Part shown: piece after piece, positions 1 through 64,000 of the stretch
Numbering within the stretch: position 1 is the first letter of the stretch
How the letters are laid out: every line of letters starts with the position of its first letter
Origin: Nanobdellota archaeon
Lineage (GTDB): Archaea; Aenigmatarchaeota; Aenigmatarchaeia; QMZP01
Assembly: GCA_043814765.1 (NCBI GenBank)
Contig: JBDRJQ010000028.1
Location: forward strand, 1 to 64,000
Length of the DNA: 64,000 bases
Direction of reading: 5' to 3'
The notes under the pieces: model-generated
Told to the model about the DNA's origin: nothing
The model's input: only the letters and a program-made list of their open reading frames with translations
Database searches by the model: none
Position numbers and translations under genes: made by a program

Positions 1-2651
1 GAGCCTATGAACCCCCCAAGATTGACATGAGGCCATTTCTCAGTGCCGTCAGGGTTGAGTGCGAAAAAGTTGCCTGAATAATTACCGAAATATAAAGTCC
101 CGTCCTCGGCAACTGCTGGCGAACAGAATATCGTATTGCCAGTCTGGTAGGTCCACTCTATGGCGTTGGTTTGCGGACCAGTGAAAAAGCTCTGGCCTGT
201 TCTCTGATGGTCATGCTGGAACATTGGCCAAATGCAAGCAACCTCAATACTAAACGGCTCGTCGCTGACATCATACACTGCAGTATCATCTGTCGAAGAA
301 ACCCGCACCCATACTGTGCTGTTAGGATAATCAGGGACTTCCCACAAACAGCTGCCGTCGTTGGTTTCGCCAGCGGCAATTGTGTGAATGTCTGATACGA
401 AACTGTCATTGGAATATTCAAGGAATACAGTTCCTGCAACATCATTCGAATCCCAGGTGATTTCTTCGTAGGTTTCTGTGACAAATGTTTCGCCGCCGTT
501 TGGTGATGTGACTAAAATCCATGGATCCAATGGTTCAGGGACAATACTGAAGTCATCATCCGAAGTGTCAGAGACAGCGGGGCTGTCAATAGATGTAATC
601 CGGATTCTGACAGTATCTGATACGTCGTCGGGAACTGTCCACATATGGCTTCCGTCGTTAGGAGTATCCGAAATTATAGTGATAATGTTAGAAATGAAAC
701 CATCTTTGGAATATTCAATAAGAACATTCCCAGTGACATATTCAGAATTCCACAGAATTGAATGCTCTGTGATGACTTGCAAAAATTCGCCGCCGTTTGG
801 TGATATAACTGCAATCCATGGGGGAGGCTCGTAGATGATGGTAAAATACGCTTCAGACTCGTCGTACGCATCCGGGTCCATGGTCGAGCTGACCCTGACC
901 TTGACTGTGTCTGATGGGTCCACAGGAATGTCCCAGAGAAAGCTGCCATCATTATCCTCATGGTCGGATATAGGATGAATATCAGCTGTAAAATCATCCT
1001 TTGAGTACTCAAGGAACACGGTTCCTGTTATATTTCCGGATTCCCAGAATATCTCCTCAATGGTCTCAGCTTCCCAGATTTCGCTGCCATTCGGCGAGAT
1101 GAGGTTTATCCACGGCGTTGGTGGGCCGAGGATTGTGAATGCGTTTGAAACGTCATTTACATTTGGATCATCAAACGAGCTTATTCTGATTCGCACATTT
1201 GATGACGGGTCGTCTGGAACAATCCAGATGTGAGAACCGTCGTTCGGTTCATTCGGGCTTATTGAATGAATGTCAGTGTTGAAATCATCCTTGGAATAAT
1301 CTATAAAGACATTTCCTGGCACGTTTGCTGATGTCCAGGTAATCTCCTGCTCGGCACCAGGCTGCAGCTGATACCAATAATTCGGAGATATGATTTCTAT
1401 GCTCGGGTTTGGATTGTAGTCCAAAACCGGCAGATTAAAAACCCTGAAGAACGCTGCTAAAGTGTCATTCTCAGCATCGTTATGTATGCCGGATGAGTGA
1501 GTATAAGTGTAATCCGGATTCTCAATAATGACCCAGAGCTCATTGCCTTCAAGTTTTGTTGGATCTGTGGGGATTTCAGCATGATAGCTGTAGACGTTGG
1601 GATAAGGATTGTCTGCAACTTCCATGTCTAAGTGATAAGGTGCTAAAAGGACATCGCTTTCTATAATGATGTCGTAATCTTCCATGACGCCCTGATTAGG
1701 CGTGGCAAACCAATCGAAAACGTCAATGTCAAGAATCAAATCACCGCCGTTCTCGTCTGAGTTTGCATAGTACATTGTGCTGCTGCTGGCATCCAGCGTT
1801 GCGCACTGCGCCTCATGACTATGCGCCGGATGGTTTTCCGGTTTCGGGCCGTTCCAAGAAGCTATGATTGCATAATTAAACACAATTCCCGGAATGTTCG
1901 GAAACCTGATTTTGTAATTTCTACTCAAATACGAGTAGTACAGAAATGTCCCGACATCAGGTTCTCCTGATGTTAAATAACTCATGAGGTCTTCATCAGT
2001 CTCAACAATTCCTTTTCCAAAATACTTGTAGGGGTTTATTGTTGAACTGCCGACAAAATTGTCTGGGCACGCAATCTTCCCTTCTGTATAGCCTGCAAGC
2101 CCGGGATTCATGAATTCATTCGGATTAAACCATCTTGTGTATCCGTCTGCATTGACAAGAACCTGGTCGATTCCAGCAACCGGAATCCTCGCATCCGGAC
2201 TGATATCATACTTTAAGTTTGCGTGCCCGTTGCCAATATAGACCCCGCGGACGTCATAGACGTCTGTTTCTGGATTGTTAATCGGATGCCTAATGCTCGC
2301 ATTAACATCCAGAATCGTTTCGCCTGGTATTGTAGTTGTGTCGATGTCGTTGAACGACAGAATCAGGCACTGGTGATTATGATTAAGCAGTCCAACAACA
2401 TTGTACGTCTCTGCCACGGTTCTATTCGGTTCCGCTTCAATTGTCTGGTTTTCAATGTCCACGGTAACAGTATAGAATCCCCACAGCTGAGTGGCTGTGA
2501 GATTTGCTTCGCGCTTTATGGCAAGCATATCTGTTGTCGAGTTATCGACAAATGATGGAACAGTTGGCGCAACTGATCCGCTTCCGCTTCCGCAGGAAGA
2601 GGCCAGCGGAAGAGCCAGAAGGAGAAATAACACTGCAAAGAATCGATTCAT
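1..2651 (-). CDS. Large bacterial-style lipoprotein, 3'-partial (>880 aa): lipobox signal peptide, N-terminal domain, 4 SPNGGE-type Ig-like repeats, start of a PQQ-like beta-propeller
   Basis: Absent from the ORF track, presumably because it runs off the window edge. ATG at 2651 after SD AAGGAGG; begins MNRFFAVLFLLLALPLASSC-GSGSGS. The same frame at the window edge reads WPMFQHDHQRTG...SPAVAEDGTLYFG...FALNPDGTEKW. Confidence 0.85.
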   Translation of the reverse strand, partial: MNRFFAVLFLLLALPLASSCGSGSGSVAPTVPSFVDNSTTDMLAIKREANLTATQLWGFYTVTVDIENQTIEAEPNRTVAETYNVVGLLNHNHQCLILSFNDIDTTTIPGETILDVNASIRHPINNPETDVYDVRGVYIGNGHANLKYDISPDARIPVAGIDQVLVNADGYTRWFNPNEFMNPGLAGYTEGKIACPDNFVGSSTINPYKYFGKGIVETDEDLMSYLTSGEPDVGTFLYYSYLSRNYKIRFPNIPGIVFNYAIIASWNGPKPENHPAHSHEAQCATLDASSSTMYYANSDENGGDLILDIDVFDWFATPNQGVMEDYDIIIESDVLLAPYHLDMEVADNPYPNVYSYHAEIPTDPTKLEGNELWVIIENPDYTYTHSSGIHNDAENDTLAAFFRVFNLPVLDYNPNPSIEIISPNYWYQLQPGAEQEITWTSANVPGNVFIDYSKDDFNTDIHSISPNEPNDGSHIWIVPDDPSSNVRIRISSFDDPNVNDVSNAFTILGPPTPWINLISPNGSEIWEAETIEEIFWESGNITGTVFLEYSKDDFTADIHPISDHEDNDGSFLWDIPVDPSDTVKVRVSSTMDPDAYDESEAYFTIIYEPPPWIAVISPNGGEFLQVITEHSILWNSEYVTGNVLIEYSKDGFISNIITIISDTPNDGSHMWTVPDDVSDTVRIRITSIDSPAVSDTSDDDFSIVPEPLDPWILVTSPNGGETFVTETYEEITWDSNDVAGTVFLEYSNDSFVSDIHTIAAGETNDGSCLWEVPDYPNSTVWVRVSSTDDTAVYDVSDEPFSIEVACIWPMFQHDHQRTGQSFFTGPQTNAIEWTYQTGNTIFCSPAVAEDGTLYFGNYSGNFFALNPDGTEKWPHVNLGGFIG
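480..1410 (-). repeat. Four ~100-aa (~300-bp) intragenic repeats
   Basis: Units begin PSIEIISPNYW, PWINLISPNGSE, PWIAVISPNGGE and PWILVTSPNGGE; each later has W.S...GNV..EYSKDDF-like and NDGS..W motifs. Confidence 0.8.
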
Positions 2652-2797
2652 GTTTAGCCTCCTTGGCTATAGTTTTTTGTAAGAAAAATACTGTATATCC
2701 ATTTGGATTTGTCACAAGGCAAGTTTCTTGCGTCGTGAATTTATAGTGAATGTGTAGAGCATAATAACGATTAATACAAGTATTGTTACTAAAGTGG

Positions 2798-2810
2798 TAT
2801 AAAAAGGTTT
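2798..2810 (-). promoter_or_regulatory. Archaeal BRE-TATA promoter for the lipoprotein gene
   Basis: AAACCTTTTTATA on the minus strand, the same pattern as AAACCTTT(T)AT at ~10771, ~13547 and ~62702. Confidence 0.55.
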
Positions 2811-2850
2811 CTCTTGCAGGCAGTTAATATCCCCAATAATTGACAGTGAT

Positions 2851-2887
2851 AAACAGAACGCACTGACAGAGTCGGTGCTTTTGGTTT
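2851..2887. terminator. GC-rich hairpin with T-tract, intrinsic-terminator-like
   Basis: GCACTGAC-AGA-GTCGGTGC followed by TTTT, just past the stop of the 2913..3374 gene. Confidence 0.5.
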
Positions 2888-2912
2888 ATGTCATAAAGAG
2901 ACATTAAAAGGC

Positions 2913-3374
2913 TTAATTGTTGATTTCTCTCAGTCTGTTAGCGAGAGCTTCGATATCGTCGACTGGCATGCAACAGTTTATGAGGTTTCGCCAGATGTCG
3001 GGATTGATTCCGAACTCTTTGGACATAAAATCCCACTTTAACCCCACAACCTTTTCGCTCATGTCAAATCCGTCTGCATCAAACGGAATTCTCCACGGAC
3101 ACGAAATTTTGACTTCTTTGAAAACTCCGTGCTCTGGATTAACTTCTTCCATTCGAGAAGCTCCTAGTGGGGTTGAATCATAGAACTGATTGCCTGTGAC
3201 TTTGAATGGACCCACTACAAGCCTCTGCATACCGATTCCTATAAAGAAAATCGGCTCGAGCCTTTCAACAATTGTCTCCTCGCCGTACAGCAGAAGTTTG
3301 TTGTGCCATTGGATTGGCCAGTTCTGGTTGAGAAAAAAAACGAATGGATTTCTTGTTGGTTTTTCGTCTGCCAC
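2913..3374 (-). CDS. Hypothetical protein, possibly EVE/PUA-like domain
   Basis: GTG start after SD GGAGGT; GPFKVTGNQFYDSTP...CPWRIPF resembles the EVE-domain G.F.V....Y.D...yP.R pattern. Confidence 0.5.
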   Translation of the reverse strand: MADEKPTRNPFVFFLNQNWPIQWHNKLLLYGEETIVERLEPIFFIGIGMQRLVVGPFKVTGNQFYDSTPLGASRMEEVNPEHGVFKEVKISCPWRIPFDADGFDMSEKVVGLKWDFMSKEFGINPDIWRNLINCCMPVDDIEALANRLREINN

Positions 3375-3402
3375 TTTTGAGTGACCTCCATGAAAATAGT
3401 AT

Positions 3403-3478
3403 TTTCCCTAAACATCCTCGTTTTGCCCTTCGGGTCATCGCATCGCATGTGTCTTGCGTCGCGGGATTGTTTAGGAAA
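3403..3478 (-). ncRNA. Putative structured 5' leader RNA (multibranch)
   Basis: Long closing stem TTTCCTAAACA-ATCC / GGA-TGTTTAGGGAAA encloses the hairpins CGCA/TGCG and CCC-GAA-GGG; lies between a TATA-like TTTTAAA (~3522-3528) and the SD. Confidence 0.4.
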
Positions 3479-3552
3479 TTTGTGAACATGACAATATTGT
3501 ACCAAATTCTTCCTTTGATGGTTTAAAAGCATTTCTTTTGCTGAAAGGATAG

Positions 3553-4443
3553 CTATTTAGTCATTGCTGTTCGAAGCTTTAACAGGGCTTTGTTCTTTAT
3601 CTGCCTTGTCCTCTCTTTTGTTATGTCATATGTTCTTCCAGTGTCTTCAAGAGTCATTGCATACTCTCTGTTTAAACCTGTTATTTTTTTTAAAATATCA
3701 GTTTCCCTTTCATCCAGTTCTTCTTCCATAAGCCTGAACAAATAGTTTCTCAAAGATGCTCTTTCTGCTAACACATCCGGCCCTTTAACATTAATATCTT
3801 CTAAAAGGTTTATCAATTCAGTATTTCCTTCTCCTGCTAAATCATTCAACGAAATAACTTCACCCATTACATAAACATCAGCAACCATGTCTGCTATATT
3901 TTCAGACAATCCTGTTTTATTTCTAAATGCATCTTTAGCTTCATCTTCTGTTGGCTCTCTGCCAAAATTGCTTTTGAATTCATTTATTGCCTTTTGATAG
4001 TTTCTTAATTTATAAGTCATGTATACTGGCTTTCTTATTATTTTTTCTGAATCTGCTATAGACTTTGTGAGCCTTTGCCTTATCCACCAAGCAGCATAAG
4101 TCAAAAATCTAAAGCCTGTTTCCGGATCATATTTTCTTGTTGCTTCAATAAGCCCATCATTTCCTTCTTGTACAATATCCATAAATGACAGGTGGGAAAT
4201 ATTATGATATTTCTTTGCTATTGACACGACAAATCTTAGATTAGAAGTTACAAGTTTTTCAATCGCTTCCAGCCTTTCTTCTTCAGTATAATTGCCATTA
4301 TCATCCTGTATGATTCTTCCATATATTATTTCTTCTATTTTACTGAGTAAAGGATATTGAGATATCTCAGTAAAGTATGCTTTAACATGATCATCAAGCC
4401 TTTCTTCTTCAGAGTAAAATTGATTCTCTTCAAGGGTTTTCAT
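3553..4443 (-). CDS. RNA polymerase sigma-70 factor, RpoD/SigA-like, lacking region 1.1 (296 aa)
   Basis: Region 1.2 AYFTEISQYPLLS; region 2 KLVTSNLRFVVSIAKKY, DIVQEGNDGL, YDPETGFRFLTYAAWWIRQ; region 3 GREPT, ISLN; region 4 MTLEDTG...TKERTRQIKNKALLKLR. Start taken as ATG 4443. Confidence 0.95.
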   Translation of the reverse strand: MKTLEENQFYSEEERLDDHVKAYFTEISQYPLLSKIEEIIYGRIIQDDNGNYTEEERLEAIEKLVTSNLRFVVSIAKKYHNISHLSFMDIVQEGNDGLIEATRKYDPETGFRFLTYAAWWIRQRLTKSIADSEKIIRKPVYMTYKLRNYQKAINEFKSNFGREPTEDEAKDAFRNKTGLSENIADMVADVYVMGEVISLNDLAGEGNTELINLLEDINVKGPDVLAERASLRNYLFRLMEEELDERETDILKKITGLNREYAMTLEDTGRTYDITKERTRQIKNKALLKLRTAMTK

Positions 4444-4501
4444 GATTAAAAGATGGTAAGAATGTATTAAACATTTAACTGAGCTCAAATAACTATATAA
4501 T

Positions 4502-4786
4502 ATGATAATTGACGCGGCTGTATGGGTATTTGTTGCCGGGTTTCTTGGCGGTGTGATACGCGGCTTGGTTGGCATTGCTAAAGAGATAAGATCGTCTCCG
4601 CGGAGCAAAAGAAACCTGCGTCCCGACTACATTCTCGTGACGATTCTTGCCGCAGGCGGCCTGGGGTTGCTGGTCGGCGTATTCATTACTGAAGACATCA
4701 GGTTTGCACTGCTGGCAGGCTATGCAGGCGCGGACTTCGTTGAGTCGCTGTTCAAGATAAAGATGAAAAAGCAGACATGGGGTTAA
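4502..4786 (+). CDS. Small membrane protein (about 3 TM)
   Basis: Gly-rich hydrophobic helices (GFLGGVIRGLVG; ALLAGYAGADFVE). Confidence 0.75.
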   Translation: MIIDAAVWVFVAGFLGGVIRGLVGIAKEIRSSPRSKRNLRPDYILVTILAAGGLGLLVGVFITEDIRFALLAGYAGADFVESLFKIKMKKQTWG

Positions 4787-5041
4787 ATGATTTTAGAGAT
4801 TTTAGCAACAATGTTTGGAATAATAAGTGGAATAGCAAATCTTCCACAGGCTTACAGAATATTCAAAAGAAAGAGCGCTAAGGATATTTCTATCTTAACA
4901 TATTCAATTTTAATTGTTGGAGCAATTATTTGGCTTCTGTATGGAATTGAGCTTGCGAACTTTCCTATAATAATAACCAACGCAATTGGTTCAATAAACA
5001 TAGGTTTAGTGATTGTTGGATGGTATTTCTATGGGCGTTAG
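4787..5041 (+). CDS. SemiSWEET/PQ-loop transporter
   Basis: 84 aa, 3 TM, LPQAYRIFKRKSAKDIS and WLLYG...PIIITN motifs. Confidence 0.9.
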   Translation: MILEILATMFGIISGIANLPQAYRIFKRKSAKDISILTYSILIVGAIIWLLYGIELANFPIIITNAIGSINIGLVIVGWYFYGR

Positions 5042-5546
5042 GTATCTGATTTCAGTTATTGTATTATTTTTAATCATTCCAGTCGTGTCTGCTGAGACCA
5101 ATGTTGTCCCGTATATAGAAGGCAATTGCATGGACTACAATGTTTCTGCAACAGCGCTTGCGGATGAAGGCAGGGTGTCCCAACTGGAAGAAGGCTGCTA
5201 CGACATAAAGGTTGACATAACAACCCCTAATGGCCGTGTTGGAGAGATATATGATCCAAAGGAAGGATGGAAATCATCTTACTATTATGTCAATGAAATA
5301 TGCATAAGCGCAGGAGACGAGATAACAGTGCAGACAAGGGCGTCTCAGGATCCTGTGCTCAATTTCAAGGTAACACTGAAATCAGGCTCGTCCCAGTGGG
5401 AGTCAAAATATCAGGAAGTGGTTCAGGATTGTCCTTCCGCATGGTTTGACGAAACTCCTATAGAATACTTCCTTCTGCCAGTTCTTTTATCTGCTGTAAT
5501 AATGTTTGCAGTGATTGTTTTGTATGTTAAGAAGTGGAAGAAGTAA
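5031..5546 (+). CDS. Secreted protein with C-terminal membrane anchor
   Basis: Signal peptide (...LIIPVVSA), C-terminal TM plus KKWKK; ATG at 5031. Confidence 0.75.
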   Translation: MGVRYLISVIVLFLIIPVVSAETNVVPYIEGNCMDYNVSATALADEGRVSQLEEGCYDIKVDITTPNGRVGEIYDPKEGWKSSYYYVNEICISAGDEITVQTRASQDPVLNFKVTLKSGSSQWESKYQEVVQDCPSAWFDETPIEYFLLPVLLSAVIMFAVIVLYVKKWKK

Positions 5547-5547
5547 A

Positions 5548-6063
5548 TTACGACAAAATCAGGATATTATTACCGTCATCATGCGTGTTGTGTATTCTTT
5601 CTATTGATTTTCTGTCGAATGATCTTAGCTGATCCTTTATGGTATCTGCATTCATTGAAAGGACTTTAATCACCTTCTCATCAATCTCTACAACAGGCAC
5701 TGTGTGAAAAACGATTCCGGAAGAGAAGGGCTTGTTGATGCCTATTGAAATCAGAACAGGCTTGCCTTTTTTCACTGCCTTTTCAATCTCGTCAATCTTT
5801 TCCTTTCCCTTTCCTCTAGGAAAGCTTAGTATGTTGAAGTTGACATGAGGATATTTTTCCTTTACCCTTTTTGCGACTTTTTCAAGATTGTTTGAGCCGT
5901 CGCCATTTTGCGGACTGAATCTTTCCTGAAAAGATTCTATTTCAGGAATCTCTACTCCCTTATACCTTAACATCCATTCTATACCAACTGGTATAGAACC
6001 CAAACTCTTGTCCCTCTGCATAATATTGACATTCTCATATCCTTCAAGTTTTATTTTAACCAC
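5548..6063 (-). CDS. Peptidase C39-like (papain-fold) protein with Ser at the catalytic Cys position
   Basis: Q....GSIPVGIEWMLRYKG, GKPVLISI and FHTVPVV match the C39-like layout. Confidence 0.55.
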   Translation of the reverse strand: MVKIKLEGYENVNIMQRDKSLGSIPVGIEWMLRYKGVEIPEIESFQERFSPQNGDGSNNLEKVAKRVKEKYPHVNFNILSFPRGKGKEKIDEIEKAVKKGKPVLISIGINKPFSSGIVFHTVPVVEIDEKVIKVLSMNADTIKDQLRSFDRKSIERIHNTHDDGNNILILS

Positions 6064-6194
6064 CTACTCAGAACAAATTCTATGTTATATTATTGTCTTA
6101 ACTCCTTAATATATCCCTATTATTAGAAAGAAGCTGTTCATAATATTCATAGCATCGATTAACATATATTAGGCAAATTTTCTAAATTTATAAT

Positions 6195-6866
6195 ATGCCT
6201 TCTCCAGGTAACAGTAAAAAAATAAAAAAGACAGCGAAATCTGTATTTGAAAAACACAAACATAAAATTGTTTTTTCAGCAAGTGCGGTTATTGTGATTG
6301 TTATTGTGGCTGCTATAGGATTCTTTGTTGGTGTGGGTTATCAAAGAGTTTTTATACCAGCAGAATGCAATTCTCCACTTGAAATAATTGGTAATGAATG
6401 CTGTCTTGATGAAGACAACACTGGTGTTTGTGACACGCATGAGGTTGAAGAAGAGCCTGAAGTAATAGCTCCGTATTGTGGTGATGGATCTTGTTTTGCA
6501 GAAACTGAAAATTGTGAAAACTGTGTAAAAGACTGTGGCACATGTTCCTTGGAAAAAATGACTAAGTTTAATGTAATAAACGTTTTTTGTAGTGCTACTT
6601 TGTCTAGGTTATTCTTTTCAATTAAAAACATACATGACGATACTCTCTTTATTAATGAGATTTGGATAAATGCTCCGAAAGGAAATGCAGATAATATTAT
6701 AGAAAAGATATGGAGAAACTATATTTCTTCTGATGGAGAGTTGGCTGATAGCTACAAAATAGATTGCGCTAATAGTGATTATTTTGAAATGCGTCTGAAA
6801 GGTTTAGACGAAAATAACAAACCATTTGATGAGTTTGGTCAATACAAAATAGAAGTAGTAGGATAG
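6195..6866 (+). CDS. Membrane-anchored Cys-rich surface protein
   Basis: Basic N-terminus, one TM, CNSP...ECCLDEDNTGVCD and YCGDGSC...ENCENCVKDCG.C motifs. Confidence 0.75.
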   Translation: MPSPGNSKKIKKTAKSVFEKHKHKIVFSASAVIVIVIVAAIGFFVGVGYQRVFIPAECNSPLEIIGNECCLDEDNTGVCDTHEVEEEPEVIAPYCGDGSCFAETENCENCVKDCGTCSLEKMTKFNVINVFCSATLSRLFFSIKNIHDDTLFINEIWINAPKGNADNIIEKIWRNYISSDGELADSYKIDCANSDYFEMRLKGLDENNKPFDEFGQYKIEVVG

Positions 6867-6895
6867 TCTTAAAAGATTTTGCAACAATTAGTTTT

Positions 6896-8365
6896 ATGGC
6901 CAGGATTCATGGAGATCATGTTGGAACAACATTTGATGATTTTCTTGTACTGCCAGGATTGCCTGGTGATGATTCACTAATACCTGACCATGTTACCTTA
7001 AAGTCAAGCATATCAGGAATAAAGCTTGAGATGCCTTTTTTCACTGCAGCAATGAGGTCTGTTACAGGCAAGGAGCTAGCCTTTAAAGCAGGCAAACTGG
7101 GAATGATGGCTGTTGCTCCCAGGGGGCTCAGCATAGAAAAGCAGGCAGAAATTGTTCGCTATGTTAAGGAAAGGGAAGTAAAGCCAGGCGAAATAGAATC
7201 GCTAACAAATCCAGCAATTGCTTATGACAATGCAAAGCTAGGAGATACCATTAAAACAGCAAAAGAGAGCGGGCACTCCAAAATACCAATCATAACAAAG
7301 AAATCAGATTTTATAGGAATGTTTGTTTACAATCCGTCTGAACATGACAGAATGAACATAGAGACTCCTATAACAAAGGTCATGCTGCCTTTCAAAGACG
7401 CAGAAGGAAATATTTTAACAGAGGTGTGCAAGGAAGGCATGAGCGATAATGAAATAAAAAACAAGATGAATGAGAAAAATTTCAGGTACTTGCCTATACT
7501 TGATGACATGGGAAGGCTGTCAAGATTGGTTTTTATACAAAAGGATGAAGCCTATAAAATAGGAGCTGCTATCGATACTCATCCTGGGTGGGAGAGCAGG
7601 GCTAGAACGCTAATTCTTGCAGGTGCAGACATGATATTCATAGATACATCTGACGGGCACAAAGCGTTTACAGTCAGTGTTGTCAAGAAATTCAAAGAGC
7701 TGTTTCCAAAGACTCCAATATGCGCAGGCAACATAGTTACTCCAGAAGCGTTTGAGTATTTGGCTGATGCTGGTGCAGACGCCATAAAGGTTGGAATGGG
7801 GCCAGGCTCTATTTGTACAACCAATGAGGTTTTGGGTATAGGCTCGCCTCCTTTCTGGGCGCTTGTTGAAGTGTGCAGCAAAAGAGATCAATACGCAAAT
7901 GAAAGGGGAAAATACATACCTGTTATAGTTGATGGTGGCATAGAGAGCACAAGTAACATGACTGTTGCATTGACGCATGCAGACGGCCTCATGGGCGGAA
8001 AGATATTCGGATGCTTTGATGAATCTGCTGGCGATAAAATAAAGAGAAACAACAAGATAGTTGGGGTCAGGCTTTACGGAGAGGCCTCGCAAGAGGCTTT
8101 TGAAACCACCGGTGACATGAAAAGATACTCTTTGCCAAACAGCGAAGAGAATATTACATCGTTTCAAGGAGTTAGCGGGATTGTGCCTTTTAGGGGCAGG
8201 TTCAAGCCAGGCGTTGAAATGTACATAAAAACTCTAAAAGAGGCTTTATTCCATACTGGTTCCAAGGACCTGAAGGAATACAGGGAAAAGGCAGTTCTGG
8301 TCAGAATGTCAGAGAGAGCAAAACAAACAGCTAAGCCTCATGGATTGGATGTTATTGGAGATTGA
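6896..8365 (+). CDS. guaB: IMP dehydrogenase with CBS domains
   Basis: TFDDFLVLPG, AGNIVT, catalytic KVGMGPGSICTT, PVIVDGGI, flap RY dyad (MKRYS). Confidence 0.9.
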   Translation: MARIHGDHVGTTFDDFLVLPGLPGDDSLIPDHVTLKSSISGIKLEMPFFTAAMRSVTGKELAFKAGKLGMMAVAPRGLSIEKQAEIVRYVKEREVKPGEIESLTNPAIAYDNAKLGDTIKTAKESGHSKIPIITKKSDFIGMFVYNPSEHDRMNIETPITKVMLPFKDAEGNILTEVCKEGMSDNEIKNKMNEKNFRYLPILDDMGRLSRLVFIQKDEAYKIGAAIDTHPGWESRARTLILAGADMIFIDTSDGHKAFTVSVVKKFKELFPKTPICAGNIVTPEAFEYLADAGADAIKVGMGPGSICTTNEVLGIGSPPFWALVEVCSKRDQYANERGKYIPVIVDGGIESTSNMTVALTHADGLMGGKIFGCFDESAGDKIKRNNKIVGVRLYGEASQEAFETTGDMKRYSLPNSEENITSFQGVSGIVPFRGRFKPGVEMYIKTLKEALFHTGSKDLKEYREKAVLVRMSERAKQTAKPHGLDVIGD

Positions 8366-8367
8366 TT

Positions 8368-9669
8368 ATGGACATTCTTGTTTATGACGGTTTCTGGGGG
8401 GACTGCGGAAAAGGAAAGATAGTAGACTTTCTAGCAGAAAAGAAAGCTAAAGAAGGAAATCTGGAAGCAGTGGTCCGTTTTGCTGGCGGCGGTAATGCCG
8501 GGCATACCGTAGTCCTGGAAAACAACGATGTTCTCAGATTGAATCTTATCCCTTCCGGCATAGCAATTCCTGATGTGTATAATGCTCTTTTGTCTAAAGT
8601 TTTAGTTAATCCGCTAAAGCTAATGGAAGAGATAAAAAGAATCGAAGAAGATTACGGAATTGAAATAACTCCTGAAAAGTTTGGAGTCAGTGGAAGATGC
8701 AAAGTAACCTTACCGTTTCACATAGATTTAGATGTGCTTAACAGCAAAATTAAGGGCAGAGATGTATCTACTAAAAGAGGAATAGCACCAACGCAGGCAG
8801 ATAACGTTAGTTACAACGGAATGACGATGGCAGAATTTGTTGATGAACTAACCTTTACAGAAGTTTTAGAAGAACAGTTTCATAGAATTGATGAGCTTTA
8901 CAAGCATTTTGATACTTCTGTTGAGCTTGATGTTGAATCATACAAAAATGAACTGGGTCCTGCTATGAATTTTCTAAGAAAATTTATTATCGATGAGGCA
9001 GAACTTGTTGAAAACAAAAAAGGCGATTGGATCTTTGAGGGTGCTCAAGGGACGCTGTTAAGTCCAACATATGGCAATTATCCTGATGTTACAGCAACTG
9101 AACCATATGAACCGCCAAGTTATTTTGAAGGCGAAAAATACATGGTATTAAAATCCTTTGTCTCAAGGGTTGGTGCAGCTCCAAGAGTTGGTGTTGTCCC
9201 AGAACATGTAGATAAAATTATTCGCGGCGAACCAGGATCAATTGGAGAGGAGATAGGCGCAACAACCGGTCGTAAAAGGGATCTAATGTGGTTTGATGCT
9301 ATTGCTGCCAAGCATTCTGCACTGTTAACAAATCCGGATATTTTGATACTAACAAAACTTGATATGTTAAGCGGTGTAAACGAATTGGAAATAACTACAG
9401 GATATGATACCGGTGACGGCATAATCAATCATGTTCCTCAAAACAGAAATGTGTATAAAACATGCGCTGAACATAATCCAGAAACTATGAAGCTTGTTGG
9501 ATGGTCTGAAGACATTGGTGGCATAAAGGAATGGGAATATCTGCCTGAAAACGCAAAGAATTATGTTGCAACAATAGAAAAATTGCTTGATCATAGAGTA
9601 GGATACGTTTCTGTTGGAACAGGAAGGCATGACATAATAGAAGTCCCTGAGTATAGATATGCTGCCTAA
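8368..9669 (+). CDS. purA: Adenylosuccinate synthetase (divergent)
   Basis: WGDCGKGKIVD, GGGNAGHT, LIPSG, FEGAQG, GATTGRKR, LTKLD, YVSVG. Confidence 0.92.
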   Translation: MDILVYDGFWGDCGKGKIVDFLAEKKAKEGNLEAVVRFAGGGNAGHTVVLENNDVLRLNLIPSGIAIPDVYNALLSKVLVNPLKLMEEIKRIEEDYGIEITPEKFGVSGRCKVTLPFHIDLDVLNSKIKGRDVSTKRGIAPTQADNVSYNGMTMAEFVDELTFTEVLEEQFHRIDELYKHFDTSVELDVESYKNELGPAMNFLRKFIIDEAELVENKKGDWIFEGAQGTLLSPTYGNYPDVTATEPYEPPSYFEGEKYMVLKSFVSRVGAAPRVGVVPEHVDKIIRGEPGSIGEEIGATTGRKRDLMWFDAIAAKHSALLTNPDILILTKLDMLSGVNELEITTGYDTGDGIINHVPQNRNVYKTCAEHNPETMKLVGWSEDIGGIKEWEYLPENAKNYVATIEKLLDHRVGYVSVGTGRHDIIEVPEYRYAA

Positions 9670-9760
9670 ACATAACCTTTAATAATCTCTACCTACTATT
9701 TTCTTTATTAAAAAACTCTTTAGAAAAAGGTTTTATCCCAAAACGCTATATAATCAATAT

Positions 9761-9976
9761 GGGCCCGTAGCTCAGCCTGGTTAGAGCACTCGTCACTCCT
9801 TTACCTTTTTAGGAAAGGGATTGGGTGATGCTTTTAATGTCGATACGTTAAAAGCGTGTATAGAACCCTGTGGTTGGATGTTTCCGTGAACGCTTTTATG
9901 GACGCGGTAGCTCCTGTAAAAGGGTTTGATGACAGAAGATACCGAGGTGTCGAGGGTTCGAATCCCTCCGGGCCCA
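9761..9976 (+). tRNA. tRNA-Lys(UUU) with two BHB introns (9793-9829 at 30/31; 9837-9940 at 37/38)
   Basis: Exons GGGCCCGTAGCTCAGCCTGGTTAGAGCACTCG | GCTTTTA | ACCGAGGTGTCGAGGGTTCGAATCCCTCCGGGCCCA. Both junctions form a BHB (central helices CACT/GGTG and CTTT/GAAG). Confidence 0.88.
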
Positions 9977-10711
9977 TTAAAAGGCATGATTATTTGTTTT
10001 AAAATCATAACCTTCCAAGACATCTCTTATTTCATCACTAAGTTTGTCATCAGGCTGCCATTGAACAAAGGAAGTTCTTTCAGAATTAAAATCTCTTTCC
10101 AATGATGTATCATATCGCATTACTGCAATATCAGGATTATCTTCTAAATCAAAATCCTCTGGATTTTGAAACATCTCTTCAATTTCTTGTCCGGATCCTA
10201 CAAGCAATCCTCTGGAACGTAAAATAATATCTATTATACCCCTTTCACCAAGGTTTTTGTAGTACTCATATAACGGATGCTCTGGATCGTTGGCCCTTGA
10301 TATTAATCTTTCTCTATATTCATTTTCGTTTGAACAGAAGCAATTTACAACATACATCCCAGATTCATAGTTTTTTGCAATATCGTATACTGGCTGCCTA
10401 ATATCTTTAAGACGGAATTTTCCATCAAGAATAAAAATAGGAAAAGAATCCATAAACCTTTGTGATAAAGCACTTTCTATTTTTTTATAAATAAGGCTAT
10501 AAGTTAATTCTTCTACTTTTGGCAGGTAAAAGCCCCTTTCATCTAAAAAATCCTCTCTTTTTAAACCTGTTTCTTTTCCCCAAACCTCTTCTTTTACTAT
10601 GTCAGAATCTATTACGCGAACATCTCCAGAAAGACCTCTTGCTAATGCTAACGAAGCATAGCTTTTCCCTGAAGCTTCATATCCGCATAACATTATCACG
10701 TTCTTTGACAT
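9977..10711 (-). CDS. P-loop kinase (AAA_33 / nucleotide-kinase-like)
   Basis: Walker A GYEASGKS, IDSDIVKEE, FILDGKF...R. Confidence 0.75.
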   Translation of the reverse strand: MSKNVIMLCGYEASGKSYASLALARGLSGDVRVIDSDIVKEEVWGKETGLKREDFLDERGFYLPKVEELTYSLIYKKIESALSQRFMDSFPIFILDGKFRLKDIRQPVYDIAKNYESGMYVVNCFCSNENEYRERLISRANDPEHPLYEYYKNLGERGIIDIILRSRGLLVGSGQEIEEMFQNPEDFDLEDNPDIAVMRYDTSLERDFNSERTSFVQWQPDDKLSDEIRDVLEGYDFKTNNHAF

Positions 10712-10823
10712 AATCTTACCTTGATGCCTATTTTTCTCAATTTTGGATTTATATATAAAGCTTTAAAGCAAAACCTTTTATTATAAACTGCAAAAACTGT
10801 AATAAACCGTAATTGGAGAAAAT

Positions 10824-11621
10824 ATGAAGCAGATAGAGAATTTCATAAGAGAACTGGGTTTTAGCGAATATGAGACAAGGACATATCTAACACTGAATAT
10901 CCATGGTGTTTGCACAGCAGAAGAAATATCCAAGCTAGCCAATATACCGCTTCCTAGGGTATATGATACAATTAGCCAGCTTCAGGGAAAGGGATTCGTT
11001 CTGGTTACTAAAACAAGACCACAAAAATGCAAAGCAAACGACATGAATAGTGCAATAAGCAGCTATCTTGAAAGAAAAAGAAAAGACGTCAACAAGGATA
11101 TAGATGAATTTTTAGAAAGATCGCAGAATCTAGATCTTTCTGTTCTTAAGCAAATTTCAAAACCTTCTGTGGAAGAAGACTGGAGAATATGGACTATACG
11201 CGGAAAAAACAACGCAGTTAAAATGAGACACGAGTTTGAGAACAAAGCAAAGAAAGAAATACTGATGTTTTCTGGCGATGCTTCTTTCATAAGAGAAGAT
11301 TATCATGTCTTAGAAAAATTAATAAAAAACGGAGTAAAAATAAAGCATCTTTTGAAGGAACCAAAAAACAAGGAAAGTGAGGAAAATATAAAGAAGCTTA
11401 AGTCCATGGGTGTAGAAGTAAAAACAGGATATAGTGGCTCTCTAAGAGGTCAGATAATAGACGGAAAAAACGTTCTCACAGTTATGAAATATGGAAAGGA
11501 TGAAGAAACAGGAATTCCTGGCAGCGAAAAGCAGTTCAGCTATGAAGTATTGATTTTAAACAATCCAGTATTTGTTAGCGTATTCAAGGAATATTTCGAT
11601 ATGAGCTGGAAAAATATTTAA
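10824..11621 (+). CDS. TrmB-family transcriptional regulator
   Basis: LGFSEYETRTY...ANIPLPRVYDTISQLQGKGFV wHTH, plus a C-terminal PLD-like effector domain. Confidence 0.9.
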   Translation: MKQIENFIRELGFSEYETRTYLTLNIHGVCTAEEISKLANIPLPRVYDTISQLQGKGFVLVTKTRPQKCKANDMNSAISSYLERKRKDVNKDIDEFLERSQNLDLSVLKQISKPSVEEDWRIWTIRGKNNAVKMRHEFENKAKKEILMFSGDASFIREDYHVLEKLIKNGVKIKHLLKEPKNKESEENIKKLKSMGVEVKTGYSGSLRGQIIDGKNVLTVMKYGKDEETGIPGSEKQFSYEVLILNNPVFVSVFKEYFDMSWKNI

Positions 11622-12415
11622 TCTTCTCCAAAAAGAGTCTTTGATCTTAAAACAGAATCAGATCCTCTTGTGGGGTTTATATGACCATTTGCTCTGCTAA
11701 TTTCTTCTGGTATCTCGCTTTTTTCAAACATGTCAGTAAAGCAAGTGTAAAGTTTGTCAGCTAATATGCCGCCAAATGATCTTCCAGTTACGTTGTTTCC
11801 GTTAATAAACAAACTGAAAACAGTACTCCTTTCCCTTCCTCTCAATATTGTTCCTCTAGGCAGACAGCCAGCTAACTCTGCTGGCTCTGGTACGTATTTT
11901 CTTAAATCCACACCAGGATCATTTAAAACAAATTCTGATAATTCCTGAGACATGCTCATATTAGGATCCCCTGTTGCCAAAAGGATTTTAACATATGAAG
12001 TTTCATATTCTCCAGAAGGGTCTATTGTCAGAGACTCTAGATACTTCCAGATTTCCGTATTTTCTCTCCTGTCATCCCTATCTCTATATTTTGTCTTTCC
12101 TGTTTTCCAATTGATTAGTTTTTTAATGTCAACTATCTTTGCTAAATAATTCCTTGGTATTTCTCTTGAGCCTGATAAGAAGTATGGCTCATAATCAAGC
12201 ATTACTATTTCTGGTCCTTCAAACCTGGCAATTGCTTCCTGCTCGCTTGATCTAAAGTCCCACAAGTTTTGAAAAAGTATTCCACCAGGACGTTCATGCA
12301 ATTTTTCTAATGCTGCTAATATGTATCCTTCATTTCCCATATGGTATAAATTTAAATCACTTTGGACCATGCTTGCACTTCCATCAATAATTGACCATAG
12401 TCTATTAATATTCAA
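11618..12415 (-). CDS. Hypothetical protein
   Basis: 265-aa ORF filling an intergenic gap; no motif recognised; start uncertain. Confidence 0.65.
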   Translation of the reverse strand: MNINRLWSIIDGSASMVQSDLNLYHMGNEGYILAALEKLHERPGGILFQNLWDFRSSEQEAIARFEGPEIVMLDYEPYFLSGSREIPRNYLAKIVDIKKLINWKTGKTKYRDRDDRRENTEIWKYLESLTIDPSGEYETSYVKILLATGDPNMSMSQELSEFVLNDPGVDLRKYVPEPAELAGCLPRGTILRGRERSTVFSLFINGNNVTGRSFGGILADKLYTCFTDMFEKSEIPEEISRANGHINPTRGSDSVLRSKTLFGED

Positions 12416-12480
12416 TGGTTTTCAATTTTATTGGATAGAGTATATAAATGCTTTTGGTATAGCTTCAACAGGTAGATAGA

Positions 12481-12954
12481 ATGAAGGTGCATGTTAACGT
12501 TCTTATATTAAAATACGAAGACAGAGAACCATTCATAGACGAGAGTGGACAGTCGTGGCTCTTTGACAATAACGCCAGACAAATATACATGGCAAAGGAC
12601 CGCTATATCTTCTATACATTGGAGTTGGATAAATTAGGAAGAACCCAATCAACTTTTCCAGGACACGTATTTAACATGGACAGTGCAGATTATAGAGAGC
12701 ATATGCCAGAGCTAAGGAAAATGGTTGTAGAGGTTTTTGACAAATATGGAATACATATGGACGAGGATAAAATGAAACCGATTAATGCCAAAACCTTCTG
12801 GAATTCAGAAAAAAACGATCTGGAAGCATACGAATTTTATGAAATTGGTTTTGAGTATGTGGATATGTCTAATCTAATGGGAAAAACCAAAAGATTGAAA
12901 TGGATTCGTGATGATGTTGGAGTGTATGAAAGCATAGCTAATTTTGAGATTTGA
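12481..12954 (+). CDS. Hypothetical protein, possibly a degenerate Nudix fold
   Basis: TFPG...EVFDKYGI...LKWI spacing weakly resembles Nudix. Confidence 0.6.
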   Translation: MKVHVNVLILKYEDREPFIDESGQSWLFDNNARQIYMAKDRYIFYTLELDKLGRTQSTFPGHVFNMDSADYREHMPELRKMVVEVFDKYGIHMDEDKMKPINAKTFWNSEKNDLEAYEFYEIGFEYVDMSNLMGKTKRLKWIRDDVGVYESIANFEI

Positions 12955-13014
12955 GAGAAAACGCTTTTAAAAGGATAACTTTCAATTATTCGACAGGTAT
13001 CAACGCTTATTGGT

Positions 13015-13545
13015 ATGAATCCTTCAAAACATGTCAAAAAAATGAGAATAAGGGCAAATGCGCTCTTAGAAAAGGACAACTTTGTTTTAGTGAATTCTAT
13101 ATTGTCTGAAATAGGAAGATTAGAGTTTCCAAACATCAGGGAGATATACAAATTCAATCCTGATGTAGTGGAAAATTATTCCAGTTTGCTCCTTAATGGG
13201 ATGGATGAAAAAATAAATGAAACAAAAGAACTTAAAAAAAGATTATCAAGACATGTTAATAACATGGGTTTTGGAGACGTTACCCCTGGTAAACTAAATT
13301 ATTATCACCATGGAATTCTATTGCCTGGTGATGAGGGATACTTGAACAAATTCGAAACATTGGATTTGTTTTATTTGCTTCATGATTTTGGAGACATAAA
13401 TGCAAAAAAAACAAAATTAACTCATGGGGAAATGACCCCATGGGGCTATACTTGGATAGAGTTCGATACAGTCAAAGAGTATCTAAAGAATAAGCGCTCT
13501 TGGGTTATTGAAACTATTAACCCGTTAAACCGAGAGAAAACATAG
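13015..13545 (+). CDS. Hypothetical protein
   Basis: 176-aa ORF with an upstream TTTTAAA box. Confidence 0.65.
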   Translation: MNPSKHVKKMRIRANALLEKDNFVLVNSILSEIGRLEFPNIREIYKFNPDVVENYSSLLLNGMDEKINETKELKKRLSRHVNNMGFGDVTPGKLNYYHHGILLPGDEGYLNKFETLDLFYLLHDFGDINAKKTKLTHGEMTPWGYTWIEFDTVKEYLKNKRSWVIETINPLNREKT

Positions 13546-13651
13546 CAAACCTTTATAAATAACTATGTTATATTTTATTCTACGTTGTTACAGATTAGTT
13601 TCAAAAAGTATTTATTAACAGTAATATATATAAATATATAAATTCGGTGAT

Positions 13652-13888
13652 ATGTTGATTAACGTCCTAAATCATGACATGGTTCCAGAGCACACAGTCA
13701 TGTCAAAACAAGAGCAAGAAGAGCTTCTCGAACGCCTTAATGTTACAAGGGAAAAACTACCTAAAATTTTGGATTCTGACACTGCTTTAATAGAGCTGAA
13801 ATTTAAAACAGATGATATCATAAAAATAAAAAGAAAATCAGTTGTTGCAGGTGAATCCATTTATTATAGGGTTGTTGTTAATAGATAG
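13652..13888 (+). CDS. rpoH: RNA polymerase subunit H (Rpo5)
   Basis: HDMVPEH, LPKI, IKIKRKS...YYRVV. Confidence 0.97.
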   Translation: MLINVLNHDMVPEHTVMSKQEQEELLERLNVTREKLPKILDSDTALIELKFKTDDIIKIKRKSVVAGESIYYRVVVNR

Positions 13889-13978
13889 TGGTTATAGTTT
13901 TGTTAACCGTTATCGAGTGGTATGCTCTTTTTTGCTGGCCGTTAATCAAAATGGTTTGAGCAACGATTAGAGGGGCGT

Positions 13979-15439
13979 ATGTCATATTTACCTATAATTA
14001 AGGGCTATGAGAAGCAAGTAGGATGGGCTGATTTTCAGATTAATTCTTTCAATAATTTTGTTAACGGCGGAATGCAGAAGATTATTGATGAAATCGATGT
14101 TGTTAACCTAACACCAGAGCTTGGCGACCTTAAGCTTAAATTCGGTAAAGTTGATGTTGGAAAAACAGTAATAAAGGAAGCTGATGGCTCTACAAGACAA
14201 ATATTCCCAAATGAAGTGAGGATAAGAAATCTGACATATTCTGCACCTATATGGGTGACAATAACCCCTATTATAAACGGCATACAAGAAAAATCAGAAA
14301 AGGTGCATATAGGCGACTTGCCTGTTATGGTAAAATCATGCTTATGCTCTACTTTTGAACAGGACAGAGAAAGGCTGATAGAAATGAATGAGGATCCTGA
14401 CGATCCTGGAGGCTATTTCATTGTTAATGGAACAGAAAGAGTTTTGGTCCTTATAGAAGAGATAGCATCCAACAAGCCAATTTTTGAGAAATCCAAAGAC
14501 GACATATCAGTAAGAATCAATTCTGAAAAATCAGGTTTCAAGCAAAGACATATAATTGAAAGGAAACCTGAAGGTGATGTTGTTATTTCCTTTGCCAATA
14601 TAAGAAAACTTTCTGTATTTGTGTTGCTAAAGGCTCTTGGAATGGAAACAGACAAAGAAATATGTGATAACGTATCAAGTGATCCGAGAATACTAAATGA
14701 AATTTATACCAATCTTTTTGAAACAGAAGCCAACAACAAAGAAGAAGCTATAGAATACATAGGCAAAAAGCTCAGAGTGACAGAAGATTACAGAGAGGAA
14801 AGAGTAAAGCAAATTCTTGACAGGTATCTTCTTCCTCACATAGGACAAGAAACAGAGAGAAGATATGAAAAAGCACAATTCTTAACAAAAATAATAAAGA
14901 AAACTGTTGCACTATCGCTTGGCATGATAACAAGCGATGATATCGATCATTATTCCAACAAAAGGCTATTGATGTCATCAGAATTGCTAGGACAGCTCTT
15001 CAGATCCATTCTTCTTGGAAGATGGGGACTGCTTGCAAAAATGACATACAATTATCAGAAACTGGTTAAGAGAGGCAAACAGCCCTCAATACAGGGAATA
15101 ATTGAGGCAAATGCCGTAACAAAACAAGTTCTTTCATCTGTTGCAACTGGAAACTGGATAGGTGGCAGAACCGGTGTTTCACAGCGATTGGACAGAAGTT
15201 CTTACATAAAAACAGTCTCTCATTTAAGATCAATAATATCCCCGCTCACATCAACACAGGAGCACTTCAATGCAAGGCAGATTCATCCAACAGAATGGGG
15301 GCGTTTGTGCCCTGCAGAAACTCCTGAAGGGTCATCAATAGGTTTGAGAAAACACCTTGCTCTTCTAACGGAAATAACAATAGGAGAGGATGATATTGAA
15401 AACGAAAAAATAGTTAAATTGATATCTTCATTGGAATAG
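13979..15439 (+). CDS. rpoB2: RNA polymerase subunit B'' (Rpo2N)
   Basis: RNLTYSAP, DPGGYFIVNGTERV, GRLCPAETPEG. Confidence 0.97.
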   Translation: MSYLPIIKGYEKQVGWADFQINSFNNFVNGGMQKIIDEIDVVNLTPELGDLKLKFGKVDVGKTVIKEADGSTRQIFPNEVRIRNLTYSAPIWVTITPIINGIQEKSEKVHIGDLPVMVKSCLCSTFEQDRERLIEMNEDPDDPGGYFIVNGTERVLVLIEEIASNKPIFEKSKDDISVRINSEKSGFKQRHIIERKPEGDVVISFANIRKLSVFVLLKALGMETDKEICDNVSSDPRILNEIYTNLFETEANNKEEAIEYIGKKLRVTEDYREERVKQILDRYLLPHIGQETERRYEKAQFLTKIIKKTVALSLGMITSDDIDHYSNKRLLMSSELLGQLFRSILLGRWGLLAKMTYNYQKLVKRGKQPSIQGIIEANAVTKQVLSSVATGNWIGGRTGVSQRLDRSSYIKTVSHLRSIISPLTSTQEHFNARQIHPTEWGRLCPAETPEGSSIGLRKHLALLTEITIGEDDIENEKIVKLISSLE

Positions 15440-15451
15440 GAAAAATAGAAT

Positions 15452-17386
15452 ATGGCTAAGACTAAAAAACCAGTAGTGAAGAAAAATATTAAGCCAAAGG
15501 CTATAAAAAAATCCGTAAAAACCAAAACACATGAGAAACCCAAAACAATAACAAAGTCTACAAAAACGGTTTCTAAGCAAGTTGCTAAAAAACCAGAAAC
15601 AGCAGACATTTATTTCAACGGAAAATACATGACTGTTACCAGCAACCCAGACAAATTTGTTAATGAGCTCAGAAAAAAAAGAAGAATGAATCTTATATCG
15701 CATAAAATGAATGTTGGCTATTACAAACAGTTTGGAGAGATTAGAATATCAACAGAATCTGGAAGAGCCAGACGTCCTCTTATTATAGTTGAAAATGGCA
15801 AGGCAAGACTTACACAGGAGCATGTAAAACAAATTGTTGAAAACAAAATAGAATGGAAAGATCTTGTTAAAAAAGCTATTATAGAGTACCTTGATGCTGA
15901 TGAAGAAGAAAACGCATATGTTGCAATTATACCCGAGGATATTACAGCAGATCATACTCATGTTGAAATTAACCCAATAGTAATGCTTGGCATTTCATCT
16001 ACATTTATTCCATACCCTGAATACAACAGAGGAGACAGAGTCAATTATGGCGTAAAAATGATAGGTCAGGCTATAGGGTTTATGGCCAAGAATTTCCTTG
16101 CCAGAATGGATACAAAGTTCAATGTTCTTTCTTATCCGCAGTCGCCTTTAATGGACACAGAAACAAGCGACGTCTTAAACAATTATCCTGGCGGACAAAA
16201 CATTGTTGTTGCCATAATGTGTCATGATGGTTTCAATCTAAATGATGCTATTGTTTTAAACAGGTCTTCTGTTGAAAGAGGGCTTTTCAGATCATTTTAT
16301 TTCAGAACGTATGAGACAATCAAAAAGAGATATTGGGGCGGACAGGAAGATGAAATAATGATTCCAGATCCTGGAATTAAAGGTCATAGAGGCGAAGAAT
16401 TTTATGCTGATCTTTCAGAAGATGGAATAGTAAATCTGGAAACAAAAGTAGAATCTGATTCTGTGCTGATTGGCAAGGTGTCTCCTTTACGTTTCCTTTC
16501 GGATAAAGGATTCACAGCAGACATAGAAAACAAGAGAGAAACTTCTGTAACAGTTAGATACGGAGAAAGGGGAATAACAGATAATGTTTTGATAACAGAA
16601 ACTCCTGAAGGCAGCAGATTAATAAAAGTAAGAATAAGAGATCAGAGAATACCAGAGCTTGGAGACAAGTTTGCTTCACGCCACGGACAGAAAGGCGTTG
16701 TCGGTCTTTTGGTTCCTCATGAAGACATGCCGTTCACAGAGAACGGTGTAGTTCCTGATATTGTTTTCAATCCTCACGCAATTCCTTCCAGGATGACAAT
16801 AGGACAATTGCTAGAACTCCTTGGAGGAAAGGCTTCATCTTTATCTGGAAAGAAAACTGGAGCAACAGCCTTTAATCATATAAAAGAAGGAGAACTGCGA
16901 AACATGATGAATAAGCTCGGATTCAGAGACGACGGTAAAGAAGTTTTGTACGATGGAAAAACCGGAAAGATGTACAATATTCTCATATTCACTGGCATAT
17001 CATATTACATGAAACTTGACCATATGGTAGCTAACAAAATACACGCAAGATCAAGAGGTCCTGTAACTCTGCTAACAAAACAGCCAACCGAAGGAAGGGC
17101 AAAGAGAGGAGGGCTAAGAGTTGGAGAAATGGAACAGCAATGTTTGCTTGGTCATGGAGCAGCCCTAACCCTAAAGGAAAGATTCGATTCTGATAGCAGT
17201 GCATTCCCAATCTGTAAAAAATGCGGACTGATTGCAACTCATGATGTTTTGAGAGGAAAGGTTTACTGCGCATCATGCAAGGGATCTGAAGTTACTTGGA
17301 TAACCACTTCTTATGCTTTCAAGCTGACTCTTGATGAGTTCAAGGCAATGGGTATATACCCTAAATTAATAGTGAGTGAGGATTAA
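15452..17386 (+). CDS. rpoB1: RNA polymerase subunit B' (Rpo2C) with Lys-rich N-terminal extension
   Basis: GDKFASRHGQKG, PHAIPSRMTIG, QPTEGRAKRGGLRVGEME, C-terminal Zn ribbon. Confidence 0.97.
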   Translation: MAKTKKPVVKKNIKPKAIKKSVKTKTHEKPKTITKSTKTVSKQVAKKPETADIYFNGKYMTVTSNPDKFVNELRKKRRMNLISHKMNVGYYKQFGEIRISTESGRARRPLIIVENGKARLTQEHVKQIVENKIEWKDLVKKAIIEYLDADEEENAYVAIIPEDITADHTHVEINPIVMLGISSTFIPYPEYNRGDRVNYGVKMIGQAIGFMAKNFLARMDTKFNVLSYPQSPLMDTETSDVLNNYPGGQNIVVAIMCHDGFNLNDAIVLNRSSVERGLFRSFYFRTYETIKKRYWGGQEDEIMIPDPGIKGHRGEEFYADLSEDGIVNLETKVESDSVLIGKVSPLRFLSDKGFTADIENKRETSVTVRYGERGITDNVLITETPEGSRLIKVRIRDQRIPELGDKFASRHGQKGVVGLLVPHEDMPFTENGVVPDIVFNPHAIPSRMTIGQLLELLGGKASSLSGKKTGATAFNHIKEGELRNMMNKLGFRDDGKEVLYDGKTGKMYNILIFTGISYYMKLDHMVANKIHARSRGPVTLLTKQPTEGRAKRGGLRVGEMEQQCLLGHGAALTLKERFDSDSSAFPICKKCGLIATHDVLRGKVYCASCKGSEVTWITTSYAFKLTLDEFKAMGIYPKLIVSED

Positions 17387-19876
17387 ATGCCATATATTAA
17401 AGAAATAGATTTTAGCATATTGTCGCCTGAAATGATTAGGCTAATGGCTAGAGTTAGAATTGTAAGCTCTGATCTTTACGATGCTGATGGTTATCCCGTA
17501 GAAGGAGGAGTAATGGATCCAAGACTGGGTGTCATAGATCCTGGACTTCACTGCAGAACATGCAATGGTGGCATAGGAGAATGTCCTGGTCATTTTGGAT
17601 ACCTGGAATTAGCAAAGCCTGTTATACATGTGCTCTACACAAAATTTGTATACCATCTTCTGAAGCTAACGTGCAGAAAGTGCAACAGAATTATGATAAA
17701 AGATAAGGCCACTGAAAAATCGCACTTAATCCAGCCGCTAAAATGCCCGCATTGCAATGCCAATCAAAAGAAAGTGAGTTTCATAAAACCGTACACGTAT
17801 TACGAAGACAAAACAGAATTGTCACCTACTGATGTTAGAGAGCGTTTCGAAAAAATACCAAATAATGATCTTAAGAAACTTGGTATACTGGGAGGAAGAC
17901 CAGAATGGCTTATAGTAACTTTATTCCCAATACCTCCAGTAACAATGAGGCCTTCTATAACATTGGAAGGCGGTGAAAGATCAGAAGATGATCTTACGCA
18001 TAAATTGGTTGATATTGTTAGAATAAACCAGAGCCTGAAAGAAAATATAGACATAGGGGCTCCAGACTTTATTTTGAACGATTTAGCAGAACTTGTACAG
18101 TACCACATATCAACTTACTTTGATAACGAACTTACAGGTGCCCCATTAGCCAGGCATAGATCTGGAAGAGCTTTGAAGGGACTTGTTCAAAGACTAAAGG
18201 CAAAAGAGGGCAGAATAAGAGGAAATCTTTTAGGAAAAAGAGTTAACTTTTCTGCAAGGACTGTTATTTCTCCTGATCCAAAAATTTCCATAAATGAAGT
18301 TGGTGTACCTGAAATAATTGCAAAAGAATTGACTTTGCCAGAATATGTTTCGCTTGGAAACATAAAAGACATTAGAAATCTCATAAAAGAAGGAAAGGTT
18401 AATTATGTCGAAAGGCCTGATAAGAGAAGATTGAAAGTAACAGATACTAATAAAGATGACCTTGTAAAAAACATTGATGTTGGCTGGATTGCTGAAAGAA
18501 GAATACAGGACGGAGACATATCACTTTTCAACAGGCAGCCAAGTCTGCATAGAATGTCTATAATGGCGCATAAAATAAAAATAATGCCTTACAGGACATT
18601 CAGATTAAACCCAAGCGTTTGCCCACCTTATAATGCTGATTTTGATGGGGATGAAATGAATCTTCATATCCCGCAGAACGAAGAAGCAAAAACAGAAGCA
18701 GAGTTCTTAATGCAGGTGCATAAAAACATAAACTCTCCTCGTTTTGGCGGACCGATAATAGGTATGGATCTTGACCAGATATCAGGAATGTACTTGCTGA
18801 CTAGTAAAGGAACTGAACTGGACAGAGAATCATCAGCACAGCTTTTATCAAGTGCAGGAATTGATATTGAATTACCAAACAATGAAAAATTCACAGGAAA
18901 GGATATTTTCACGCAACTTTTACCAAAAGGACTGAACATAGAATTCAGGGCCAGCTGCTGCAAACACTGCGATCACTGTTTAAAAAGCAACTGTGAAAAT
19001 GATGCATGGGTTGAAATCAAAGATGGCGTCTTGAAAAAAGGAGCGATTGATTCAGCTGGTGTTGGTGCAATGAAAGGCAAGATACTGGCCAAATTAAACA
19101 AAATATATTCCTCAGAAGATATAAGAAATTTCATTGACAACGCAGGAAGATTGGGTGTTGCCTTCCTGATGGTAAGAGGATTCTCTCTGGGAATATCAGA
19201 TCTTGATGTTTCAAAAGAAACTACTAACAAAATCAGAAAAGAAATAATGCAAACAGAAATTGAAGCCAACGAGCTTATTAATAGTTATAAGAGAAAAGAG
19301 CTGCAAGCTCTTCCTGGATTAACACTAAAACAATCATTAGAGATGCAGATACTTAACAAGCTATCCACAGGCGTTAGCAATGCCGGTGATATAATAGCTA
19401 AAAATATAAAGAAAAGCGACATTCTTAACATGGCAATTTCTGGCGCAAAAGGATCATTCATTAACACAACACAGATGGCTGCTGTTGTCGGTCAAGAAAC
19501 AATATTAGGCAAGAGGATAAAACGCGGATACTTTGGTCGAACGCTTTCACATTTCAAAAAGGGTGACATATCACCAAAATCACAAGGATTTGTTTCAAAC
19601 GGATTCAAAAACGGCTTAGAACCAATTGAACTTTTTTGGAATATAATGAACGGCAGGGAAGGTCTGATGGATAAGTCTTTGAGAACAAGAAAATCTGGTT
19701 ACATGCAAAGAAGATTAATTAATGCTCTTCAGGATCTTAAAGTATCACCTGATCACACCATTAAAAACTCTGTGGGTGAAATCATACAATTTGTTGCTGG
19801 TGAAGACGGACTGGATCCATCAAAATCTGATTGGGGCAAATTTGATTGGAAAGAAGGAATAAGAGGAAGAATATGA
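17387..19876 (+). CDS. rpoA1: RNA polymerase subunit A' (Rpo1N)
   Basis: CPGHFG, catalytic [19 protein letters not shown]. Confidence 0.98.
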
Positions 19877-21042
19877 AGACACTACCTCCATTGATAAGAG
19901 ATGAAGTAGAGGAATATATAAAAGAGAAGAAATTCACTCCTCAGCAAAAAGAGAAGCTAATAAAAATAGTCAAAGAACTTTATACAAAAGCAAGATATGA
20001 TTCTCAGGAAGCAGTTGGTATAGTCGCTGCACAATCACTTTCAGAACCTGCCACACAGATGACTATGCGTACATACCACTTCGCAGGCACTGCTGGCATA
20101 CAGGTAACTCTTGGTCTTCCAAGGATACTTGAAGTGTTTGATGCCAGAAAGGAACCAAGAACACCTACTATGATGGTTTATCTGGATAAGGAAAATGGCG
20201 AATTGGATAGTGTAAGAAAAATCGCTGAGAAGATTAAGGAAATAAAGTTAAGAGATATTATTATTTCAACTATTATGGATCTAACAGCTTCTGGAATACT
20301 ATGCAAGCTTGATGTTGATAAAATAAAGAAATTGGAAATAGAGATAGAAAAGCTTCCAAAATTAATCAAAATCAGAAACGTTGACATTAAACTTAAAGAA
20401 GACACTTTATATATTTCACCTAAAAAGAAAGAGATGAAAGGTCTTCACAAACTGAAATACGCCCTTTTAGAGAGCCATGTAAAGGGCATAAAAGGCATAT
20501 CCCAGGTCGTTGTAACAAAGGACAAGGGAGAGTGGGTTATCAACACAATGGGTTCAAGCTTAAAGAAAGTGTTTGACATAAACGGTGTTGATGCTAATCG
20601 CACAATAACAAACGATCTTTTTGAAATTTATCACGTTTTAGGTGTAGAAGCAGCCAGAAACGCAATAGTAAAGGAAGCAAAATACATAATGGATGAGCAG
20701 GGACTTAATGTTGATATAAGATACATATTGCTTTTGGCAGATACGATGACTAAAGAAGGAGATATCAGAGCAATAGGACGTTACGGAATTAGTGGGCAAA
20801 AAGCATCTGTTCTTGTAAGAGCATCTTTCGAGGAGACCAAGAAACACCTAATAAACGCATCTATACATGGTGAAAAGGACATGCTTACCGGTACAATAGA
20901 GAATATTATGATGAACCAGGTAGCGCCTATAGGTACAGGTTCATTTGAACTTCTGGGCAAAATACCTGATATTATGAAGAAAACAGAAAAAACAGCTCCA
21001 AAAAAGAAGCCAGCAGCAAAAAAAACTGCTAAGAAGAAATAA
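19873..21042 (+). CDS. rpoA2: RNA polymerase subunit A'' (Rpo1C) with Lys/Ala-rich C-tail
   Basis: [40 protein letters not shown] overlap with the rpoA1 stop. Confidence 0.97.
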
Positions 21043-21092
21043 CCGGTACAGGGTAAACTATTTATAAATATAACTTAGCTAATAATGGTAAT

Positions 21093-21641
21093 ATGATTAC
21101 GAAAGAAGTTGAAATTCCTGAAGGTGTCAATGTATCCTATAAGGATAATTTCCTAGCTGTAAAAGGATCAAAAGGAGAGGTAAAGCGGGAATTCTCAGAT
21201 TCTAGACTGAAAATGGAGATTAAAGGCAATATTATAAAAATAACATCTTCAGATCAGAGAAGAAAATCAAAAGCTTTGCTTGGAACATGGACTGCTCACA
21301 CGCGCAATATGTTAGTAAGCGTTAACAACAAATGGGAAGCCAAGCTAAGGGGTGTTTATTCTCATTTTCCAATGAAAATTAATGTCGACCAGCAAACTAA
21401 TCGTGTTGTTATTCAGAACTTTTTAGGAGAGCGTTCTACACGCTATTCTAAGATACTGGAAGGTACAGAAGTTGAAATTAAAAATAATGAAGTTACAGTT
21501 ACAGGTTTGGATCGCGATAGGGTTGGTCAAACAGCTGCAAACATAGAACAGGTGACAAGAGTAAGAGGATATGATAAAAGAGTATTTCAAGACGGTATAC
21601 ACTTGGTGCAAAAAACCAAACTAGTTGAGTTGGGTGAATAA
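21093..21641 (+). CDS. rpl6: 50S ribosomal protein uL6
   Basis: VYSHFPM, NFLGER, GQTAANIEQ, DKRVFQDGI. Confidence 0.97.
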   Translation: MITKEVEIPEGVNVSYKDNFLAVKGSKGEVKREFSDSRLKMEIKGNIIKITSSDQRRKSKALLGTWTAHTRNMLVSVNNKWEAKLRGVYSHFPMKINVDQQTNRVVIQNFLGERSTRYSKILEGTEVEIKNNEVTVTGLDRDRVGQTAANIEQVTRVRGYDKRVFQDGIHLVQKTKLVELGE

Positions 21642-21642
21642 T

Positions 21643-22047
21643 ATGGAAGCTAAGAAAATTCATGTTAGAAAAGAAGTGAAATCTAAGTTAAAGCTTAGAA
21701 AAAAAATAAAGAAAAAGAAACCCGAATTCAAGAGACAGGAACAATGGAGATACAAGAGACTTAAGAAAGGATGGAGAAAACCAAAAGGCATTGATTCCAA
21801 ATTAAAAAAAGGTAAAAAATCTCGTGGTAAGACAGTTAGGCCAGGATACTCTTCACCAATATCTGTTAGAGGTTTGACAAAATCCGGTCATAAAATCGTT
21901 AGAATTCATAACGTCAAAGATGTAGACAAAATTCAGCACGCAAATGAAGTTGGTTTGATTGCTTCTGGAATAGGCGCAAAAAAAAGAGCAGAAATAATAA
22001 AATATGCTGAAGAAAAAAATGTTCATATAATGAACAAAACCTTTTAG
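21643..22047 (+). CDS. rpl32e: 50S ribosomal protein eL32
   Basis: KPEFKRQ...WRKPKGIDSK...GYSSP..VRGL. Confidence 0.96.
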   Translation: MEAKKIHVRKEVKSKLKLRKKIKKKKPEFKRQEQWRYKRLKKGWRKPKGIDSKLKKGKKSRGKTVRPGYSSPISVRGLTKSGHKIVRIHNVKDVDKIQHANEVGLIASGIGAKKRAEIIKYAEEKNVHIMNKTF

Positions 22048-22088
22048 TAGTTTCATATTCAAAAGATAGTAAAGGAAAAGATGATAAT

Positions 22089-22250
22089 ATGAGAAGCATG
22101 TTTCATAACAAATGTCCACTATGTGGCACATCAGGAAAAAACTGGCAGAAAAAGCCAGAAGTGTTTGTTTGCCCCAGCTGTTCGTCAGTTTTCTCACGTT
22201 TCGGTCTAGTACTAGAAACTCAAAACGAAACACAAGAATTGTGGAATTGA
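22089..22250 (+). CDS. Small Zn-ribbon protein (53 aa)
   Basis: Translated by hand: MRSMFHNKCPLCGTSG...VFVCPSCSSVFSRFG...WN; two CxxC motifs. Confidence 0.7.
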   Translation: MRSMFHNKCPLCGTSGKNWQKKPEVFVCPSCSSVFSRFGLVLETQNETQELWN

Positions 22251-22299
22251 AACCCTTTAGAAAAGTGTTTCATCCCAAAGATTCCATTTTACTTTTATT

Positions 22300-23187
22300 T
22301 TATCTTGTTGTTACAAGATGCCCGTCCTTTGTTATTATAATAGTGTGCTCTGCCTGCGATATTGGGGAGTTGTTAATATTGCGCAAAATAGGATAGGTTT
22401 CTAGAGCCATTGCTCCTTCTAATTGTCTCATGGCCAGTGCAACTTTTATTGGCGAAAACTTTTTGTAAAGCCAACGTTTTGCAAAAGGCAATTGCTTGAA
22501 TTCGTCTCTGGCTGTTGCTAATATTTCTCTAGCTTCTTTCAATCTAACAGGCCGATCTTGCAAATATCTGTATATCTCAGTAGTTCCGCTCTCTTTAACC
22601 TGTGAGTTGCTTTCAACTAGGAAAGGTTCCAATGCAATCACATCCCCTTCCTTAAAGGCATGCGTTGAATCGTTATCTACATTTAGAATAGAAGGCTGTC
22701 CATGAAATATATATTTATCCAATGTATGACCAGTGAGATTTAAAATCAAACCGTAACCCCTTTTTTCTGCTGCAGATGATATTGTTTTGCCAATTTTTGC
22801 TACTGTTACGCCAGGTTTTAAAATTTTAATTGCTTCTTCTAAAACTTCTTGGTTAGCTTTTACAAGCGGATTGTTATTTGAACAATAAGTGAATGCCATA
22901 TCACCAATATATCCATCAACATGCACTCCTATATCTATCTTTACAATATCACCATCTTTGATTTCTCTCTCATCATTAAATCTTGGTGTATCATGCGCTG
23001 CTATATTATTAATAGAGATATTTACAGGAAAAGCTGGCTTACCACCGCGTTTTTCTATTTCATTCTCAATAAAATCTGCAAGCTCTAGGATTTTCATTCC
23101 TGGTTTTATTTTTTTCAAAACATCTTCTCTTATACTGGCTGTTATAGAGCCAGCTTTCTTATACTTCTCCAGAATTTTTTCTTCCAT
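22300..23187 (-). CDS. map: Type II methionine aminopeptidase
   Basis: AFPVNISIN..AAH, KIDIGVHVDGYIGD, NLTGH, ALEPF, SQAEHT. Confidence 0.96.
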   Translation of the reverse strand: MEEKILEKYKKAGSITASIREDVLKKIKPGMKILELADFIENEIEKRGGKPAFPVNISINNIAAHDTPRFNDEREIKDGDIVKIDIGVHVDGYIGDMAFTYCSNNNPLVKANQEVLEEAIKILKPGVTVAKIGKTISSAAEKRGYGLILNLTGHTLDKYIFHGQPSILNVDNDSTHAFKEGDVIALEPFLVESNSQVKESGTTEIYRYLQDRPVRLKEAREILATARDEFKQLPFAKRWLYKKFSPIKVALAMRQLEGAMALETYPILRNINNSPISQAEHTIIITKDGHLVTTR

Positions 23188-23309
23188 ACAATATTTTTCC
23201 TTATGAGATATAAAAATGTTTAGGCAACTTTATTAACTAATTAAAACAATAATAAAATACAAACAAAAATCATATTAAAAAAATCTCAAATATTTTTGGA
23301 GGTATTAGA

Positions 23310-23360
23310 ATGGCAAAGAAAAAAGCAGCAAAGAAGGGTGGAAAGAAGAAGAAAAAATAA
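23310..23360 (+). CDS. 16-aa Lys-rich micropeptide MAKKKAAKKGGKKKKK
   Basis: SD GGAGGT just upstream, TATA-like TTTATTAA at ~23228, T-rich tract after the stop; opposite strand to both flanking genes. Confidence 0.6.
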   Translation: MAKKKAAKKGGKKKKK

Positions 23361-23395
23361 ATAAATTTAATATATTCTTCTTTTCCTTTTAATTT

Positions 23396-24172
23396 TTAAA
23401 TTTTTAACAGGCTCATTACTTCTTGGTGCATTTTTGTTCCATTAGTTGCAAGAAGATTAGGCGAATCCATTATCCATTCATTACCTTTCCAATCGGTTAC
23501 CTTTCCTCCTGCTTCTCTTACGAGAATGATGCCAGGTATTACATCCCAAGAAACTATATCTGGTCGCAACACCACATCATTTCTGCCAGATGCTAAGTAA
23601 GCAAGATCCAAGCCACCAGAACCCAATTGCCGGAATGCTCTGGCCTTCATTTTAAAAGTTGTGAATAATCTTTCTATTTCTTTTATACTGCCTGTAGTAT
23701 TTTTATGACAAAAGTTAACCAGTGTTTTCTTCAAATCCTTGTTTTTAGAAACCTTTATCTTTTCTCCATTAAGAGCTGCACCACTGTTGCTCTCTGCCAT
23801 AAAAAGCTCCTTGGAAATTGGATTGTAAACAATGCCCAAAACTATCTTTTTCTTTAAAACCAAACCAACTGATACGCAGAAAAACGGTATTCTAGTAGCA
23901 AAATTAGTTGTTCCGTCAAGAGGATCAAAATACCATGTATAATCAGACGATGTCTGTTTTTGCTTGCTCTCTTCTGATATTATATTATGCTCTGGAAACT
24001 TTTCTCTTATAGTGCTGAGAAGAATCTCATTGGATTCTTTATCCACATTCGTAACTATATCATGCCAGTTGTTTTCTTTGATATCTATTTCCTCTATATG
24101 GCCATAATTGCTTCTTATCAGCTTTCCTGCACGTTTAACTGCTATTAGAGCAGTATCAACAAGATCTTGCAT
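23396..24172 (-). CDS. suhB: Inositol monophosphatase family protein
   Basis: DIVTNVD, SEE, WYFDPLDGTTNF, GSGGLDLAYLASG, WDV. Confidence 0.92.
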   Translation of the reverse strand: MQDLVDTALIAVKRAGKLIRSNYGHIEEIDIKENNWHDIVTNVDKESNEILLSTIREKFPEHNIISEESKQKQTSSDYTWYFDPLDGTTNFATRIPFFCVSVGLVLKKKIVLGIVYNPISKELFMAESNSGAALNGEKIKVSKNKDLKKTLVNFCHKNTTGSIKEIERLFTTFKMKARAFRQLGSGGLDLAYLASGRNDVVLRPDIVSWDVIPGIILVREAGGKVTDWKGNEWIMDSPNLLATNGTKMHQEVMSLLKI

Positions 24173-24217
24173 ATACCACCAAATCAAACTAATATTATTT
24201 TTAAGTTATTAATAATT

Positions 24218-24607
24218 ATGATATCCTATAAACGCGATACTTTCATAGATGAGCAGCTCATAGACATTAGTAGAAAGACTAAAATGGACCATGTAGACGT
24301 ATCGCGTGTTGTGGCGCTTCGCAGCTTCGGTACAAAGAGCAGGAGAATCATTGCACGCTGTCACGTGCTCTCCAGAGCCTTCCAGGAGGCCCTGGGTCTG
24401 GACACGCATTATGTCATAGAAGTGATTTCAGAGCAGTATGACAGGCTTAGCGAGGAGGAAAAGACAAAAACACTCATCCATGAGCTCATGCATATACCCA
24501 AAGCGTTTGGCGGAGGCTTCAGACACCACGATCATGTTACCAGAAGAAACGTGGATAAATTATATAGAATTTATCTGCAAAATTCTATTCTCCCATCACT
24601 TGAATAA
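24218..24607 (+). CDS. Putative metallopeptidase
   Basis: LIHELMHIPKAFGGGFRHHD (HExxH). Confidence 0.85.
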   Translation: MISYKRDTFIDEQLIDISRKTKMDHVDVSRVVALRSFGTKSRRIIARCHVLSRAFQEALGLDTHYVIEVISEQYDRLSEEEKTKTLIHELMHIPKAFGGGFRHHDHVTRRNVDKLYRIYLQNSILPSLE

Positions 24608-25004
24608 TAACTTTTCTTTCTCTGGCCGGAACATCAAAATCCATAACAACAATCTGTTGCCATGTACCTAAAAACATTTTTTTGTCTTCAAAAGGAACAG
24701 TTATTCCTGGACCAGTTATTGTTGCCTTGACGTGAGACTTACCATTGTCGTCTCCCCAGGTTTCAGTGTGCTTATATTTTATATCTGAAGGAACGAGACG
24801 TTCGTACGCATCTTCCACGTCTTTAACAAGATTTGGTTCAAATTCTATAGTGGACACACTAGCAGTAGAACCAGGAACAAATATAGTAACAATACCGTTT
24901 TTTATTTTACTCTTTTCAATAATCTCAGAAACTTGTTTAGTTATATCTATTATATCTGTTTCAGGTTTTGCTGATACTGTTATGGAAGAAGTCTTTACAG
25001 CCAT
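24585..25004 (-). CDS. yjbQ: YjbQ/UPF0047 family protein
   Basis: FVPGSTAS...E, DDNGKSH, LGTWQQIV..DFD...R. Confidence 0.92.
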   Translation of the reverse strand: MAVKTSSITVSAKPETDIIDITKQVSEIIEKSKIKNGIVTIFVPGSTASVSTIEFEPNLVKDVEDAYERLVPSDIKYKHTETWGDDNGKSHVKATITGPGITVPFEDKKMFLGTWQQIVVMDFDVPARERKVIIQVMGE

Positions 25005-25042
25005 GTAATCGATTATTAAATCATTTTAATAAATATAAACTT

Positions 25043-25564
25043 ATGGTAGACATTGTTAATGCCACTGTCAGCGCAACAACACAGTTTGTAACATGGTCAC
25101 AGACAATGGTTGAAACAACCGGTTACTTAGGTGTGTTTCTTGTCTCTTTGATAGGCAGCGCTAGCATTTTTTTCCCAGTGCCCGCATTTATTGTTATATT
25201 TGCTGCAGGAGTCTTTTTGAATCCCTGGTTAGTTGGTTTGATTGCAGGAATCGGTTCAGCCATAGGAGAGCTGACAGGATATCTGCTAGGTTTTGGTGGA
25301 AGAAAGGTAGCTGAAACTAAGTATGAAAAACAACTGGAAAAAACAAAAAAATGGGTTGACAGAAGAGGAGCTTTTTTTGTTATATTCTTGTTTGCACTAA
25401 CTCCTCTGCCTGATGATATTGCAGGAATAATAGCAGGCGTAATAGAGTATGACATCAAGAAGTTTTTCATCGCAACTTTGATAGGTAAAATAATATTAAG
25501 TGTTGGCATAGCACTAGCCGGCTTCTATGGAATGAACTGGATTTTAGGTCTGATTGCTTTTTAG
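25043..25564 (+). CDS. VTT/DedA (SNARE-associated) membrane protein
   Basis: FFPVP, GSAIGELTGYLLG, LTPLPDD..G, GKII. Confidence 0.9.
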   Translation: MVDIVNATVSATTQFVTWSQTMVETTGYLGVFLVSLIGSASIFFPVPAFIVIFAAGVFLNPWLVGLIAGIGSAIGELTGYLLGFGGRKVAETKYEKQLEKTKKWVDRRGAFFVIFLFALTPLPDDIAGIIAGVIEYDIKKFFIATLIGKIILSVGIALAGFYGMNWILGLIAF

Positions 25565-25605
25565 CAATTAGAATATTTAACCCAGCTCATAACAATAATT
25601 AAACA

Positions 25606-28482
25606 ATGAATAGAGGAACTTTTGTTGGAAGGAAGAAGGGATTTATATTATCAATGGACGCACTCATGGCAATTGGATTATTGCTAACGCTCTCTTTCTT
25701 TATTTTGAGCTTAAGTTTTGTTTTTCCATCAGCAGACCTGCGCTATCACAGATTTTATTACATTGGCAAAGACATGCTTAATGTTGTTGAAAACATGAAG
25801 ATGTCTGCTTTATCAGATTATCCTAATGAATTTCCCTTGGTTCAGCAGTATCTAAATGATGGTATTTTAGTAGAGGAAGACCTTAACAAAACATTTTTGG
25901 ATATCATAGGATCTTTTTGGTCAAGCACAGAGACTGAAGGTTATGCAAAGAATCTAACAGAAGAGACATTAAATGTTTTATTCCCATCAAAAATGAGCTA
26001 TCGAATTGTTCTGGGAAACAATATTATTTACGAGCAAAATATAACAGAAAAAAACTATGTAGCCAGGCTATCAACTATTGTTTCTGGGTTCGAGCGTGGA
26101 AAACCAAGCTCAGGCTATATGGCAAGGGTGTATATAACAAAACTGAACAAGATATCATCTGATTATATCTATTTTGGCGGTTATGAAGGTGATGGCAATA
26201 TATCCAAAACATTAAATCTTACGACATTCGATTCTATACAGGAAGTTTACATGGAACTGAATGCAGGAAGCAATTTCACTCTTTATGTAAACGGAAACAG
26301 CTTGGGAGAATATGCAAGGGGCATTACCGGCGAAGATAACATGTCGACAGACAAGTGGATGGTATGCAACACGACATACAATCCAACTTACTGTTCCTAT
26401 TTTGTAGAGGGCAAGAATTCTATTACCTTTAATTTCACAGAATATGATAACAGCTATATTGGAGGAGGATATATAAAAATTAAATATGATAGCTCCAATC
26501 TGAATCAAGTATCTGCTGATAGTCTCGGTCAGAACGCAACACAGACTTATTGGCTGCCAGGAATAGACGGCATCATAAATCTTTATTCATCTTTTTATGT
26601 TCCAGGCTCTTTAAACTCCATGGACATATTCCTTGATTATGTAAGCAACTACACTGTTTATCTAACCATTGGTAATGCAACCATATACGAAAGCAGTAAT
26701 CCGCAGCATGTTAGAGCCAACATAACTGATCAGGCAATAAAAAACAATATTAGTTCATGGGGATTGGATTACGGAGTATTGAGCAATAGAACTATTCCTA
26801 TCAGAATGGGTTTAAGGAATATAACATATGTGCTATACAGCAGGTTAGGCGCAGACACTTTCTCAGTAACTGACATATCAGGCAGTATGGATTATGACAG
26901 TGGTGTTTCTAAAGAGAATGTTTTGCTTTGCGAATATGAGTGCTGCGGATGGCTTGGCTGCGGCAATGACGTTGATCCATGCGAAGTTGAATCTGATGCA
27001 GAGTGCGTAGATGCTGTTTGTGGTGATTGCCCTTGGTACAGATCGACTGAAACAGATTATGAAACTTACAACGGTTCTATAAACTACACCAAGCTTGAAG
27101 TTGCTCAAGACGCAAACAAGGCTTTCATTGACAGAATACTAAACTTAACCAACACATTAGTGGGCTTAACTTCTTACGCCACAAGCTTAAGTGATGTTCA
27201 TGATCTTTCAGATAACAAAGCATCTCTCTTTAACCAAATAGATCAGTACAACGCAAATGGATGGACTTGCATATGCTGCGGAATGCAGGAAGCAGAAGAC
27301 AGAATGATAGCTCAGAGTAATGCTTCAAGATTTAGAGCAATGGTTGTGATGAGCGACGGTGAAGCTAATGTAGAATGCACTCCGTATAATGTTTGTTCAG
27401 GAAGTCAATCATGCATACAGCGATCAAAACAGGATGCGATAGATATAGCATGCGATGCCTGGAATAACAACAACATAACAGTTTATACAATTGGTTTCGG
27501 TAGTGACGTGGATGAAGATACTCTGCAGTCAATAGCTGATTGCGGTAACGGCCAATATTATTACTCTAACACCAGCGAGCTAAGCGCTGTTTATGAGGAT
27601 ATAGCTGAAGAAATACTAAATGCCAGTTTTGTTGCACAAACTGTAAAGGTAGAAGGTAACTCAACAACGCTTAATACAACATTATTTTCAAATTCTTACA
27701 TAAGATTTAATTACACCTCTGTAGCAGAAGAGTTTGGCTATAGTGAAATTTCATTGACTTTTGAATCCAAACGGCTCAGAGACTCCACTGGAGAAGATTT
27801 GATTACTGATAATGTCACTGGAACCAAGGAAGGATGGTATTTCGTGCCAAATTCCACAGAAGTTATTGATTCAAAAATGACATCTTATTCATCCAGATTC
27901 TGGACAGATAGATTGTACGTAAAAAATGAAGACATGCCTGATTATGAAAGGATTTACTGGCTGGATGACTATAAAATGGATTACACTGATCTTGGAGATC
28001 CTTTCATTGTGCAAATACCTGTAAACTATGTAGCGTCTGGAAAAAACAATTCAGTTAAAATCGGCACCAGCATAGATCCATTTAACTTTACAGGCGGGTC
28101 ACCAGACGACAAGGTGATATACACTGTAAAAATTGAAATTGGAAGAGAAGGATATAGCGATGTTTTCCCAAAGGCAAAAGGCTCTACACAAACTATATGG
28201 TATGATAAGGATCAGGACAGCGTACCTGATGGCTCTTCTAGCGTACAAATAGGTTCTGATCCGTCTGATATCTTTGATCCTATGAACGATTCTATAGACG
28301 ACGCATTCACAAGATTATTGGACAGCTTAAATTTCATAGACGATACAGGAGATGATGACGGCAGCCAAACCAATCCCATTGATCTTGAGATGGTATCTGA
28401 AATAAGCTTTGATACGCTATTTGTGTCAGGAGTTCCTTCGCTGTGGGGACCAAGTAAATTTGAAATAATAGTATGGGCTTGA
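25606..28482 (+). CDS. Large pilin-like VWA-domain adhesin
   Basis: Class III signal KKG/FILSMDALMA; MIDAS DISGSM, T(CICCG), MSDG, VYTIGFG; Cys-rich insert; many N-x-S/T sequons. Confidence 0.85.
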   Translation: MNRGTFVGRKKGFILSMDALMAIGLLLTLSFFILSLSFVFPSADLRYHRFYYIGKDMLNVVENMKMSALSDYPNEFPLVQQYLNDGILVEEDLNKTFLDIIGSFWSSTETEGYAKNLTEETLNVLFPSKMSYRIVLGNNIIYEQNITEKNYVARLSTIVSGFERGKPSSGYMARVYITKLNKISSDYIYFGGYEGDGNISKTLNLTTFDSIQEVYMELNAGSNFTLYVNGNSLGEYARGITGEDNMSTDKWMVCNTTYNPTYCSYFVEGKNSITFNFTEYDNSYIGGGYIKIKYDSSNLNQVSADSLGQNATQTYWLPGIDGIINLYSSFYVPGSLNSMDIFLDYVSNYTVYLTIGNATIYESSNPQHVRANITDQAIKNNISSWGLDYGVLSNRTIPIRMGLRNITYVLYSRLGADTFSVTDISGSMDYDSGVSKENVLLCEYECCGWLGCGNDVDPCEVESDAECVDAVCGDCPWYRSTETDYETYNGSINYTKLEVAQDANKAFIDRILNLTNTLVGLTSYATSLSDVHDLSDNKASLFNQIDQYNANGWTCICCGMQEAEDRMIAQSNASRFRAMVVMSDGEANVECTPYNVCSGSQSCIQRSKQDAIDIACDAWNNNNITVYTIGFGSDVDEDTLQSIADCGNGQYYYSNTSELSAVYEDIAEEILNASFVAQTVKVEGNSTTLNTTLFSNSYIRFNYTSVAEEFGYSEISLTFESKRLRDSTGEDLITDNVTGTKEGWYFVPNSTEVIDSKMTSYSSRFWTDRLYVKNEDMPDYERIYWLDDYKMDYTDLGDPFIVQIPVNYVASGKNNSVKIGTSIDPFNFTGGSPDDKVIYTVKIEIGREGYSDVFPKAKGSTQTIWYDKDQDSVPDGSSSVQIGSDPSDIFDPMNDSIDDAFTRLLDSLNFIDDTGDDDGSQTNPIDLEMVSEISFDTLFVSGVPSLWGPSKFEIIVWA

Positions 28483-28483
28483 T

Positions 28484-29707
28484 ATGATGGAAAAAAAGCA
28501 GTTTAGAGGGCAGATCTATTCTCTGATAGCAATACTAATAATAGTACCGCTCTTAATCTTTTTAGTTTTTTTCCTTGGATTTTCTTACAACATCTCATAC
28601 GGTTCCCTGGAAAAAATAGTAGCTGATCAAATAAACGATGTCGCAAATGACATGGAAAATGACTTTGAAAGGGCGATTAAAATATCAGGGAAAAGGGCTC
28701 TCATATCTGCTGCAAACCATATAATCATAAATGGTGTTGAGCTATCTAACTCTACAGAAACAGTTAAAGAACTCATGTTATACGGAACGCTTGACGGTAA
28801 TGAGCATTTGCTTATGAGAAACAATACACTAAACTACTGGCGAGATGAGATATTAGGGGTGTATACAGGATTTGATACTAATCTGAATTTCAGTGGCTTG
28901 GATGTCACCAATTATGATGGCCTTCATATCAAAGCTACAATTAATATGGTTATTAACGTTACTAGTCCGGCACAAGAAGCTGGCATAGACAAGGATATAA
29001 TAAAAGAAATTCTGATATCAACAGAACAGCTTGAAGATGTAGTCTTTGCTCTAAACACTGGTGGTTTTGTTTCACGCATTATAAAGAGATACCCTTATCC
29101 TTATCACACGAAGAAAATAGTTACTGGCAGCACTGGTTCTGGAGAATCTTGTTCCGGCAACATAACATTCGATTCAGCTTATTCAGGTTCTGACAAATCA
29201 CAGAGGATACTCGTAACAAATGATGCAACCGGCGTATCCGGTTTTGCTGGAGTGGTCTCAGAAGGGGCAAGCGCACCAAGCGTTTCTTGTTATTTGCTAA
29301 ACGCCAATGATGCAATAAATCTAACAAATATAACTATCATCGAATCTGGCTACAATAAAACATTTTTAGATAACAATACAAAGGCTCTTTGGTCATTACC
29401 AGTAGAGACAATTTTAAATGAAAAGTATTATTCTAGCTTTGCTGGTGACACTGGTCCGAATATATTAATGAGATTAGAGAATAACATATCGCAAATACAG
29501 AGCAGTTTCGAAACGTTTGTGAATGTCCCGGAAATTCAAAGTTTAGCAGGCTCTAGTTATCTTTCAACCAATCCGTCCCAGTCAGTCGTGGAATATAAAT
29601 ACTTCTCAAGCCAAAATTATAATGGAAATACTGTTCGAGGTTTTCCTTCATGGTTTAAGATAGATTCTCAAGATGCTTTAAAATATGAACTAGATGAATT
29701 AATATAA
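28484..29707 (+). CDS. Minor pilin-like protein (class III signal peptide)
   Basis: RG/QIYSLIAILII followed by a hydrophobic helix. Confidence 0.75.
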   Translation: MMEKKQFRGQIYSLIAILIIVPLLIFLVFFLGFSYNISYGSLEKIVADQINDVANDMENDFERAIKISGKRALISAANHIIINGVELSNSTETVKELMLYGTLDGNEHLLMRNNTLNYWRDEILGVYTGFDTNLNFSGLDVTNYDGLHIKATINMVINVTSPAQEAGIDKDIIKEILISTEQLEDVVFALNTGGFVSRIIKRYPYPYHTKKIVTGSTGSGESCSGNITFDSAYSGSDKSQRILVTNDATGVSGFAGVVSEGASAPSVSCYLLNANDAINLTNITIIESGYNKTFLDNNTKALWSLPVETILNEKYYSSFAGDTGPNILMRLENNISQIQSSFETFVNVPEIQSLAGSSYLSTNPSQSVVEYKYFSSQNYNGNTVRGFPSWFKIDSQDALKYELDELI

Positions 29708-29714
29708 TAATTAG

Positions 29715-30347
29715 GTGTGCAATTTGGCAAAAAAAGAAAAGGAAAATACCATTAAAGATCCAACCCATATAGAAACAGATATTGATAAGCTGTTAAAAAT
29801 GATTCTAAAAAACGAAAAGGTTATGCTTTCTGAAGCTGTCTCAACATTTGGCGTTTCAAAAGAGGTAATAGAAGAGTGGGGCAACATACTTGAAAGTAAT
29901 AGTCTAATAGAAGTTCACTACCCCATAATAGGCGAGCCAAGTTTGCAGGTTATAAGGGAAAAGAAAGAAAAATTAAAAAAAAGTGAAAAGAAAAAGGATG
30001 TCAAGATTAGGCTTCCAGAAAAAGCTCCCAAAGAATTAGAAAAACAAGAATCTATAAAACCAAAGAAAAAAAAATTCAATAAAAAAATTGGTGCAATTAC
30101 AACTGCAATTATTGCCATATCTTTAGTTTTATTGGCTCTATACTTTACGGGATACGGCACTTCATTATTCGAATCAATAAGTTACTTCATGAATATCTAT
30201 TTGCCCCAGCTTGGAGAATATAGCATGCTTGCAAAAACTTACCTACTTTTAATAGTAATCGTACCAATAATTATTATTATAACAGGGTTCTTAACCCTTA
30301 AAAAATACAACGTAAATATAAAATCTTTTCGATTGGGTAGAAAATGA
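29715..30347 (+). CDS. wHTH-like protein with two C-terminal TMs
   Basis: IETDIDKLL...FGVSKEVIEEWGNILE..LIEVHY, Lys-rich linker, 2 TM. Confidence 0.7.
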   Translation: MCNLAKKEKENTIKDPTHIETDIDKLLKMILKNEKVMLSEAVSTFGVSKEVIEEWGNILESNSLIEVHYPIIGEPSLQVIREKKEKLKKSEKKKDVKIRLPEKAPKELEKQESIKPKKKKFNKKIGAITTAIIAISLVLLALYFTGYGTSLFESISYFMNIYLPQLGEYSMLAKTYLLLIVIVPIIIIITGFLTLKKYNVNIKSFRLGRK

Positions 30348-31933
30348 AAAGAACATTAGAAAAATACAGAATGGTAGTTGATGACATACCTGTTAACATT
30401 AGGATTTACGAAGACTCCGCCGAATTTGTTCCTATTTATGAAGTAACTTTTCCACAGCTAGAGGAAGCTACTACTGCTGCTCTTGAAAAGGTTAGAGAAA
30501 AACTGATAACAGAAATAATAATAGAGCCAAGTGAAATTATAGATCCAAGAGAGTATAAGCAGCTAAGAGACAAATTCATAAAAAAAGCAGGCGAGTTGAT
30601 AGAAAAGGAACTTCCAACAGTAGCGCCAAATGAGAGAAAAATACTAATGGGAACGCTTCTGCATCATTCTCTGGGTTTAGGTTACATCGAAATGCTTCTT
30701 GACGATCAAAAACTCGAAGAAATTGTTATCAATAGTTCTAAAGAACCGCTCTGGGTTTATCATATCAAACGTGGCTGGTTAAAAACCAATCTTTCTGTTG
30801 AATCAGAGGCGAAAATATACAACTACGCATCTTCCGTAGGAAGGAGAGTCGGTACGCAAATAACTAATCTTAATCCTTTAATGGATGCGTATCTTCCAAG
30901 CGGAGACAGGACCAATGCAACGCTTTTTCCAATAAGCTCTTCTGGTAACACAATGACTATTCGAAAGTTCGCCAGAAGACCATGGACTATTACAGATTTC
31001 ATAGAGCTCAAAACAATAACATCAGAAGCAGCTGCTTTCCTATGGCTAGCTATTCAATACGAACTGAATATTCTTATCGCAGGTGGCACTGCATCTGGTA
31101 AGACGTCACTGCTTAACTCGCTTACATGCTTCATACCACCAAACCACAGAATTATTTCAATAGAGGACACAAGAGAGATACAGCTGCCAAAATACCTTCA
31201 CTGGGTACCTCTCACAACAAGACCTCCTAATCCTGAAGGAAAAGGAGAGATAACAATGCTTAATTTGATGATAAACGCTCTGAGGATGAGGCCTGACAGA
31301 GTGATAGTAGGCGAGATGAGGAGAAGAAAGGAAGCTGAAGTTTTGTTCGAAGCTATACACACAGGCCATTCTGTGTACTCAACAGTGCACGCTAACACTG
31401 CTGAAGAAGCTTACAGACGTCTTGTTAATCCTCCTATAGGAATACCTCCAGCCATGTTAGGCGGTTTGCAGCTTATAGCTGTCATGCATAGAGACAGAAG
31501 AAAAAACATAAGAAGGGTGCTCCAGATATCCGAATTATCCATGAGTGGTGAGGTTTCAGACACTAATATAGAGCTTAACACAGTTTTTCGCTGGGTCGCT
31601 TCTAATGATACTATTATGAAATTTGCAAAGTCTTACAGAACCATGAATGATATAAAACTTTATACAGGCATGTCTGATACTGACATAAAAAATGATCTTG
31701 AAGATAAAAGATTCATTTTAAACTGGCTCGTTGAAAAACAGATAAAAGACATACATGAAGTTGGCAGAATTATTTCTGAATACTATATCAATCCAAGCAA
31801 GGTGCTGAAAAAAATTAAAAGCGGTGAAATGGAGTACAGCAAACAGGCTATTAAACCGCCACAACCAACAGAAAAACCAAAGATTAATTACCCATTAAAA
31901 GATAAAACAAAGCACATGACAGAACTTAAATAA
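30344..31933 (+). CDS. Type IV pilus / secretion assembly ATPase (VirB11/TadA/FlaI family)
   Basis: GGTASGKT, SIEDTREI, ALRMRPDRVIVGEMR, TGH..YSTVHA. Confidence 0.93.
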   Translation: MKRTLEKYRMVVDDIPVNIRIYEDSAEFVPIYEVTFPQLEEATTAALEKVREKLITEIIIEPSEIIDPREYKQLRDKFIKKAGELIEKELPTVAPNERKILMGTLLHHSLGLGYIEMLLDDQKLEEIVINSSKEPLWVYHIKRGWLKTNLSVESEAKIYNYASSVGRRVGTQITNLNPLMDAYLPSGDRTNATLFPISSSGNTMTIRKFARRPWTITDFIELKTITSEAAAFLWLAIQYELNILIAGGTASGKTSLLNSLTCFIPPNHRIISIEDTREIQLPKYLHWVPLTTRPPNPEGKGEITMLNLMINALRMRPDRVIVGEMRRRKEAEVLFEAIHTGHSVYSTVHANTAEEAYRRLVNPPIGIPPAMLGGLQLIAVMHRDRRKNIRRVLQISELSMSGEVSDTNIELNTVFRWVASNDTIMKFAKSYRTMNDIKLYTGMSDTDIKNDLEDKRFILNWLVEKQIKDIHEVGRIISEYYINPSKVLKKIKSGEMEYSKQAIKPPQPTEKPKINYPLKDKTKHMTELK

Positions 31934-31992
31934 TAAACAGTTATAAAGCAACCATTTATTACAAGATAATAGAATATTTATAGAGTAATATT

Positions 31993-32277
31993 ATGGCCGA
32001 AGATCAACCAATTAGGGTAAGACTTCCTAGGGGCAAGGAAGTAATGGGATTTGTTGAGGAATTCTTAGGTGCAAGCAGATTTAAAGTTAGATGCAAAGAC
32101 GGTCACACAAGAATGTGCAGGATACCTGGAAAGTTCAGGAAGCGCTTCAGAATGACTGTCGGTGATATTGTTATAATTGAACCGTGGGACGTCCAGCCAG
32201 AGGAAAAAGGAGATGTTGTATGGATATACAACAAGACACAAATGTTTTGGCTAAGAAAACATGGTCACGGGGAATAA
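31993..32277 (+). CDS. eif1a: Translation initiation factor aIF-1A
   Basis: RVRLP, LGASRF.V.C.DG..R.CRIPGK, PWDVQ.EKGD. Confidence 0.96.
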   Translation: MAEDQPIRVRLPRGKEVMGFVEEFLGASRFKVRCKDGHTRMCRIPGKFRKRFRMTVGDIVIIEPWDVQPEEKGDVVWIYNKTQMFWLRKHGHGE

Positions 32278-32314
32278 ACGGAGGACTGACAATTTAATAT
32301 TGTCTTAATTTTTT

Positions 32315-32803
32315 ATGGCAGAAGTTGTTTTGATTCCCAATGATAGAAGACCTATTTTAATAGGAAAAAACGGCTCTATTAAGAAAAGAATAGAGAAGCT
32401 GACTAATACAAAGATAACAGTAAGAGAAGATGTAGAGATAGAAGGAGATATTTTTGATGTTGCAAAGGCAAAGGATATAATCACTGCAATTGCGAGAGGA
32501 TTCTCACCTGAACGCGCTTTTATTTTACTGAATGAAAATTTTGAGCTAAAAATTATCACATTAAAAGGCCAGACAGATAAGACAATAAAACGTTTGATGG
32601 CTCGTGTTATAGGCCGTAAAGGATCAACCAGAAGAATAATAGAGCTTGAAACCGGTGCAAAGATATCCATTTATGGCAAGACTGTTTCTATAATAGGCGA
32701 ACTAAAAAAATTGGAAGCTGCTCAGGAAGCGGTTGAAGCCATCCTGGCAGGCAGAAAACACGGTACTGCCTACAAGAGAATGCTGAGAAAAGTTAAGGAT
32801 TAA
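32315..32803 (+). CDS. Dim2/PNO1 KH-domain pre-rRNA processing protein
   Basis: LIGKNG, AIARGFSPERA, RVIGRKG, GRKH..AY. Confidence 0.93.
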   Translation: MAEVVLIPNDRRPILIGKNGSIKKRIEKLTNTKITVREDVEIEGDIFDVAKAKDIITAIARGFSPERAFILLNENFELKIITLKGQTDKTIKRLMARVIGRKGSTRRIIELETGAKISIYGKTVSIIGELKKLEAAQEAVEAILAGRKHGTAYKRMLRKVKD

Positions 32804-33894
32804 GCTCTTAGTGTTAATTCGCTTATAGATTCTTCCTTGTTTATTTTATCTATTGCTTTTGCTATAAGCGGTTCAACAGGAATCTCTTCAAGCCAGTCAA
32901 AAGTTTTTCCATGTCGAATAGCATTTGAAGCAAATACTCCACTCAAGAAACCATCTTCATACAATTCTCCCAAAAGCTCTTCTGCCCTTCCGGTTAACTG
33001 TGCATATGTGCATAAACATTGCATGCTTCTTGCTCCTCTATCACGGCACTCCTTTCCTAATGCTACTATAGTTGATCCGCTGCCTATAATATCATCAACA
33101 GCAAGAACATCCCTGCCTTCAACATTTCCTATAAGCTCTATACTGTCAACTAAATTCTCTTCTTTATGCACACGTTCTTTGTCTCCTATAACAGTTGGCA
33201 ATGACATTATAGGTTTACCTGGTTTTGGTTGACCGTATACTAATAAACCAAGACGTGCTGCATATGCTCTTGCTCTTCCAGCTCCTCCTGGATCTGGCGA
33301 CAATAAAGAAGTGTTTTCAGTAACTAATTCAGGATGATTATCTTTAATATAATCTACAGCTACTGGTCTAAAACTCAGGTCTTCAAAACCCATACCAGAA
33401 TCTGCATAGCCTCGAATCTGTCTGGCATGAAGACTCAAAGTCATTATATAGTTTGCTCCTGCTGTTTTCAAAAACTTAGGCACTAGAGAAGCTGTTATGC
33501 CTTCTCTCTGATGTTTTTCATCAGGACTCTGTATCTTAAATTGAGCGTCTTGCCTTTGATAAGGAAATGGCAACACAACAGCAGTTATGCTTCCTGCTAT
33601 TGCTCTTGATGCAGCATCAATTGCTGTAAGCATATACATGAAGTTGTCATTAACAGTGTAGTATTCATTACCAGCAAATGATTTTACTCTTTTATTTTCA
33701 AGATTTTGAAAGCACTGAATGACATAAACATCTCTGCCTCTGACATTTTCACCTATTACGCATCGGCCTTCAGAATCTTCAAAATCCCTATCTTCTGCAT
33801 CTATAAGATGTATTCCAAGCTCTCCTGCGACACCTTCTGCAAAATATCTTCCAGAATTGTTTGCTATTAAAGCAATTTCTCCTCTATATGACAT
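32800..33894 (-). CDS. prs: Ribose-phosphate pyrophosphokinase (divergent)
   Basis: F.DSE, ENVRGRDVYVIQ, PFPYQRQD, LHARQI, SPDPGG..RA, VDDIIGSGST. Confidence 0.9.
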   Translation of the reverse strand: MSYRGEIALIANNSGRYFAEGVAGELGIHLIDAEDRDFEDSEGRCVIGENVRGRDVYVIQCFQNLENKRVKSFAGNEYYTVNDNFMYMLTAIDAASRAIAGSITAVVLPFPYQRQDAQFKIQSPDEKHQREGITASLVPKFLKTAGANYIMTLSLHARQIRGYADSGMGFEDLSFRPVAVDYIKDNHPELVTENTSLLSPDPGGAGRARAYAARLGLLVYGQPKPGKPIMSLPTVIGDKERVHKEENLVDSIELIGNVEGRDVLAVDDIIGSGSTIVALGKECRDRGARSMQCLCTYAQLTGRAEELLGELYEDGFLSGVFASNAIRHGKTFDWLEEIPVEPLIAKAIDKINKEESISELTLRA

Positions 33895-33959
33895 ATCCAG
33901 ATATTAGTGAACAAGCTTTTTATTGGTATTCAATACAGTGAATATTTAGAATATAGTAA

Positions 33960-34187
33960 CTATTCCTTTTTCTTATCCAATTCTGTGTAACCGCATTTGC
34001 CACAATAAGTCCTGTTCTTATGCTGTGATAACCATGTTCCAGCTCCACATCGTGGACATGATCTCCTCTTTTTGTTAACAGATGATCCTTGCACTTCATA
34101 ATAAGTGTTAGGTTTAAGTGATTCGTGTTTTCTGCCTTTTCTCTGCTTCTTGCCCTTTCTTACAGCTTTTTTTTGTTTTTTACCCAT
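33960..34187 (-). CDS. rps27ae: 30S ribosomal protein eS31 (S27ae)
   Basis: CPRCGAG..L..H..R.YCGKCGYTE with a basic N-terminal extension. Confidence 0.95.
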   Translation of the reverse strand: MGKKQKKAVRKGKKQRKGRKHESLKPNTYYEVQGSSVNKKRRSCPRCGAGTWLSQHKNRTYCGKCGYTELDKKKE

Positions 34188-34281
34188 ATATCTAATTACC
34201 TGTCCACTCTATTAACATCACAAAGGCGACCATATTCAAACAATATTAGCCGTCAACTATTATAACGCGCTATTAGCATTA

Positions 34282-34614
34282 TTAATGCTTTTTATCCTTC
34301 TTTTTTGTTTTTGGAGTACTTAAACTTTTCTCTCTCAGGCCTGCTTCCTTTACTTTTTCAATTGAATAGCCTTTCTTTTCTTCACTTATTTTCATTGGTT
34401 TTTTGAAAAAATAGTAAATAATAGCTCCCAGCATCATAGCTGCATAGATTATTGCCCATATCACTAGGAAGGCAAATATCAATGCTAGAATCCCTATTGC
34501 AAACAAGAGTATGATAGGCCAGAAGAGAAAAAATATTACACCTGTTATCGCTAAAGCTATTATGCCAAACAAGAAAAGTCCTGTTAGTTTGAATATGTAT
34601 TTTTTTTCTGGCAT
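34282..34614 (-). CDS. Small membrane protein
   Basis: Long hydrophobic stretch and basic C-terminus. Confidence 0.7.
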   Translation of the reverse strand: MPEKKYIFKLTGLFLFGIIALAITGVIFFLFWPIILLFAIGILALIFAFLVIWAIIYAAMMLGAIIYYFFKKPMKISEEKKGYSIEKVKEAGLREKSLSTPKTKKKDKKH

Positions 34615-35354
34615 TATCTTCTGCCTCCCATCATTGAACCGATTATAGCGCCTGCAGCGACTCCTCCGGCTGCACCGCCTGTTTTTGGCAAGTATTCTGC
34701 CAATTTACCTGCTAGCTCATTAACTGGCATGCTCTGAACCCATACGCGCCCAGGACCTGTTATAGTGGCAAGGAATAATCCTTCTCCTCCCCATATTATG
34801 TTTTTAACGCCTTTTACGCGCTCTACATCATAATCCATGCCTTCATCAAACATGGCCAAATTGCCTGTGTCAACCCTTATTTTTTGTCCAGCTTTTAGCT
34901 TCATCTCTGTAACTTCTCCGCCAACATTAAAGAAGACTTGTCCAGGACCTTTTATTTTAACCAATATAAGCCCCTCTCCACCGAGTAACCCAGCTCCTAT
35001 TCTCTTTGTGAATGTCGCATCAAAAGTAACGCTTTCCTCTGAACATAAGAAGGCATCCTTTTGGGCTATTATGGTTTCACCATTCTTCATTTTCATTGGT
35101 ATTATTTTACCAGGAAACTCAGTGCCAAATCCCATTGTGCCAGGACCTGCTTGCGGTGTGAAATGAACAAGAAAGAAAGACTCTCCTGCAAACTTTCTTT
35201 TCAGGCCTGCGAAAAGTCCGCCTTTGGCTTTGGTCTCCATTTTAACATTATCTGACATATAGACGAGTCTTCCAGACTCAGAAACAATAGTTTCATTTTG
35301 TGCAAGTTCCACATTCAGCATCTGCATTGTGGTGCCCTGCAAATCGTATTTCAT
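34614..35354 (-). CDS. AIM24/TIGR00266 family protein
   Basis: GESFF, FPGKI, QKDAFL, GGEG repeats, GPGRVWVQSMP. Confidence 0.92.
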   Translation of the reverse strand: MKYDLQGTTMQMLNVELAQNETIVSESGRLVYMSDNVKMETKAKGGLFAGLKRKFAGESFFLVHFTPQAGPGTMGFGTEFPGKIIPMKMKNGETIIAQKDAFLCSEESVTFDATFTKRIGAGLLGGEGLILVKIKGPGQVFFNVGGEVTEMKLKAGQKIRVDTGNLAMFDEGMDYDVERVKGVKNIIWGGEGLFLATITGPGRVWVQSMPVNELAGKLAEYLPKTGGAAGGVAAGAIIGSMMGGRR

Positions 35355-35357
35355 TTG

Positions 35358-35864
35358 CTATCCACCTTCTTCTTTAGGAATTTCAGCTGGTTTTTCTTCT
35401 TTGGGTTGAACCTTTTCTAAAGGTTCATTTTCTAAATGCTGCTTTGGAGCAACTTCAGGTTTTGCCTTGCCCTTGCTTGTGCGTTTTTCTAGCTTATCAA
35501 GCTTGAATTTAGGTATGTCTTTTTTGTCTTTGTAAACAAGAACCCTAACCTTTGATTCTGCTCTGCCACGATCAGAAAATATCTTCTCTATAAGAATTAC
35601 ATCTTCGTTTATTTTCAAAACCTTTACTATTTCTTTGGTTAAATTAACACGTGTAGGTGTGGACTGTGAATTATGAGCAACTTGAATGATAAATTCTGTC
35701 CTCTTCATTAAAGGATTTTTTCTTTCAGAGACTATATCAAGTTTGTAACCTAATTTTGGTCTTGGTTTTTCTTTTTTTACTTCTGCCTTTTCTATCTTAG
35801 GAGCCTCTTCAGTAGGTTTTTCCTCTTCAGGTGCTTTCTCTACTTTGGGTTTATCGTCTGGCAT
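35358..35864 (-). CDS. rps24e: 30S ribosomal protein eS24 with charged extensions
   Basis: NPLMKRTE...H...TPTR...G...VY core. Confidence 0.88.
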   Translation of the reverse strand: MPDDKPKVEKAPEEEKPTEEAPKIEKAEVKKEKPRPKLGYKLDIVSERKNPLMKRTEFIIQVAHNSQSTPTRVNLTKEIVKVLKINEDVILIEKIFSDRGRAESKVRVLVYKDKKDIPKFKLDKLEKRTSKGKAKPEVAPKQHLENEPLEKVQPKEEKPAEIPKEEGG

Positions 35865-35906
35865 AACAAGAATATTGTATAGTGGGTTTTTAAAGGTTAA
35901 ATTGAT

Positions 35907-36956
35907 CTATTTTCCCTTTACAATTTTTCTCACAGGCCATGATATTTCTATCTTTTCCTTATCGAAGCGTTTTTTCAGGGCCTTTATGAATTCGTGCGTA
36001 ATTAGGTATTTCTTTGTGAATTCTTCTACTCGCAGAATTACAGAAAAATCTATATTAGAATCTCCAAAATTATTGAATCTTACCATAGGTTCATGGTCTT
36101 TTACAGCTCCATCAACTGTTTTTTGCATTTCATTAGCAACTTCCAAAGTTACTTTCTCTACCTTGTAAAGATCTTCAGTATAAGCAACGCCACATTTTAT
36201 TATTACAGATGTTGGTTTTGAAGGTAGTGTATTGTTTATTATTGTACTGTCTGCAAGCTTACCGTTCGGGACTATTATGGAAACATTGCCCATTGTTCTG
36301 ATTCTGGTGGATCTCCATCCTATCTCTTCAACAAATCCCTTTGTGTTAGCATCAAGTTCAATGTAGTCTCCTACATTTATTGGCCTGTCAGACACTATGT
36401 GAATGCCTGCAAAGAAGTTTGACAACGTATCCTGGAGAGCCAAACCAATTGCTATGCCACCAACACCAAGTGCTGCTATTGCTCCTGTGAGATCTGCTCC
36501 AAAACGGCCCATTATAACAAACAATGCAACTATGTAAATTATTAAAATAATCACCTTGTTTAGGATGTTTGGGGTGTTCTGAACTCCTGTCTTTACATGA
36601 AGCCCTTTACCTACAAATATTCTTACTATCCTTGATACAACTAGAGCAATCAAAAGAATGTAAATTATGTAAAAACTATCAGATATTAATTGCTGGTATG
36701 ATGAGAAAATACTCAAAATTCCAAGACCCATTTGAAAACCAAACAGTGTTATAGATATTAATATTGGCTTTCTAACTGCAGCTATTATCTTGTCATCTAT
36801 GTCTGTTTTGGTTTTTCCTGTGAGCTTGCTTAGTGTTCTAATAACAGCAAACTGAACTATCTTAGAACCGATAATTGCTGCTATTAAAATTATAATAAAA
36901 GTTAGATACTCTTGACCTATCATGGTTTGTAGGTCTCCTAAGAATTCAAACACCAT
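35907..36956 (-). CDS. mscS: Small-conductance mechanosensitive channel
   Basis: GVGGIAIGLALQDTLSNFFAG, GDYI, IGWRST, VPN, FGDSNIDF. Confidence 0.95.
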   Translation of the reverse strand: MVFEFLGDLQTMIGQEYLTFIIILIAAIIGSKIVQFAVIRTLSKLTGKTKTDIDDKIIAAVRKPILISITLFGFQMGLGILSIFSSYQQLISDSFYIIYILLIALVVSRIVRIFVGKGLHVKTGVQNTPNILNKVIILIIYIVALFVIMGRFGADLTGAIAALGVGGIAIGLALQDTLSNFFAGIHIVSDRPINVGDYIELDANTKGFVEEIGWRSTRIRTMGNVSIIVPNGKLADSTIINNTLPSKPTSVIIKCGVAYTEDLYKVEKVTLEVANEMQKTVDGAVKDHEPMVRFNNFGDSNIDFSVILRVEEFTKKYLITHEFIKALKKRFDKEKIEISWPVRKIVKGK

Positions 36957-36960
36957 AATA

Positions 36961-37152
36961 TCACTTCACCCAAATGGAGTATTTTCCTTTATGGGTTATG
37001 CCAAGATATTGTGCAACTTCAGAGTTAGCAGGATCCTTTATGAAAATTATACCTTTCCAGCTTCTGGAAAAGTTTGCCTGATTGCATGTAGGGCATACAG
37101 TACCCTTAACAAATCTTTTGCAGTTTCTGCAAACCTTTTCTTTTGTGCTCAT
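36961..37152 (-). CDS. spt4: Transcription elongation factor Spt4 (RpoE'')
   Basis: CRNC...CPTC...WKG...DP..SEVA..LGI..GKY. Confidence 0.95.
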   Translation of the reverse strand: MSTKEKVCRNCKRFVKGTVCPTCNQANFSRSWKGIIFIKDPANSEVAQYLGITHKGKYSIWVK

Positions 37153-37153
37153 A

Positions 37154-37753
37154 TTATTTATCCCCTAACTTTCTTTCAGATTTTCGTCCGCTCTTCATTC
37201 TTACTGTTTTTTCTTCATGAACTGTTTTTCTGTCCTTCCAATCAATTCCTCCAAGTCCCTGTTGCCTTGTTGTTAAACCAATCTTGTATTCCTTTCCTGT
37301 ACTGGAAACTGATATGATTCTGGCTGTTACAGAATCCCCTTCTTTTAGTATGTTGTGTGTGTCTCTTCCGATAAAAACAGCTTTTTTTGGATCATATGAA
37401 ACAAAATCATCCATTAGTTGTGATACGTGTATCATGCCGTCAAGAGGTCCTATTCTGACAAAAACACCGAATTCTGTTACATCTATTACAAAACCCTTTA
37501 CTATTTCATGCATGTCTGGTTCGTAAGACAGTAACCTGAAATCCACTGGATAGTGTATTGCTCCGTCTCCTGCTAGTATCTTTCCTTCACCAACCTCTTT
37601 TATTGATACTATGGATAATGCTACGCCAATATCCTTTTCTATTGTGCCTTCCCACTTGTCTTCAAGGCTGCTCTTTACAGCGTTTTCTAAACCAAGGCTA
37701 AACTTTACAGGCGGTACCCTGACTTTGTCCTTTATAGTTAATATCTTGTACAT
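37154..37753 (-). CDS. rpoE1: RNA polymerase subunit E' (Rpo7)
   Basis: VRVPP..F, GDGA, FGVFVRIGPLDGMIHVSQ, IGLTTRQ.GLG. Confidence 0.96.
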   Translation of the reverse strand: MYKILTIKDKVRVPPVKFSLGLENAVKSSLEDKWEGTIEKDIGVALSIVSIKEVGEGKILAGDGAIHYPVDFRLLSYEPDMHEIVKGFVIDVTEFGVFVRIGPLDGMIHVSQLMDDFVSYDPKKAVFIGRDTHNILKEGDSVTARIISVSSTGKEYKIGLTTRQQGLGGIDWKDRKTVHEEKTVRMKSGRKSERKLGDK

Positions 37754-37883
37754 ACAATAAAACCTCATCTCTTTATTCTTATAGCTTCTATATAAAGCTA
37801 TAAAAATTAATATATATAATTTGCTTTATGATACTTATAAAATCGCTGTATGATGCTCATTATAAGGCTATGGGGGGGATACT

Positions 37884-38120
37884 ATGGAAGTAACTGTTTA
37901 TTCAACACAAACCTGTCCGTACTGTCATATGGTCAAGGATTTCTTGAAAAAACACAACATAAAATTTAATGACGTTGATGTTTCTCAGGATCAGGAAAAA
38001 GCAAAAGAAATGATAGAGAAATCTGGTCAAATGGGAGTACCTGTAACAGAAATTAATGGTAAGATAATAATAGGTTTTAACCAGGATGCACTTAAAGAGG
38101 CACTAGGGATCAAAGATTAA
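37884..38120 (+). CDS. Glutaredoxin (NrdH/YruB-like)
   Basis: CPYC, SGQMGVP, IIGFN. Confidence 0.95.
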   Translation: MEVTVYSTQTCPYCHMVKDFLKKHNIKFNDVDVSQDQEKAKEMIEKSGQMGVPVTEINGKIIIGFNQDALKEALGIKD

Positions 38121-38224
38121 CTTTATAAACTCTCTAATGCTAAATACAGAAATAACATAGAGAAATAAACCATATTGATAATGAATTTCTTTATGTTGTT
38201 AATAAAATAGGAGATAAGAAAAAT

Positions 38225-38395
38225 ATGAGAGATGGAGACAGAGATAGACGTGGTGAACGAAATTTCGGTGGACCAAGAGAAATGCATAAAGCCACTTGTT
38301 CCGAATGCGGAAAGGAATGCGAAGTTCCTTTTAAGCCAGTAGAAGGAAGACCCGTTTTTTGCAGAGAATGTTTTGCTAAGAAAAGAGGACATTAA
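38225..38395 (+). CDS. CxxC-x17-CxxC zinc-finger protein (56 aa)
   Basis: Translated by hand: ...GPREMHKATCSECGKECEVPFKPVEGRPVFCRECFAK. Confidence 0.9.
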   Translation: MRDGDRDRRGERNFGGPREMHKATCSECGKECEVPFKPVEGRPVFCRECFAKKRGH

Positions 38396-38560
38396 TTTTA
38401 AAGACTTACTTTGATTAGTAAATTTTTATTAAATATTTAGTCCTTAGAAGCATTGAGGCAATCTCTTGTAAGACTTCAATTATTTATTTTTTAAACAAAA
38501 ACAGGCCTAGCGATAATGAAATATATAAAAATAAATAAGGGAACAAAAAATGGTTCCCAA

Positions 38561-38746
38561 TTATTTTTTCTTTGATTTTTTTTCACAGTATTTGCATTTT
38601 ACACCAGTCCATGTTACAGCCAATATGACGATTGCAAGTATAGCCATAATCCACTGAACTGCTGCCGCACCAACCAAATCTGGTAAGAACGTAAATACAA
38701 GAATCAATACTGCGATTATTGTTAATATCCAATTAGCGCATGTCAT
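38561..38746 (-). CDS. Small 2-TM protein with C-terminal CxxC
   Basis: MTCANWIL...CKYCEKKSKKK; ATG 38746 lies just downstream of tRNA-Thr. Confidence 0.7.
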   Translation of the reverse strand: MTCANWILTIIAVLILVFTFLPDLVGAAAVQWIMAILAIVILAVTWTGVKCKYCEKKSKKK

Positions 38747-38779
38747 AACAATTACTGGTAAAGGATTAATAAAAAGAAA

Positions 38780-38973
38780 AGCCTCGGGAGGGATTGTCAT
38801 AAACCCTTTTCATGCTCTGGAAGCGCGTGCGCTCCTTTTGGATTAAACCTTTTCTGAAAAAGGTTTATATTGAACCCCCAACCTTCTGATCTCATGAAGT
38901 CATAGCCTAAAAAGGCTCTTCAGATCAGTTGACTTTTACAAGTCAGATGCTCTACCGATTGAGCTACCGAGGC
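38780..38973 (-). tRNA. tRNA-Thr(UGU) with two introns (38891-38936 at 37/38; 38794-38868 at 59/60)
   Basis: Exons GCCTCGGTAGCTCAATCGGTAGAGCATCTGACTTGTA | ATCAGAAGGTTGGGGGTTCAAT | TCCCTCCCGAGGC-T. BHB central helices CTTG/CATG and TTCA/TGAC, each with one mismatch. Confidence 0.9.
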
Positions 38974-39024
38974 ATACACATTTGTTGTTAATTGGTATTT
39001 TAATTCTTTTCTATAATAATAAAC

Positions 39025-39408
39025 ATGGTTATTAGTGAAATAGTGGGTATGTTCACTCAAATTGCACAGCTGAATATAGTACTGCTTTTAGCACTTCTTT
39101 TTATATTTGTTTTTGTAGCCTACAAGCTCCTGAAAGTTTTAATGAAAGCAATGATTTTCGGTGTTTTAGGCGCTGTATTTCCGTTCTTTGCGACTTATGT
39201 TGGAATCAGCATTCCGTTAACAATCACAAACATTATATGGTTTGCATTGCTAGGAGTAATGGCATACATAATGTACGCTATTCTTATGGGCGGTGTAAAA
39301 ACATTAAAGCTTGTTACCAGCCCTTTCAGGGGAATGTTCAAAACTAAGCATAAAGAGAAAATAATAATACGCGAGCAGGTTCCGGTTGAAAGGAAAAAGA
39401 GACGTTAA
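39025..39408 (+). CDS. Membrane protein (about 3 TM)
   Basis: Hydrophobic helices and basic C-tail. Confidence 0.75.
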   Translation: MVISEIVGMFTQIAQLNIVLLLALLFIFVFVAYKLLKVLMKAMIFGVLGAVFPFFATYVGISIPLTITNIIWFALLGVMAYIMYAILMGGVKTLKLVTSPFRGMFKTKHKEKIIIREQVPVERKKRR

Positions 39409-39409
39409 T

Positions 39410-40066
39410 TTAAACTATAGGACCAAGACCAGAACCGCTGTTTGCTCCGGATTGGTTTGCTGGATACGGCTCAATAAGTTCTTCTTTCTTGAAATCTGTT
39501 CCTCTTTGCAGTTTTATCAGTGCATAGAGATTGAATTTGTTTAAAATCATGTTAGTCATGTTAGTGTCTGTTCCATCAAATATCAGAGTCATGTTGAATG
39601 TGAGTGGTGTTGTGCCGTTTGCTATTTCAAATTCTGCTGACTTGGTTTCATTAAATGTAACATTAATATCTTGTGAAGTCTCGTTTGCTGTTACATTAAC
39701 AGTGACATTATAGTCCAAAAAGTTGCCTATGCTAACATTCAAAGTGTATGTGGCCAGATTTTGATCAAAATCAACATTATCCGTAACAACCCATAGAGTT
39801 GAAAAATTTAGAAAATACAGCGATTCATCCAAATAACGGGTGAAATTGCTTAGCACCTCAATAGGCCTGCTCTCATTTATTCCAAGATTAAGCGCATATG
39901 AGAGTTCGGTTTCTATGTTTTCATGTATATAGCCCAGATCCCCTGTCTCAGGATAAATAAAAGGCTTCCCAAACTGCAGTCCGATATAAAACATAGTTAT
40001 GATTATAAACGCTCCCAAAAGGAAGAACTGCCCTTTCATTTTTTTATTTCGCATCATTTTTACCAA
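39410..40066 (-). CDS. Pilin-like protein (class III signal peptide)
   Basis: KG/QFFLLGAFII; dense N-x-T sequons. Confidence 0.75.
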   Translation of the reverse strand: MVKMMRNKKMKGQFFLLGAFIIITMFYIGLQFGKPFIYPETGDLGYIHENIETELSYALNLGINESRPIEVLSNFTRYLDESLYFLNFSTLWVVTDNVDFDQNLATYTLNVSIGNFLDYNVTVNVTANETSQDINVTFNETKSAEFEIANGTTPLTFNMTLIFDGTDTNMTNMILNKFNLYALIKLQRGTDFKKEELIEPYPANQSGANSGSGLGPIV

Positions 40067-40428
40067 ATAAACAATCTAACTGTATGCGGAGAATATGCTT
40101 TATAGCCGCTTATAACATAAGTGCCTACCCACACATTGCTTGCGTTTGGTGTTGAACCAACACAGGTGTTTTCATAGTCGCATATCTGAATGCTGTGATT
40201 ATATCTGTAAAGGATAACATTGTTGTTAATAGCATTGTAATTGCTGTTGACAGCGTTCTCTCTTAGAAGCTCACGATTGTCCAAACTTCTCAAAAGATTG
40301 TAAGCTGTTTCATCTAAATCTTCTGGAGCAGTTGAAAGATCCTGCTGCTGAAAACTTATTACTAAAAGAAACGTGATAATAGTAATTGCTGCTATAAAAA
40401 CTTCAAGTGTGTAAAGATAACCCCGCAT
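40060..40428 (-). CDS. Pilin-like protein (class III signal peptide)
   Basis: MRG/YLYTLEVFIAA. Confidence 0.75.
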   Translation of the reverse strand: MRGYLYTLEVFIAAITIITFLLVISFQQQDLSTAPEDLDETAYNLLRSLDNRELLRENAVNSNYNAINNNVILYRYNHSIQICDYENTCVGSTPNASNVWVGTYVISGYKAYSPHTVRLFIW

Positions 40429-40492
40429 AAATTATATTTGGTTGGACCGGAATAAAAATCGAAAGTTATCCATCACTTAAGTGAGGATGTTT

Positions 40493-41509
40493 TTAAACTT
40501 TAAATCTGGTAAGTGCTGCAATACCGCCAATGTTCAATAACTTCTCTCCGCTTTCATGTCCTGACGATATTATCATTATTGTCCCCTTTTGCTGTTCTGC
40601 TCTTACCATGAAGTCTTCATACAGTTCCAGTTTTTCCTGAGAAACAAGCAGCATATCTACAGCTCCTATTACAATTGCTTTTTCAACCTCATTTCTTCCG
40701 TAGACTGCGTTGCCATCTGTAGCCATTCTCGTGAACAGGTCCTCAACTATCTCTGTTTCTGTTGCTATTCGCGTTTCACGGATTACATTGTTAGCAGAGC
40801 GCTGGATAACCTCCTGAACACCCCTCATGCCAGTTGTTGAACTGCTGTCTAAATGAATCTTCTTTGCAATTTTAGGATTTTTCTCCTTTATGAAATTGAA
40901 AAGGTTTTCCCTCTCAAAACCAGGTCCTGCAACAATCACATACTCGTATCCTGATTCTATGTACTTTTCCAGAGCATTCATAGTTTCCTTGTAGTAATCT
41001 TTGCGTTTTTCATCAGCAAGCCCTTTTTGGGCATGAACTGTTCCAAACCACTCTATGCCAGACGACTTCAGAACAGCAAAATTTGCTTCTTCTCTGTCCA
41101 GCACGCATATGAGAATAGGTTCTTGCTCCTTCCGCGCTCTGTTTATTCTGTCAACATGATGCGGTTTGAATCTGGTTTTTTCTAGATTAACTACCATGTC
41201 AGGCTCAAGTGTTATCGTGTGATAGGAATGAAGCTGTATGTCTTCAGGGCCTTTCTCAATCTGCCCTGAAACCCTGAGCAAATGAACACTTGCATCCCTT
41301 TCCATTTTTTCAACTTTTATGGTTAAAATAATTTTTCTTCTTTCTCCCTGGATTATCTCTGATCCTCTTTTAATCACTGTTTTTCTAGTAGTCTGAGCAG
41401 TGAGCAAATCTCCAGGCTCTATTATTTGCTGCATATGCCAGAGATCATCTACGGTTTCAATACCAAGCTTAGCAAAATTCGTTTTCAGGTCAAGAGTGAA
41501 TATTCGCAT
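40493..41509 (-). CDS. pelA: Pelota (ribosome rescue factor)
   Basis: DDLWH, T.RK, LRVSG.I, YHT, AGPGF, GGIAALTRF. Confidence 0.95.
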   Translation of the reverse strand: MRIFTLDLKTNFAKLGIETVDDLWHMQQIIEPGDLLTAQTTRKTVIKRGSEIIQGERRKIILTIKVEKMERDASVHLLRVSGQIEKGPEDIQLHSYHTITLEPDMVVNLEKTRFKPHHVDRINRARKEQEPILICVLDREEANFAVLKSSGIEWFGTVHAQKGLADEKRKDYYKETMNALEKYIESGYEYVIVAGPGFERENLFNFIKEKNPKIAKKIHLDSSSTTGMRGVQEVIQRSANNVIRETRIATETEIVEDLFTRMATDGNAVYGRNEVEKAIVIGAVDMLLVSQEKLELYEDFMVRAEQQKGTIMIISSGHESGEKLLNIGGIAALTRFKV

Positions 41510-41613
41510 AATGATATATTAGATATTTAAAATCTTAAAAGAAAAGATTGTTATGGAAAGGTCTTTTGTTTTGAGATTCAGACCTTTTGCATAAATTATG
41601 GAGAAAGAGCTAA

Positions 41614-42756
41614 ATGGACGATTTTATGTGGGTTTTAGCAGCCGCATTCCTTATTCTTATAGCAATGTTCTTTGTTTCCTTCATTCCTGGCATTGGTTTG
41701 ACAGGAGGGGAAGATCTAATAGAAGTGGATACTTTTAGAGTAGGTGCTGTTGGCCGTGTCTCACAATTTCCTACAAGCACTATAGATCTGGGCTCCTTTA
41801 CAGTTGGTGAAACCCAGACAGAGCTGCTGAAAGCTGTTCCTATGATGACTGTTTATTCAGGTTTGGGCGGAGCAGAATCAAAGAAATATGAGATAAACAT
41901 ACCTGAAGGTTTTGGTGATTTAGCAAAAAGGGAAGCAGTTGCAATAAACTTTGATGTTTCTGAGAGCAATCTTTATGGAGACCTTGTTGTTAAGTGGAAT
42001 GGAAAGGAATTCATGAGAAAGAGAGCTTCACCAAGACAGTACACTATAGTTATTCCAAAGGAATTTGTAAAGGCCTCGAACAACATAGAAATCTATCCAG
42101 AGGGGCCTGGCTTGATTTTTTGGGCATCAACAACATACACAATAAAGAACTTTGATATTGCATTGAATTATGGACCTTCGAAAATATTCTCATTCCAACT
42201 GAATCAGGATGAGATAGAGTCTTGGTTAAAGGGAAGGGTTGATTTCTTTGCAACCAGCCAGAGCGGTGAAGCAGCAAGCAAACTGATAATAAAGGTTAAC
42301 GGAGATGAAATATACTCTGTTAAACCAGATGGCAGCGGTCTTGTAGAGTTTGGATACTCTGATGCTCCTATATTACTAGGCGACAACCTGTTAACATTCG
42401 CTGCACAGGATGATACCATAATAATGAACGGTGTAAAGCTAAAGATGTTCCTAACAACATCAGAGCTTATAAAAACTTTTAACTTCAAAATGGATGATGC
42501 TCAAATAAATTTAATCAGTTCTGGAGTATACAAACCAAAAGTCAGGTTCTATATAGAACAGATAGCATCAGGCGGAACGCTTGACATAAAAGTTAACGGC
42601 AATGCAAGACAGATAAGCGCAATGGTAACAGGGCCAAACAATTTCTATATCCCAGAATCCTATCTGAGCAATGGAGCCAACATAATAGAGTTCAGTGGCA
42701 CAGGCAGCTGGTACATAGGCTCAGCAACAATAGAACTGGAAAAAGTTGAAGTGTGA
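41614..42756 (+). CDS. N-anchored beta-rich surface protein (about three repeated beta-sandwich units)
   Basis: N-terminal TM; recurring L.VK.NG...N.IE/LTF pattern. Confidence 0.75.
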   Translation: MDDFMWVLAAAFLILIAMFFVSFIPGIGLTGGEDLIEVDTFRVGAVGRVSQFPTSTIDLGSFTVGETQTELLKAVPMMTVYSGLGGAESKKYEINIPEGFGDLAKREAVAINFDVSESNLYGDLVVKWNGKEFMRKRASPRQYTIVIPKEFVKASNNIEIYPEGPGLIFWASTTYTIKNFDIALNYGPSKIFSFQLNQDEIESWLKGRVDFFATSQSGEAASKLIIKVNGDEIYSVKPDGSGLVEFGYSDAPILLGDNLLTFAAQDDTIIMNGVKLKMFLTTSELIKTFNFKMDDAQINLISSGVYKPKVRFYIEQIASGGTLDIKVNGNARQISAMVTGPNNFYIPESYLSNGANIIEFSGTGSWYIGSATIELEKVEV

Positions 42757-42803
42757 TTTGCAACAATTTATACGCTGAGAACTAATTATTAATTAAGAAT
42801 TTT

Positions 42804-44915
42804 ATGGTACCAAAAGAATACAAGGTCTCTGGCAGAGGTAGGAAACTATCAGAATTTGGAAAAATTGGAAGCAATGAAAGAAAAGATTTAATGAGAATTC
42901 TTAAATCTGACATTAATGCATATATTATTTTTAGGGAAGAATTTTATGGCGGTATACCACAAAGAGACTGGATGAGATTATCAAAGACAGAAAGAATAAA
43001 AAAATTAAGAGAAATGAAAAAATACATTAATGATTTTGATGCACATTTAGAAAAAGGAGAAGAATTGGCTCACAATATTAATAAAGCTCTTGCAGCAGCA
43101 GGCTACACTATAACAGATGCTCTGCAAGGAGTTGAGTATTTTATTACACAGTTCAGTGTAAGAAAAGAGGGTGAATTGGGAGGAAAATTAAAAGAGAGTA
43201 AAGTCAAAAAGTTTAAATCAGAATCCAGACCAACTGAAAAATATGATTTATGGGTTTATGTTGACCATCCAAATTTTGGTGAAGTTTCTGTTGAAGCCCC
43301 TGATCCAAAACCATCCACAAAAACAAAACAAATCTATAAGGATATACCAAACAGAACAGGAATAAGATTAGAAGCCACTCCGATGAAAGGGTATGAATTT
43401 GATAGGTGGTTTTCAGATTATATTAAAATATCAGACTCAACCAATTCTTTACTAAAATTCACTATAAATTCTCATGCAAAAATTAGTGCAATTTTTAAAA
43501 AGGGAGAGAATCCTTCATCACCACCTACGCCTCCTTCTTCAAAAAAAGGCAAGATAAAAATCACGGTCTCTGGTAAGACGACAATAAGGCCTCTAAAATC
43601 AGTAAGGCTAAGGGTTAATGTGATGTCTATTGATTATCCTTACGATGAAGAAATATGGGTCGTAATAAAAGCCATTAGCCCGCATCTTCGTGCATATATT
43701 GTTGGTCCTGACGGCAGAACTCTAGGGGATTATATATCAGGCAAACCACCGCTTCATTTGGATTTACTTGTTGTTGCAGGAGAAGACCTACCTAAAGGTG
43801 AACATGAAGTAGTTATTGAAGCAACCGACAAGTATGCTAAATTGCATTTAGCAGAATCCAGAACTATGCTAGATTTTGAGGGTGGCGGAAGCACTGTTTC
43901 AGGTCCTGGTCCAGGTCCAGGCATGGTTGGTCCAGACGAAAATAAAGAATACTACTTAACAGTTGTTTTCAAAAATACCAGTTCTAAAGATAGGAGTGGC
44001 GATAAAAATAGTCGAAGGGTGCTTTACAGTGCTGAAGGACATAGCACAAAAATTGGTGGCTGGCCACCAATTAAGAGACTGGGACCATATCCGGAAGGTA
44101 CAATAGTGGGGCTCACTGCCAGACCAGAAGATGAGTTTGATCATTGGAGCGGAGCTGATGCGCACACTGACGCTCATGCGTCTATTGAATTGAACAAGAA
44201 CAGAAAAATTACTGCAATTTTTAATGGAAAGGATAAAGACGACAATGATAATAAAGCAAAAAAAATAACAGACAAGGTTATTGACAACACATGGATAGAG
44301 GGGTGGCGCGGATCAGGTAACCCGATAACCAGAATTGTGGGCTTGATAATTTTCTTTGTTGTAGGCGCCACACTATCTGCTATAATGAGCAGTGCATGGT
44401 TCTTTGCCGCATTTTCACTCTGGGCGTTTTATCTGATGATACCAAGCGGTGTAGACGAACTGGATCATGAAATAAATAAAATAGACAGACGTTATGAAAA
44501 ACGCAGACTGGATTATAAAAAGAAGATAGTATTTTTAAGAAGAAGGAGAGGCAGACTTGAAGAAAGACTTTCTAGAGCACAAGTTGGACATCAAGCATAT
44601 CTTTTATCACGAATAAGAGATATTAATCAAGACATAGACAATCTGCAGAGAGACATACATAATTTAACACTAAAGAGAAACGCATCTACGCAACAAACCG
44701 TTTTAAGCAGAGGCAGAACAGAAGGATCATATGGAGCACGCAGTGCTGGAATAAGAAGCAGACTTTGGATATCCAGCATTTTGAAGATGGGTGCATTTAT
44801 ATCCACTGTTATGGGATTTTTATCAAGCACTATTCCATTAGCCCAACCTATAGGTTTGATAATAGGATTTTTCTTGTATATGAGTTTAGGAGGAACCAGG
44901 GACATGCCTGAGTAG
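42804..44915 (+). CDS. Multidomain membrane protein with two InlB B-repeat-like domains, Pro/Gly linkers, TMs and a coiled coil
   Basis: IRLEATPMKGYEFDRW...ISAIF and VGLTARPEDEFDHWSG...ITAIF; C-terminal TM pairs flank an Arg-rich coiled coil. Confidence 0.7.
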   Translation: MVPKEYKVSGRGRKLSEFGKIGSNERKDLMRILKSDINAYIIFREEFYGGIPQRDWMRLSKTERIKKLREMKKYINDFDAHLEKGEELAHNINKALAAAGYTITDALQGVEYFITQFSVRKEGELGGKLKESKVKKFKSESRPTEKYDLWVYVDHPNFGEVSVEAPDPKPSTKTKQIYKDIPNRTGIRLEATPMKGYEFDRWFSDYIKISDSTNSLLKFTINSHAKISAIFKKGENPSSPPTPPSSKKGKIKITVSGKTTIRPLKSVRLRVNVMSIDYPYDEEIWVVIKAISPHLRAYIVGPDGRTLGDYISGKPPLHLDLLVVAGEDLPKGEHEVVIEATDKYAKLHLAESRTMLDFEGGGSTVSGPGPGPGMVGPDENKEYYLTVVFKNTSSKDRSGDKNSRRVLYSAEGHSTKIGGWPPIKRLGPYPEGTIVGLTARPEDEFDHWSGADAHTDAHASIELNKNRKITAIFNGKDKDDNDNKAKKITDKVIDNTWIEGWRGSGNPITRIVGLIIFFVVGATLSAIMSSAWFFAAFSLWAFYLMIPSGVDELDHEINKIDRRYEKRRLDYKKKIVFLRRRRGRLEERLSRAQVGHQAYLLSRIRDINQDIDNLQRDIHNLTLKRNASTQQTVLSRGRTEGSYGARSAGIRSRLWISSILKMGAFISTVMGFLSSTIPLAQPIGLIIGFFLYMSLGGTRDMPE

Positions 44916-44918
44916 AAT

Positions 44919-47129
44919 ATGGCCAGATATAGTTCACAAGAGCTTTGGAAACAGTGGCAAAAAGCAGTTGGTGGAGCATTATTAGCCCTTGCAGTGATGA
45001 TTGTTTTCAATCACTTTTTGATGGCGTTAATAGTGTTTACCTTCCTGTTCTTTATACCTGACCAGGATGAGGGCGCAGAGTTCATGAAGAACACTGTTAT
45101 TTTTGTAATTTTAATGGTAATTATATGGTTCTTTGCGTTCTTTGTGGGCGCACAATACGGAGGATTCCAGCTGGATATAGCAGAAGCAGGCGAGTCTGCT
45201 AATCCTTTGCTTCCGTGGACATGGACTGACACGTCTGCAATAATGTTCTTTGTATTCTGGTTATTTGCAGGCATTGTGGGAGCATTCGGTGATCCGGAAT
45301 CCAGACAGATAGTAGGCATATTCTTCATAATGATGAGTTTCTTTGTGTTTGCCAGCAGTGTGGGCGCAGAGAATGTCGGTTCAGCGTTCTTTGGTCAGTG
45401 GTGGCCACAGGTTCATGGTGTAATAATGGATGTATCCGGACCTCTGGAAGAATCGTTCAGCACATTATTTGGTACAATGCAGCAGATGTTTAAGCTAGTT
45501 TCAGATCCTGCCGGGTTCGCGCGTGATATGATAGAAGGTAACTATGCCGGCAATGATTATGGTCAGACCGGTTCTTACGGTGTTGAAATAAGCTTTGGAG
45601 CTCTCGATAAGCTTTTCCTTGGCCAGCCAGCATTCCTGGATATAACATTAAAAAATGAAGGCTCCTTCATAGCTGAAAACGTTGGCATAGGAATATCAAT
45701 ACCCAAAGAATATACGAATCAAATAACAAGCTCTCCATCTCTTGGTGAAATTGATAGAGACTACTTCAATCTTGTAGACTATTATGGATTCACTGAAAGT
45801 AATAATCCAGGAACAGAAAAATTAGAAATTGCAGAAGGTTCAGGTGTTTTTGATTGGAATGGCTTGTGGTGGTACAACCCAGGAGAAGTGATACTTTACA
45901 GGAATATTGGAGAAATGAAACACCAGGATGTTGTCAACCAGCCATTTAACGGAGAAATCAACTGTAATCCTATAGATAAATTCAACCTCAGAGAGAAATC
46001 GACGCCAATAAAGGCAACAGTTGCATATGATTACAAGGTTTTCTCAAACCTTAACATTGAATTTATTAGCGTGGATGAGTGGGACAGAAGAGTGAGAGAC
46101 AATGTTCTTGTACAGACCAAGATACCTTCAACTATTACAAGTGCTCCTATAAAACTTTCAATAAACACAAACAGCCAGCCTGTAAGACCTGATCAGATTT
46201 TCTATGTGGGTCTTGAGCTAAAGACAGAAGAGACCAACTCTGTCATTGATGATGCTGTAATAAAAATGACTTTCCCAGATGAATTCGGAGCCTCTACTGC
46301 CAGGTGCACTGGTGTAGGCGATTACGAGTTTAACAGCAATGAACTTATTTGGATGCCAACAAACATAGGAGCTGCACAATCTAAACCAATAGGAAAAGAG
46401 CCTGTAACGATAATCTGTACATTTTACGATGCTGATGAGAACGCAATACTAGGAACTTCACCAACAAACACATATAACCTAAAGGCAGAAGGAACATACA
46501 GATTCTATAAATGGATAACAAGAGTGCCAAAACTTACAATGGGGGACTTCTGCTGCAAAAATGAGGACTGCTCTTCTGACGGTACAGAAATTTGCAGTAA
46601 TAGTGCTAGTTATCCTCAACCAGGCTTCTGCGTGCCAGGAGATCCAAATAGTGCTAATGTTGATAATCCAATACCAGGAGCATGCGGTAACGGCATTATA
46701 AATTCTGGTGAAGACTGCGAAAGCGGACAAAACTTTCAAAATGTTTGTCCGAATGCAGGAGGATGGTTTGATAAAAGCGACCCAACAGGTGCTACAGGAC
46801 ATCCGATAGATACAGATATCATAAAGTTTAAATGCAATCTTAACGGACCTATAGGCGATATTAAAGCATGTGGATGTTATCACGAACCTTCTGATATTCC
46901 TGTTGCAACTGACACTAATGTATGCGGAAATGGGATTGTTGATGCAGGAGAAGAATGTGACGGCGGTCCATTAGCTGATTTTACTTCTAATGATAATTGG
47001 GTATGGAATGGTTGGGATACAGTAAAAGCAGATAATGGTTGTGGTATTCTACAATACTGTAAAATACCAATTGCAGGTGATTACAGTATTGGTAATGATA
47101 ATTCTGGTTGTAAATGTATTGATTTTTAA
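44919..47129 (+). CDS. Polytopic membrane protein with a large extracellular region and Cys-rich repeats
   Basis: About 4-5 N-terminal TMs; CGNGIINSGEDCE and CGNGIVDAGEECDGG repeats. Confidence 0.8.
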   Translation: MARYSSQELWKQWQKAVGGALLALAVMIVFNHFLMALIVFTFLFFIPDQDEGAEFMKNTVIFVILMVIIWFFAFFVGAQYGGFQLDIAEAGESANPLLPWTWTDTSAIMFFVFWLFAGIVGAFGDPESRQIVGIFFIMMSFFVFASSVGAENVGSAFFGQWWPQVHGVIMDVSGPLEESFSTLFGTMQQMFKLVSDPAGFARDMIEGNYAGNDYGQTGSYGVEISFGALDKLFLGQPAFLDITLKNEGSFIAENVGIGISIPKEYTNQITSSPSLGEIDRDYFNLVDYYGFTESNNPGTEKLEIAEGSGVFDWNGLWWYNPGEVILYRNIGEMKHQDVVNQPFNGEINCNPIDKFNLREKSTPIKATVAYDYKVFSNLNIEFISVDEWDRRVRDNVLVQTKIPSTITSAPIKLSINTNSQPVRPDQIFYVGLELKTEETNSVIDDAVIKMTFPDEFGASTARCTGVGDYEFNSNELIWMPTNIGAAQSKPIGKEPVTIICTFYDADENAILGTSPTNTYNLKAEGTYRFYKWITRVPKLTMGDFCCKNEDCSSDGTEICSNSASYPQPGFCVPGDPNSANVDNPIPGACGNGIINSGEDCESGQNFQNVCPNAGGWFDKSDPTGATGHPIDTDIIKFKCNLNGPIGDIKACGCYHEPSDIPVATDTNVCGNGIVDAGEECDGGPLADFTSNDNWVWNGWDTVKADNGCGILQYCKIPIAGDYSIGNDNSGCKCIDF

Positions 47130-48001
47130 ACCATTACTAGAAGTCTCAAAGCATCTCTCATTCCAGGCGCTAAGCCAAGTATTAGCACCACTATCTTTAG
47201 GAAGTTCTTGAAGTCTCCGTCTTCTGCATAGCGGTCAATTATGTAAAGAACTGGTATAACCACAACCAGTTTCAATAAGAACATAGAAGCTGGTCCCATA
47301 AAGTTTATAAGCAGTCTTGGTACGACATGCTGTTCTAAATAGCCAAACATTGACAGGGCAACAAATGTTGCGCTTGCATCAAGCATATGGGCAGACATTA
47401 TTCCGGCATTCTGCTTGTTCCAAAACTTCTTGATTTTATCTGGTTTTAGCTTGCTGAAATTCCTTTCAAAAAAGCCTGTTCTATAGAATCTATACTTGCC
47501 AAAAAACAGCAAAGTCCATAAAAGAGTCAAACTTATGACTATAGGAAAGCCTTCAAGGGCCATAATAGGCAAAAGATACACATTAAGCGCGCAGAGGACG
47601 ACGCCTGCACCAAACATGGCTTTCCAGTAGGGTAACTTTGCATGAGAGAGCTTCTGCACGAGCAGAGAGAGCAACAAAACCAACAGAGCCAGCGCAAAGG
47701 TTATTATATAGCTTCCTGGAGTCACGAAGAAAGGTGCTCCGTATATAGCGTTTAATTCTGGCGTCATCAGAGCTCCTGCAGTGGCAGCATCCTTTAGAAC
47801 CCGGGTGCTGGAACCCCAGAATATGAAAGGCAATATCGCAATGAAGAAGTGCTTGTCTATGTGTATGTTCATTTTCTTGAGCATCTTATAGACTAGGAAA
47901 ACAGCTACAATCAGTATTAATGAATATGTTATTGTGTTGATTGGATTGTACCAACCATTTTGCAGCATTGGCTCGACAAACCAATCATAAAAACCAGCCA
48001 T
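47126..48001 (-). CDS. DUF63-family membrane protein
   Basis: YNPINT, RVLKD, FVTPG, AHMLDASAT, YLEQHVV, LGLAPG.RD.LR. Confidence 0.88.
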   Translation of the reverse strand: MAGFYDWFVEPMLQNGWYNPINTITYSLILIVAVFLVYKMLKKMNIHIDKHFFIAILPFIFWGSSTRVLKDAATAGALMTPELNAIYGAPFFVTPGSYIITFALALLVLLLSLLVQKLSHAKLPYWKAMFGAGVVLCALNVYLLPIMALEGFPIVISLTLLWTLLFFGKYRFYRTGFFERNFSKLKPDKIKKFWNKQNAGIMSAHMLDASATFVALSMFGYLEQHVVPRLLINFMGPASMFLLKLVVVIPVLYIIDRYAEDGDFKNFLKIVVLILGLAPGMRDALRLLVMV

Positions 48002-48112
48002 AGCAACCTTTTCCTTAAAACCTACCTAAAAGTCTGCACTCAAAAACGCAAACTTTCTATAAAATAACATAGAATAAAGCTATTAATAAATAAACTATGT
48101 GAAAAGTATATC

Positions 48113-48652
48113 ATGTCCTTAGATATCATAAACGAAAAAGAGCTTCAAAGATCTCTTTTCGAGTACGGCCCCAAGAGATATTACTTGCGAGACGAAATTC
48201 CTATGCCAAAAATTAGCGATTCTGCTAAAGGTAATGAAAGCATAGTCTACAAAGCTTGGAGCAACATACTTGATTTTTGCCAAAGAAACATAGGCTACAT
48301 ACCAGATGGCATAGAAGATGTTGAAATAACATTCGAACCGCTAAAAAAATACTACACAGAAATGGTTTGGGAACCGCTGATTAGAGGGTATGACAAATGG
48401 ATTCGCGTACCTGCCATGAGAGTTTTAGGTTTATTCAATATTGAGAATGAAGATGTTCACGTGGACCCAAACGCTCCAAACCCAGAAGCAACACTGTTTC
48501 ACGAGTTCTACCACTGGCTACAGAAGAAAACAGGAGAAATGGGTTATTTGATGGATAAACTAGGAGATTATGCAAGAGTTCCTATAGAGATGAAAACTGA
48601 ACTGGCTACGCAGATCTATTATCCCAATCGAAAGGGATTTTACTTGGATTAA
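48113..48652 (+). CDS. HExxH zincin-like protein
   Basis: TLFHEFYHWLQ...IE. Confidence 0.7.
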   Translation: MSLDIINEKELQRSLFEYGPKRYYLRDEIPMPKISDSAKGNESIVYKAWSNILDFCQRNIGYIPDGIEDVEITFEPLKKYYTEMVWEPLIRGYDKWIRVPAMRVLGLFNIENEDVHVDPNAPNPEATLFHEFYHWLQKKTGEMGYLMDKLGDYARVPIEMKTELATQIYYPNRKGFYLD

Positions 48653-48817
48653 CCATATGCCTAATGCTAAACACTATTTTCAACAACAAGCGCGCCTCTA
48701 AAAGCTTTTAGGTAAGCTACACCTATATATTGTATATAGATTTGACCCCATAAAAGGTGTTATATGTACGATATGCTTGTTCGTAAGAAGCTTTTGAAGA
48801 TACAGGAAAGATTAGGC

Positions 48818-49645
48818 ATGCGTATAGGAATTATGCATGGCACAAACAAGACGCCTTCTGTCAGAACAATAAATGAGACGCTAAATGCACTGAATGAGAT
48901 GTATAAAGTGGGTCTGAAAGCTTTTGTTTTGCCGAGAGAGATGTTTGGTAACATAACAGACGCATCAGATATTTACAAAGTTCATTATGGAAACCTTCTA
49001 AAGATTAAGGATCTTGCAAAAAAATACAATATAGAACTTTCATTGCACCATCCTGCTCTTACTGATCAGCCTGATGAAAATCTGAAGATATTTTGCAACC
49101 TGTCATCTATAATGGACTGTCGAACTTTCATAATAAACCCCAATTTTTATTCTCAAATGCCTCATAATCAGGCATTGAAACTCGTTGTTTACAAAATAAA
49201 CGAAACAATTATTGACCAGCGATCTGACATTAAGATTGGAATTGAGAATACAGGAAAATCCCGTGAATTGGGAAATTTTGAAGATTCATTGGACATAGTA
49301 AAAAGAACGCAAGGCACAGAACCTGTTATAAACTGGGGCAATATTCATGCCCGAGGCGCAGGAGCGCTAAGAACACAAGAGGATTTTCGTAGAATTTTAG
49401 AAAAGACCAGACAGGAAATAGGACCCCGCTACTTCAGTGATGCTTACTTCATATTCTCTGGCGTATCATACGGTCCTTCAGGAAAGATAAAGAACATCCC
49501 TCTAAGAGAGTCAGATATAAAATTAGAGCAATTGATAAAGGAAATCATGTCCTTTAACATAAAAGGAACTATCATATTTGATGATCCTCAGAAAGAAAAA
49601 TTCATTATAAAAATGATGGAAAGCCTTGCTGACATGGTTAGATAA
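48818..49645 (+). CDS. Endonuclease IV-like TIM barrel with degenerate metal ligands
   Basis: LSLH, IENTGK..ELG, HARG.G, FSGVSYG; several His/Asp/Glu ligands substituted. Confidence 0.8.
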   Translation: MRIGIMHGTNKTPSVRTINETLNALNEMYKVGLKAFVLPREMFGNITDASDIYKVHYGNLLKIKDLAKKYNIELSLHHPALTDQPDENLKIFCNLSSIMDCRTFIINPNFYSQMPHNQALKLVVYKINETIIDQRSDIKIGIENTGKSRELGNFEDSLDIVKRTQGTEPVINWGNIHARGAGALRTQEDFRRILEKTRQEIGPRYFSDAYFIFSGVSYGPSGKIKNIPLRESDIKLEQLIKEIMSFNIKGTIIFDDPQKEKFIIKMMESLADMVR

Positions 49646-49676
49646 AGATAAATTCTACTTTAAACAATCTATAAGC

Positions 49677-50246
49677 ATGCCTAAAACATTCATAAAGTTT
49701 TTAGAGCCTTACGAAAATGGTTTAGTAAAGAAAGGACCGATAATAGCAGTGTCTGGTTTTATAGGCGTTGGCAAGACTACAGCAGCTAAGATGCTTAAGG
49801 ATATCTTGGGATACAGATACTACTATCCTCCAACATTCAGAGGAAAAGCCATGCGAAAAAGACAACTGTTAACAGAAACTATAGAAGAAGCAAACACGGA
49901 AGAGTTTTATGAAATTGATATAAAGGCTCTGAAAAATTCCATGAAAGGCAAGATTGTGGTAGATTCCAGACTCAGCGCATGGGCACTGGGCAAGTGGGCT
50001 GACATAAGAATCTTTGTAAATTCTGAACCGGACATAAGAATCCATAGATTCGCAAAAGGAAACAATTTAACTGTAGAACAGGCTGCAGACGAACTCAGGG
50101 AAAGAGAAAAATTTGAATTGTCTGAGTGGAGAAAACTGTATAACATAGATTTCATGGATAAAAGAGTCTATACGCATGTTATTGACAACAACGATTCCAA
50201 AAATGATTTGAAGAATAAGCTAAGAAAAATAGTTAAGAAGCTTTAG
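49677..50246 (+). CDS. cmk: Cytidylate kinase (archaeal type)
   Basis: SGFIGVGKTT, FR..A, VVDSRLSAW, RE......LYNID. Confidence 0.85.
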   Translation: MPKTFIKFLEPYENGLVKKGPIIAVSGFIGVGKTTAAKMLKDILGYRYYYPPTFRGKAMRKRQLLTETIEEANTEEFYEIDIKALKNSMKGKIVVDSRLSAWALGKWADIRIFVNSEPDIRIHRFAKGNNLTVEQAADELREREKFELSEWRKLYNIDFMDKRVYTHVIDNNDSKNDLKNKLRKIVKKL

Positions 50247-50503
50247 CCTGCAGCTTTCAAAAGAGCCCTTCTTCTTTCCACATCTATTGCTAAGAAGCTC
50301 CTGATCTCAGCATCAACCGTATCATCCATGTCAATGGCTAGTTTGCTAACATCATCTTCATCATATTTCATAACATTGCCCAGAAGTCTTGAGAGTTCAA
50401 CACTAGAGTATTCATCCATCGAATCTCTTATTGATGATAAATAAGCTATTCTACCATCTTTTGGTAATTCTGAAAAACAACTATAACACATAACTTTTGT
50501 CAT
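50243..50503 (-). CDS. Hypothetical protein
   Basis: 86 aa with an N-terminal CxxC; SD-like AAGGTGG, directly downstream of the MNT-HEPN gene. Confidence 0.6.
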   Translation of the reverse strand: MTKVMCYSCFSELPKDGRIAYLSSIRDSMDEYSSVELSRLLGNVMKYDEDDVSKLAIDMDDTVDAEIRSFLAIDVERRRALLKAAG

Positions 50504-50512
50504 AAAACCACC

Positions 50513-51811
50513 TTATTGCGTGTCCAAAAATTTGTCTTCAGTCTTTATTTTCTTTCTCATTATGCGTCCTGCGTCTTGTATGAATTTTCTTACATACTCC
50601 CTGTTCATCATTATTTGCGACTTTGGCAGTTCAAGAACTTTGCCATCCTTAACCAAATCCTTCATTCTTGTTAGATCATTAAAAACATCAAAGTATTTTT
50701 CAGAAATAAGTCCTGTTTTTATGAGATGTTTTTCAAAGGCCTTTGGAATCATCTCATCTTTTGCAGGCAGTTTATTCATGGCTTTCAAAAGAGTGATAAC
50801 AGTTTCTGACATAACAAGCTGTGATTTGTTTATCATGTTTTCTCTTTTAAGCACTTCAATCTTGACTATGAGTTTTTGCATGCAACTAACGAATTTTTTG
50901 GCCTTTTCAATCCACTCGTCAAGAACTACACCTTCTATCGTGGTTTTTTCACGGTGCTCTATCTCTTTTCTGACGTCCAGTATGTCTTCAAGCATTTTCA
51001 CATACTCTTCGTCTAGAAGCTTCATTTTAACAAGTGTTTTGCGCAGAACACTAGGCGCTTCGCTTGGTCTTGGCGGAGTCTTACCTAAGAACATCAGAAC
51101 AGCCTGTGCTGATTCAAGCATGGCATAATAGCAGTCTTCAACAACCATGTAAATTTTAGCATTCTCAACGCGCTTGATTCTTTTTGGTCCCCGTTCAATA
51201 TACTTCTCAACAGCCTCCCTGGATGGTTTTATTTCACCCATCTGAAGAAGCCGTTTAATAGGCATGAAAATGTCCTTATCGTACACAGGAACGCCTTCCC
51301 GTATGAAATTGAAAACAATGGGATGACCTATTCTAACCATGTTCCAGAACTCAGTTAGCATGTAAGGCTGCTGCACGGAGAGGTTTGGTGATAATTTCTT
51401 TGCTGTAGCAACCATCTCATCCTCAAGCTTTGCACGCTCTCCTGGCGATATTCGATGGCGCGTATCATCAATTATAACAAAAACATCAATATCAGACTCC
51501 TCTTTAAACTCTTCGCGGGCAGTTGAACCGAACAGAACAATGGAGCGGATAATAGGTCCGTGCTTTTTTATAAGCTCTTTTGTAAAACTTTTTAGAATTT
51601 TAATTCTTTCTTTCTTGCCAATTTTTTCAGGTTTTTTCGGTTTTTTTTCCTCTGCAGGTTCCTTATCAAAAACCTCAGCCAGCTCAAGAAGCCTTTTTTC
51701 AGGTTTTTTTGCTGTGTGTTTTTGACGAGTTTTATGTAAGGTTTTTGGTTTAGAAGATTTTTTAACGGTGGCTCTCTTCTTCTTTGTTTTCAGAGTTTTT
51801 TTCTTAGCCAT
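50513..51811 (-). CDS. Minimal nucleotidyltransferase (MNT)-HEPN fusion with Lys-rich N-tail
   Basis: LFGSTARE...SDIDV; HEPN helices CYYAML..AQA; RKEIEH (R-x4-H); a second degenerate HEPN-like repeat. Confidence 0.85.
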   Translation of the reverse strand: MAKKKTLKTKKKRATVKKSSKPKTLHKTRQKHTAKKPEKRLLELAEVFDKEPAEEKKPKKPEKIGKKERIKILKSFTKELIKKHGPIIRSIVLFGSTAREEFKEESDIDVFVIIDDTRHRISPGERAKLEDEMVATAKKLSPNLSVQQPYMLTEFWNMVRIGHPIVFNFIREGVPVYDKDIFMPIKRLLQMGEIKPSREAVEKYIERGPKRIKRVENAKIYMVVEDCYYAMLESAQAVLMFLGKTPPRPSEAPSVLRKTLVKMKLLDEEYVKMLEDILDVRKEIEHREKTTIEGVVLDEWIEKAKKFVSCMQKLIVKIEVLKRENMINKSQLVMSETVITLLKAMNKLPAKDEMIPKAFEKHLIKTGLISEKYFDVFNDLTRMKDLVKDGKVLELPKSQIMMNREYVRKFIQDAGRIMRKKIKTEDKFLDTQ

Positions 51812-51827
51812 AATAAATCAATAGCAA

Positions 51828-51873
51828 GCCTGTTTAAAAAGGTTATTTTATTATTATTTTGCCTGTTTAAAAA
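51828..51873. repeat. 13-bp direct repeat GCCTGTTTAAAAA, two copies
   Basis: Copies at 51828-51840 and 51861-51873; each reads as a TATA-like TTTTTAAA on the minus strand. Confidence 0.7.
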
Positions 51874-51879
51874 AAGATT

Positions 51880-53682
51880 TTATCTCATCTCAGCTTTCTT
51901 CCAAACTTCTGCACGGCCCTTCTTTCTGGCTTCTGCAGACAGCAATCCCCATTCCTCTTCAGGCATTTCCAGCAAGTCTTTCATAGGTTCGTATGCATGA
52001 TCGCGTATTATCTGCATCTGCCTCTGTACCATGCCTGATATCGGACCTTTCAAGCCAAAGAACTCCAGTGGCAGTTTTTCTGGTTCAACATCTTCTTCTA
52101 AATATTTTGCCATCATTCTTAAGGCCTCAACAGAGCGCTTGAACGGATCTTCTCCGCCACCGCGCTCAAACATTAGGAAAGCTGTTCCCTTTTTACCCAA
52201 GCCTGTTTTTCTCCAATGCCACAACAGTTCGTAAAGTTTTACATCACCCAACTCCACTGGCTCGTGCGGGTGCAAAGGATTTGGATGATTTGAATGCACT
52301 GATATGATGTATTCGCCAAAATCCGGTATTTCCTCTGCTGTTTCTTTTACTTCCAGCCATGCATCAAGTCCCTGTGAAGCTATATGTTCATGGTCTACAA
52401 TTATAGCCACTTTATCGGTTTTTAGTGTTTTTCTTATAACTTTAACAGCAGCATAGATTTGCCTCAATCTCCAAAGAATAAACATTCCTGCATGAGAAGG
52501 ATCCCTGGCATCAGGATTTTCTATTGCTATTACAAGGTTTTTTGCTATATCCTGCAGTTCTTTGCCATCATCATGTTTTGCAAGCTCGTTTTTAAAATCA
52601 CCACTCATCCAGTCAAAAAGTTTTTTAATATGGCCCTCAAGATATTTTGCACCGACAACTGCATAGAAAAACTCTTTAAACTCCTTGTCGTTTTCTGTCT
52701 CTGCGCTTCTCCAAGCCCTTTCCAGCCATTCATTGTCGTTATAATCCAAACCATACCTGTTAAGAACATTCTTGTATAATTTAGCCATTTCTATCCACAT
52801 AGGATCTTTATTGAAGAATAAATAATGAGCCATTATATGGAAACCTTCCATTGTTTCTGTTCCCCTGAAATCTTCTGAATCCCATGCTTCGCCTTTTATT
52901 AGTTTATCTCTTACTTCGTTGTCAAGAAGTGTTGATATTTCATCTGCTATTCTTTGAGCTTCAATTGACTGTATATTATTCTCTTTTTCTTTCAAATTAT
53001 TAAACAGCTCTTCAAGCTGAAATCTAGCTTCTCCTGGTGTAATTTTGTCCTCCATTTGCAGCTGGTTTATTCTTGCCTTTTCGGTTTCTTCTTCCCGGCG
53101 AAGATCCCGCTTCATTTGTTCAAGTTCTCTTTCAAGCAGATTTTGTTTCAAGTTAAGATTCTGTATGTCATCTGAAGACAGTATATTGCGTGTAAACCCG
53201 CCTTGTCTGAGTTTGAATTTTATAAACCACTCTCTAAGAGGTTCAGATTCACTTAATATATTGGAAATGAATTTGCCTTCGTGGTCTACAAAAGATGATG
53301 TCAACTTGCGTCCGGCGTAAGTCATCAGCTCCATCCATATGTTCAAACAAGCATGGAAGTCTATGTATCCTGCGCCTGCATGAACAGCAGAACGAACTGA
53401 TTTCTGCATTCTGTCTTGAGCATCTCTCCACTCTGTTCTTTCTGGTATGCAGAGAGGAACCATGAGATCTCCGTGAAGATTTAAATCCACTTTTTGTTTT
53501 TTTGCCATGTGGCGCATTTCTCTTCCATGGGTGTAAGGAATCTCATAGGCAACATCTGCAGCTATCTCCATTGCAGACACTCCGCGGGTGATAACATAGC
53601 CAAGTTTTTTTATAGGTGTGGCTAGCTCTTCAGACCTTGCTGCAGTATAAATTCCCGAAGTTACGCCAACCCTTAATGGCAT
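51880..53682 (-). CDS. Xylose-isomerase/AP-endonuclease-2-like TIM barrel with a large helical/coiled-coil insert
   Basis: LNLHGD, IDFHA, IAIENP, VDHEH, SVHSN..HPHEP..GD, MFERGG. Confidence 0.8.
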   Translation of the reverse strand: MPLRVGVTSGIYTAARSEELATPIKKLGYVITRGVSAMEIAADVAYEIPYTHGREMRHMAKKQKVDLNLHGDLMVPLCIPERTEWRDAQDRMQKSVRSAVHAGAGYIDFHACLNIWMELMTYAGRKLTSSFVDHEGKFISNILSESEPLREWFIKFKLRQGGFTRNILSSDDIQNLNLKQNLLERELEQMKRDLRREEETEKARINQLQMEDKITPGEARFQLEELFNNLKEKENNIQSIEAQRIADEISTLLDNEVRDKLIKGEAWDSEDFRGTETMEGFHIMAHYLFFNKDPMWIEMAKLYKNVLNRYGLDYNDNEWLERAWRSAETENDKEFKEFFYAVVGAKYLEGHIKKLFDWMSGDFKNELAKHDDGKELQDIAKNLVIAIENPDARDPSHAGMFILWRLRQIYAAVKVIRKTLKTDKVAIIVDHEHIASQGLDAWLEVKETAEEIPDFGEYIISVHSNHPNPLHPHEPVELGDVKLYELLWHWRKTGLGKKGTAFLMFERGGGEDPFKRSVEALRMMAKYLEEDVEPEKLPLEFFGLKGPISGMVQRQMQIIRDHAYEPMKDLLEMPEEEWGLLSAEARKKGRAEVWKKAEMR

Positions 53683-53690
53683 ACAAACAC

Positions 53691-55235
53691 CTAAGTTGCT
53701 CCCATCAGACTTTTTATATGACCTAGCATTTCGCCAAAAGCGGATCCTGAATTGACAAGATACACTTTTGTTATCCTTTCAGCGAAATTGCTTTCATACG
53801 GTCCTTTTTTAACAAAAAGGCCGCCGAATTTTTTCATGCCGCTTCCTGCTCCAGAAAATGGTTTCTTTTTTTCGGTTTTTTTTATTTTTTCCTTGCCTTC
53901 ATACTCGCTTTCTAATCTTTCCCTTATCTCATCTTCAAGATTTTTTGATCCAACAAGCTCTTCAACATATCTCTTGAAATGTTCATTGCGTGCATGAAGT
54001 TCTATAAGATGGCAAAGCAGAACATTCTGGGAAATCACCCAAGTTTCAAGTGGCCAGAACATTATGTTTTCCAGTTCGCCTCCTTCTGGCGGAGGAGTTT
54101 TTATTATGGTTCTTGCAATCTTCATGTCAAACATCTGGTAATAAAGATACCTCGGATCCATTCTTGTTTGAGACATCTCATATTGTTTTTTATCATGAAG
54201 ACCTTCTGTTATAGCGTTATTCTTTATGTCTTCTACATCCTTATCAGTGATAGGCACTTTGTATTTTTCCGCTATTTTCTTTTTCCAGTATCTGACAAAA
54301 TCATCATACGGATCTATCAACCACTTGCCCTTTTTCGGTACAAATTCTGGTTTGCCGGTTTCTTTGAGTTCAAACGGTTTCCATACCCACAAACGGACAC
54401 CTGTAAAAGCAACAGCCTGAGAAAATCCTGGCGTCATTAGATAATCCTGACTAAACACTTCTGGACGTGCTTCTGTGGCTTCCCTCATCATCCTGTATCT
54501 CGCAACATAAGGCTTCAGCCAGTTTTTGTATTCCTCAACCGATTTCTCGCGAGATTTAACCATGTTTTCTATTCTGGCAAGCCTTTCCTTGACTGTTGGA
54601 AAGAACAGCTCTTTCCACTCAAGGTAAAGTTCATTTTTTGTCTTCAGCACAGTAGCCTCTGCCTGGCTCACATCAATCTCTTTTCTTATTTCATCTACAG
54701 TCTCTAGCTCCTTTCCTCCAAGCCGTATGAAGTCTGTTATTATCGTGGGCCATCTCTTTGTCATGGTAACCAATGAAAATCCTTCACCGGTATAAGCGTC
54801 AACCCTGTCAATGAAAAGAGAGCGAAGCACATGATCATCTTTCTTGCCTTTTTTGAAGTAATCCCAGATTTCTCTGTATCTTCTATGATCATGCTTTAAA
54901 AGTTCAAAATCTGCAACAGCCTGAGCAGCTGATGCTAAACCAGTTTTAATAGCTCCTTCCAGCTTCTGCTTCTGGGCAATTGTGAGATTGTAAGTATCCA
55001 CATGAGTTGGCGATACTTCCATATACTCATCAACCTTTACAACATTGTAATCTTGCTTGGGCAACCAGAAAACCAACCCATAGTAAAGGTTTGATGCGCC
55101 ACCCATTTTAGTTGTGTAGTCTATTGTTATTCCCTGATTCTCAGGCCTTATTGACATGGCAGTACCTAGAAGGTCAAAGGGTTTAGTTCTAGTTTTATCA
55201 TGAAGTTCATCCATCACTGTTTTTTCCCAAACCAT
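53691..55235 (-). CDS. Hypothetical helical/coiled-coil protein (514 aa)
   Basis: LRSLFIDRVD, YKNWLKPY; amphipathic C-terminus. Confidence 0.8.
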   Translation of the reverse strand: MVWEKTVMDELHDKTRTKPFDLLGTAMSIRPENQGITIDYTTKMGGASNLYYGLVFWLPKQDYNVVKVDEYMEVSPTHVDTYNLTIAQKQKLEGAIKTGLASAAQAVADFELLKHDHRRYREIWDYFKKGKKDDHVLRSLFIDRVDAYTGEGFSLVTMTKRWPTIITDFIRLGGKELETVDEIRKEIDVSQAEATVLKTKNELYLEWKELFFPTVKERLARIENMVKSREKSVEEYKNWLKPYVARYRMMREATEARPEVFSQDYLMTPGFSQAVAFTGVRLWVWKPFELKETGKPEFVPKKGKWLIDPYDDFVRYWKKKIAEKYKVPITDKDVEDIKNNAITEGLHDKKQYEMSQTRMDPRYLYYQMFDMKIARTIIKTPPPEGGELENIMFWPLETWVISQNVLLCHLIELHARNEHFKRYVEELVGSKNLEDEIRERLESEYEGKEKIKKTEKKKPFSGAGSGMKKFGGLFVKKGPYESNFAERITKVYLVNSGSAFGEMLGHIKSLMGAT

Positions 55236-55239
55236 GCTA

Positions 55240-55413
55240 TCATCCTATGAATATTAAAATTGCACCCAATATTGCGAATATAAATCCTAAAACAACTCCT
55301 ACTGTAGCCATTTCCTTTGTTTGGTAATCTAATGCACCAGGAAAAAAGAAAATCATGTATCCTCCCAAAACCAGTAATATTGCACCTATTAACAAACCAA
55401 GCCAACCAAACAT
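55240..55413 (-). CDS. Small 2-TM protein (57 aa)
   Basis: Translated by hand: MFGWLGLLIGAILLVLGGYMIFFFPG...GVVLGFIFAILGAILIFIG. Confidence 0.75.
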   Translation of the reverse strand: MFGWLGLLIGAILLVLGGYMIFFFPGALDYQTKEMATVGVVLGFIFAILGAILIFIG

Positions 55414-55471
55414 ATTAATTAATATTATGTCTGCTTAATTATATAATATATTGATTTAGGAGAATGTTATC

Positions 55472-55987
55472 ATGGTCTTTGCAAGAACCAAACTAATGCT
55501 ACAAGATAATTGCTTCGATAAGGAGCCTGGAGAACTAGAGTTAAATTATGTCGGACCCAATCCGCAAAAACTCTACAAAACTATGTTCGACGTAGCAAAA
55601 ACCGTTTTTATGGTTCCAGACAGCGATTTGCAAGAAGAAAGATTCACATGGGGTAAAAAAGAAACAGAAAAATTCAAGTCAAGATTATGGGTTAACAAGG
55701 ATGTGGATAAATTTACTCATATGTTTGTTAGACTAGATTTTTCTGGGCAGGGAACAGAAAAAACCGGTAATGCAACAATAAGGATAAAACCTGTCATTAG
55801 AACAGAGTATCCGCAAGATACTGTCTGGCAGAGATCTATTTTTTATGAACTCATTAGAACGCTTTGGCACAACGTGTTTTATCATCAGAAAAGAGCAGAT
55901 TACACAGAAGAGTGCAGACACTATACCTTTTTATTTCAGAAAAAAATGCAGCAGGCGTTCAAGAAATTAAAAGAGCAGTATGGATAA
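55472..55987 (+). CDS. Hypothetical protein, paralog A
   Basis: LNYVGPNP...W...G...G...IRTEY...FYHQKR..Y.E.C. Confidence 0.8.
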   Translation: MVFARTKLMLQDNCFDKEPGELELNYVGPNPQKLYKTMFDVAKTVFMVPDSDLQEERFTWGKKETEKFKSRLWVNKDVDKFTHMFVRLDFSGQGTEKTGNATIRIKPVIRTEYPQDTVWQRSIFYELIRTLWHNVFYHQKRADYTEECRHYTFLFQKKMQQAFKKLKEQYG

Positions 55988-55998
55988 TTGGTGATGTA

Positions 55999-56505
55999 AT
56001 GGGAAAGATTGAGATTGTTGATGATTGCCTAGCTCCTTCCAGATATATCTATATGCAGTACACTGGTACTGATCCATACGGTGTTGCTAAAAAAATAGCT
56101 GACTCTTTAACAGAGTTTTATCAAATAAGCGGAGCAGGCATGTGCCAAACATATTTTATGTGGGATGACTCTTCTGATCCTAGGGGATTTTATTTCAGAT
56201 GGTGGGTCAAAAAATCTATTGGTGGAAGATTTTCAACAATGTGGAATTATATCTGGGTTAGGGGTGAAGTATCAAAAGAAGACAACCAGGGTCATTTCAC
56301 TTTGAGAATCCATGGTGATCTGAGAACTACCTTTGAAGGGCATGGACCAATTTTAAATACGTTGTGGCATCTTTATAGTTTTTTCTTCTACAATAAAGTG
56401 CGCAGGAAATACATAGATTTTTGCAGAAAAACTGCATTGGATTTTAGAAATGAGATGAGAGAGCACTATAACCTTGAAATAGCTATTGAGCATGGTGAGC
56501 GTTAA
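55999..56505 (+). CDS. Hypothetical protein, paralog B
   Basis: MQYTGTDP...W...G...G...LRTTF...FYNKVRRKY..FC; ATG 55999 after GGTGA. Confidence 0.8.
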   Translation: MGKIEIVDDCLAPSRYIYMQYTGTDPYGVAKKIADSLTEFYQISGAGMCQTYFMWDDSSDPRGFYFRWWVKKSIGGRFSTMWNYIWVRGEVSKEDNQGHFTLRIHGDLRTTFEGHGPILNTLWHLYSFFFYNKVRRKYIDFCRKTALDFRNEMREHYNLEIAIEHGER

Positions 56506-58296
56506 TTAGCCGACATAAAAGTATTGGCCATTTCTTTTTTGTTCGGTATCTTTTTGTGAATCAGGTTTATTGGCTCGAGGCCTACCGGTTACTGGATCAC
56601 GCCTATAAGTGATACCAAGATCTTTGAGTAATTGGTTCATGCCTGAAGCTAGTTTGCATGGTTCATTGCCTGTTCCTTTAACACCTCTATTGCCTTCAAA
56701 AACCATTAACCTGTCTGAAACAGCATCAATGAATTGCAAATCATGATCGACAATAAAACATGATATTTCTTTATTTTCAGCGTAACTGCGTAGTATTTTT
56801 GCTACATTCAATCTCTGTTCTACATCAAGGAAAGCAGAAGGTTCGTCCAAAAGCAATAGGTCTGCGTCTCGTGAAAGAGCGCATGCTACAAAAACGCTCT
56901 GAAGCTCTCCACCAGAAAGCGAGTTTATATTGCGCTCCATTAGCTTCTCAACACCCAAATCAAAAAGAATTTTTTTGTTTTCCTGTGATAATTTGACTTC
57001 TTCGTGTCTTACAAACTCTAAAACAGACATTGTTTTTTCTTCCTTGGATAAAATTATTCGCTGTGGTTTGTAGGATATTTTTAGTTTTTTAGGAGCTTCA
57101 CCAATATCAGGTTTAAGTTCTCCAGCCAGCATTTTAATGAACGTGGTTTTTCCTATGCCGTTTGGACCAACAATGCCTATTATTTCACCAGAATAAAGGT
57201 TTCCTTTCCTTGTCTCTAAAGAGAAGCCTGTGAACTTTTTCTCAAAAGCAGGATATTCTAAAAATATTTTATTCTTATCCATGCTTTTTGCTCTTTTAGC
57301 AAAAACAATCGGCTCTTTTCTGAAGCGCATGTTCTCTTCTCTGATATACCCTTCAAGATACGTGTTTATGCCAACACGCACACCGTAAGGGTTTGAAACA
57401 ACGCCGAAAACACCGGGGTTACCATACAGTATGTGAGTGTAATCTGCCAGATAATCAGCAACAGCAAGATCATGCTCTACAACCATAACAAAGGCTTTTT
57501 CTGATAAGGAACGAATCTCTTTTGCTACTAGAAGTCTTTCGTATGCATCTAGATAGCTTGATGGCTCATCAAAAAAATAAAAATCTGCATCCTTGGATAT
57601 TGTTGCTATTATAGATAGCAGCTGCAGTTCACCGCCAGACAACTTGTCTATGTTCTTGTTTATGATGTTTTCTGCGTTTAATCTCTTTAAAATACCAGCC
57701 AGTTTTTTCTTATTGTCAATTTTTTCCAATAACTGCTTTACAGAACCTTTCCACATATTTGGAATCAAATCTATTTTCTGCGGCTTGTAAGCTGCTTTGA
57801 TTTTTTTCTGCGAGAGTCTTTCCAAGTAATCATGTAATTCTGTTCCCTTGAATTTATTTATTATATCTTGCCATGGAACTTCTCCCTTGAAAACACCTGT
57901 ATTGGGCTTGAAGTTTCCAGACAGTATATTCATGACAGTGGACTTGCCAACACCATTTGGTCCGACAAGACCAACCACTGCGTTGAGTTTCGGAACAGGT
58001 AATCGATAGAGTGTGAACATGTTTTTTCCGTACCTATGTATTGGCGTCTCTTTTAGCTGTTCTGGCAAGTTGACAATAACAATTGCGTTTTTAGGGCACT
58101 TTTTTGTACATATCTGGCAGGCAATGCAAAGATTCTCGTCAATAAGTGGCTTTTTGTCAGCATCCAAAACAGTTATGCAATCTTCTCCAGACCGGTTTAT
58201 AGGGCAGACCTTTTGGCACAAGTAGAATCCACAAGCCTTGGGGCTGCATAAATCTCTGTCCAGAACTGCAATTCTTTTTACTCTTTTATTCACCAT
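56506..58296 (-). CDS. ABCE1/RLI ribosome recycling ATPase
   Basis: N-terminal Fe-S Cys motifs, two ABC cassettes (GPNGVGKS, LSGGELQ), YRRD..TGRPRANK. Confidence 0.97.
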   Translation of the reverse strand: MVNKRVKRIAVLDRDLCSPKACGFYLCQKVCPINRSGEDCITVLDADKKPLIDENLCIACQICTKKCPKNAIVIVNLPEQLKETPIHRYGKNMFTLYRLPVPKLNAVVGLVGPNGVGKSTVMNILSGNFKPNTGVFKGEVPWQDIINKFKGTELHDYLERLSQKKIKAAYKPQKIDLIPNMWKGSVKQLLEKIDNKKKLAGILKRLNAENIINKNIDKLSGGELQLLSIIATISKDADFYFFDEPSSYLDAYERLLVAKEIRSLSEKAFVMVVEHDLAVADYLADYTHILYGNPGVFGVVSNPYGVRVGINTYLEGYIREENMRFRKEPIVFAKRAKSMDKNKIFLEYPAFEKKFTGFSLETRKGNLYSGEIIGIVGPNGIGKTTFIKMLAGELKPDIGEAPKKLKISYKPQRIILSKEEKTMSVLEFVRHEEVKLSQENKKILFDLGVEKLMERNINSLSGGELQSVFVACALSRDADLLLLDEPSAFLDVEQRLNVAKILRSYAENKEISCFIVDHDLQFIDAVSDRLMVFEGNRGVKGTGNEPCKLASGMNQLLKDLGITYRRDPVTGRPRANKPDSQKDTEQKRNGQYFYVG

Positions 58297-58617
58297 AATA
58301 AAGTTATTGTATTGTTTGTTTTTAAGCTCTATATATCCCTATAGATTGACATAAACAAAAACAATGTGTCAGGAGTTTTTTCTGGTGTCGGTTCAGAAGT
58401 AGTTGTTTTGGATTCTGTTTCTGTCATTTTCGTTTTTTCCTTTATTTTCTAATGAAATGATATTGTGTTCTAATCCACTAACAATGTTACGCTATATTAA
58501 GCATAAAACGCAACTCATTGTAATATTCTATCAGTATGAAACTATTCGTTAATACCTGTTATGCTAATGTTTAAAAGCTTATCTTTATAAGGAAATTGAG
58601 ACAAATATCTAAGTAGT

Positions 58618-59421
58618 ATGAAAACAGATCACGGCAAGTTACTAAAGGATTCATTAAAATTTGCAGTAAAACCAGAGAGATGGCTACCTTTTTTTATAAC
58701 AGATTTCTTGGCTTGCACAGTAGCTCTATTTTACATCCTGTTCAATGCTCCTGCAATCGTAAGCTTGATGAATTCAACAAATGGAATGGCAGTGCTTGGA
58801 GGACTAGTGCAGTCTGGTTTGGTTTTATTCACGGTTTTCATTGTATGGATTTTAATAAGATTATGGTTGCAAACATCAGTAGTTCATCAAAGCTACAAAG
58901 AAAAACAATATAATCAAAGCTTCAAAATTGGTTACAAAAAACTGCCTTCTGTGTTGGCAGCAGTAATAATTATAGGGTTTATAGGAACACTGGTCAGCGT
59001 TATACCTTTCTTTGGCGTCATACTGGCTATATTGGTAGGGATAATGTTTTTCTTTGCAATGCAAGCAATTGTTGTTGGAAACTATGGATTTTATGACGCA
59101 ATGATGAAGTCATATAAAATATTCAGAAAGAAGCCGTTTGAAGTTATAGTTGCATGGTTTATAATAAGTCTGGTAAGCTTCTTTATTACAACAGCATTTG
59201 CTATACCAATTTCAACACTTTTCATCAATGTGCTTATTTCAATGGTTTCCCAGTCAGGCTCTATGGTATCCGGTGCTCTATTGTCTTCATATGTAGTTAA
59301 TCTGGTACAGGCGTACCTTCCTGTTGTAATAATAACAGGCATAGTAGCTCTAATAGGTTTTGCCATAGCAAACGTTTTCTCATTAAAAGCCCAAACAGAG
59401 TATTATCTTAAAATGAAATAA
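58618..59421 (+). CDS. Polytopic membrane protein
   Basis: About 6 TM helices. Confidence 0.8.
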   Translation: MKTDHGKLLKDSLKFAVKPERWLPFFITDFLACTVALFYILFNAPAIVSLMNSTNGMAVLGGLVQSGLVLFTVFIVWILIRLWLQTSVVHQSYKEKQYNQSFKIGYKKLPSVLAAVIIIGFIGTLVSVIPFFGVILAILVGIMFFFAMQAIVVGNYGFYDAMMKSYKIFRKKPFEVIVAWFIISLVSFFITTAFAIPISTLFINVLISMVSQSGSMVSGALLSSYVVNLVQAYLPVVIITGIVALIGFAIANVFSLKAQTEYYLKMK

Positions 59422-59478
59422 AATCTCGGCCAGGATGCTGAACATTAATTATATTAACCTGTTTTACAAGTTTTAACC

Positions 59479-60666
59479 ATGTTAATCGGTATAGTCGGTA
59501 AGTCAAACACAGGAAAAACGACTTTCTTTAGCGCTGCTACGCTAGTTGATGCAGAAATAAGCAACAGGATATTCACAACTATAAAGCCAAACAGGGGTGT
59601 TAGCTATGCAAGAATCGATTGCGTGTGCAAGAATTTGGGAGTTACTTGCGATGCAAAAAACTCTAAGTGCATAGATAATGTGCGCTTCATACCAATAAAA
59701 ATGGTTGACATTGCTGGTCTTGTACCAGGTGCTCATGAAGGAAAGGGTCTTGGAAACCAGTTTTTATCTGACATAATGGAAGCAGACGCTTTAATACATG
59801 TTGTAGACATATCAGGCAGCACAGACAAAGAAGGCAATCCAATAGAACCTGGAAGCTTTGATCCTTTGGATGACATTAGATTTTTACCGAAAGAAATATG
59901 TTACTGGATTCTTGGCATACTAAAAAAGAACTGGGACACCATATGCAAAAGAGTCAAGGCAACAAAAGAGAATTTACATGAAGCTATATACAACCAGTTT
60001 TCAGGATTAAAAATTAATCCAGAAGATGTAAAGAATATTGTTAAAAAAACCGGTTTAAGTGCAATATCGTCTGATGAAAAAATAATAGAGTTTATTACTG
60101 AGTTATTAGATAAAAGCAAACCCATAGCGATAGCAGCCAACAAGATAGATATTGAAACGGCTGAAAAAAACATAGAAAGAGCCAAGAGTGAGGGATTTGA
60201 TGTTATTCCATGCTCAGCAGAAACTGAATTAACACTCAGACGAGCAGAAAAAAAAGGGTTAATAAAATACAAACCCGGCGCAAATTATTTTGATATAATT
60301 TCTGATGACATGGATGAAAAACAAAAGGAAGCTTTGGATTTCCTGCGCAACAGAGTTATTAGAAAGTATGGTTCAACTGGCGTGCAGAAAACAATAAACA
60401 AAACAGTTTTTGATGTTCTGAATTACATAGTAGTTTATCCAGTAAGCAATATTAACAGCTTAACTGACAAATCTGGTAATGTTTTGCCTGATGTGCATCT
60501 AGTTCCCAAAGGAACAAAGCTAAAGGATTTTGCTGGCATGATACATACTGACATAAAAGAAAAATTCATAGGCGGATTAAAACATGACGGCGATAAAACG
60601 CCACGCATAGGTGCTGACTATGAACTGCAAAACAATGATATTGTTGAAATTCTAACTGGTAAATAA
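59479..60666 (+). CDS. ychF: YchF/Obg-family GTPase/ATPase with TGS domain
   Basis: GKSNTGKT, FTTIKPN, DIAGLVPGAHEGKGLGNQFL, NKID, IHTD. Confidence 0.95.
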   Translation: MLIGIVGKSNTGKTTFFSAATLVDAEISNRIFTTIKPNRGVSYARIDCVCKNLGVTCDAKNSKCIDNVRFIPIKMVDIAGLVPGAHEGKGLGNQFLSDIMEADALIHVVDISGSTDKEGNPIEPGSFDPLDDIRFLPKEICYWILGILKKNWDTICKRVKATKENLHEAIYNQFSGLKINPEDVKNIVKKTGLSAISSDEKIIEFITELLDKSKPIAIAANKIDIETAEKNIERAKSEGFDVIPCSAETELTLRRAEKKGLIKYKPGANYFDIISDDMDEKQKEALDFLRNRVIRKYGSTGVQKTINKTVFDVLNYIVVYPVSNINSLTDKSGNVLPDVHLVPKGTKLKDFAGMIHTDIKEKFIGGLKHDGDKTPRIGADYELQNNDIVEILTGK

Positions 60667-60698
60667 ATGCTTATAAGTTAGTTCTTCAAAGGTAATGT

Positions 60699-61430
60699 AT
60701 GCTCTACTTAATAGGTATTGGGCTTTGGAACGAGAAAGATATCTCATTGAGGGGTGTTGATGCTTGCAAAAAATGCGAGTATGTTTATGCAGAGCTATAC
60801 ACTGCAAAATGGGGCGGAAACATTGAAATACTAGGGAAGATTGTAGGGAAAAATATCACAATTATTAACAGACGAGATTTGGAAGAAAAATCTAAGGACA
60901 TAATAGAAAAGGCCAGGGAAAGGGATATTGCTGTCCTTATGCCTGGTGATCCGCTTTTTGCAACAACTCATATAAAATTATTACAAGAAGCAAAAGAAAA
61001 AAATATAAAAACGGAAGTTATTCACTCTTCATCAATTTATACTGCTGTAGCAGAATCGGGTTTGAATGTATACAATTTTGGAAAAACGGTTAGCATTCCT
61101 TCTCCTGAAGAAAATTTCCAACCGATTTCTTATTATGAAGAAATTGCTAAAAACAAAGCTGCAGGACTGCACACTCTTATACTTCTTGACATAGAAATGA
61201 CTGTACAAGACGCTATGAAGATTCTTTTTGAGATAGAGGATGAGAAAAAGAAAAAGGTTATCAAAGAAGACAATAAAATAGTTGTTGTTTCGAGACTTGG
61301 TTCAAAAAACAGAATAATAAAATACGATACGGCTAGTGCCATATCAAAAGAGAGCATACCAGCTCCTGCTGCCATAATAATACCAAGCAAATTGCATTTT
61401 ATAGAAGAAGAGTTCCTGGAAAAGCTTTAG
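60699..61430 (+). CDS. dph5: Diphthine synthase
   Basis: LIGIGL..EKDIS, ELYT, GDPLFATTH, YNFGKTVSIP, GLHTLILLD. Confidence 0.95.
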   Translation: MLYLIGIGLWNEKDISLRGVDACKKCEYVYAELYTAKWGGNIEILGKIVGKNITIINRRDLEEKSKDIIEKARERDIAVLMPGDPLFATTHIKLLQEAKEKNIKTEVIHSSSIYTAVAESGLNVYNFGKTVSIPSPEENFQPISYYEEIAKNKAAGLHTLILLDIEMTVQDAMKILFEIEDEKKKKVIKEDNKIVVVSRLGSKNRIIKYDTASAISKESIPAPAAIIIPSKLHFIEEEFLEKL

Positions 61431-61441
61431 CTTTGTTTTAA

Positions 61442-61627
61442 CTATTCTTTGCTTCTTCCGGTTTCCTTTCTGTATGTTTCTGTCCATTTTATGTGTTTGC
61501 CTTGTCTGCCTTTAGTCCAGTTTTTTTCGCATTTTGATCCGCAAAAATAGAAAATCTTGCCATCGTTCTTTACGAACATTTTTCCTTTACCTTCAGGAGT
61601 TTGTTCTCCACAAAAATTACATTTCAT
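61442..61627 (-). CDS. rpl24e: 50S ribosomal protein eL24
   Basis: CNFCG...GKGKMFV..DG....FCGSKC...WT. Confidence 0.96.
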   Translation of the reverse strand: MKCNFCGEQTPEGKGKMFVKNDGKIFYFCGSKCEKNWTKGRQGKHIKWTETYRKETGRSKE

Positions 61628-61636
61628 AAAATACCT

Positions 61637-61837
61637 TTACCTGTTCTGGAATCTGCCCTCAGCATCCATCGTGGTGTCCTTTAACAGCAGTATGTCGCCG
61701 ACTCTTATAGGGCCCATAACATTTCTTGTCACTATCTTGCCTTTATCATAACCGTCAAGAACGCGACACCTAACTCTGCTAACTCCTTTAACACCCATTC
61801 TTCCCATGATTTCTGTGACCTCTGCTGATGTAGTCAT
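61637..61837 (-). CDS. rps28e: 30S ribosomal protein eS28
   Basis: AEV.EIMGR.G...V.C..L.G..KG...[13 protein letters not shown]. Confidence 0.96.
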
Positions 61838-61843
61838 ATTATA

Positions 61844-62206
61844 TCACTTCTTCAGTGCCTTTATTTTTGAAGCAATGTCAGCAACGATTTTTTTTGCGTC
61901 ACCTTCTTCAACAACTGCTATTGAAGATGTTGGCACGTCAATACCAGCGGATTTTCCCAGTTCAATTTTTGAAGGCACAAATGCGTATGGAACTTGCTTC
62001 TCTTCACAAAGTACAGGAATGTGCATCAAAACCTCTTCAGGCGTGACATCCTCTGCCATTACAACTAGTTTAGCTGTTCCTCTTTCTATTGCTTTTGTAG
62101 CCTCGTTTACTCCCTTTCTTATTTTGCCGCTAGCCTTTGCTACGCTTATTGCTTCATAAACCTTACTAACAAGGTCCTTTGGCATCTCGAATTTTGCTAT
62201 CGCCAT
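61844..62206 (-). CDS. rpl7ae: 50S ribosomal protein eL8 (L7Ae)
   Basis: KGVNEATKAIERG.AKLV..AEDV.PEE..H.P.LCEEK. Confidence 0.97.
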   Translation of the reverse strand: MAIAKFEMPKDLVSKVYEAISVAKASGKIRKGVNEATKAIERGTAKLVVMAEDVTPEEVLMHIPVLCEEKQVPYAFVPSKIELGKSAGIDVPTSSIAVVEEGDAKKIVADIASKIKALKK

Positions 62207-62225
62207 ATCATCCCTCCGTTAACAT

Positions 62226-62552
62226 TTAGATTGATTTTTTATTTATTGAGTTCTTATTTAAATGCTTGACTAGGTTTTTATAGAAATCTATAGCCTCACT
62301 AAGCATTTTTTCACCCTTTTCAGTAATATGGTATATTTTCTTTCTGCCATATTCTTCTTTTCTAACAAGACCTGATTTCCCTAAAAGATACAAAACTTTA
62401 TAGGCAGTCATAGTACCTGGCTTGAATCCGAATCTTTTTTCTATTTCTTTGCGCAGAGTGTATGCGTGTGACGGTTCATCTTTAAGTATATGCAATATAT
62501 ATATCCACAAACATTCCCTAGTATTCAGTAACTTAAGACGTCTAAGAGGCAT
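62226..62552 (-). CDS. PadR-family transcriptional regulator
   Basis: HAYTLRKEI...AYKVLYLL...GLV...RKKIYHITEKG. Confidence 0.9.
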   Translation of the reverse strand: MPLRRLKLLNTRECLWIYILHILKDEPSHAYTLRKEIEKRFGFKPGTMTAYKVLYLLGKSGLVRKEEYGRKKIYHITEKGEKMLSEAIDFYKNLVKHLNKNSINKKSI

Positions 62553-62592
62553 ATTATCTAATTCCTTGATTATCTTTGTCTATTAGTTCAAA

Positions 62593-62608
62593 GACGACTA
62601 AAGTCGTC
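62593..62608. promoter_or_regulatory. Perfect palindrome GACGACT-AA-AGTCGTC, candidate PadR operator
   Basis: Lies between the minus-strand TTATATA box (62613-62619) and the padR start. Confidence 0.6.
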
Positions 62609-62700
62609 AAACTATATAATATTTTACATTTGTATAATATAACCTTTACAAAACAATGTCTTTCGTAGTGTCTTGCGTTCGGTTTTGAACGCAGAAAAAC

Positions 62701-62740
62701 AAAACCTTTATATATACATTGTTACTAGGTAATAGTAACA
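62701..62740 (+). promoter_or_regulatory. BRE-TATA followed by inverted repeat TGTTACTA-N5-TAGTAACA
   Basis: AAAACCTTTATATA, then a perfect 8-bp inverted repeat at 62720-62740. Confidence 0.6.
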
Positions 62741-62920
62741 TAGCTCTTTTGAACGGTAAAAGGTTCGCTGAGTTATCTTACACACGGAAAAAAAACTAGT
62801 TATTGGGTCTTAATGATCTGATAGCTTTCAACCATAATTGGTACACTGGAACTATTTTTCAGCCTTAGGGCTCAATAATGAACGTGTGAATAAAACAAAA
62901 AAAATAAGGAGAAAACAGAA

Positions 62921-63673
62921 ATGAAGCTGTTAAAAACTACTGCCGTTCTTCTGTCGATTTTCTTTGTTCTCTGCATGGCCACTGTTTGCTATGCTGGCCC
63001 AGAAAACGGCAACGGCGCAGTTGACATTCTGACAAAGTCAGATTTGACTGATCTTCATAACACCATAATTATTGGAATTGTGGTGTTCGCATTAATCATG
63101 GTTGCGGTTATTCTTATTTTAATGTTTAGACCGCGACAAACACTTCCAGCAGTTGTTGAACTGGAACCGGAACCTGATAATCCTGAACCCAGCCCTGATT
63201 GGATGAGGTCCGGAGCAAAAAGAATAGCCAAAGAAGCGGTAGCTGGCATCGAAGAGGATCTCTCGATTGATATTGCCGGTGAATTGACAGATTTGGTAAT
63301 AGGAGCAAGAACTGCTTCTGAAAACGCACGAAGAGAATTCATGCGTGTTTTCCGTCAAAGATTGAACGGTGGCAGCGATATCGATGCTCTTATAGATGAA
63401 GCCATCCGGCTAAGAGTGCGAGAACGGGGAGCTGAGCTTCCTCCGGAAGTTCTGGAACATGCAACAGATCCAACAGTTACTCAGGAAGAAGTGGATGCTC
63501 TTAACGCTGCTGTTAACACTGAAATGGCTCCGGACCCGATTCTGACATTACTTGAGCGATTAGTGGATGGTCAGGCTGCTGCAACAGAAGCTATTCGAAA
63601 TTTGACAGCTGCTGTAACACCTCCCCCTGACGAAACATCGCATGCTCCAGACAGTAGCGGCGATGCAGGTTAA
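62921..63673 (+). CDS. Hypothetical membrane protein (signal peptide, TM, acidic helical region)
   Basis: MKLLKTT...CYA signal peptide, TM IIIGIVVFALIMVAVILIL, PEPDNPEP linker. Confidence 0.75.
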   Translation: MKLLKTTAVLLSIFFVLCMATVCYAGPENGNGAVDILTKSDLTDLHNTIIIGIVVFALIMVAVILILMFRPRQTLPAVVELEPEPDNPEPSPDWMRSGAKRIAKEAVAGIEEDLSIDIAGELTDLVIGARTASENARREFMRVFRQRLNGGSDIDALIDEAIRLRVRERGAELPPEVLEHATDPTVTQEEVDALNAAVNTEMAPDPILTLLERLVDGQAAATEAIRNLTAAVTPPPDETSHAPDSSGDAG

Positions 63674-63694
63674 CCCCCAACTGCCCAATAAACA

Positions 63695-63729
63695 TGGGAG
63701 GAGAGTCTGTTCAATCAGGCCTCCTCCCA
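63695..63729 (+). other. Intergenic stem-loop
   Basis: TGGGAGGAG...CTCCTCCCA with an inner GTCTG/CAGGC stem. Confidence 0.55.
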
Positions 63730-63759
63730 AAAATCTCTGAACATTAAACAAGGAGGATT

Positions 63760-64000
63760 ATGATGAGAATCCTAAACATAATCTCATCTTTTTTTATTGC
63801 TTTCTGGGGACTGGTTAAGGGATTCTTCACCATTCTCCTGAAGTGCATTTGGATAGCAATCAAGTGGTTTTTCATAGCCCTTTGGAAACTGCTTAATTGG
63901 ATCTGGAATAAAATCATTCTTGTCCAGAATTGGTTCAAAAGGACCAAACTTGGACGGGATTTGCGAAGAGGAAAGCGATGGCCGCGCATCACAGTGATGA
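63760..64000 (+). CDS. 3'-partial protein with Trp-rich amphipathic N-terminus
   Basis: SD AGGAGG; MMRILNIISSFFIAFWGLVKG...WKLLNWIWNK; frame open to the window end. Confidence 0.65.
   Translation, partial: MMRILNIISSFFIAFWGLVKGFFTILLKCIWIAIKWFFIALWKLLNWIWNKIILVQNWFKRTKLGRDLRRGKRWPRITVM

Follow-up and report, generated by a model that had tools for sequence, protein, structure and literature searches.

The role of bacterial sigma factors in cells whose sole RNA polymerase (RNAP) is archaeal is a question raised in print in 2021; it was reportedly raised in 2013 as well, the year in which Rinke et al. are said to have noted sigma factors in archaea in Nature. The closest described genes are those of Castelle et al. 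2021 (Front Microbiol; PMC8204110), whose passages on the subject describe sigma-70 genes (fam00359) as "particularly prevalent in Woesearchaeota," exclude mis-binning for that set, report that no anti-sigma factors were found, and call the mechanism unclear. A second set, in the part of a Nat Commun 2025 article (PMC12647753) that concerns such genes, consists of rpoS-like genes on DPANN viruses or prophages. Sigma-70 genes in DPANN archaea are already a published phenomenon, to which the gene described here adds a highly divergent further member; an earlier note on this DNA had treated such reports as sporadic, which understates the prevalence given for Woesearchaeota. The stretch of DNA analyzed here (the window) comprises 64,000 nucleotides of a contig from a Nanobdellota archaeon.

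Domain architecture and predicted fold

The window gene is a bacterial-derived, primary-like sigma-70 homolog, of group 1/2 type without region 1.1. Its frame runs on the minus strand from an ATG at 4443 to a stop codon at 3553 to 3555 (Table 1). An alternative longer frame with a TTG start extends up to 4608 and overlaps, in antisense, the divergent gene at 4502 to 4786. The 296-residue form is an entry in a public protein collection, where it lies on a 98,054-base contig.

Pfam cut-offs were exceeded for region 1.2 (PF00140, 27.2 bits versus 22), region 2 (PF04542, residues 64 to 131, 61.6 bits versus 24), and region 4 (PF04545, residues 242 to 291, 39.4 bits versus 24.1). Region 3 scored 14.4 bits versus a cut-off of 25.3 (PF04539) and was crossed without a break by the alignments of NCBIfam RpoD models. 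The earlier note had held regions 1.2, 2, 3, and 4 all to be intact: Pfam bears this out for 1.2, 2, and 4, and for region 3 it stands in the predicted fold and fails at the Pfam cut-off. Two motifs quoted in the same note, FLTYAAWWIRQ and ERTRQI, are both in the translation, and its description of a short form lacking region 1.1 agrees with Pfam, since PF03979 had no match in the protein and only 17 residues precede region 1.2. Region 1.1 is not universal among primary sigmas.

At the level of families, the protein passes the superfamily model TIGR02937 (86.1 bits versus a cut-off of 42.9). NCBIfam models of RpoD, SigA, and RpoS align over residues 10 to 295 at 160 to 200 bits, all under their equivalog cut-offs, the best being TIGR02997 (202.7 versus 384.5), RpoD_Cterm (186.4 versus 354), and RpoS (178.4 versus 378.7). 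An AlphaFold2 model based on a 52-row alignment had a mean pLDDT of 87.7 and contained three sigma-3 helices at residues 140 to 193, an extended 3.2 linker, and sigma-4. The top PDB matches of this model were SigA and RpoS chains in holoenzymes (Foldseek E about 1e-15), and the closest solved relative by sequence was SigA chain 7ckq_F (E 4e-41).

Table 1. Features of the sigma locus and the nearby RNAP operon, in window positions
Feature	Position	Strand	Basis
Sigma-70 family gene P0001, 296 aa plus stop	3553..4443	-	ORF, translation, Pfam, NCBIfam, fold
Region 1.2, residues 18-47	4303..4392	-	PF00140 (Sigma70_r1_2), E 3.9e-06
Region 2, residues 59-135: core-binding helix 2.2 and melting/-10 reading motif FLTYAAWWIRQRLTK	4039..4269	-	PF04542 (Sigma70_r2), E 6.3e-17; residue table; alignment with SigA chain 7ckq_F
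Region 3.0-3.1, residues 136-193, sequence-divergent	3865..4038	-	PF04539 (Sigma70_r3), E 0.042; three modelled helices, 140-193
Region 3.2 linker, residues 194-221	3781..3864	-	Extended low-pLDDT segment; 21% mean identity among DPANN copies
Region 4, residues 222-296, helix-turn-helix recognition helix TKERTRQIKNKAL	3556..3780	-	PF04545 (Sigma70_r4), E 4.2e-10; residue table
TTTAATA, TATA-box-like, from -28 relative to the ATG	4465..4471	-	Sequence
Three small membrane-protein genes: 94 aa; 84-aa PQ-loop/SWEET-like; 177 aa	4502..5546	+	Pfam PQ-loop, tblastn
Archaeal RNAP operon: rpoH-like (78 aa), Rpo2N, Rpo2C, Rpo1N, Rpo1C	13652..21042	+	Pfam, ORF list

Archaeal setting and residency of the gene

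The host assembly is of the metagenome-assembled type, with 859 kb in 39 contigs, 88% completeness, and 1.2% estimated contamination; this genome size, and the 0.5 to 2 Mb of relatives, fit DPANN. The sigma gene sits well inside a 98-kb contig of uniform composition with archaeal genes on either side, and archaeal genes occur throughout the window, as expected from the earlier note's placement of the gene in an archaeal chromosome. Besides the RNAP operon, the window encodes L6, L32e, eIF1A, Rpo7, S24e, a pelota/eRF1-like protein, ABCE1, and a diphthine-synthase-like methylase. The distance to the operon, put at 9 kb in that note, measures 9.2 to 9.5 kb depending on whether it is taken to the rpoH-like ORF at 13652 or to Rpo2N at 13979. 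Across the whole genome there is a single match to Rpb1_2 and a single match to Rpb2_6, both in this archaeal operon; a genome-wide search of the 88% complete assembly found no bacterial RNAP core and no alpha-CTD match. TBP and TFB are both encoded, as is a second sigma-family gene, ECF-like and 200 residues long, on contig C6.

Composition, promoter, and gene order place the gene among those of its host. GC is 33.2% and GC3 25.3%, versus 37.4 ± 3.4 and 33.3 ± 6.4 for 767 crudely called host genes, so that both values are within about 1.25 standard deviations of the host means and the gene is AT rich like its host. TTTAATA lies 21 nucleotides ahead of the ATG, in a 58-bp divergent intergenic region common with the gene at 4502 to 4786. 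TATA-like hexamers in 753 upstream regions of this genome peak at -30 to -27, with 37 to 58 per position versus 4 to 28 elsewhere, as is characteristic of leaderless promoters in archaea, and the sigma gene's element, noticed already at its correct distance in the earlier note, occupies this host-typical position.

Gene order was compared with the one other genome of the same genus included here (G001). The three small membrane-protein genes (4502 to 4786, 4787 to 5041, and 5013 to 5546) have orthologs there with 84%, 79%, and 58% identity by tblastn, and a sigma gene lies divergent to them in the same relative order and orientation as in the window. In G001, the sigma gene is separated from the flanking orthologs by roughly 2 kb of additional DNA that contains a cold-shock-domain gene. 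The ORF downstream of sigma is not common to the two genomes (BLASTP E 0.018) and gave no lead in an Atlas search (best score, 0.87). The window sigma looks to have resided in the DPANN lineage for long enough to acquire the composition and the leaderless TATA promoter type of its host, because its GC is host-like, its TATA element is at the modal position, a same-genus homolog is syntenic, and the two copies are sisters in a tree (below).

Divergence, distribution, and retained residues

The sigma proteins of the window and of G001 share 37% identity. Eleven further ORFs common to the two are 41 to 87% identical, and Rpo1N, over its first 420 residues, is 84% identical. The G001 gene has a frameshift inside the recognition helix of region 4.2, the conserved helix resuming in another frame, which is either an assembly error or true decay. 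Because the nearest homolog is merely 37% identical, synonymous sites are saturated. No relative with more than 49% identity was present among 1.84 billion cluster representatives (73,645 matches at E <= 0.001), and a word-indexed search of a public protein collection found no relative above 40%.

Phylogenetic analysis used 18 DPANN copies and 31 named bacterial primary sigmas, the latter chosen from the best 80 of at least 600 genome-contig matches; these best 80 were all bacterial, from many phyla, at 33 to 40% identity. End branches measured 1.24 to 5.29 for the 17 DPANN copies listed, versus 0.03 to 1.53 for the bacterial rows (28 of 31 under 1). The window sigma's own branch, 1.86, is about four times the median end branch, 0.46. 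It forms a sister pair with the G001 copy (SH-aLRT 95), both being long-branched, and has no supported bacterial sister in this tree. The five nearest rows belong to Atribacterota, Bacillota (two), Armatimonadota, and Saccharimonadota; none is from Bacteroidota, against the Bacteroidota-type resemblance that had been suggested. A single origin of the 18 DPANN copies had an AU p value of 0.772, and the constrained tree was 18.3 lnL units better than the free search, so the AU test permits one DPANN origin without demonstrating a clade, with long branches in play. By these sequence comparisons, the window sigma evolves fast.

Using the window protein as the query, a match was found in 21 of 61 relatives, the window's genome counted in, which is not the pattern of the singleton transfer weighed in the earlier note. 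Pfam region 2 matched 60 of the 371 genomes sampled from the phylum. Such matches were concentrated in the window's order (families f1, 19 of 46; f4, 4 of 5; f6, 6 of 14) and in two further families of the class (f27, 11 of 44; f28, 6 of 6), and were scarce elsewhere (e.g., f21, 3 of 70; f22, 0 of 19), with no region 2 match in four archaeal control genomes. Several relatives carry tandem sigma clusters, such as three genes within 7 kb in G012 and three in a row in G015, and some encode long fused forms of 514 to 800 residues. Neighbors of the relatives' sigma genes are common archaeal genes of the housekeeping type, namely S8, L7Ae, RNase P p30, Rpo11, eIF2-beta, L35Ae, S13, and tRNA synthetases. 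No recurring partner or anti-sigma gene was found in 27 relative loci (132 ORFs).

Retention of key residues was scored over the 18 DPANN copies, in window numbering, at positions with little or no variation among the 31 bacterial rows. The window protein carries the bacterial consensus at every scored position in regions 2 and 4.2, with lysine for arginine at K276. Four positions of helix 2.2, which by correspondence with Escherichia coli sigma-70 we take to be contacts with the beta-prime coiled-coil, have the consensus residue in 17 (D89), 12 (Q92), 15 (E93), and 13 (N95) of the 18 copies. The aromatic residues F113 (17 of 18), Y116 (18 of 18), W119 (14 of 18), and W120 (17 of 18), together with Q123 (14 of 18) and T126, presumably form the -10 melting pocket (compare Q437 and T440 of E. 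coli sigma-70); T126 is present in the window protein and in merely 7 of the 18 copies. Positions 276 to 281, presumably the -35 reading residues of region 4.2 by correspondence with E. coli sigma-70, retain the consensus in 15 (K or R at 276), 16 (E277), 13 (R278), 16 (R280), and 15 (Q281) copies. At two positions after region 2.4, which we assume to make extended -10 contacts, bacteria have H (31 of 31) and E or D (30 of 31), and the window protein has Y at both.

Overall identity between the window sigma and other DPANN copies is 25 to 37%. Mean pairwise identity among DPANN copies is 0.49 in region 2 and 0.39 in region 4.2, versus 0.73 to 0.83 and 0.73 in bacteria, and falls to about 0.2 in regions 1.2, 3, and 3.2, the least conserved; the length of the 3.2 linker is kept. 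DPANN identity is below bacterial identity in each region, and the ranking of regions is identical, with 2 and 4.2 on top.

Candidate roles and comparison with known systems

The reading we tentatively prefer, with a probability of roughly 45%, is that the window sigma is a dispensable, fast-evolving accessory DNA-binding regulator that stands alone or associates loosely with RNAP. The retained sigma-2 head, with its aromatic pocket for the -10 element and single-stranded DNA, would bind DNA, the helix-turn-helix of sigma-4 would contribute binding alongside it, and the targets would be a few AT-rich promoter-like sites. DNA binding, a small number of targets, and action without a bacterial core are what we infer for this protein. 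It probably has a function, because the frame is intact, the fold is confident, the promoter is of the host type, and the reading residues are retained; it is probably accessory, because it diverges fast, is patchily distributed, occurs elsewhere as paralog clusters and fusions, has a possibly broken sister, lacks a conserved partner, and belongs to a genome in which no cognate core was found. Several points tell against this reading. Bipartite recognition is not assured where no core sets the spacing of sigma-2 and sigma-4. The core-binding residues of helix 2.2 are kept, for which a pure stand-alone DNA binder has no obvious need and which fits docking on RNAP at least as well. Slow decay, too, would fit the frameshifted sister copy and the long branches.

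Promoter scans bear on how broad a role the protein could have. Sites resembling TTGACA-N16-18-TATAAT numbered 10 across the genome, a count that ranks 58 of 180 against permuted versions of the -35 hexamer (mean, 8.1; standard deviation, 4.2), and a consensus scan of window positions 1 to 20000 gave 61 sites versus 58.8 ± 7.2 in shuffled sequence; both scans assume the canonical sigma-70 consensus, to which a small or divergent regulon would be invisible. The protein is probably not a general initiation factor with canonical specificity, given the presence of TBP, TFB, and a single archaeal RNAP, the failure to find a bacterial core, and the lack of enrichment of sigma-70-type promoters.

A putative docking of the window sigma on the archaeal RNAP, with sigma-2 on the clamp coiled-coil of Rpo1N, the homolog of the bacterial beta-prime clamp helices, seems unlikely, though it comes first among the alternatives. 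At a few promoters, a docked sigma might assist melting or selection, or compete with TFB, TFE, or Spt4/5. In its favor, D89, Q92, E93, and N95 are all in the window protein and kept in 12 to 17 of 18 DPANN copies, and it is favored as well by melting aromatics kept in 14 to 18 of the 18, by the constant length of the 3.2 linker, and by the archaeal enzyme being the sole RNAP found in the genome. We know of no precedent for a sigma docked on an archaeal RNAP. The Rpo1N coiled-coil is near-invariant across 28 relatives, sigma-bearing and sigma-lacking alike, and thus gives no sign of sigma-linked adaptation; the unenriched promoters and the apparent dispensability of the gene also count against docking. 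A complex prediction for Rpo1N residues 1 to 330 with sigma residues 15 to 140 scored 0.01 (mark, 0.32; no controls) and weighs neither way.

The failure of two models (PF02002 and TIGR00373) to detect TFE in this genome, with all archaeal controls positive, speaks in favor of docking. PF02002 matched in 6 of 21 sigma-bearing genomes versus 19 of 40 others, and TIGR00373 in 4 of 21 versus 6 of 40, none over the cut-off. Weak or absent TFE matches are an order-wide trait without a link to sigma, which counts against that reading, and substitution of TFE by sigma was rejected on the same ground. More specific, and more doubtful than either docking in general or the decay considered next, is the idea that a captured sigma was rewired to the archaeal RNAP clamp and opens or selects a few promoters together with TBP and TFB, TFE possibly being weak or missing. 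If true, a clamp-docking sigma would be a hybrid bacterial/archaeal initiation mechanism.

The gene could instead be what is left of an old transfer from bacteria, slowly decaying or near-neutral and without a function today, which we consider somewhat less probable than docking. Very long branches, the patchy distribution, the frameshift in the same-genus copy, erosion of region 3 below its Pfam cut-off, and tyrosine at both positions where bacteria have an invariant histidine and a near-invariant acidic residue all suit such a history. Against it, 296 codons remain in an intact frame with a confident fold, no scored key residue in regions 2 and 4.2 has been lost despite the low overall identity, regions rank in conservation as they do in bacteria, and the promoter is host-typical. 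Neutral decay is disfavored because an old neutral gene would not keep its frame, residues, regional ranking, and promoter.

Action on a foreign bacterial-type RNAP, in a bacterial partner or host cell, a mobile element, or a virus, is improbable. Archaea of this kind are generally regarded as living with archaeal hosts, and the acidic, hydrophilic N terminus has neither a signal peptide nor a membrane segment in its sequence. No secretion or viral genes adjoin the sigma gene: a PHROGs scan of six proteins matched sigma alone, and with PADLOC the one match was to the sigma part of MzaA, the six scanned window neighbors giving none. Relatives of sigma on viral contigs are merely 32 to 39% identical among the best 80 of at least 584. 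What speaks for a foreign polymerase is that the complete bacterial set of residues for core binding and promoter reading has been retained, and that rpoS-like genes are placed on DPANN viruses or prophages in the relevant part of PMC12647753. By the PADLOC, PHROGs, and viral-contig scans, the gene is probably not part of a recognizable defense system or provirus either.

That a bacterial fragment was mis-assembled or mis-binned into an archaeal genome, for which one could cite the assembly type, the 39 contigs, and the estimated contamination, is scarcely credible, given the gene's position inside a uniform 98-kb contig with archaeal genes on both sides, an independent same-genus assembly with the same junction to the flanking genes (misassembly having been the earlier note's other reservation), relatives' sigma genes that adjoin archaeal ribosomal, RNase P, Rpo11, and eIF2-beta genes, and the exclusion of mis-binning by Castelle et al. 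for their own set in the passages of PMC8204110 on these genes.

The window offers a good test object rather than a discovery, and the biological question is not answered by it. As a test object the sigma is clean, being 296 residues long, unfused, and full-length, with the key reading residues in regions 2 and 4.2 all present, on a well-assembled contig near the RNAP genes that are its candidate partners. If the archaeal RNAP were bound by sigma, one of the sharpest molecular boundaries between the prokaryotic domains would be blurred; if the protein is a stand-alone DNA binder, it would join the bacterial regulators that archaeal transcription has taken up, a common occurrence.

Compared with bacterial group 1/2 sigmas (SigA/RpoD and RpoS; 7ckq_F, 7l7b_F, and 5ipl_F), the window protein has regions 1.2 to 4 in the same order, 36 to 40% identity to SigA (E 4e-41), an equal fold, and equal melting and -10/-35 reading residues. 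It differs in scoring below all RpoD and RpoS equivalog cut-offs, in lacking region 1.1, in its longer branch, in the Y/Y that replaces the H/acidic pair, in its archaeal promoter, and in a genome where no bacterial core was found. The likeness to MzaA (NF041931/PDLC02203) is limited to an aligned sigma part (184.7 bits with NCBIfam, 124.2 bits with PADLOC). Unlike MzaA, whose models span 683 to 726 positions, the window protein matches only the C-terminal sigma part (positions 429 to 657 of 683), scores far under the cut-off of 800, has no N-terminal MzaA part, and has no Mza partner among the six scanned neighbors.

Like the rpoS-like genes of DPANN viruses, as far as the part of PMC12647753 that describes them goes, the window gene is of the sigma-70 family and DPANN associated; unlike them, it has nothing viral recognized nearby and occupies a syntenic chromosomal site in two genomes. 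The nearest likeness is to the DPANN sigma-70 genes in the passages of Castelle et al. (PMC8204110) that treat them: a sigma-70-class gene on a DPANN contig with archaeal markers and, as with the absence of anti-sigma factors given there, no conserved partner near the window sigma or its relatives. TBP and TFB are likewise encoded in the window's genome. In contrast to that set, identity to this copy does not exceed 49% among 1.84 billion cluster representatives. New here are the syntenic same-genus copy, the contrast in rate to Rpo1N, the retention seen residue by residue, and the promoter scans that gave no enrichment.

Sigma-family genes in the window's genome and its same-genus relative

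Besides the 296-aa sigma-70 family protein of the window (P0001), the same genome carries a second sigma-family gene, of ECF type, on another contig (see the table). It is flanked by a small ORF of unknown function and a gene for an Lhr-like helicase C-terminal region, and no anti-sigma gene was recognised beside it.

The sigma homolog of the same-genus genome (G001) undergoes a frame change within the recognition helix of region 4.2 (about 2270 to 2350 of its locus, L004, on contig G001:C98), after which the conserved helix carries on in a different frame; the copy is either decaying or affected by a mistake in the assembly. Directly upstream of this homolog lies a bacterial-type cold-shock-domain gene, situated in about 2 kb absent from the window, and a phage-integrase-family gene occurs 5 kb away. 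In the window itself, a gene with a "putative phage metallopeptidase" domain is followed by a cluster encoding a VWA-domain protein and a T2SSE/PilB-type ATPase, which may represent a pilus or secretion module.

Features in the window, its genome and related genomes
Feature	Location	Coordinates	Strand	Details
Phage metallopeptidase-domain gene (putative)	Window	24167-24607		
VWA-T2SSE/PilB-type cluster	Window	25606-31933		VWA-domain protein (958 aa), two unknown genes, ATPase
ECF-type sigma-family gene	Window's genome, C6 (L002)	1387-1989	+	200 aa; Sigma70_r2 + r4_2
Cold-shock-domain gene	G001:C98 (L015)	13459-13731		Immediately upstream of sigma
Phage-integrase-family gene	G001:C98 (L015)	8496-9110		5 kb away
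Sigma cluster	G012:C20 (L016)	6220-12991		3 genes inside 7 kb (381, 761 and 408 aa)
Sigma cluster	G015:C76 (L017)	3-2366		3 tandem genes
"DPANN" sigma	G256:C16 (L019)	1024-2037		Region 1.1

TFE-alpha and the Rpo1N clamp

Neither PF02002 nor TIGR00373 detected TFE-alpha in the window's genome, while all four archaeal controls were matched. Across the order (this genome and 60 relatives), weak TIGR00373 matches were found in only 10 of 61 genomes, the best at 9.7e-10, and TFE in this lineage is either very divergent or missing. In the clamp coiled-coil of Rpo1N (…NDLWELVQYH…), residue 234 (window 18086-18088) is W in 25 of 28 relatives, whereas the window's genome and one further relative have A and the same-genus genome has S; the surrounding sequence is otherwise nearly invariant.

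Sigma paralogs and atypical records

Clusters of sigma paralogs occur in relatives such as G012 and G015. Long sigma forms of relatives (514 to 800 aa) carry N- or C-terminal extensions lacking annotation, and some contain a second region-4-like repeat.

In the sigma tree, two contig records (L112 and L091) are misplaced relative to their titles: one titled Gammaproteobacteria clusters with Falkowbacteria (support 100) and one titled Muribaculaceae with Melainabacteria (support 99), titles that probably reflect mis-binned metagenome-assembled genome contigs. The sigma of relative G256, on a contig whose sequence was covered no further than about 2.2 kb, has region 1.1 and strong scores for regions 1.2, 2 and 3. 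It looks like an ordinary bacterial RpoD, and its presence may be due to contamination of the bin or to very recent transfer.
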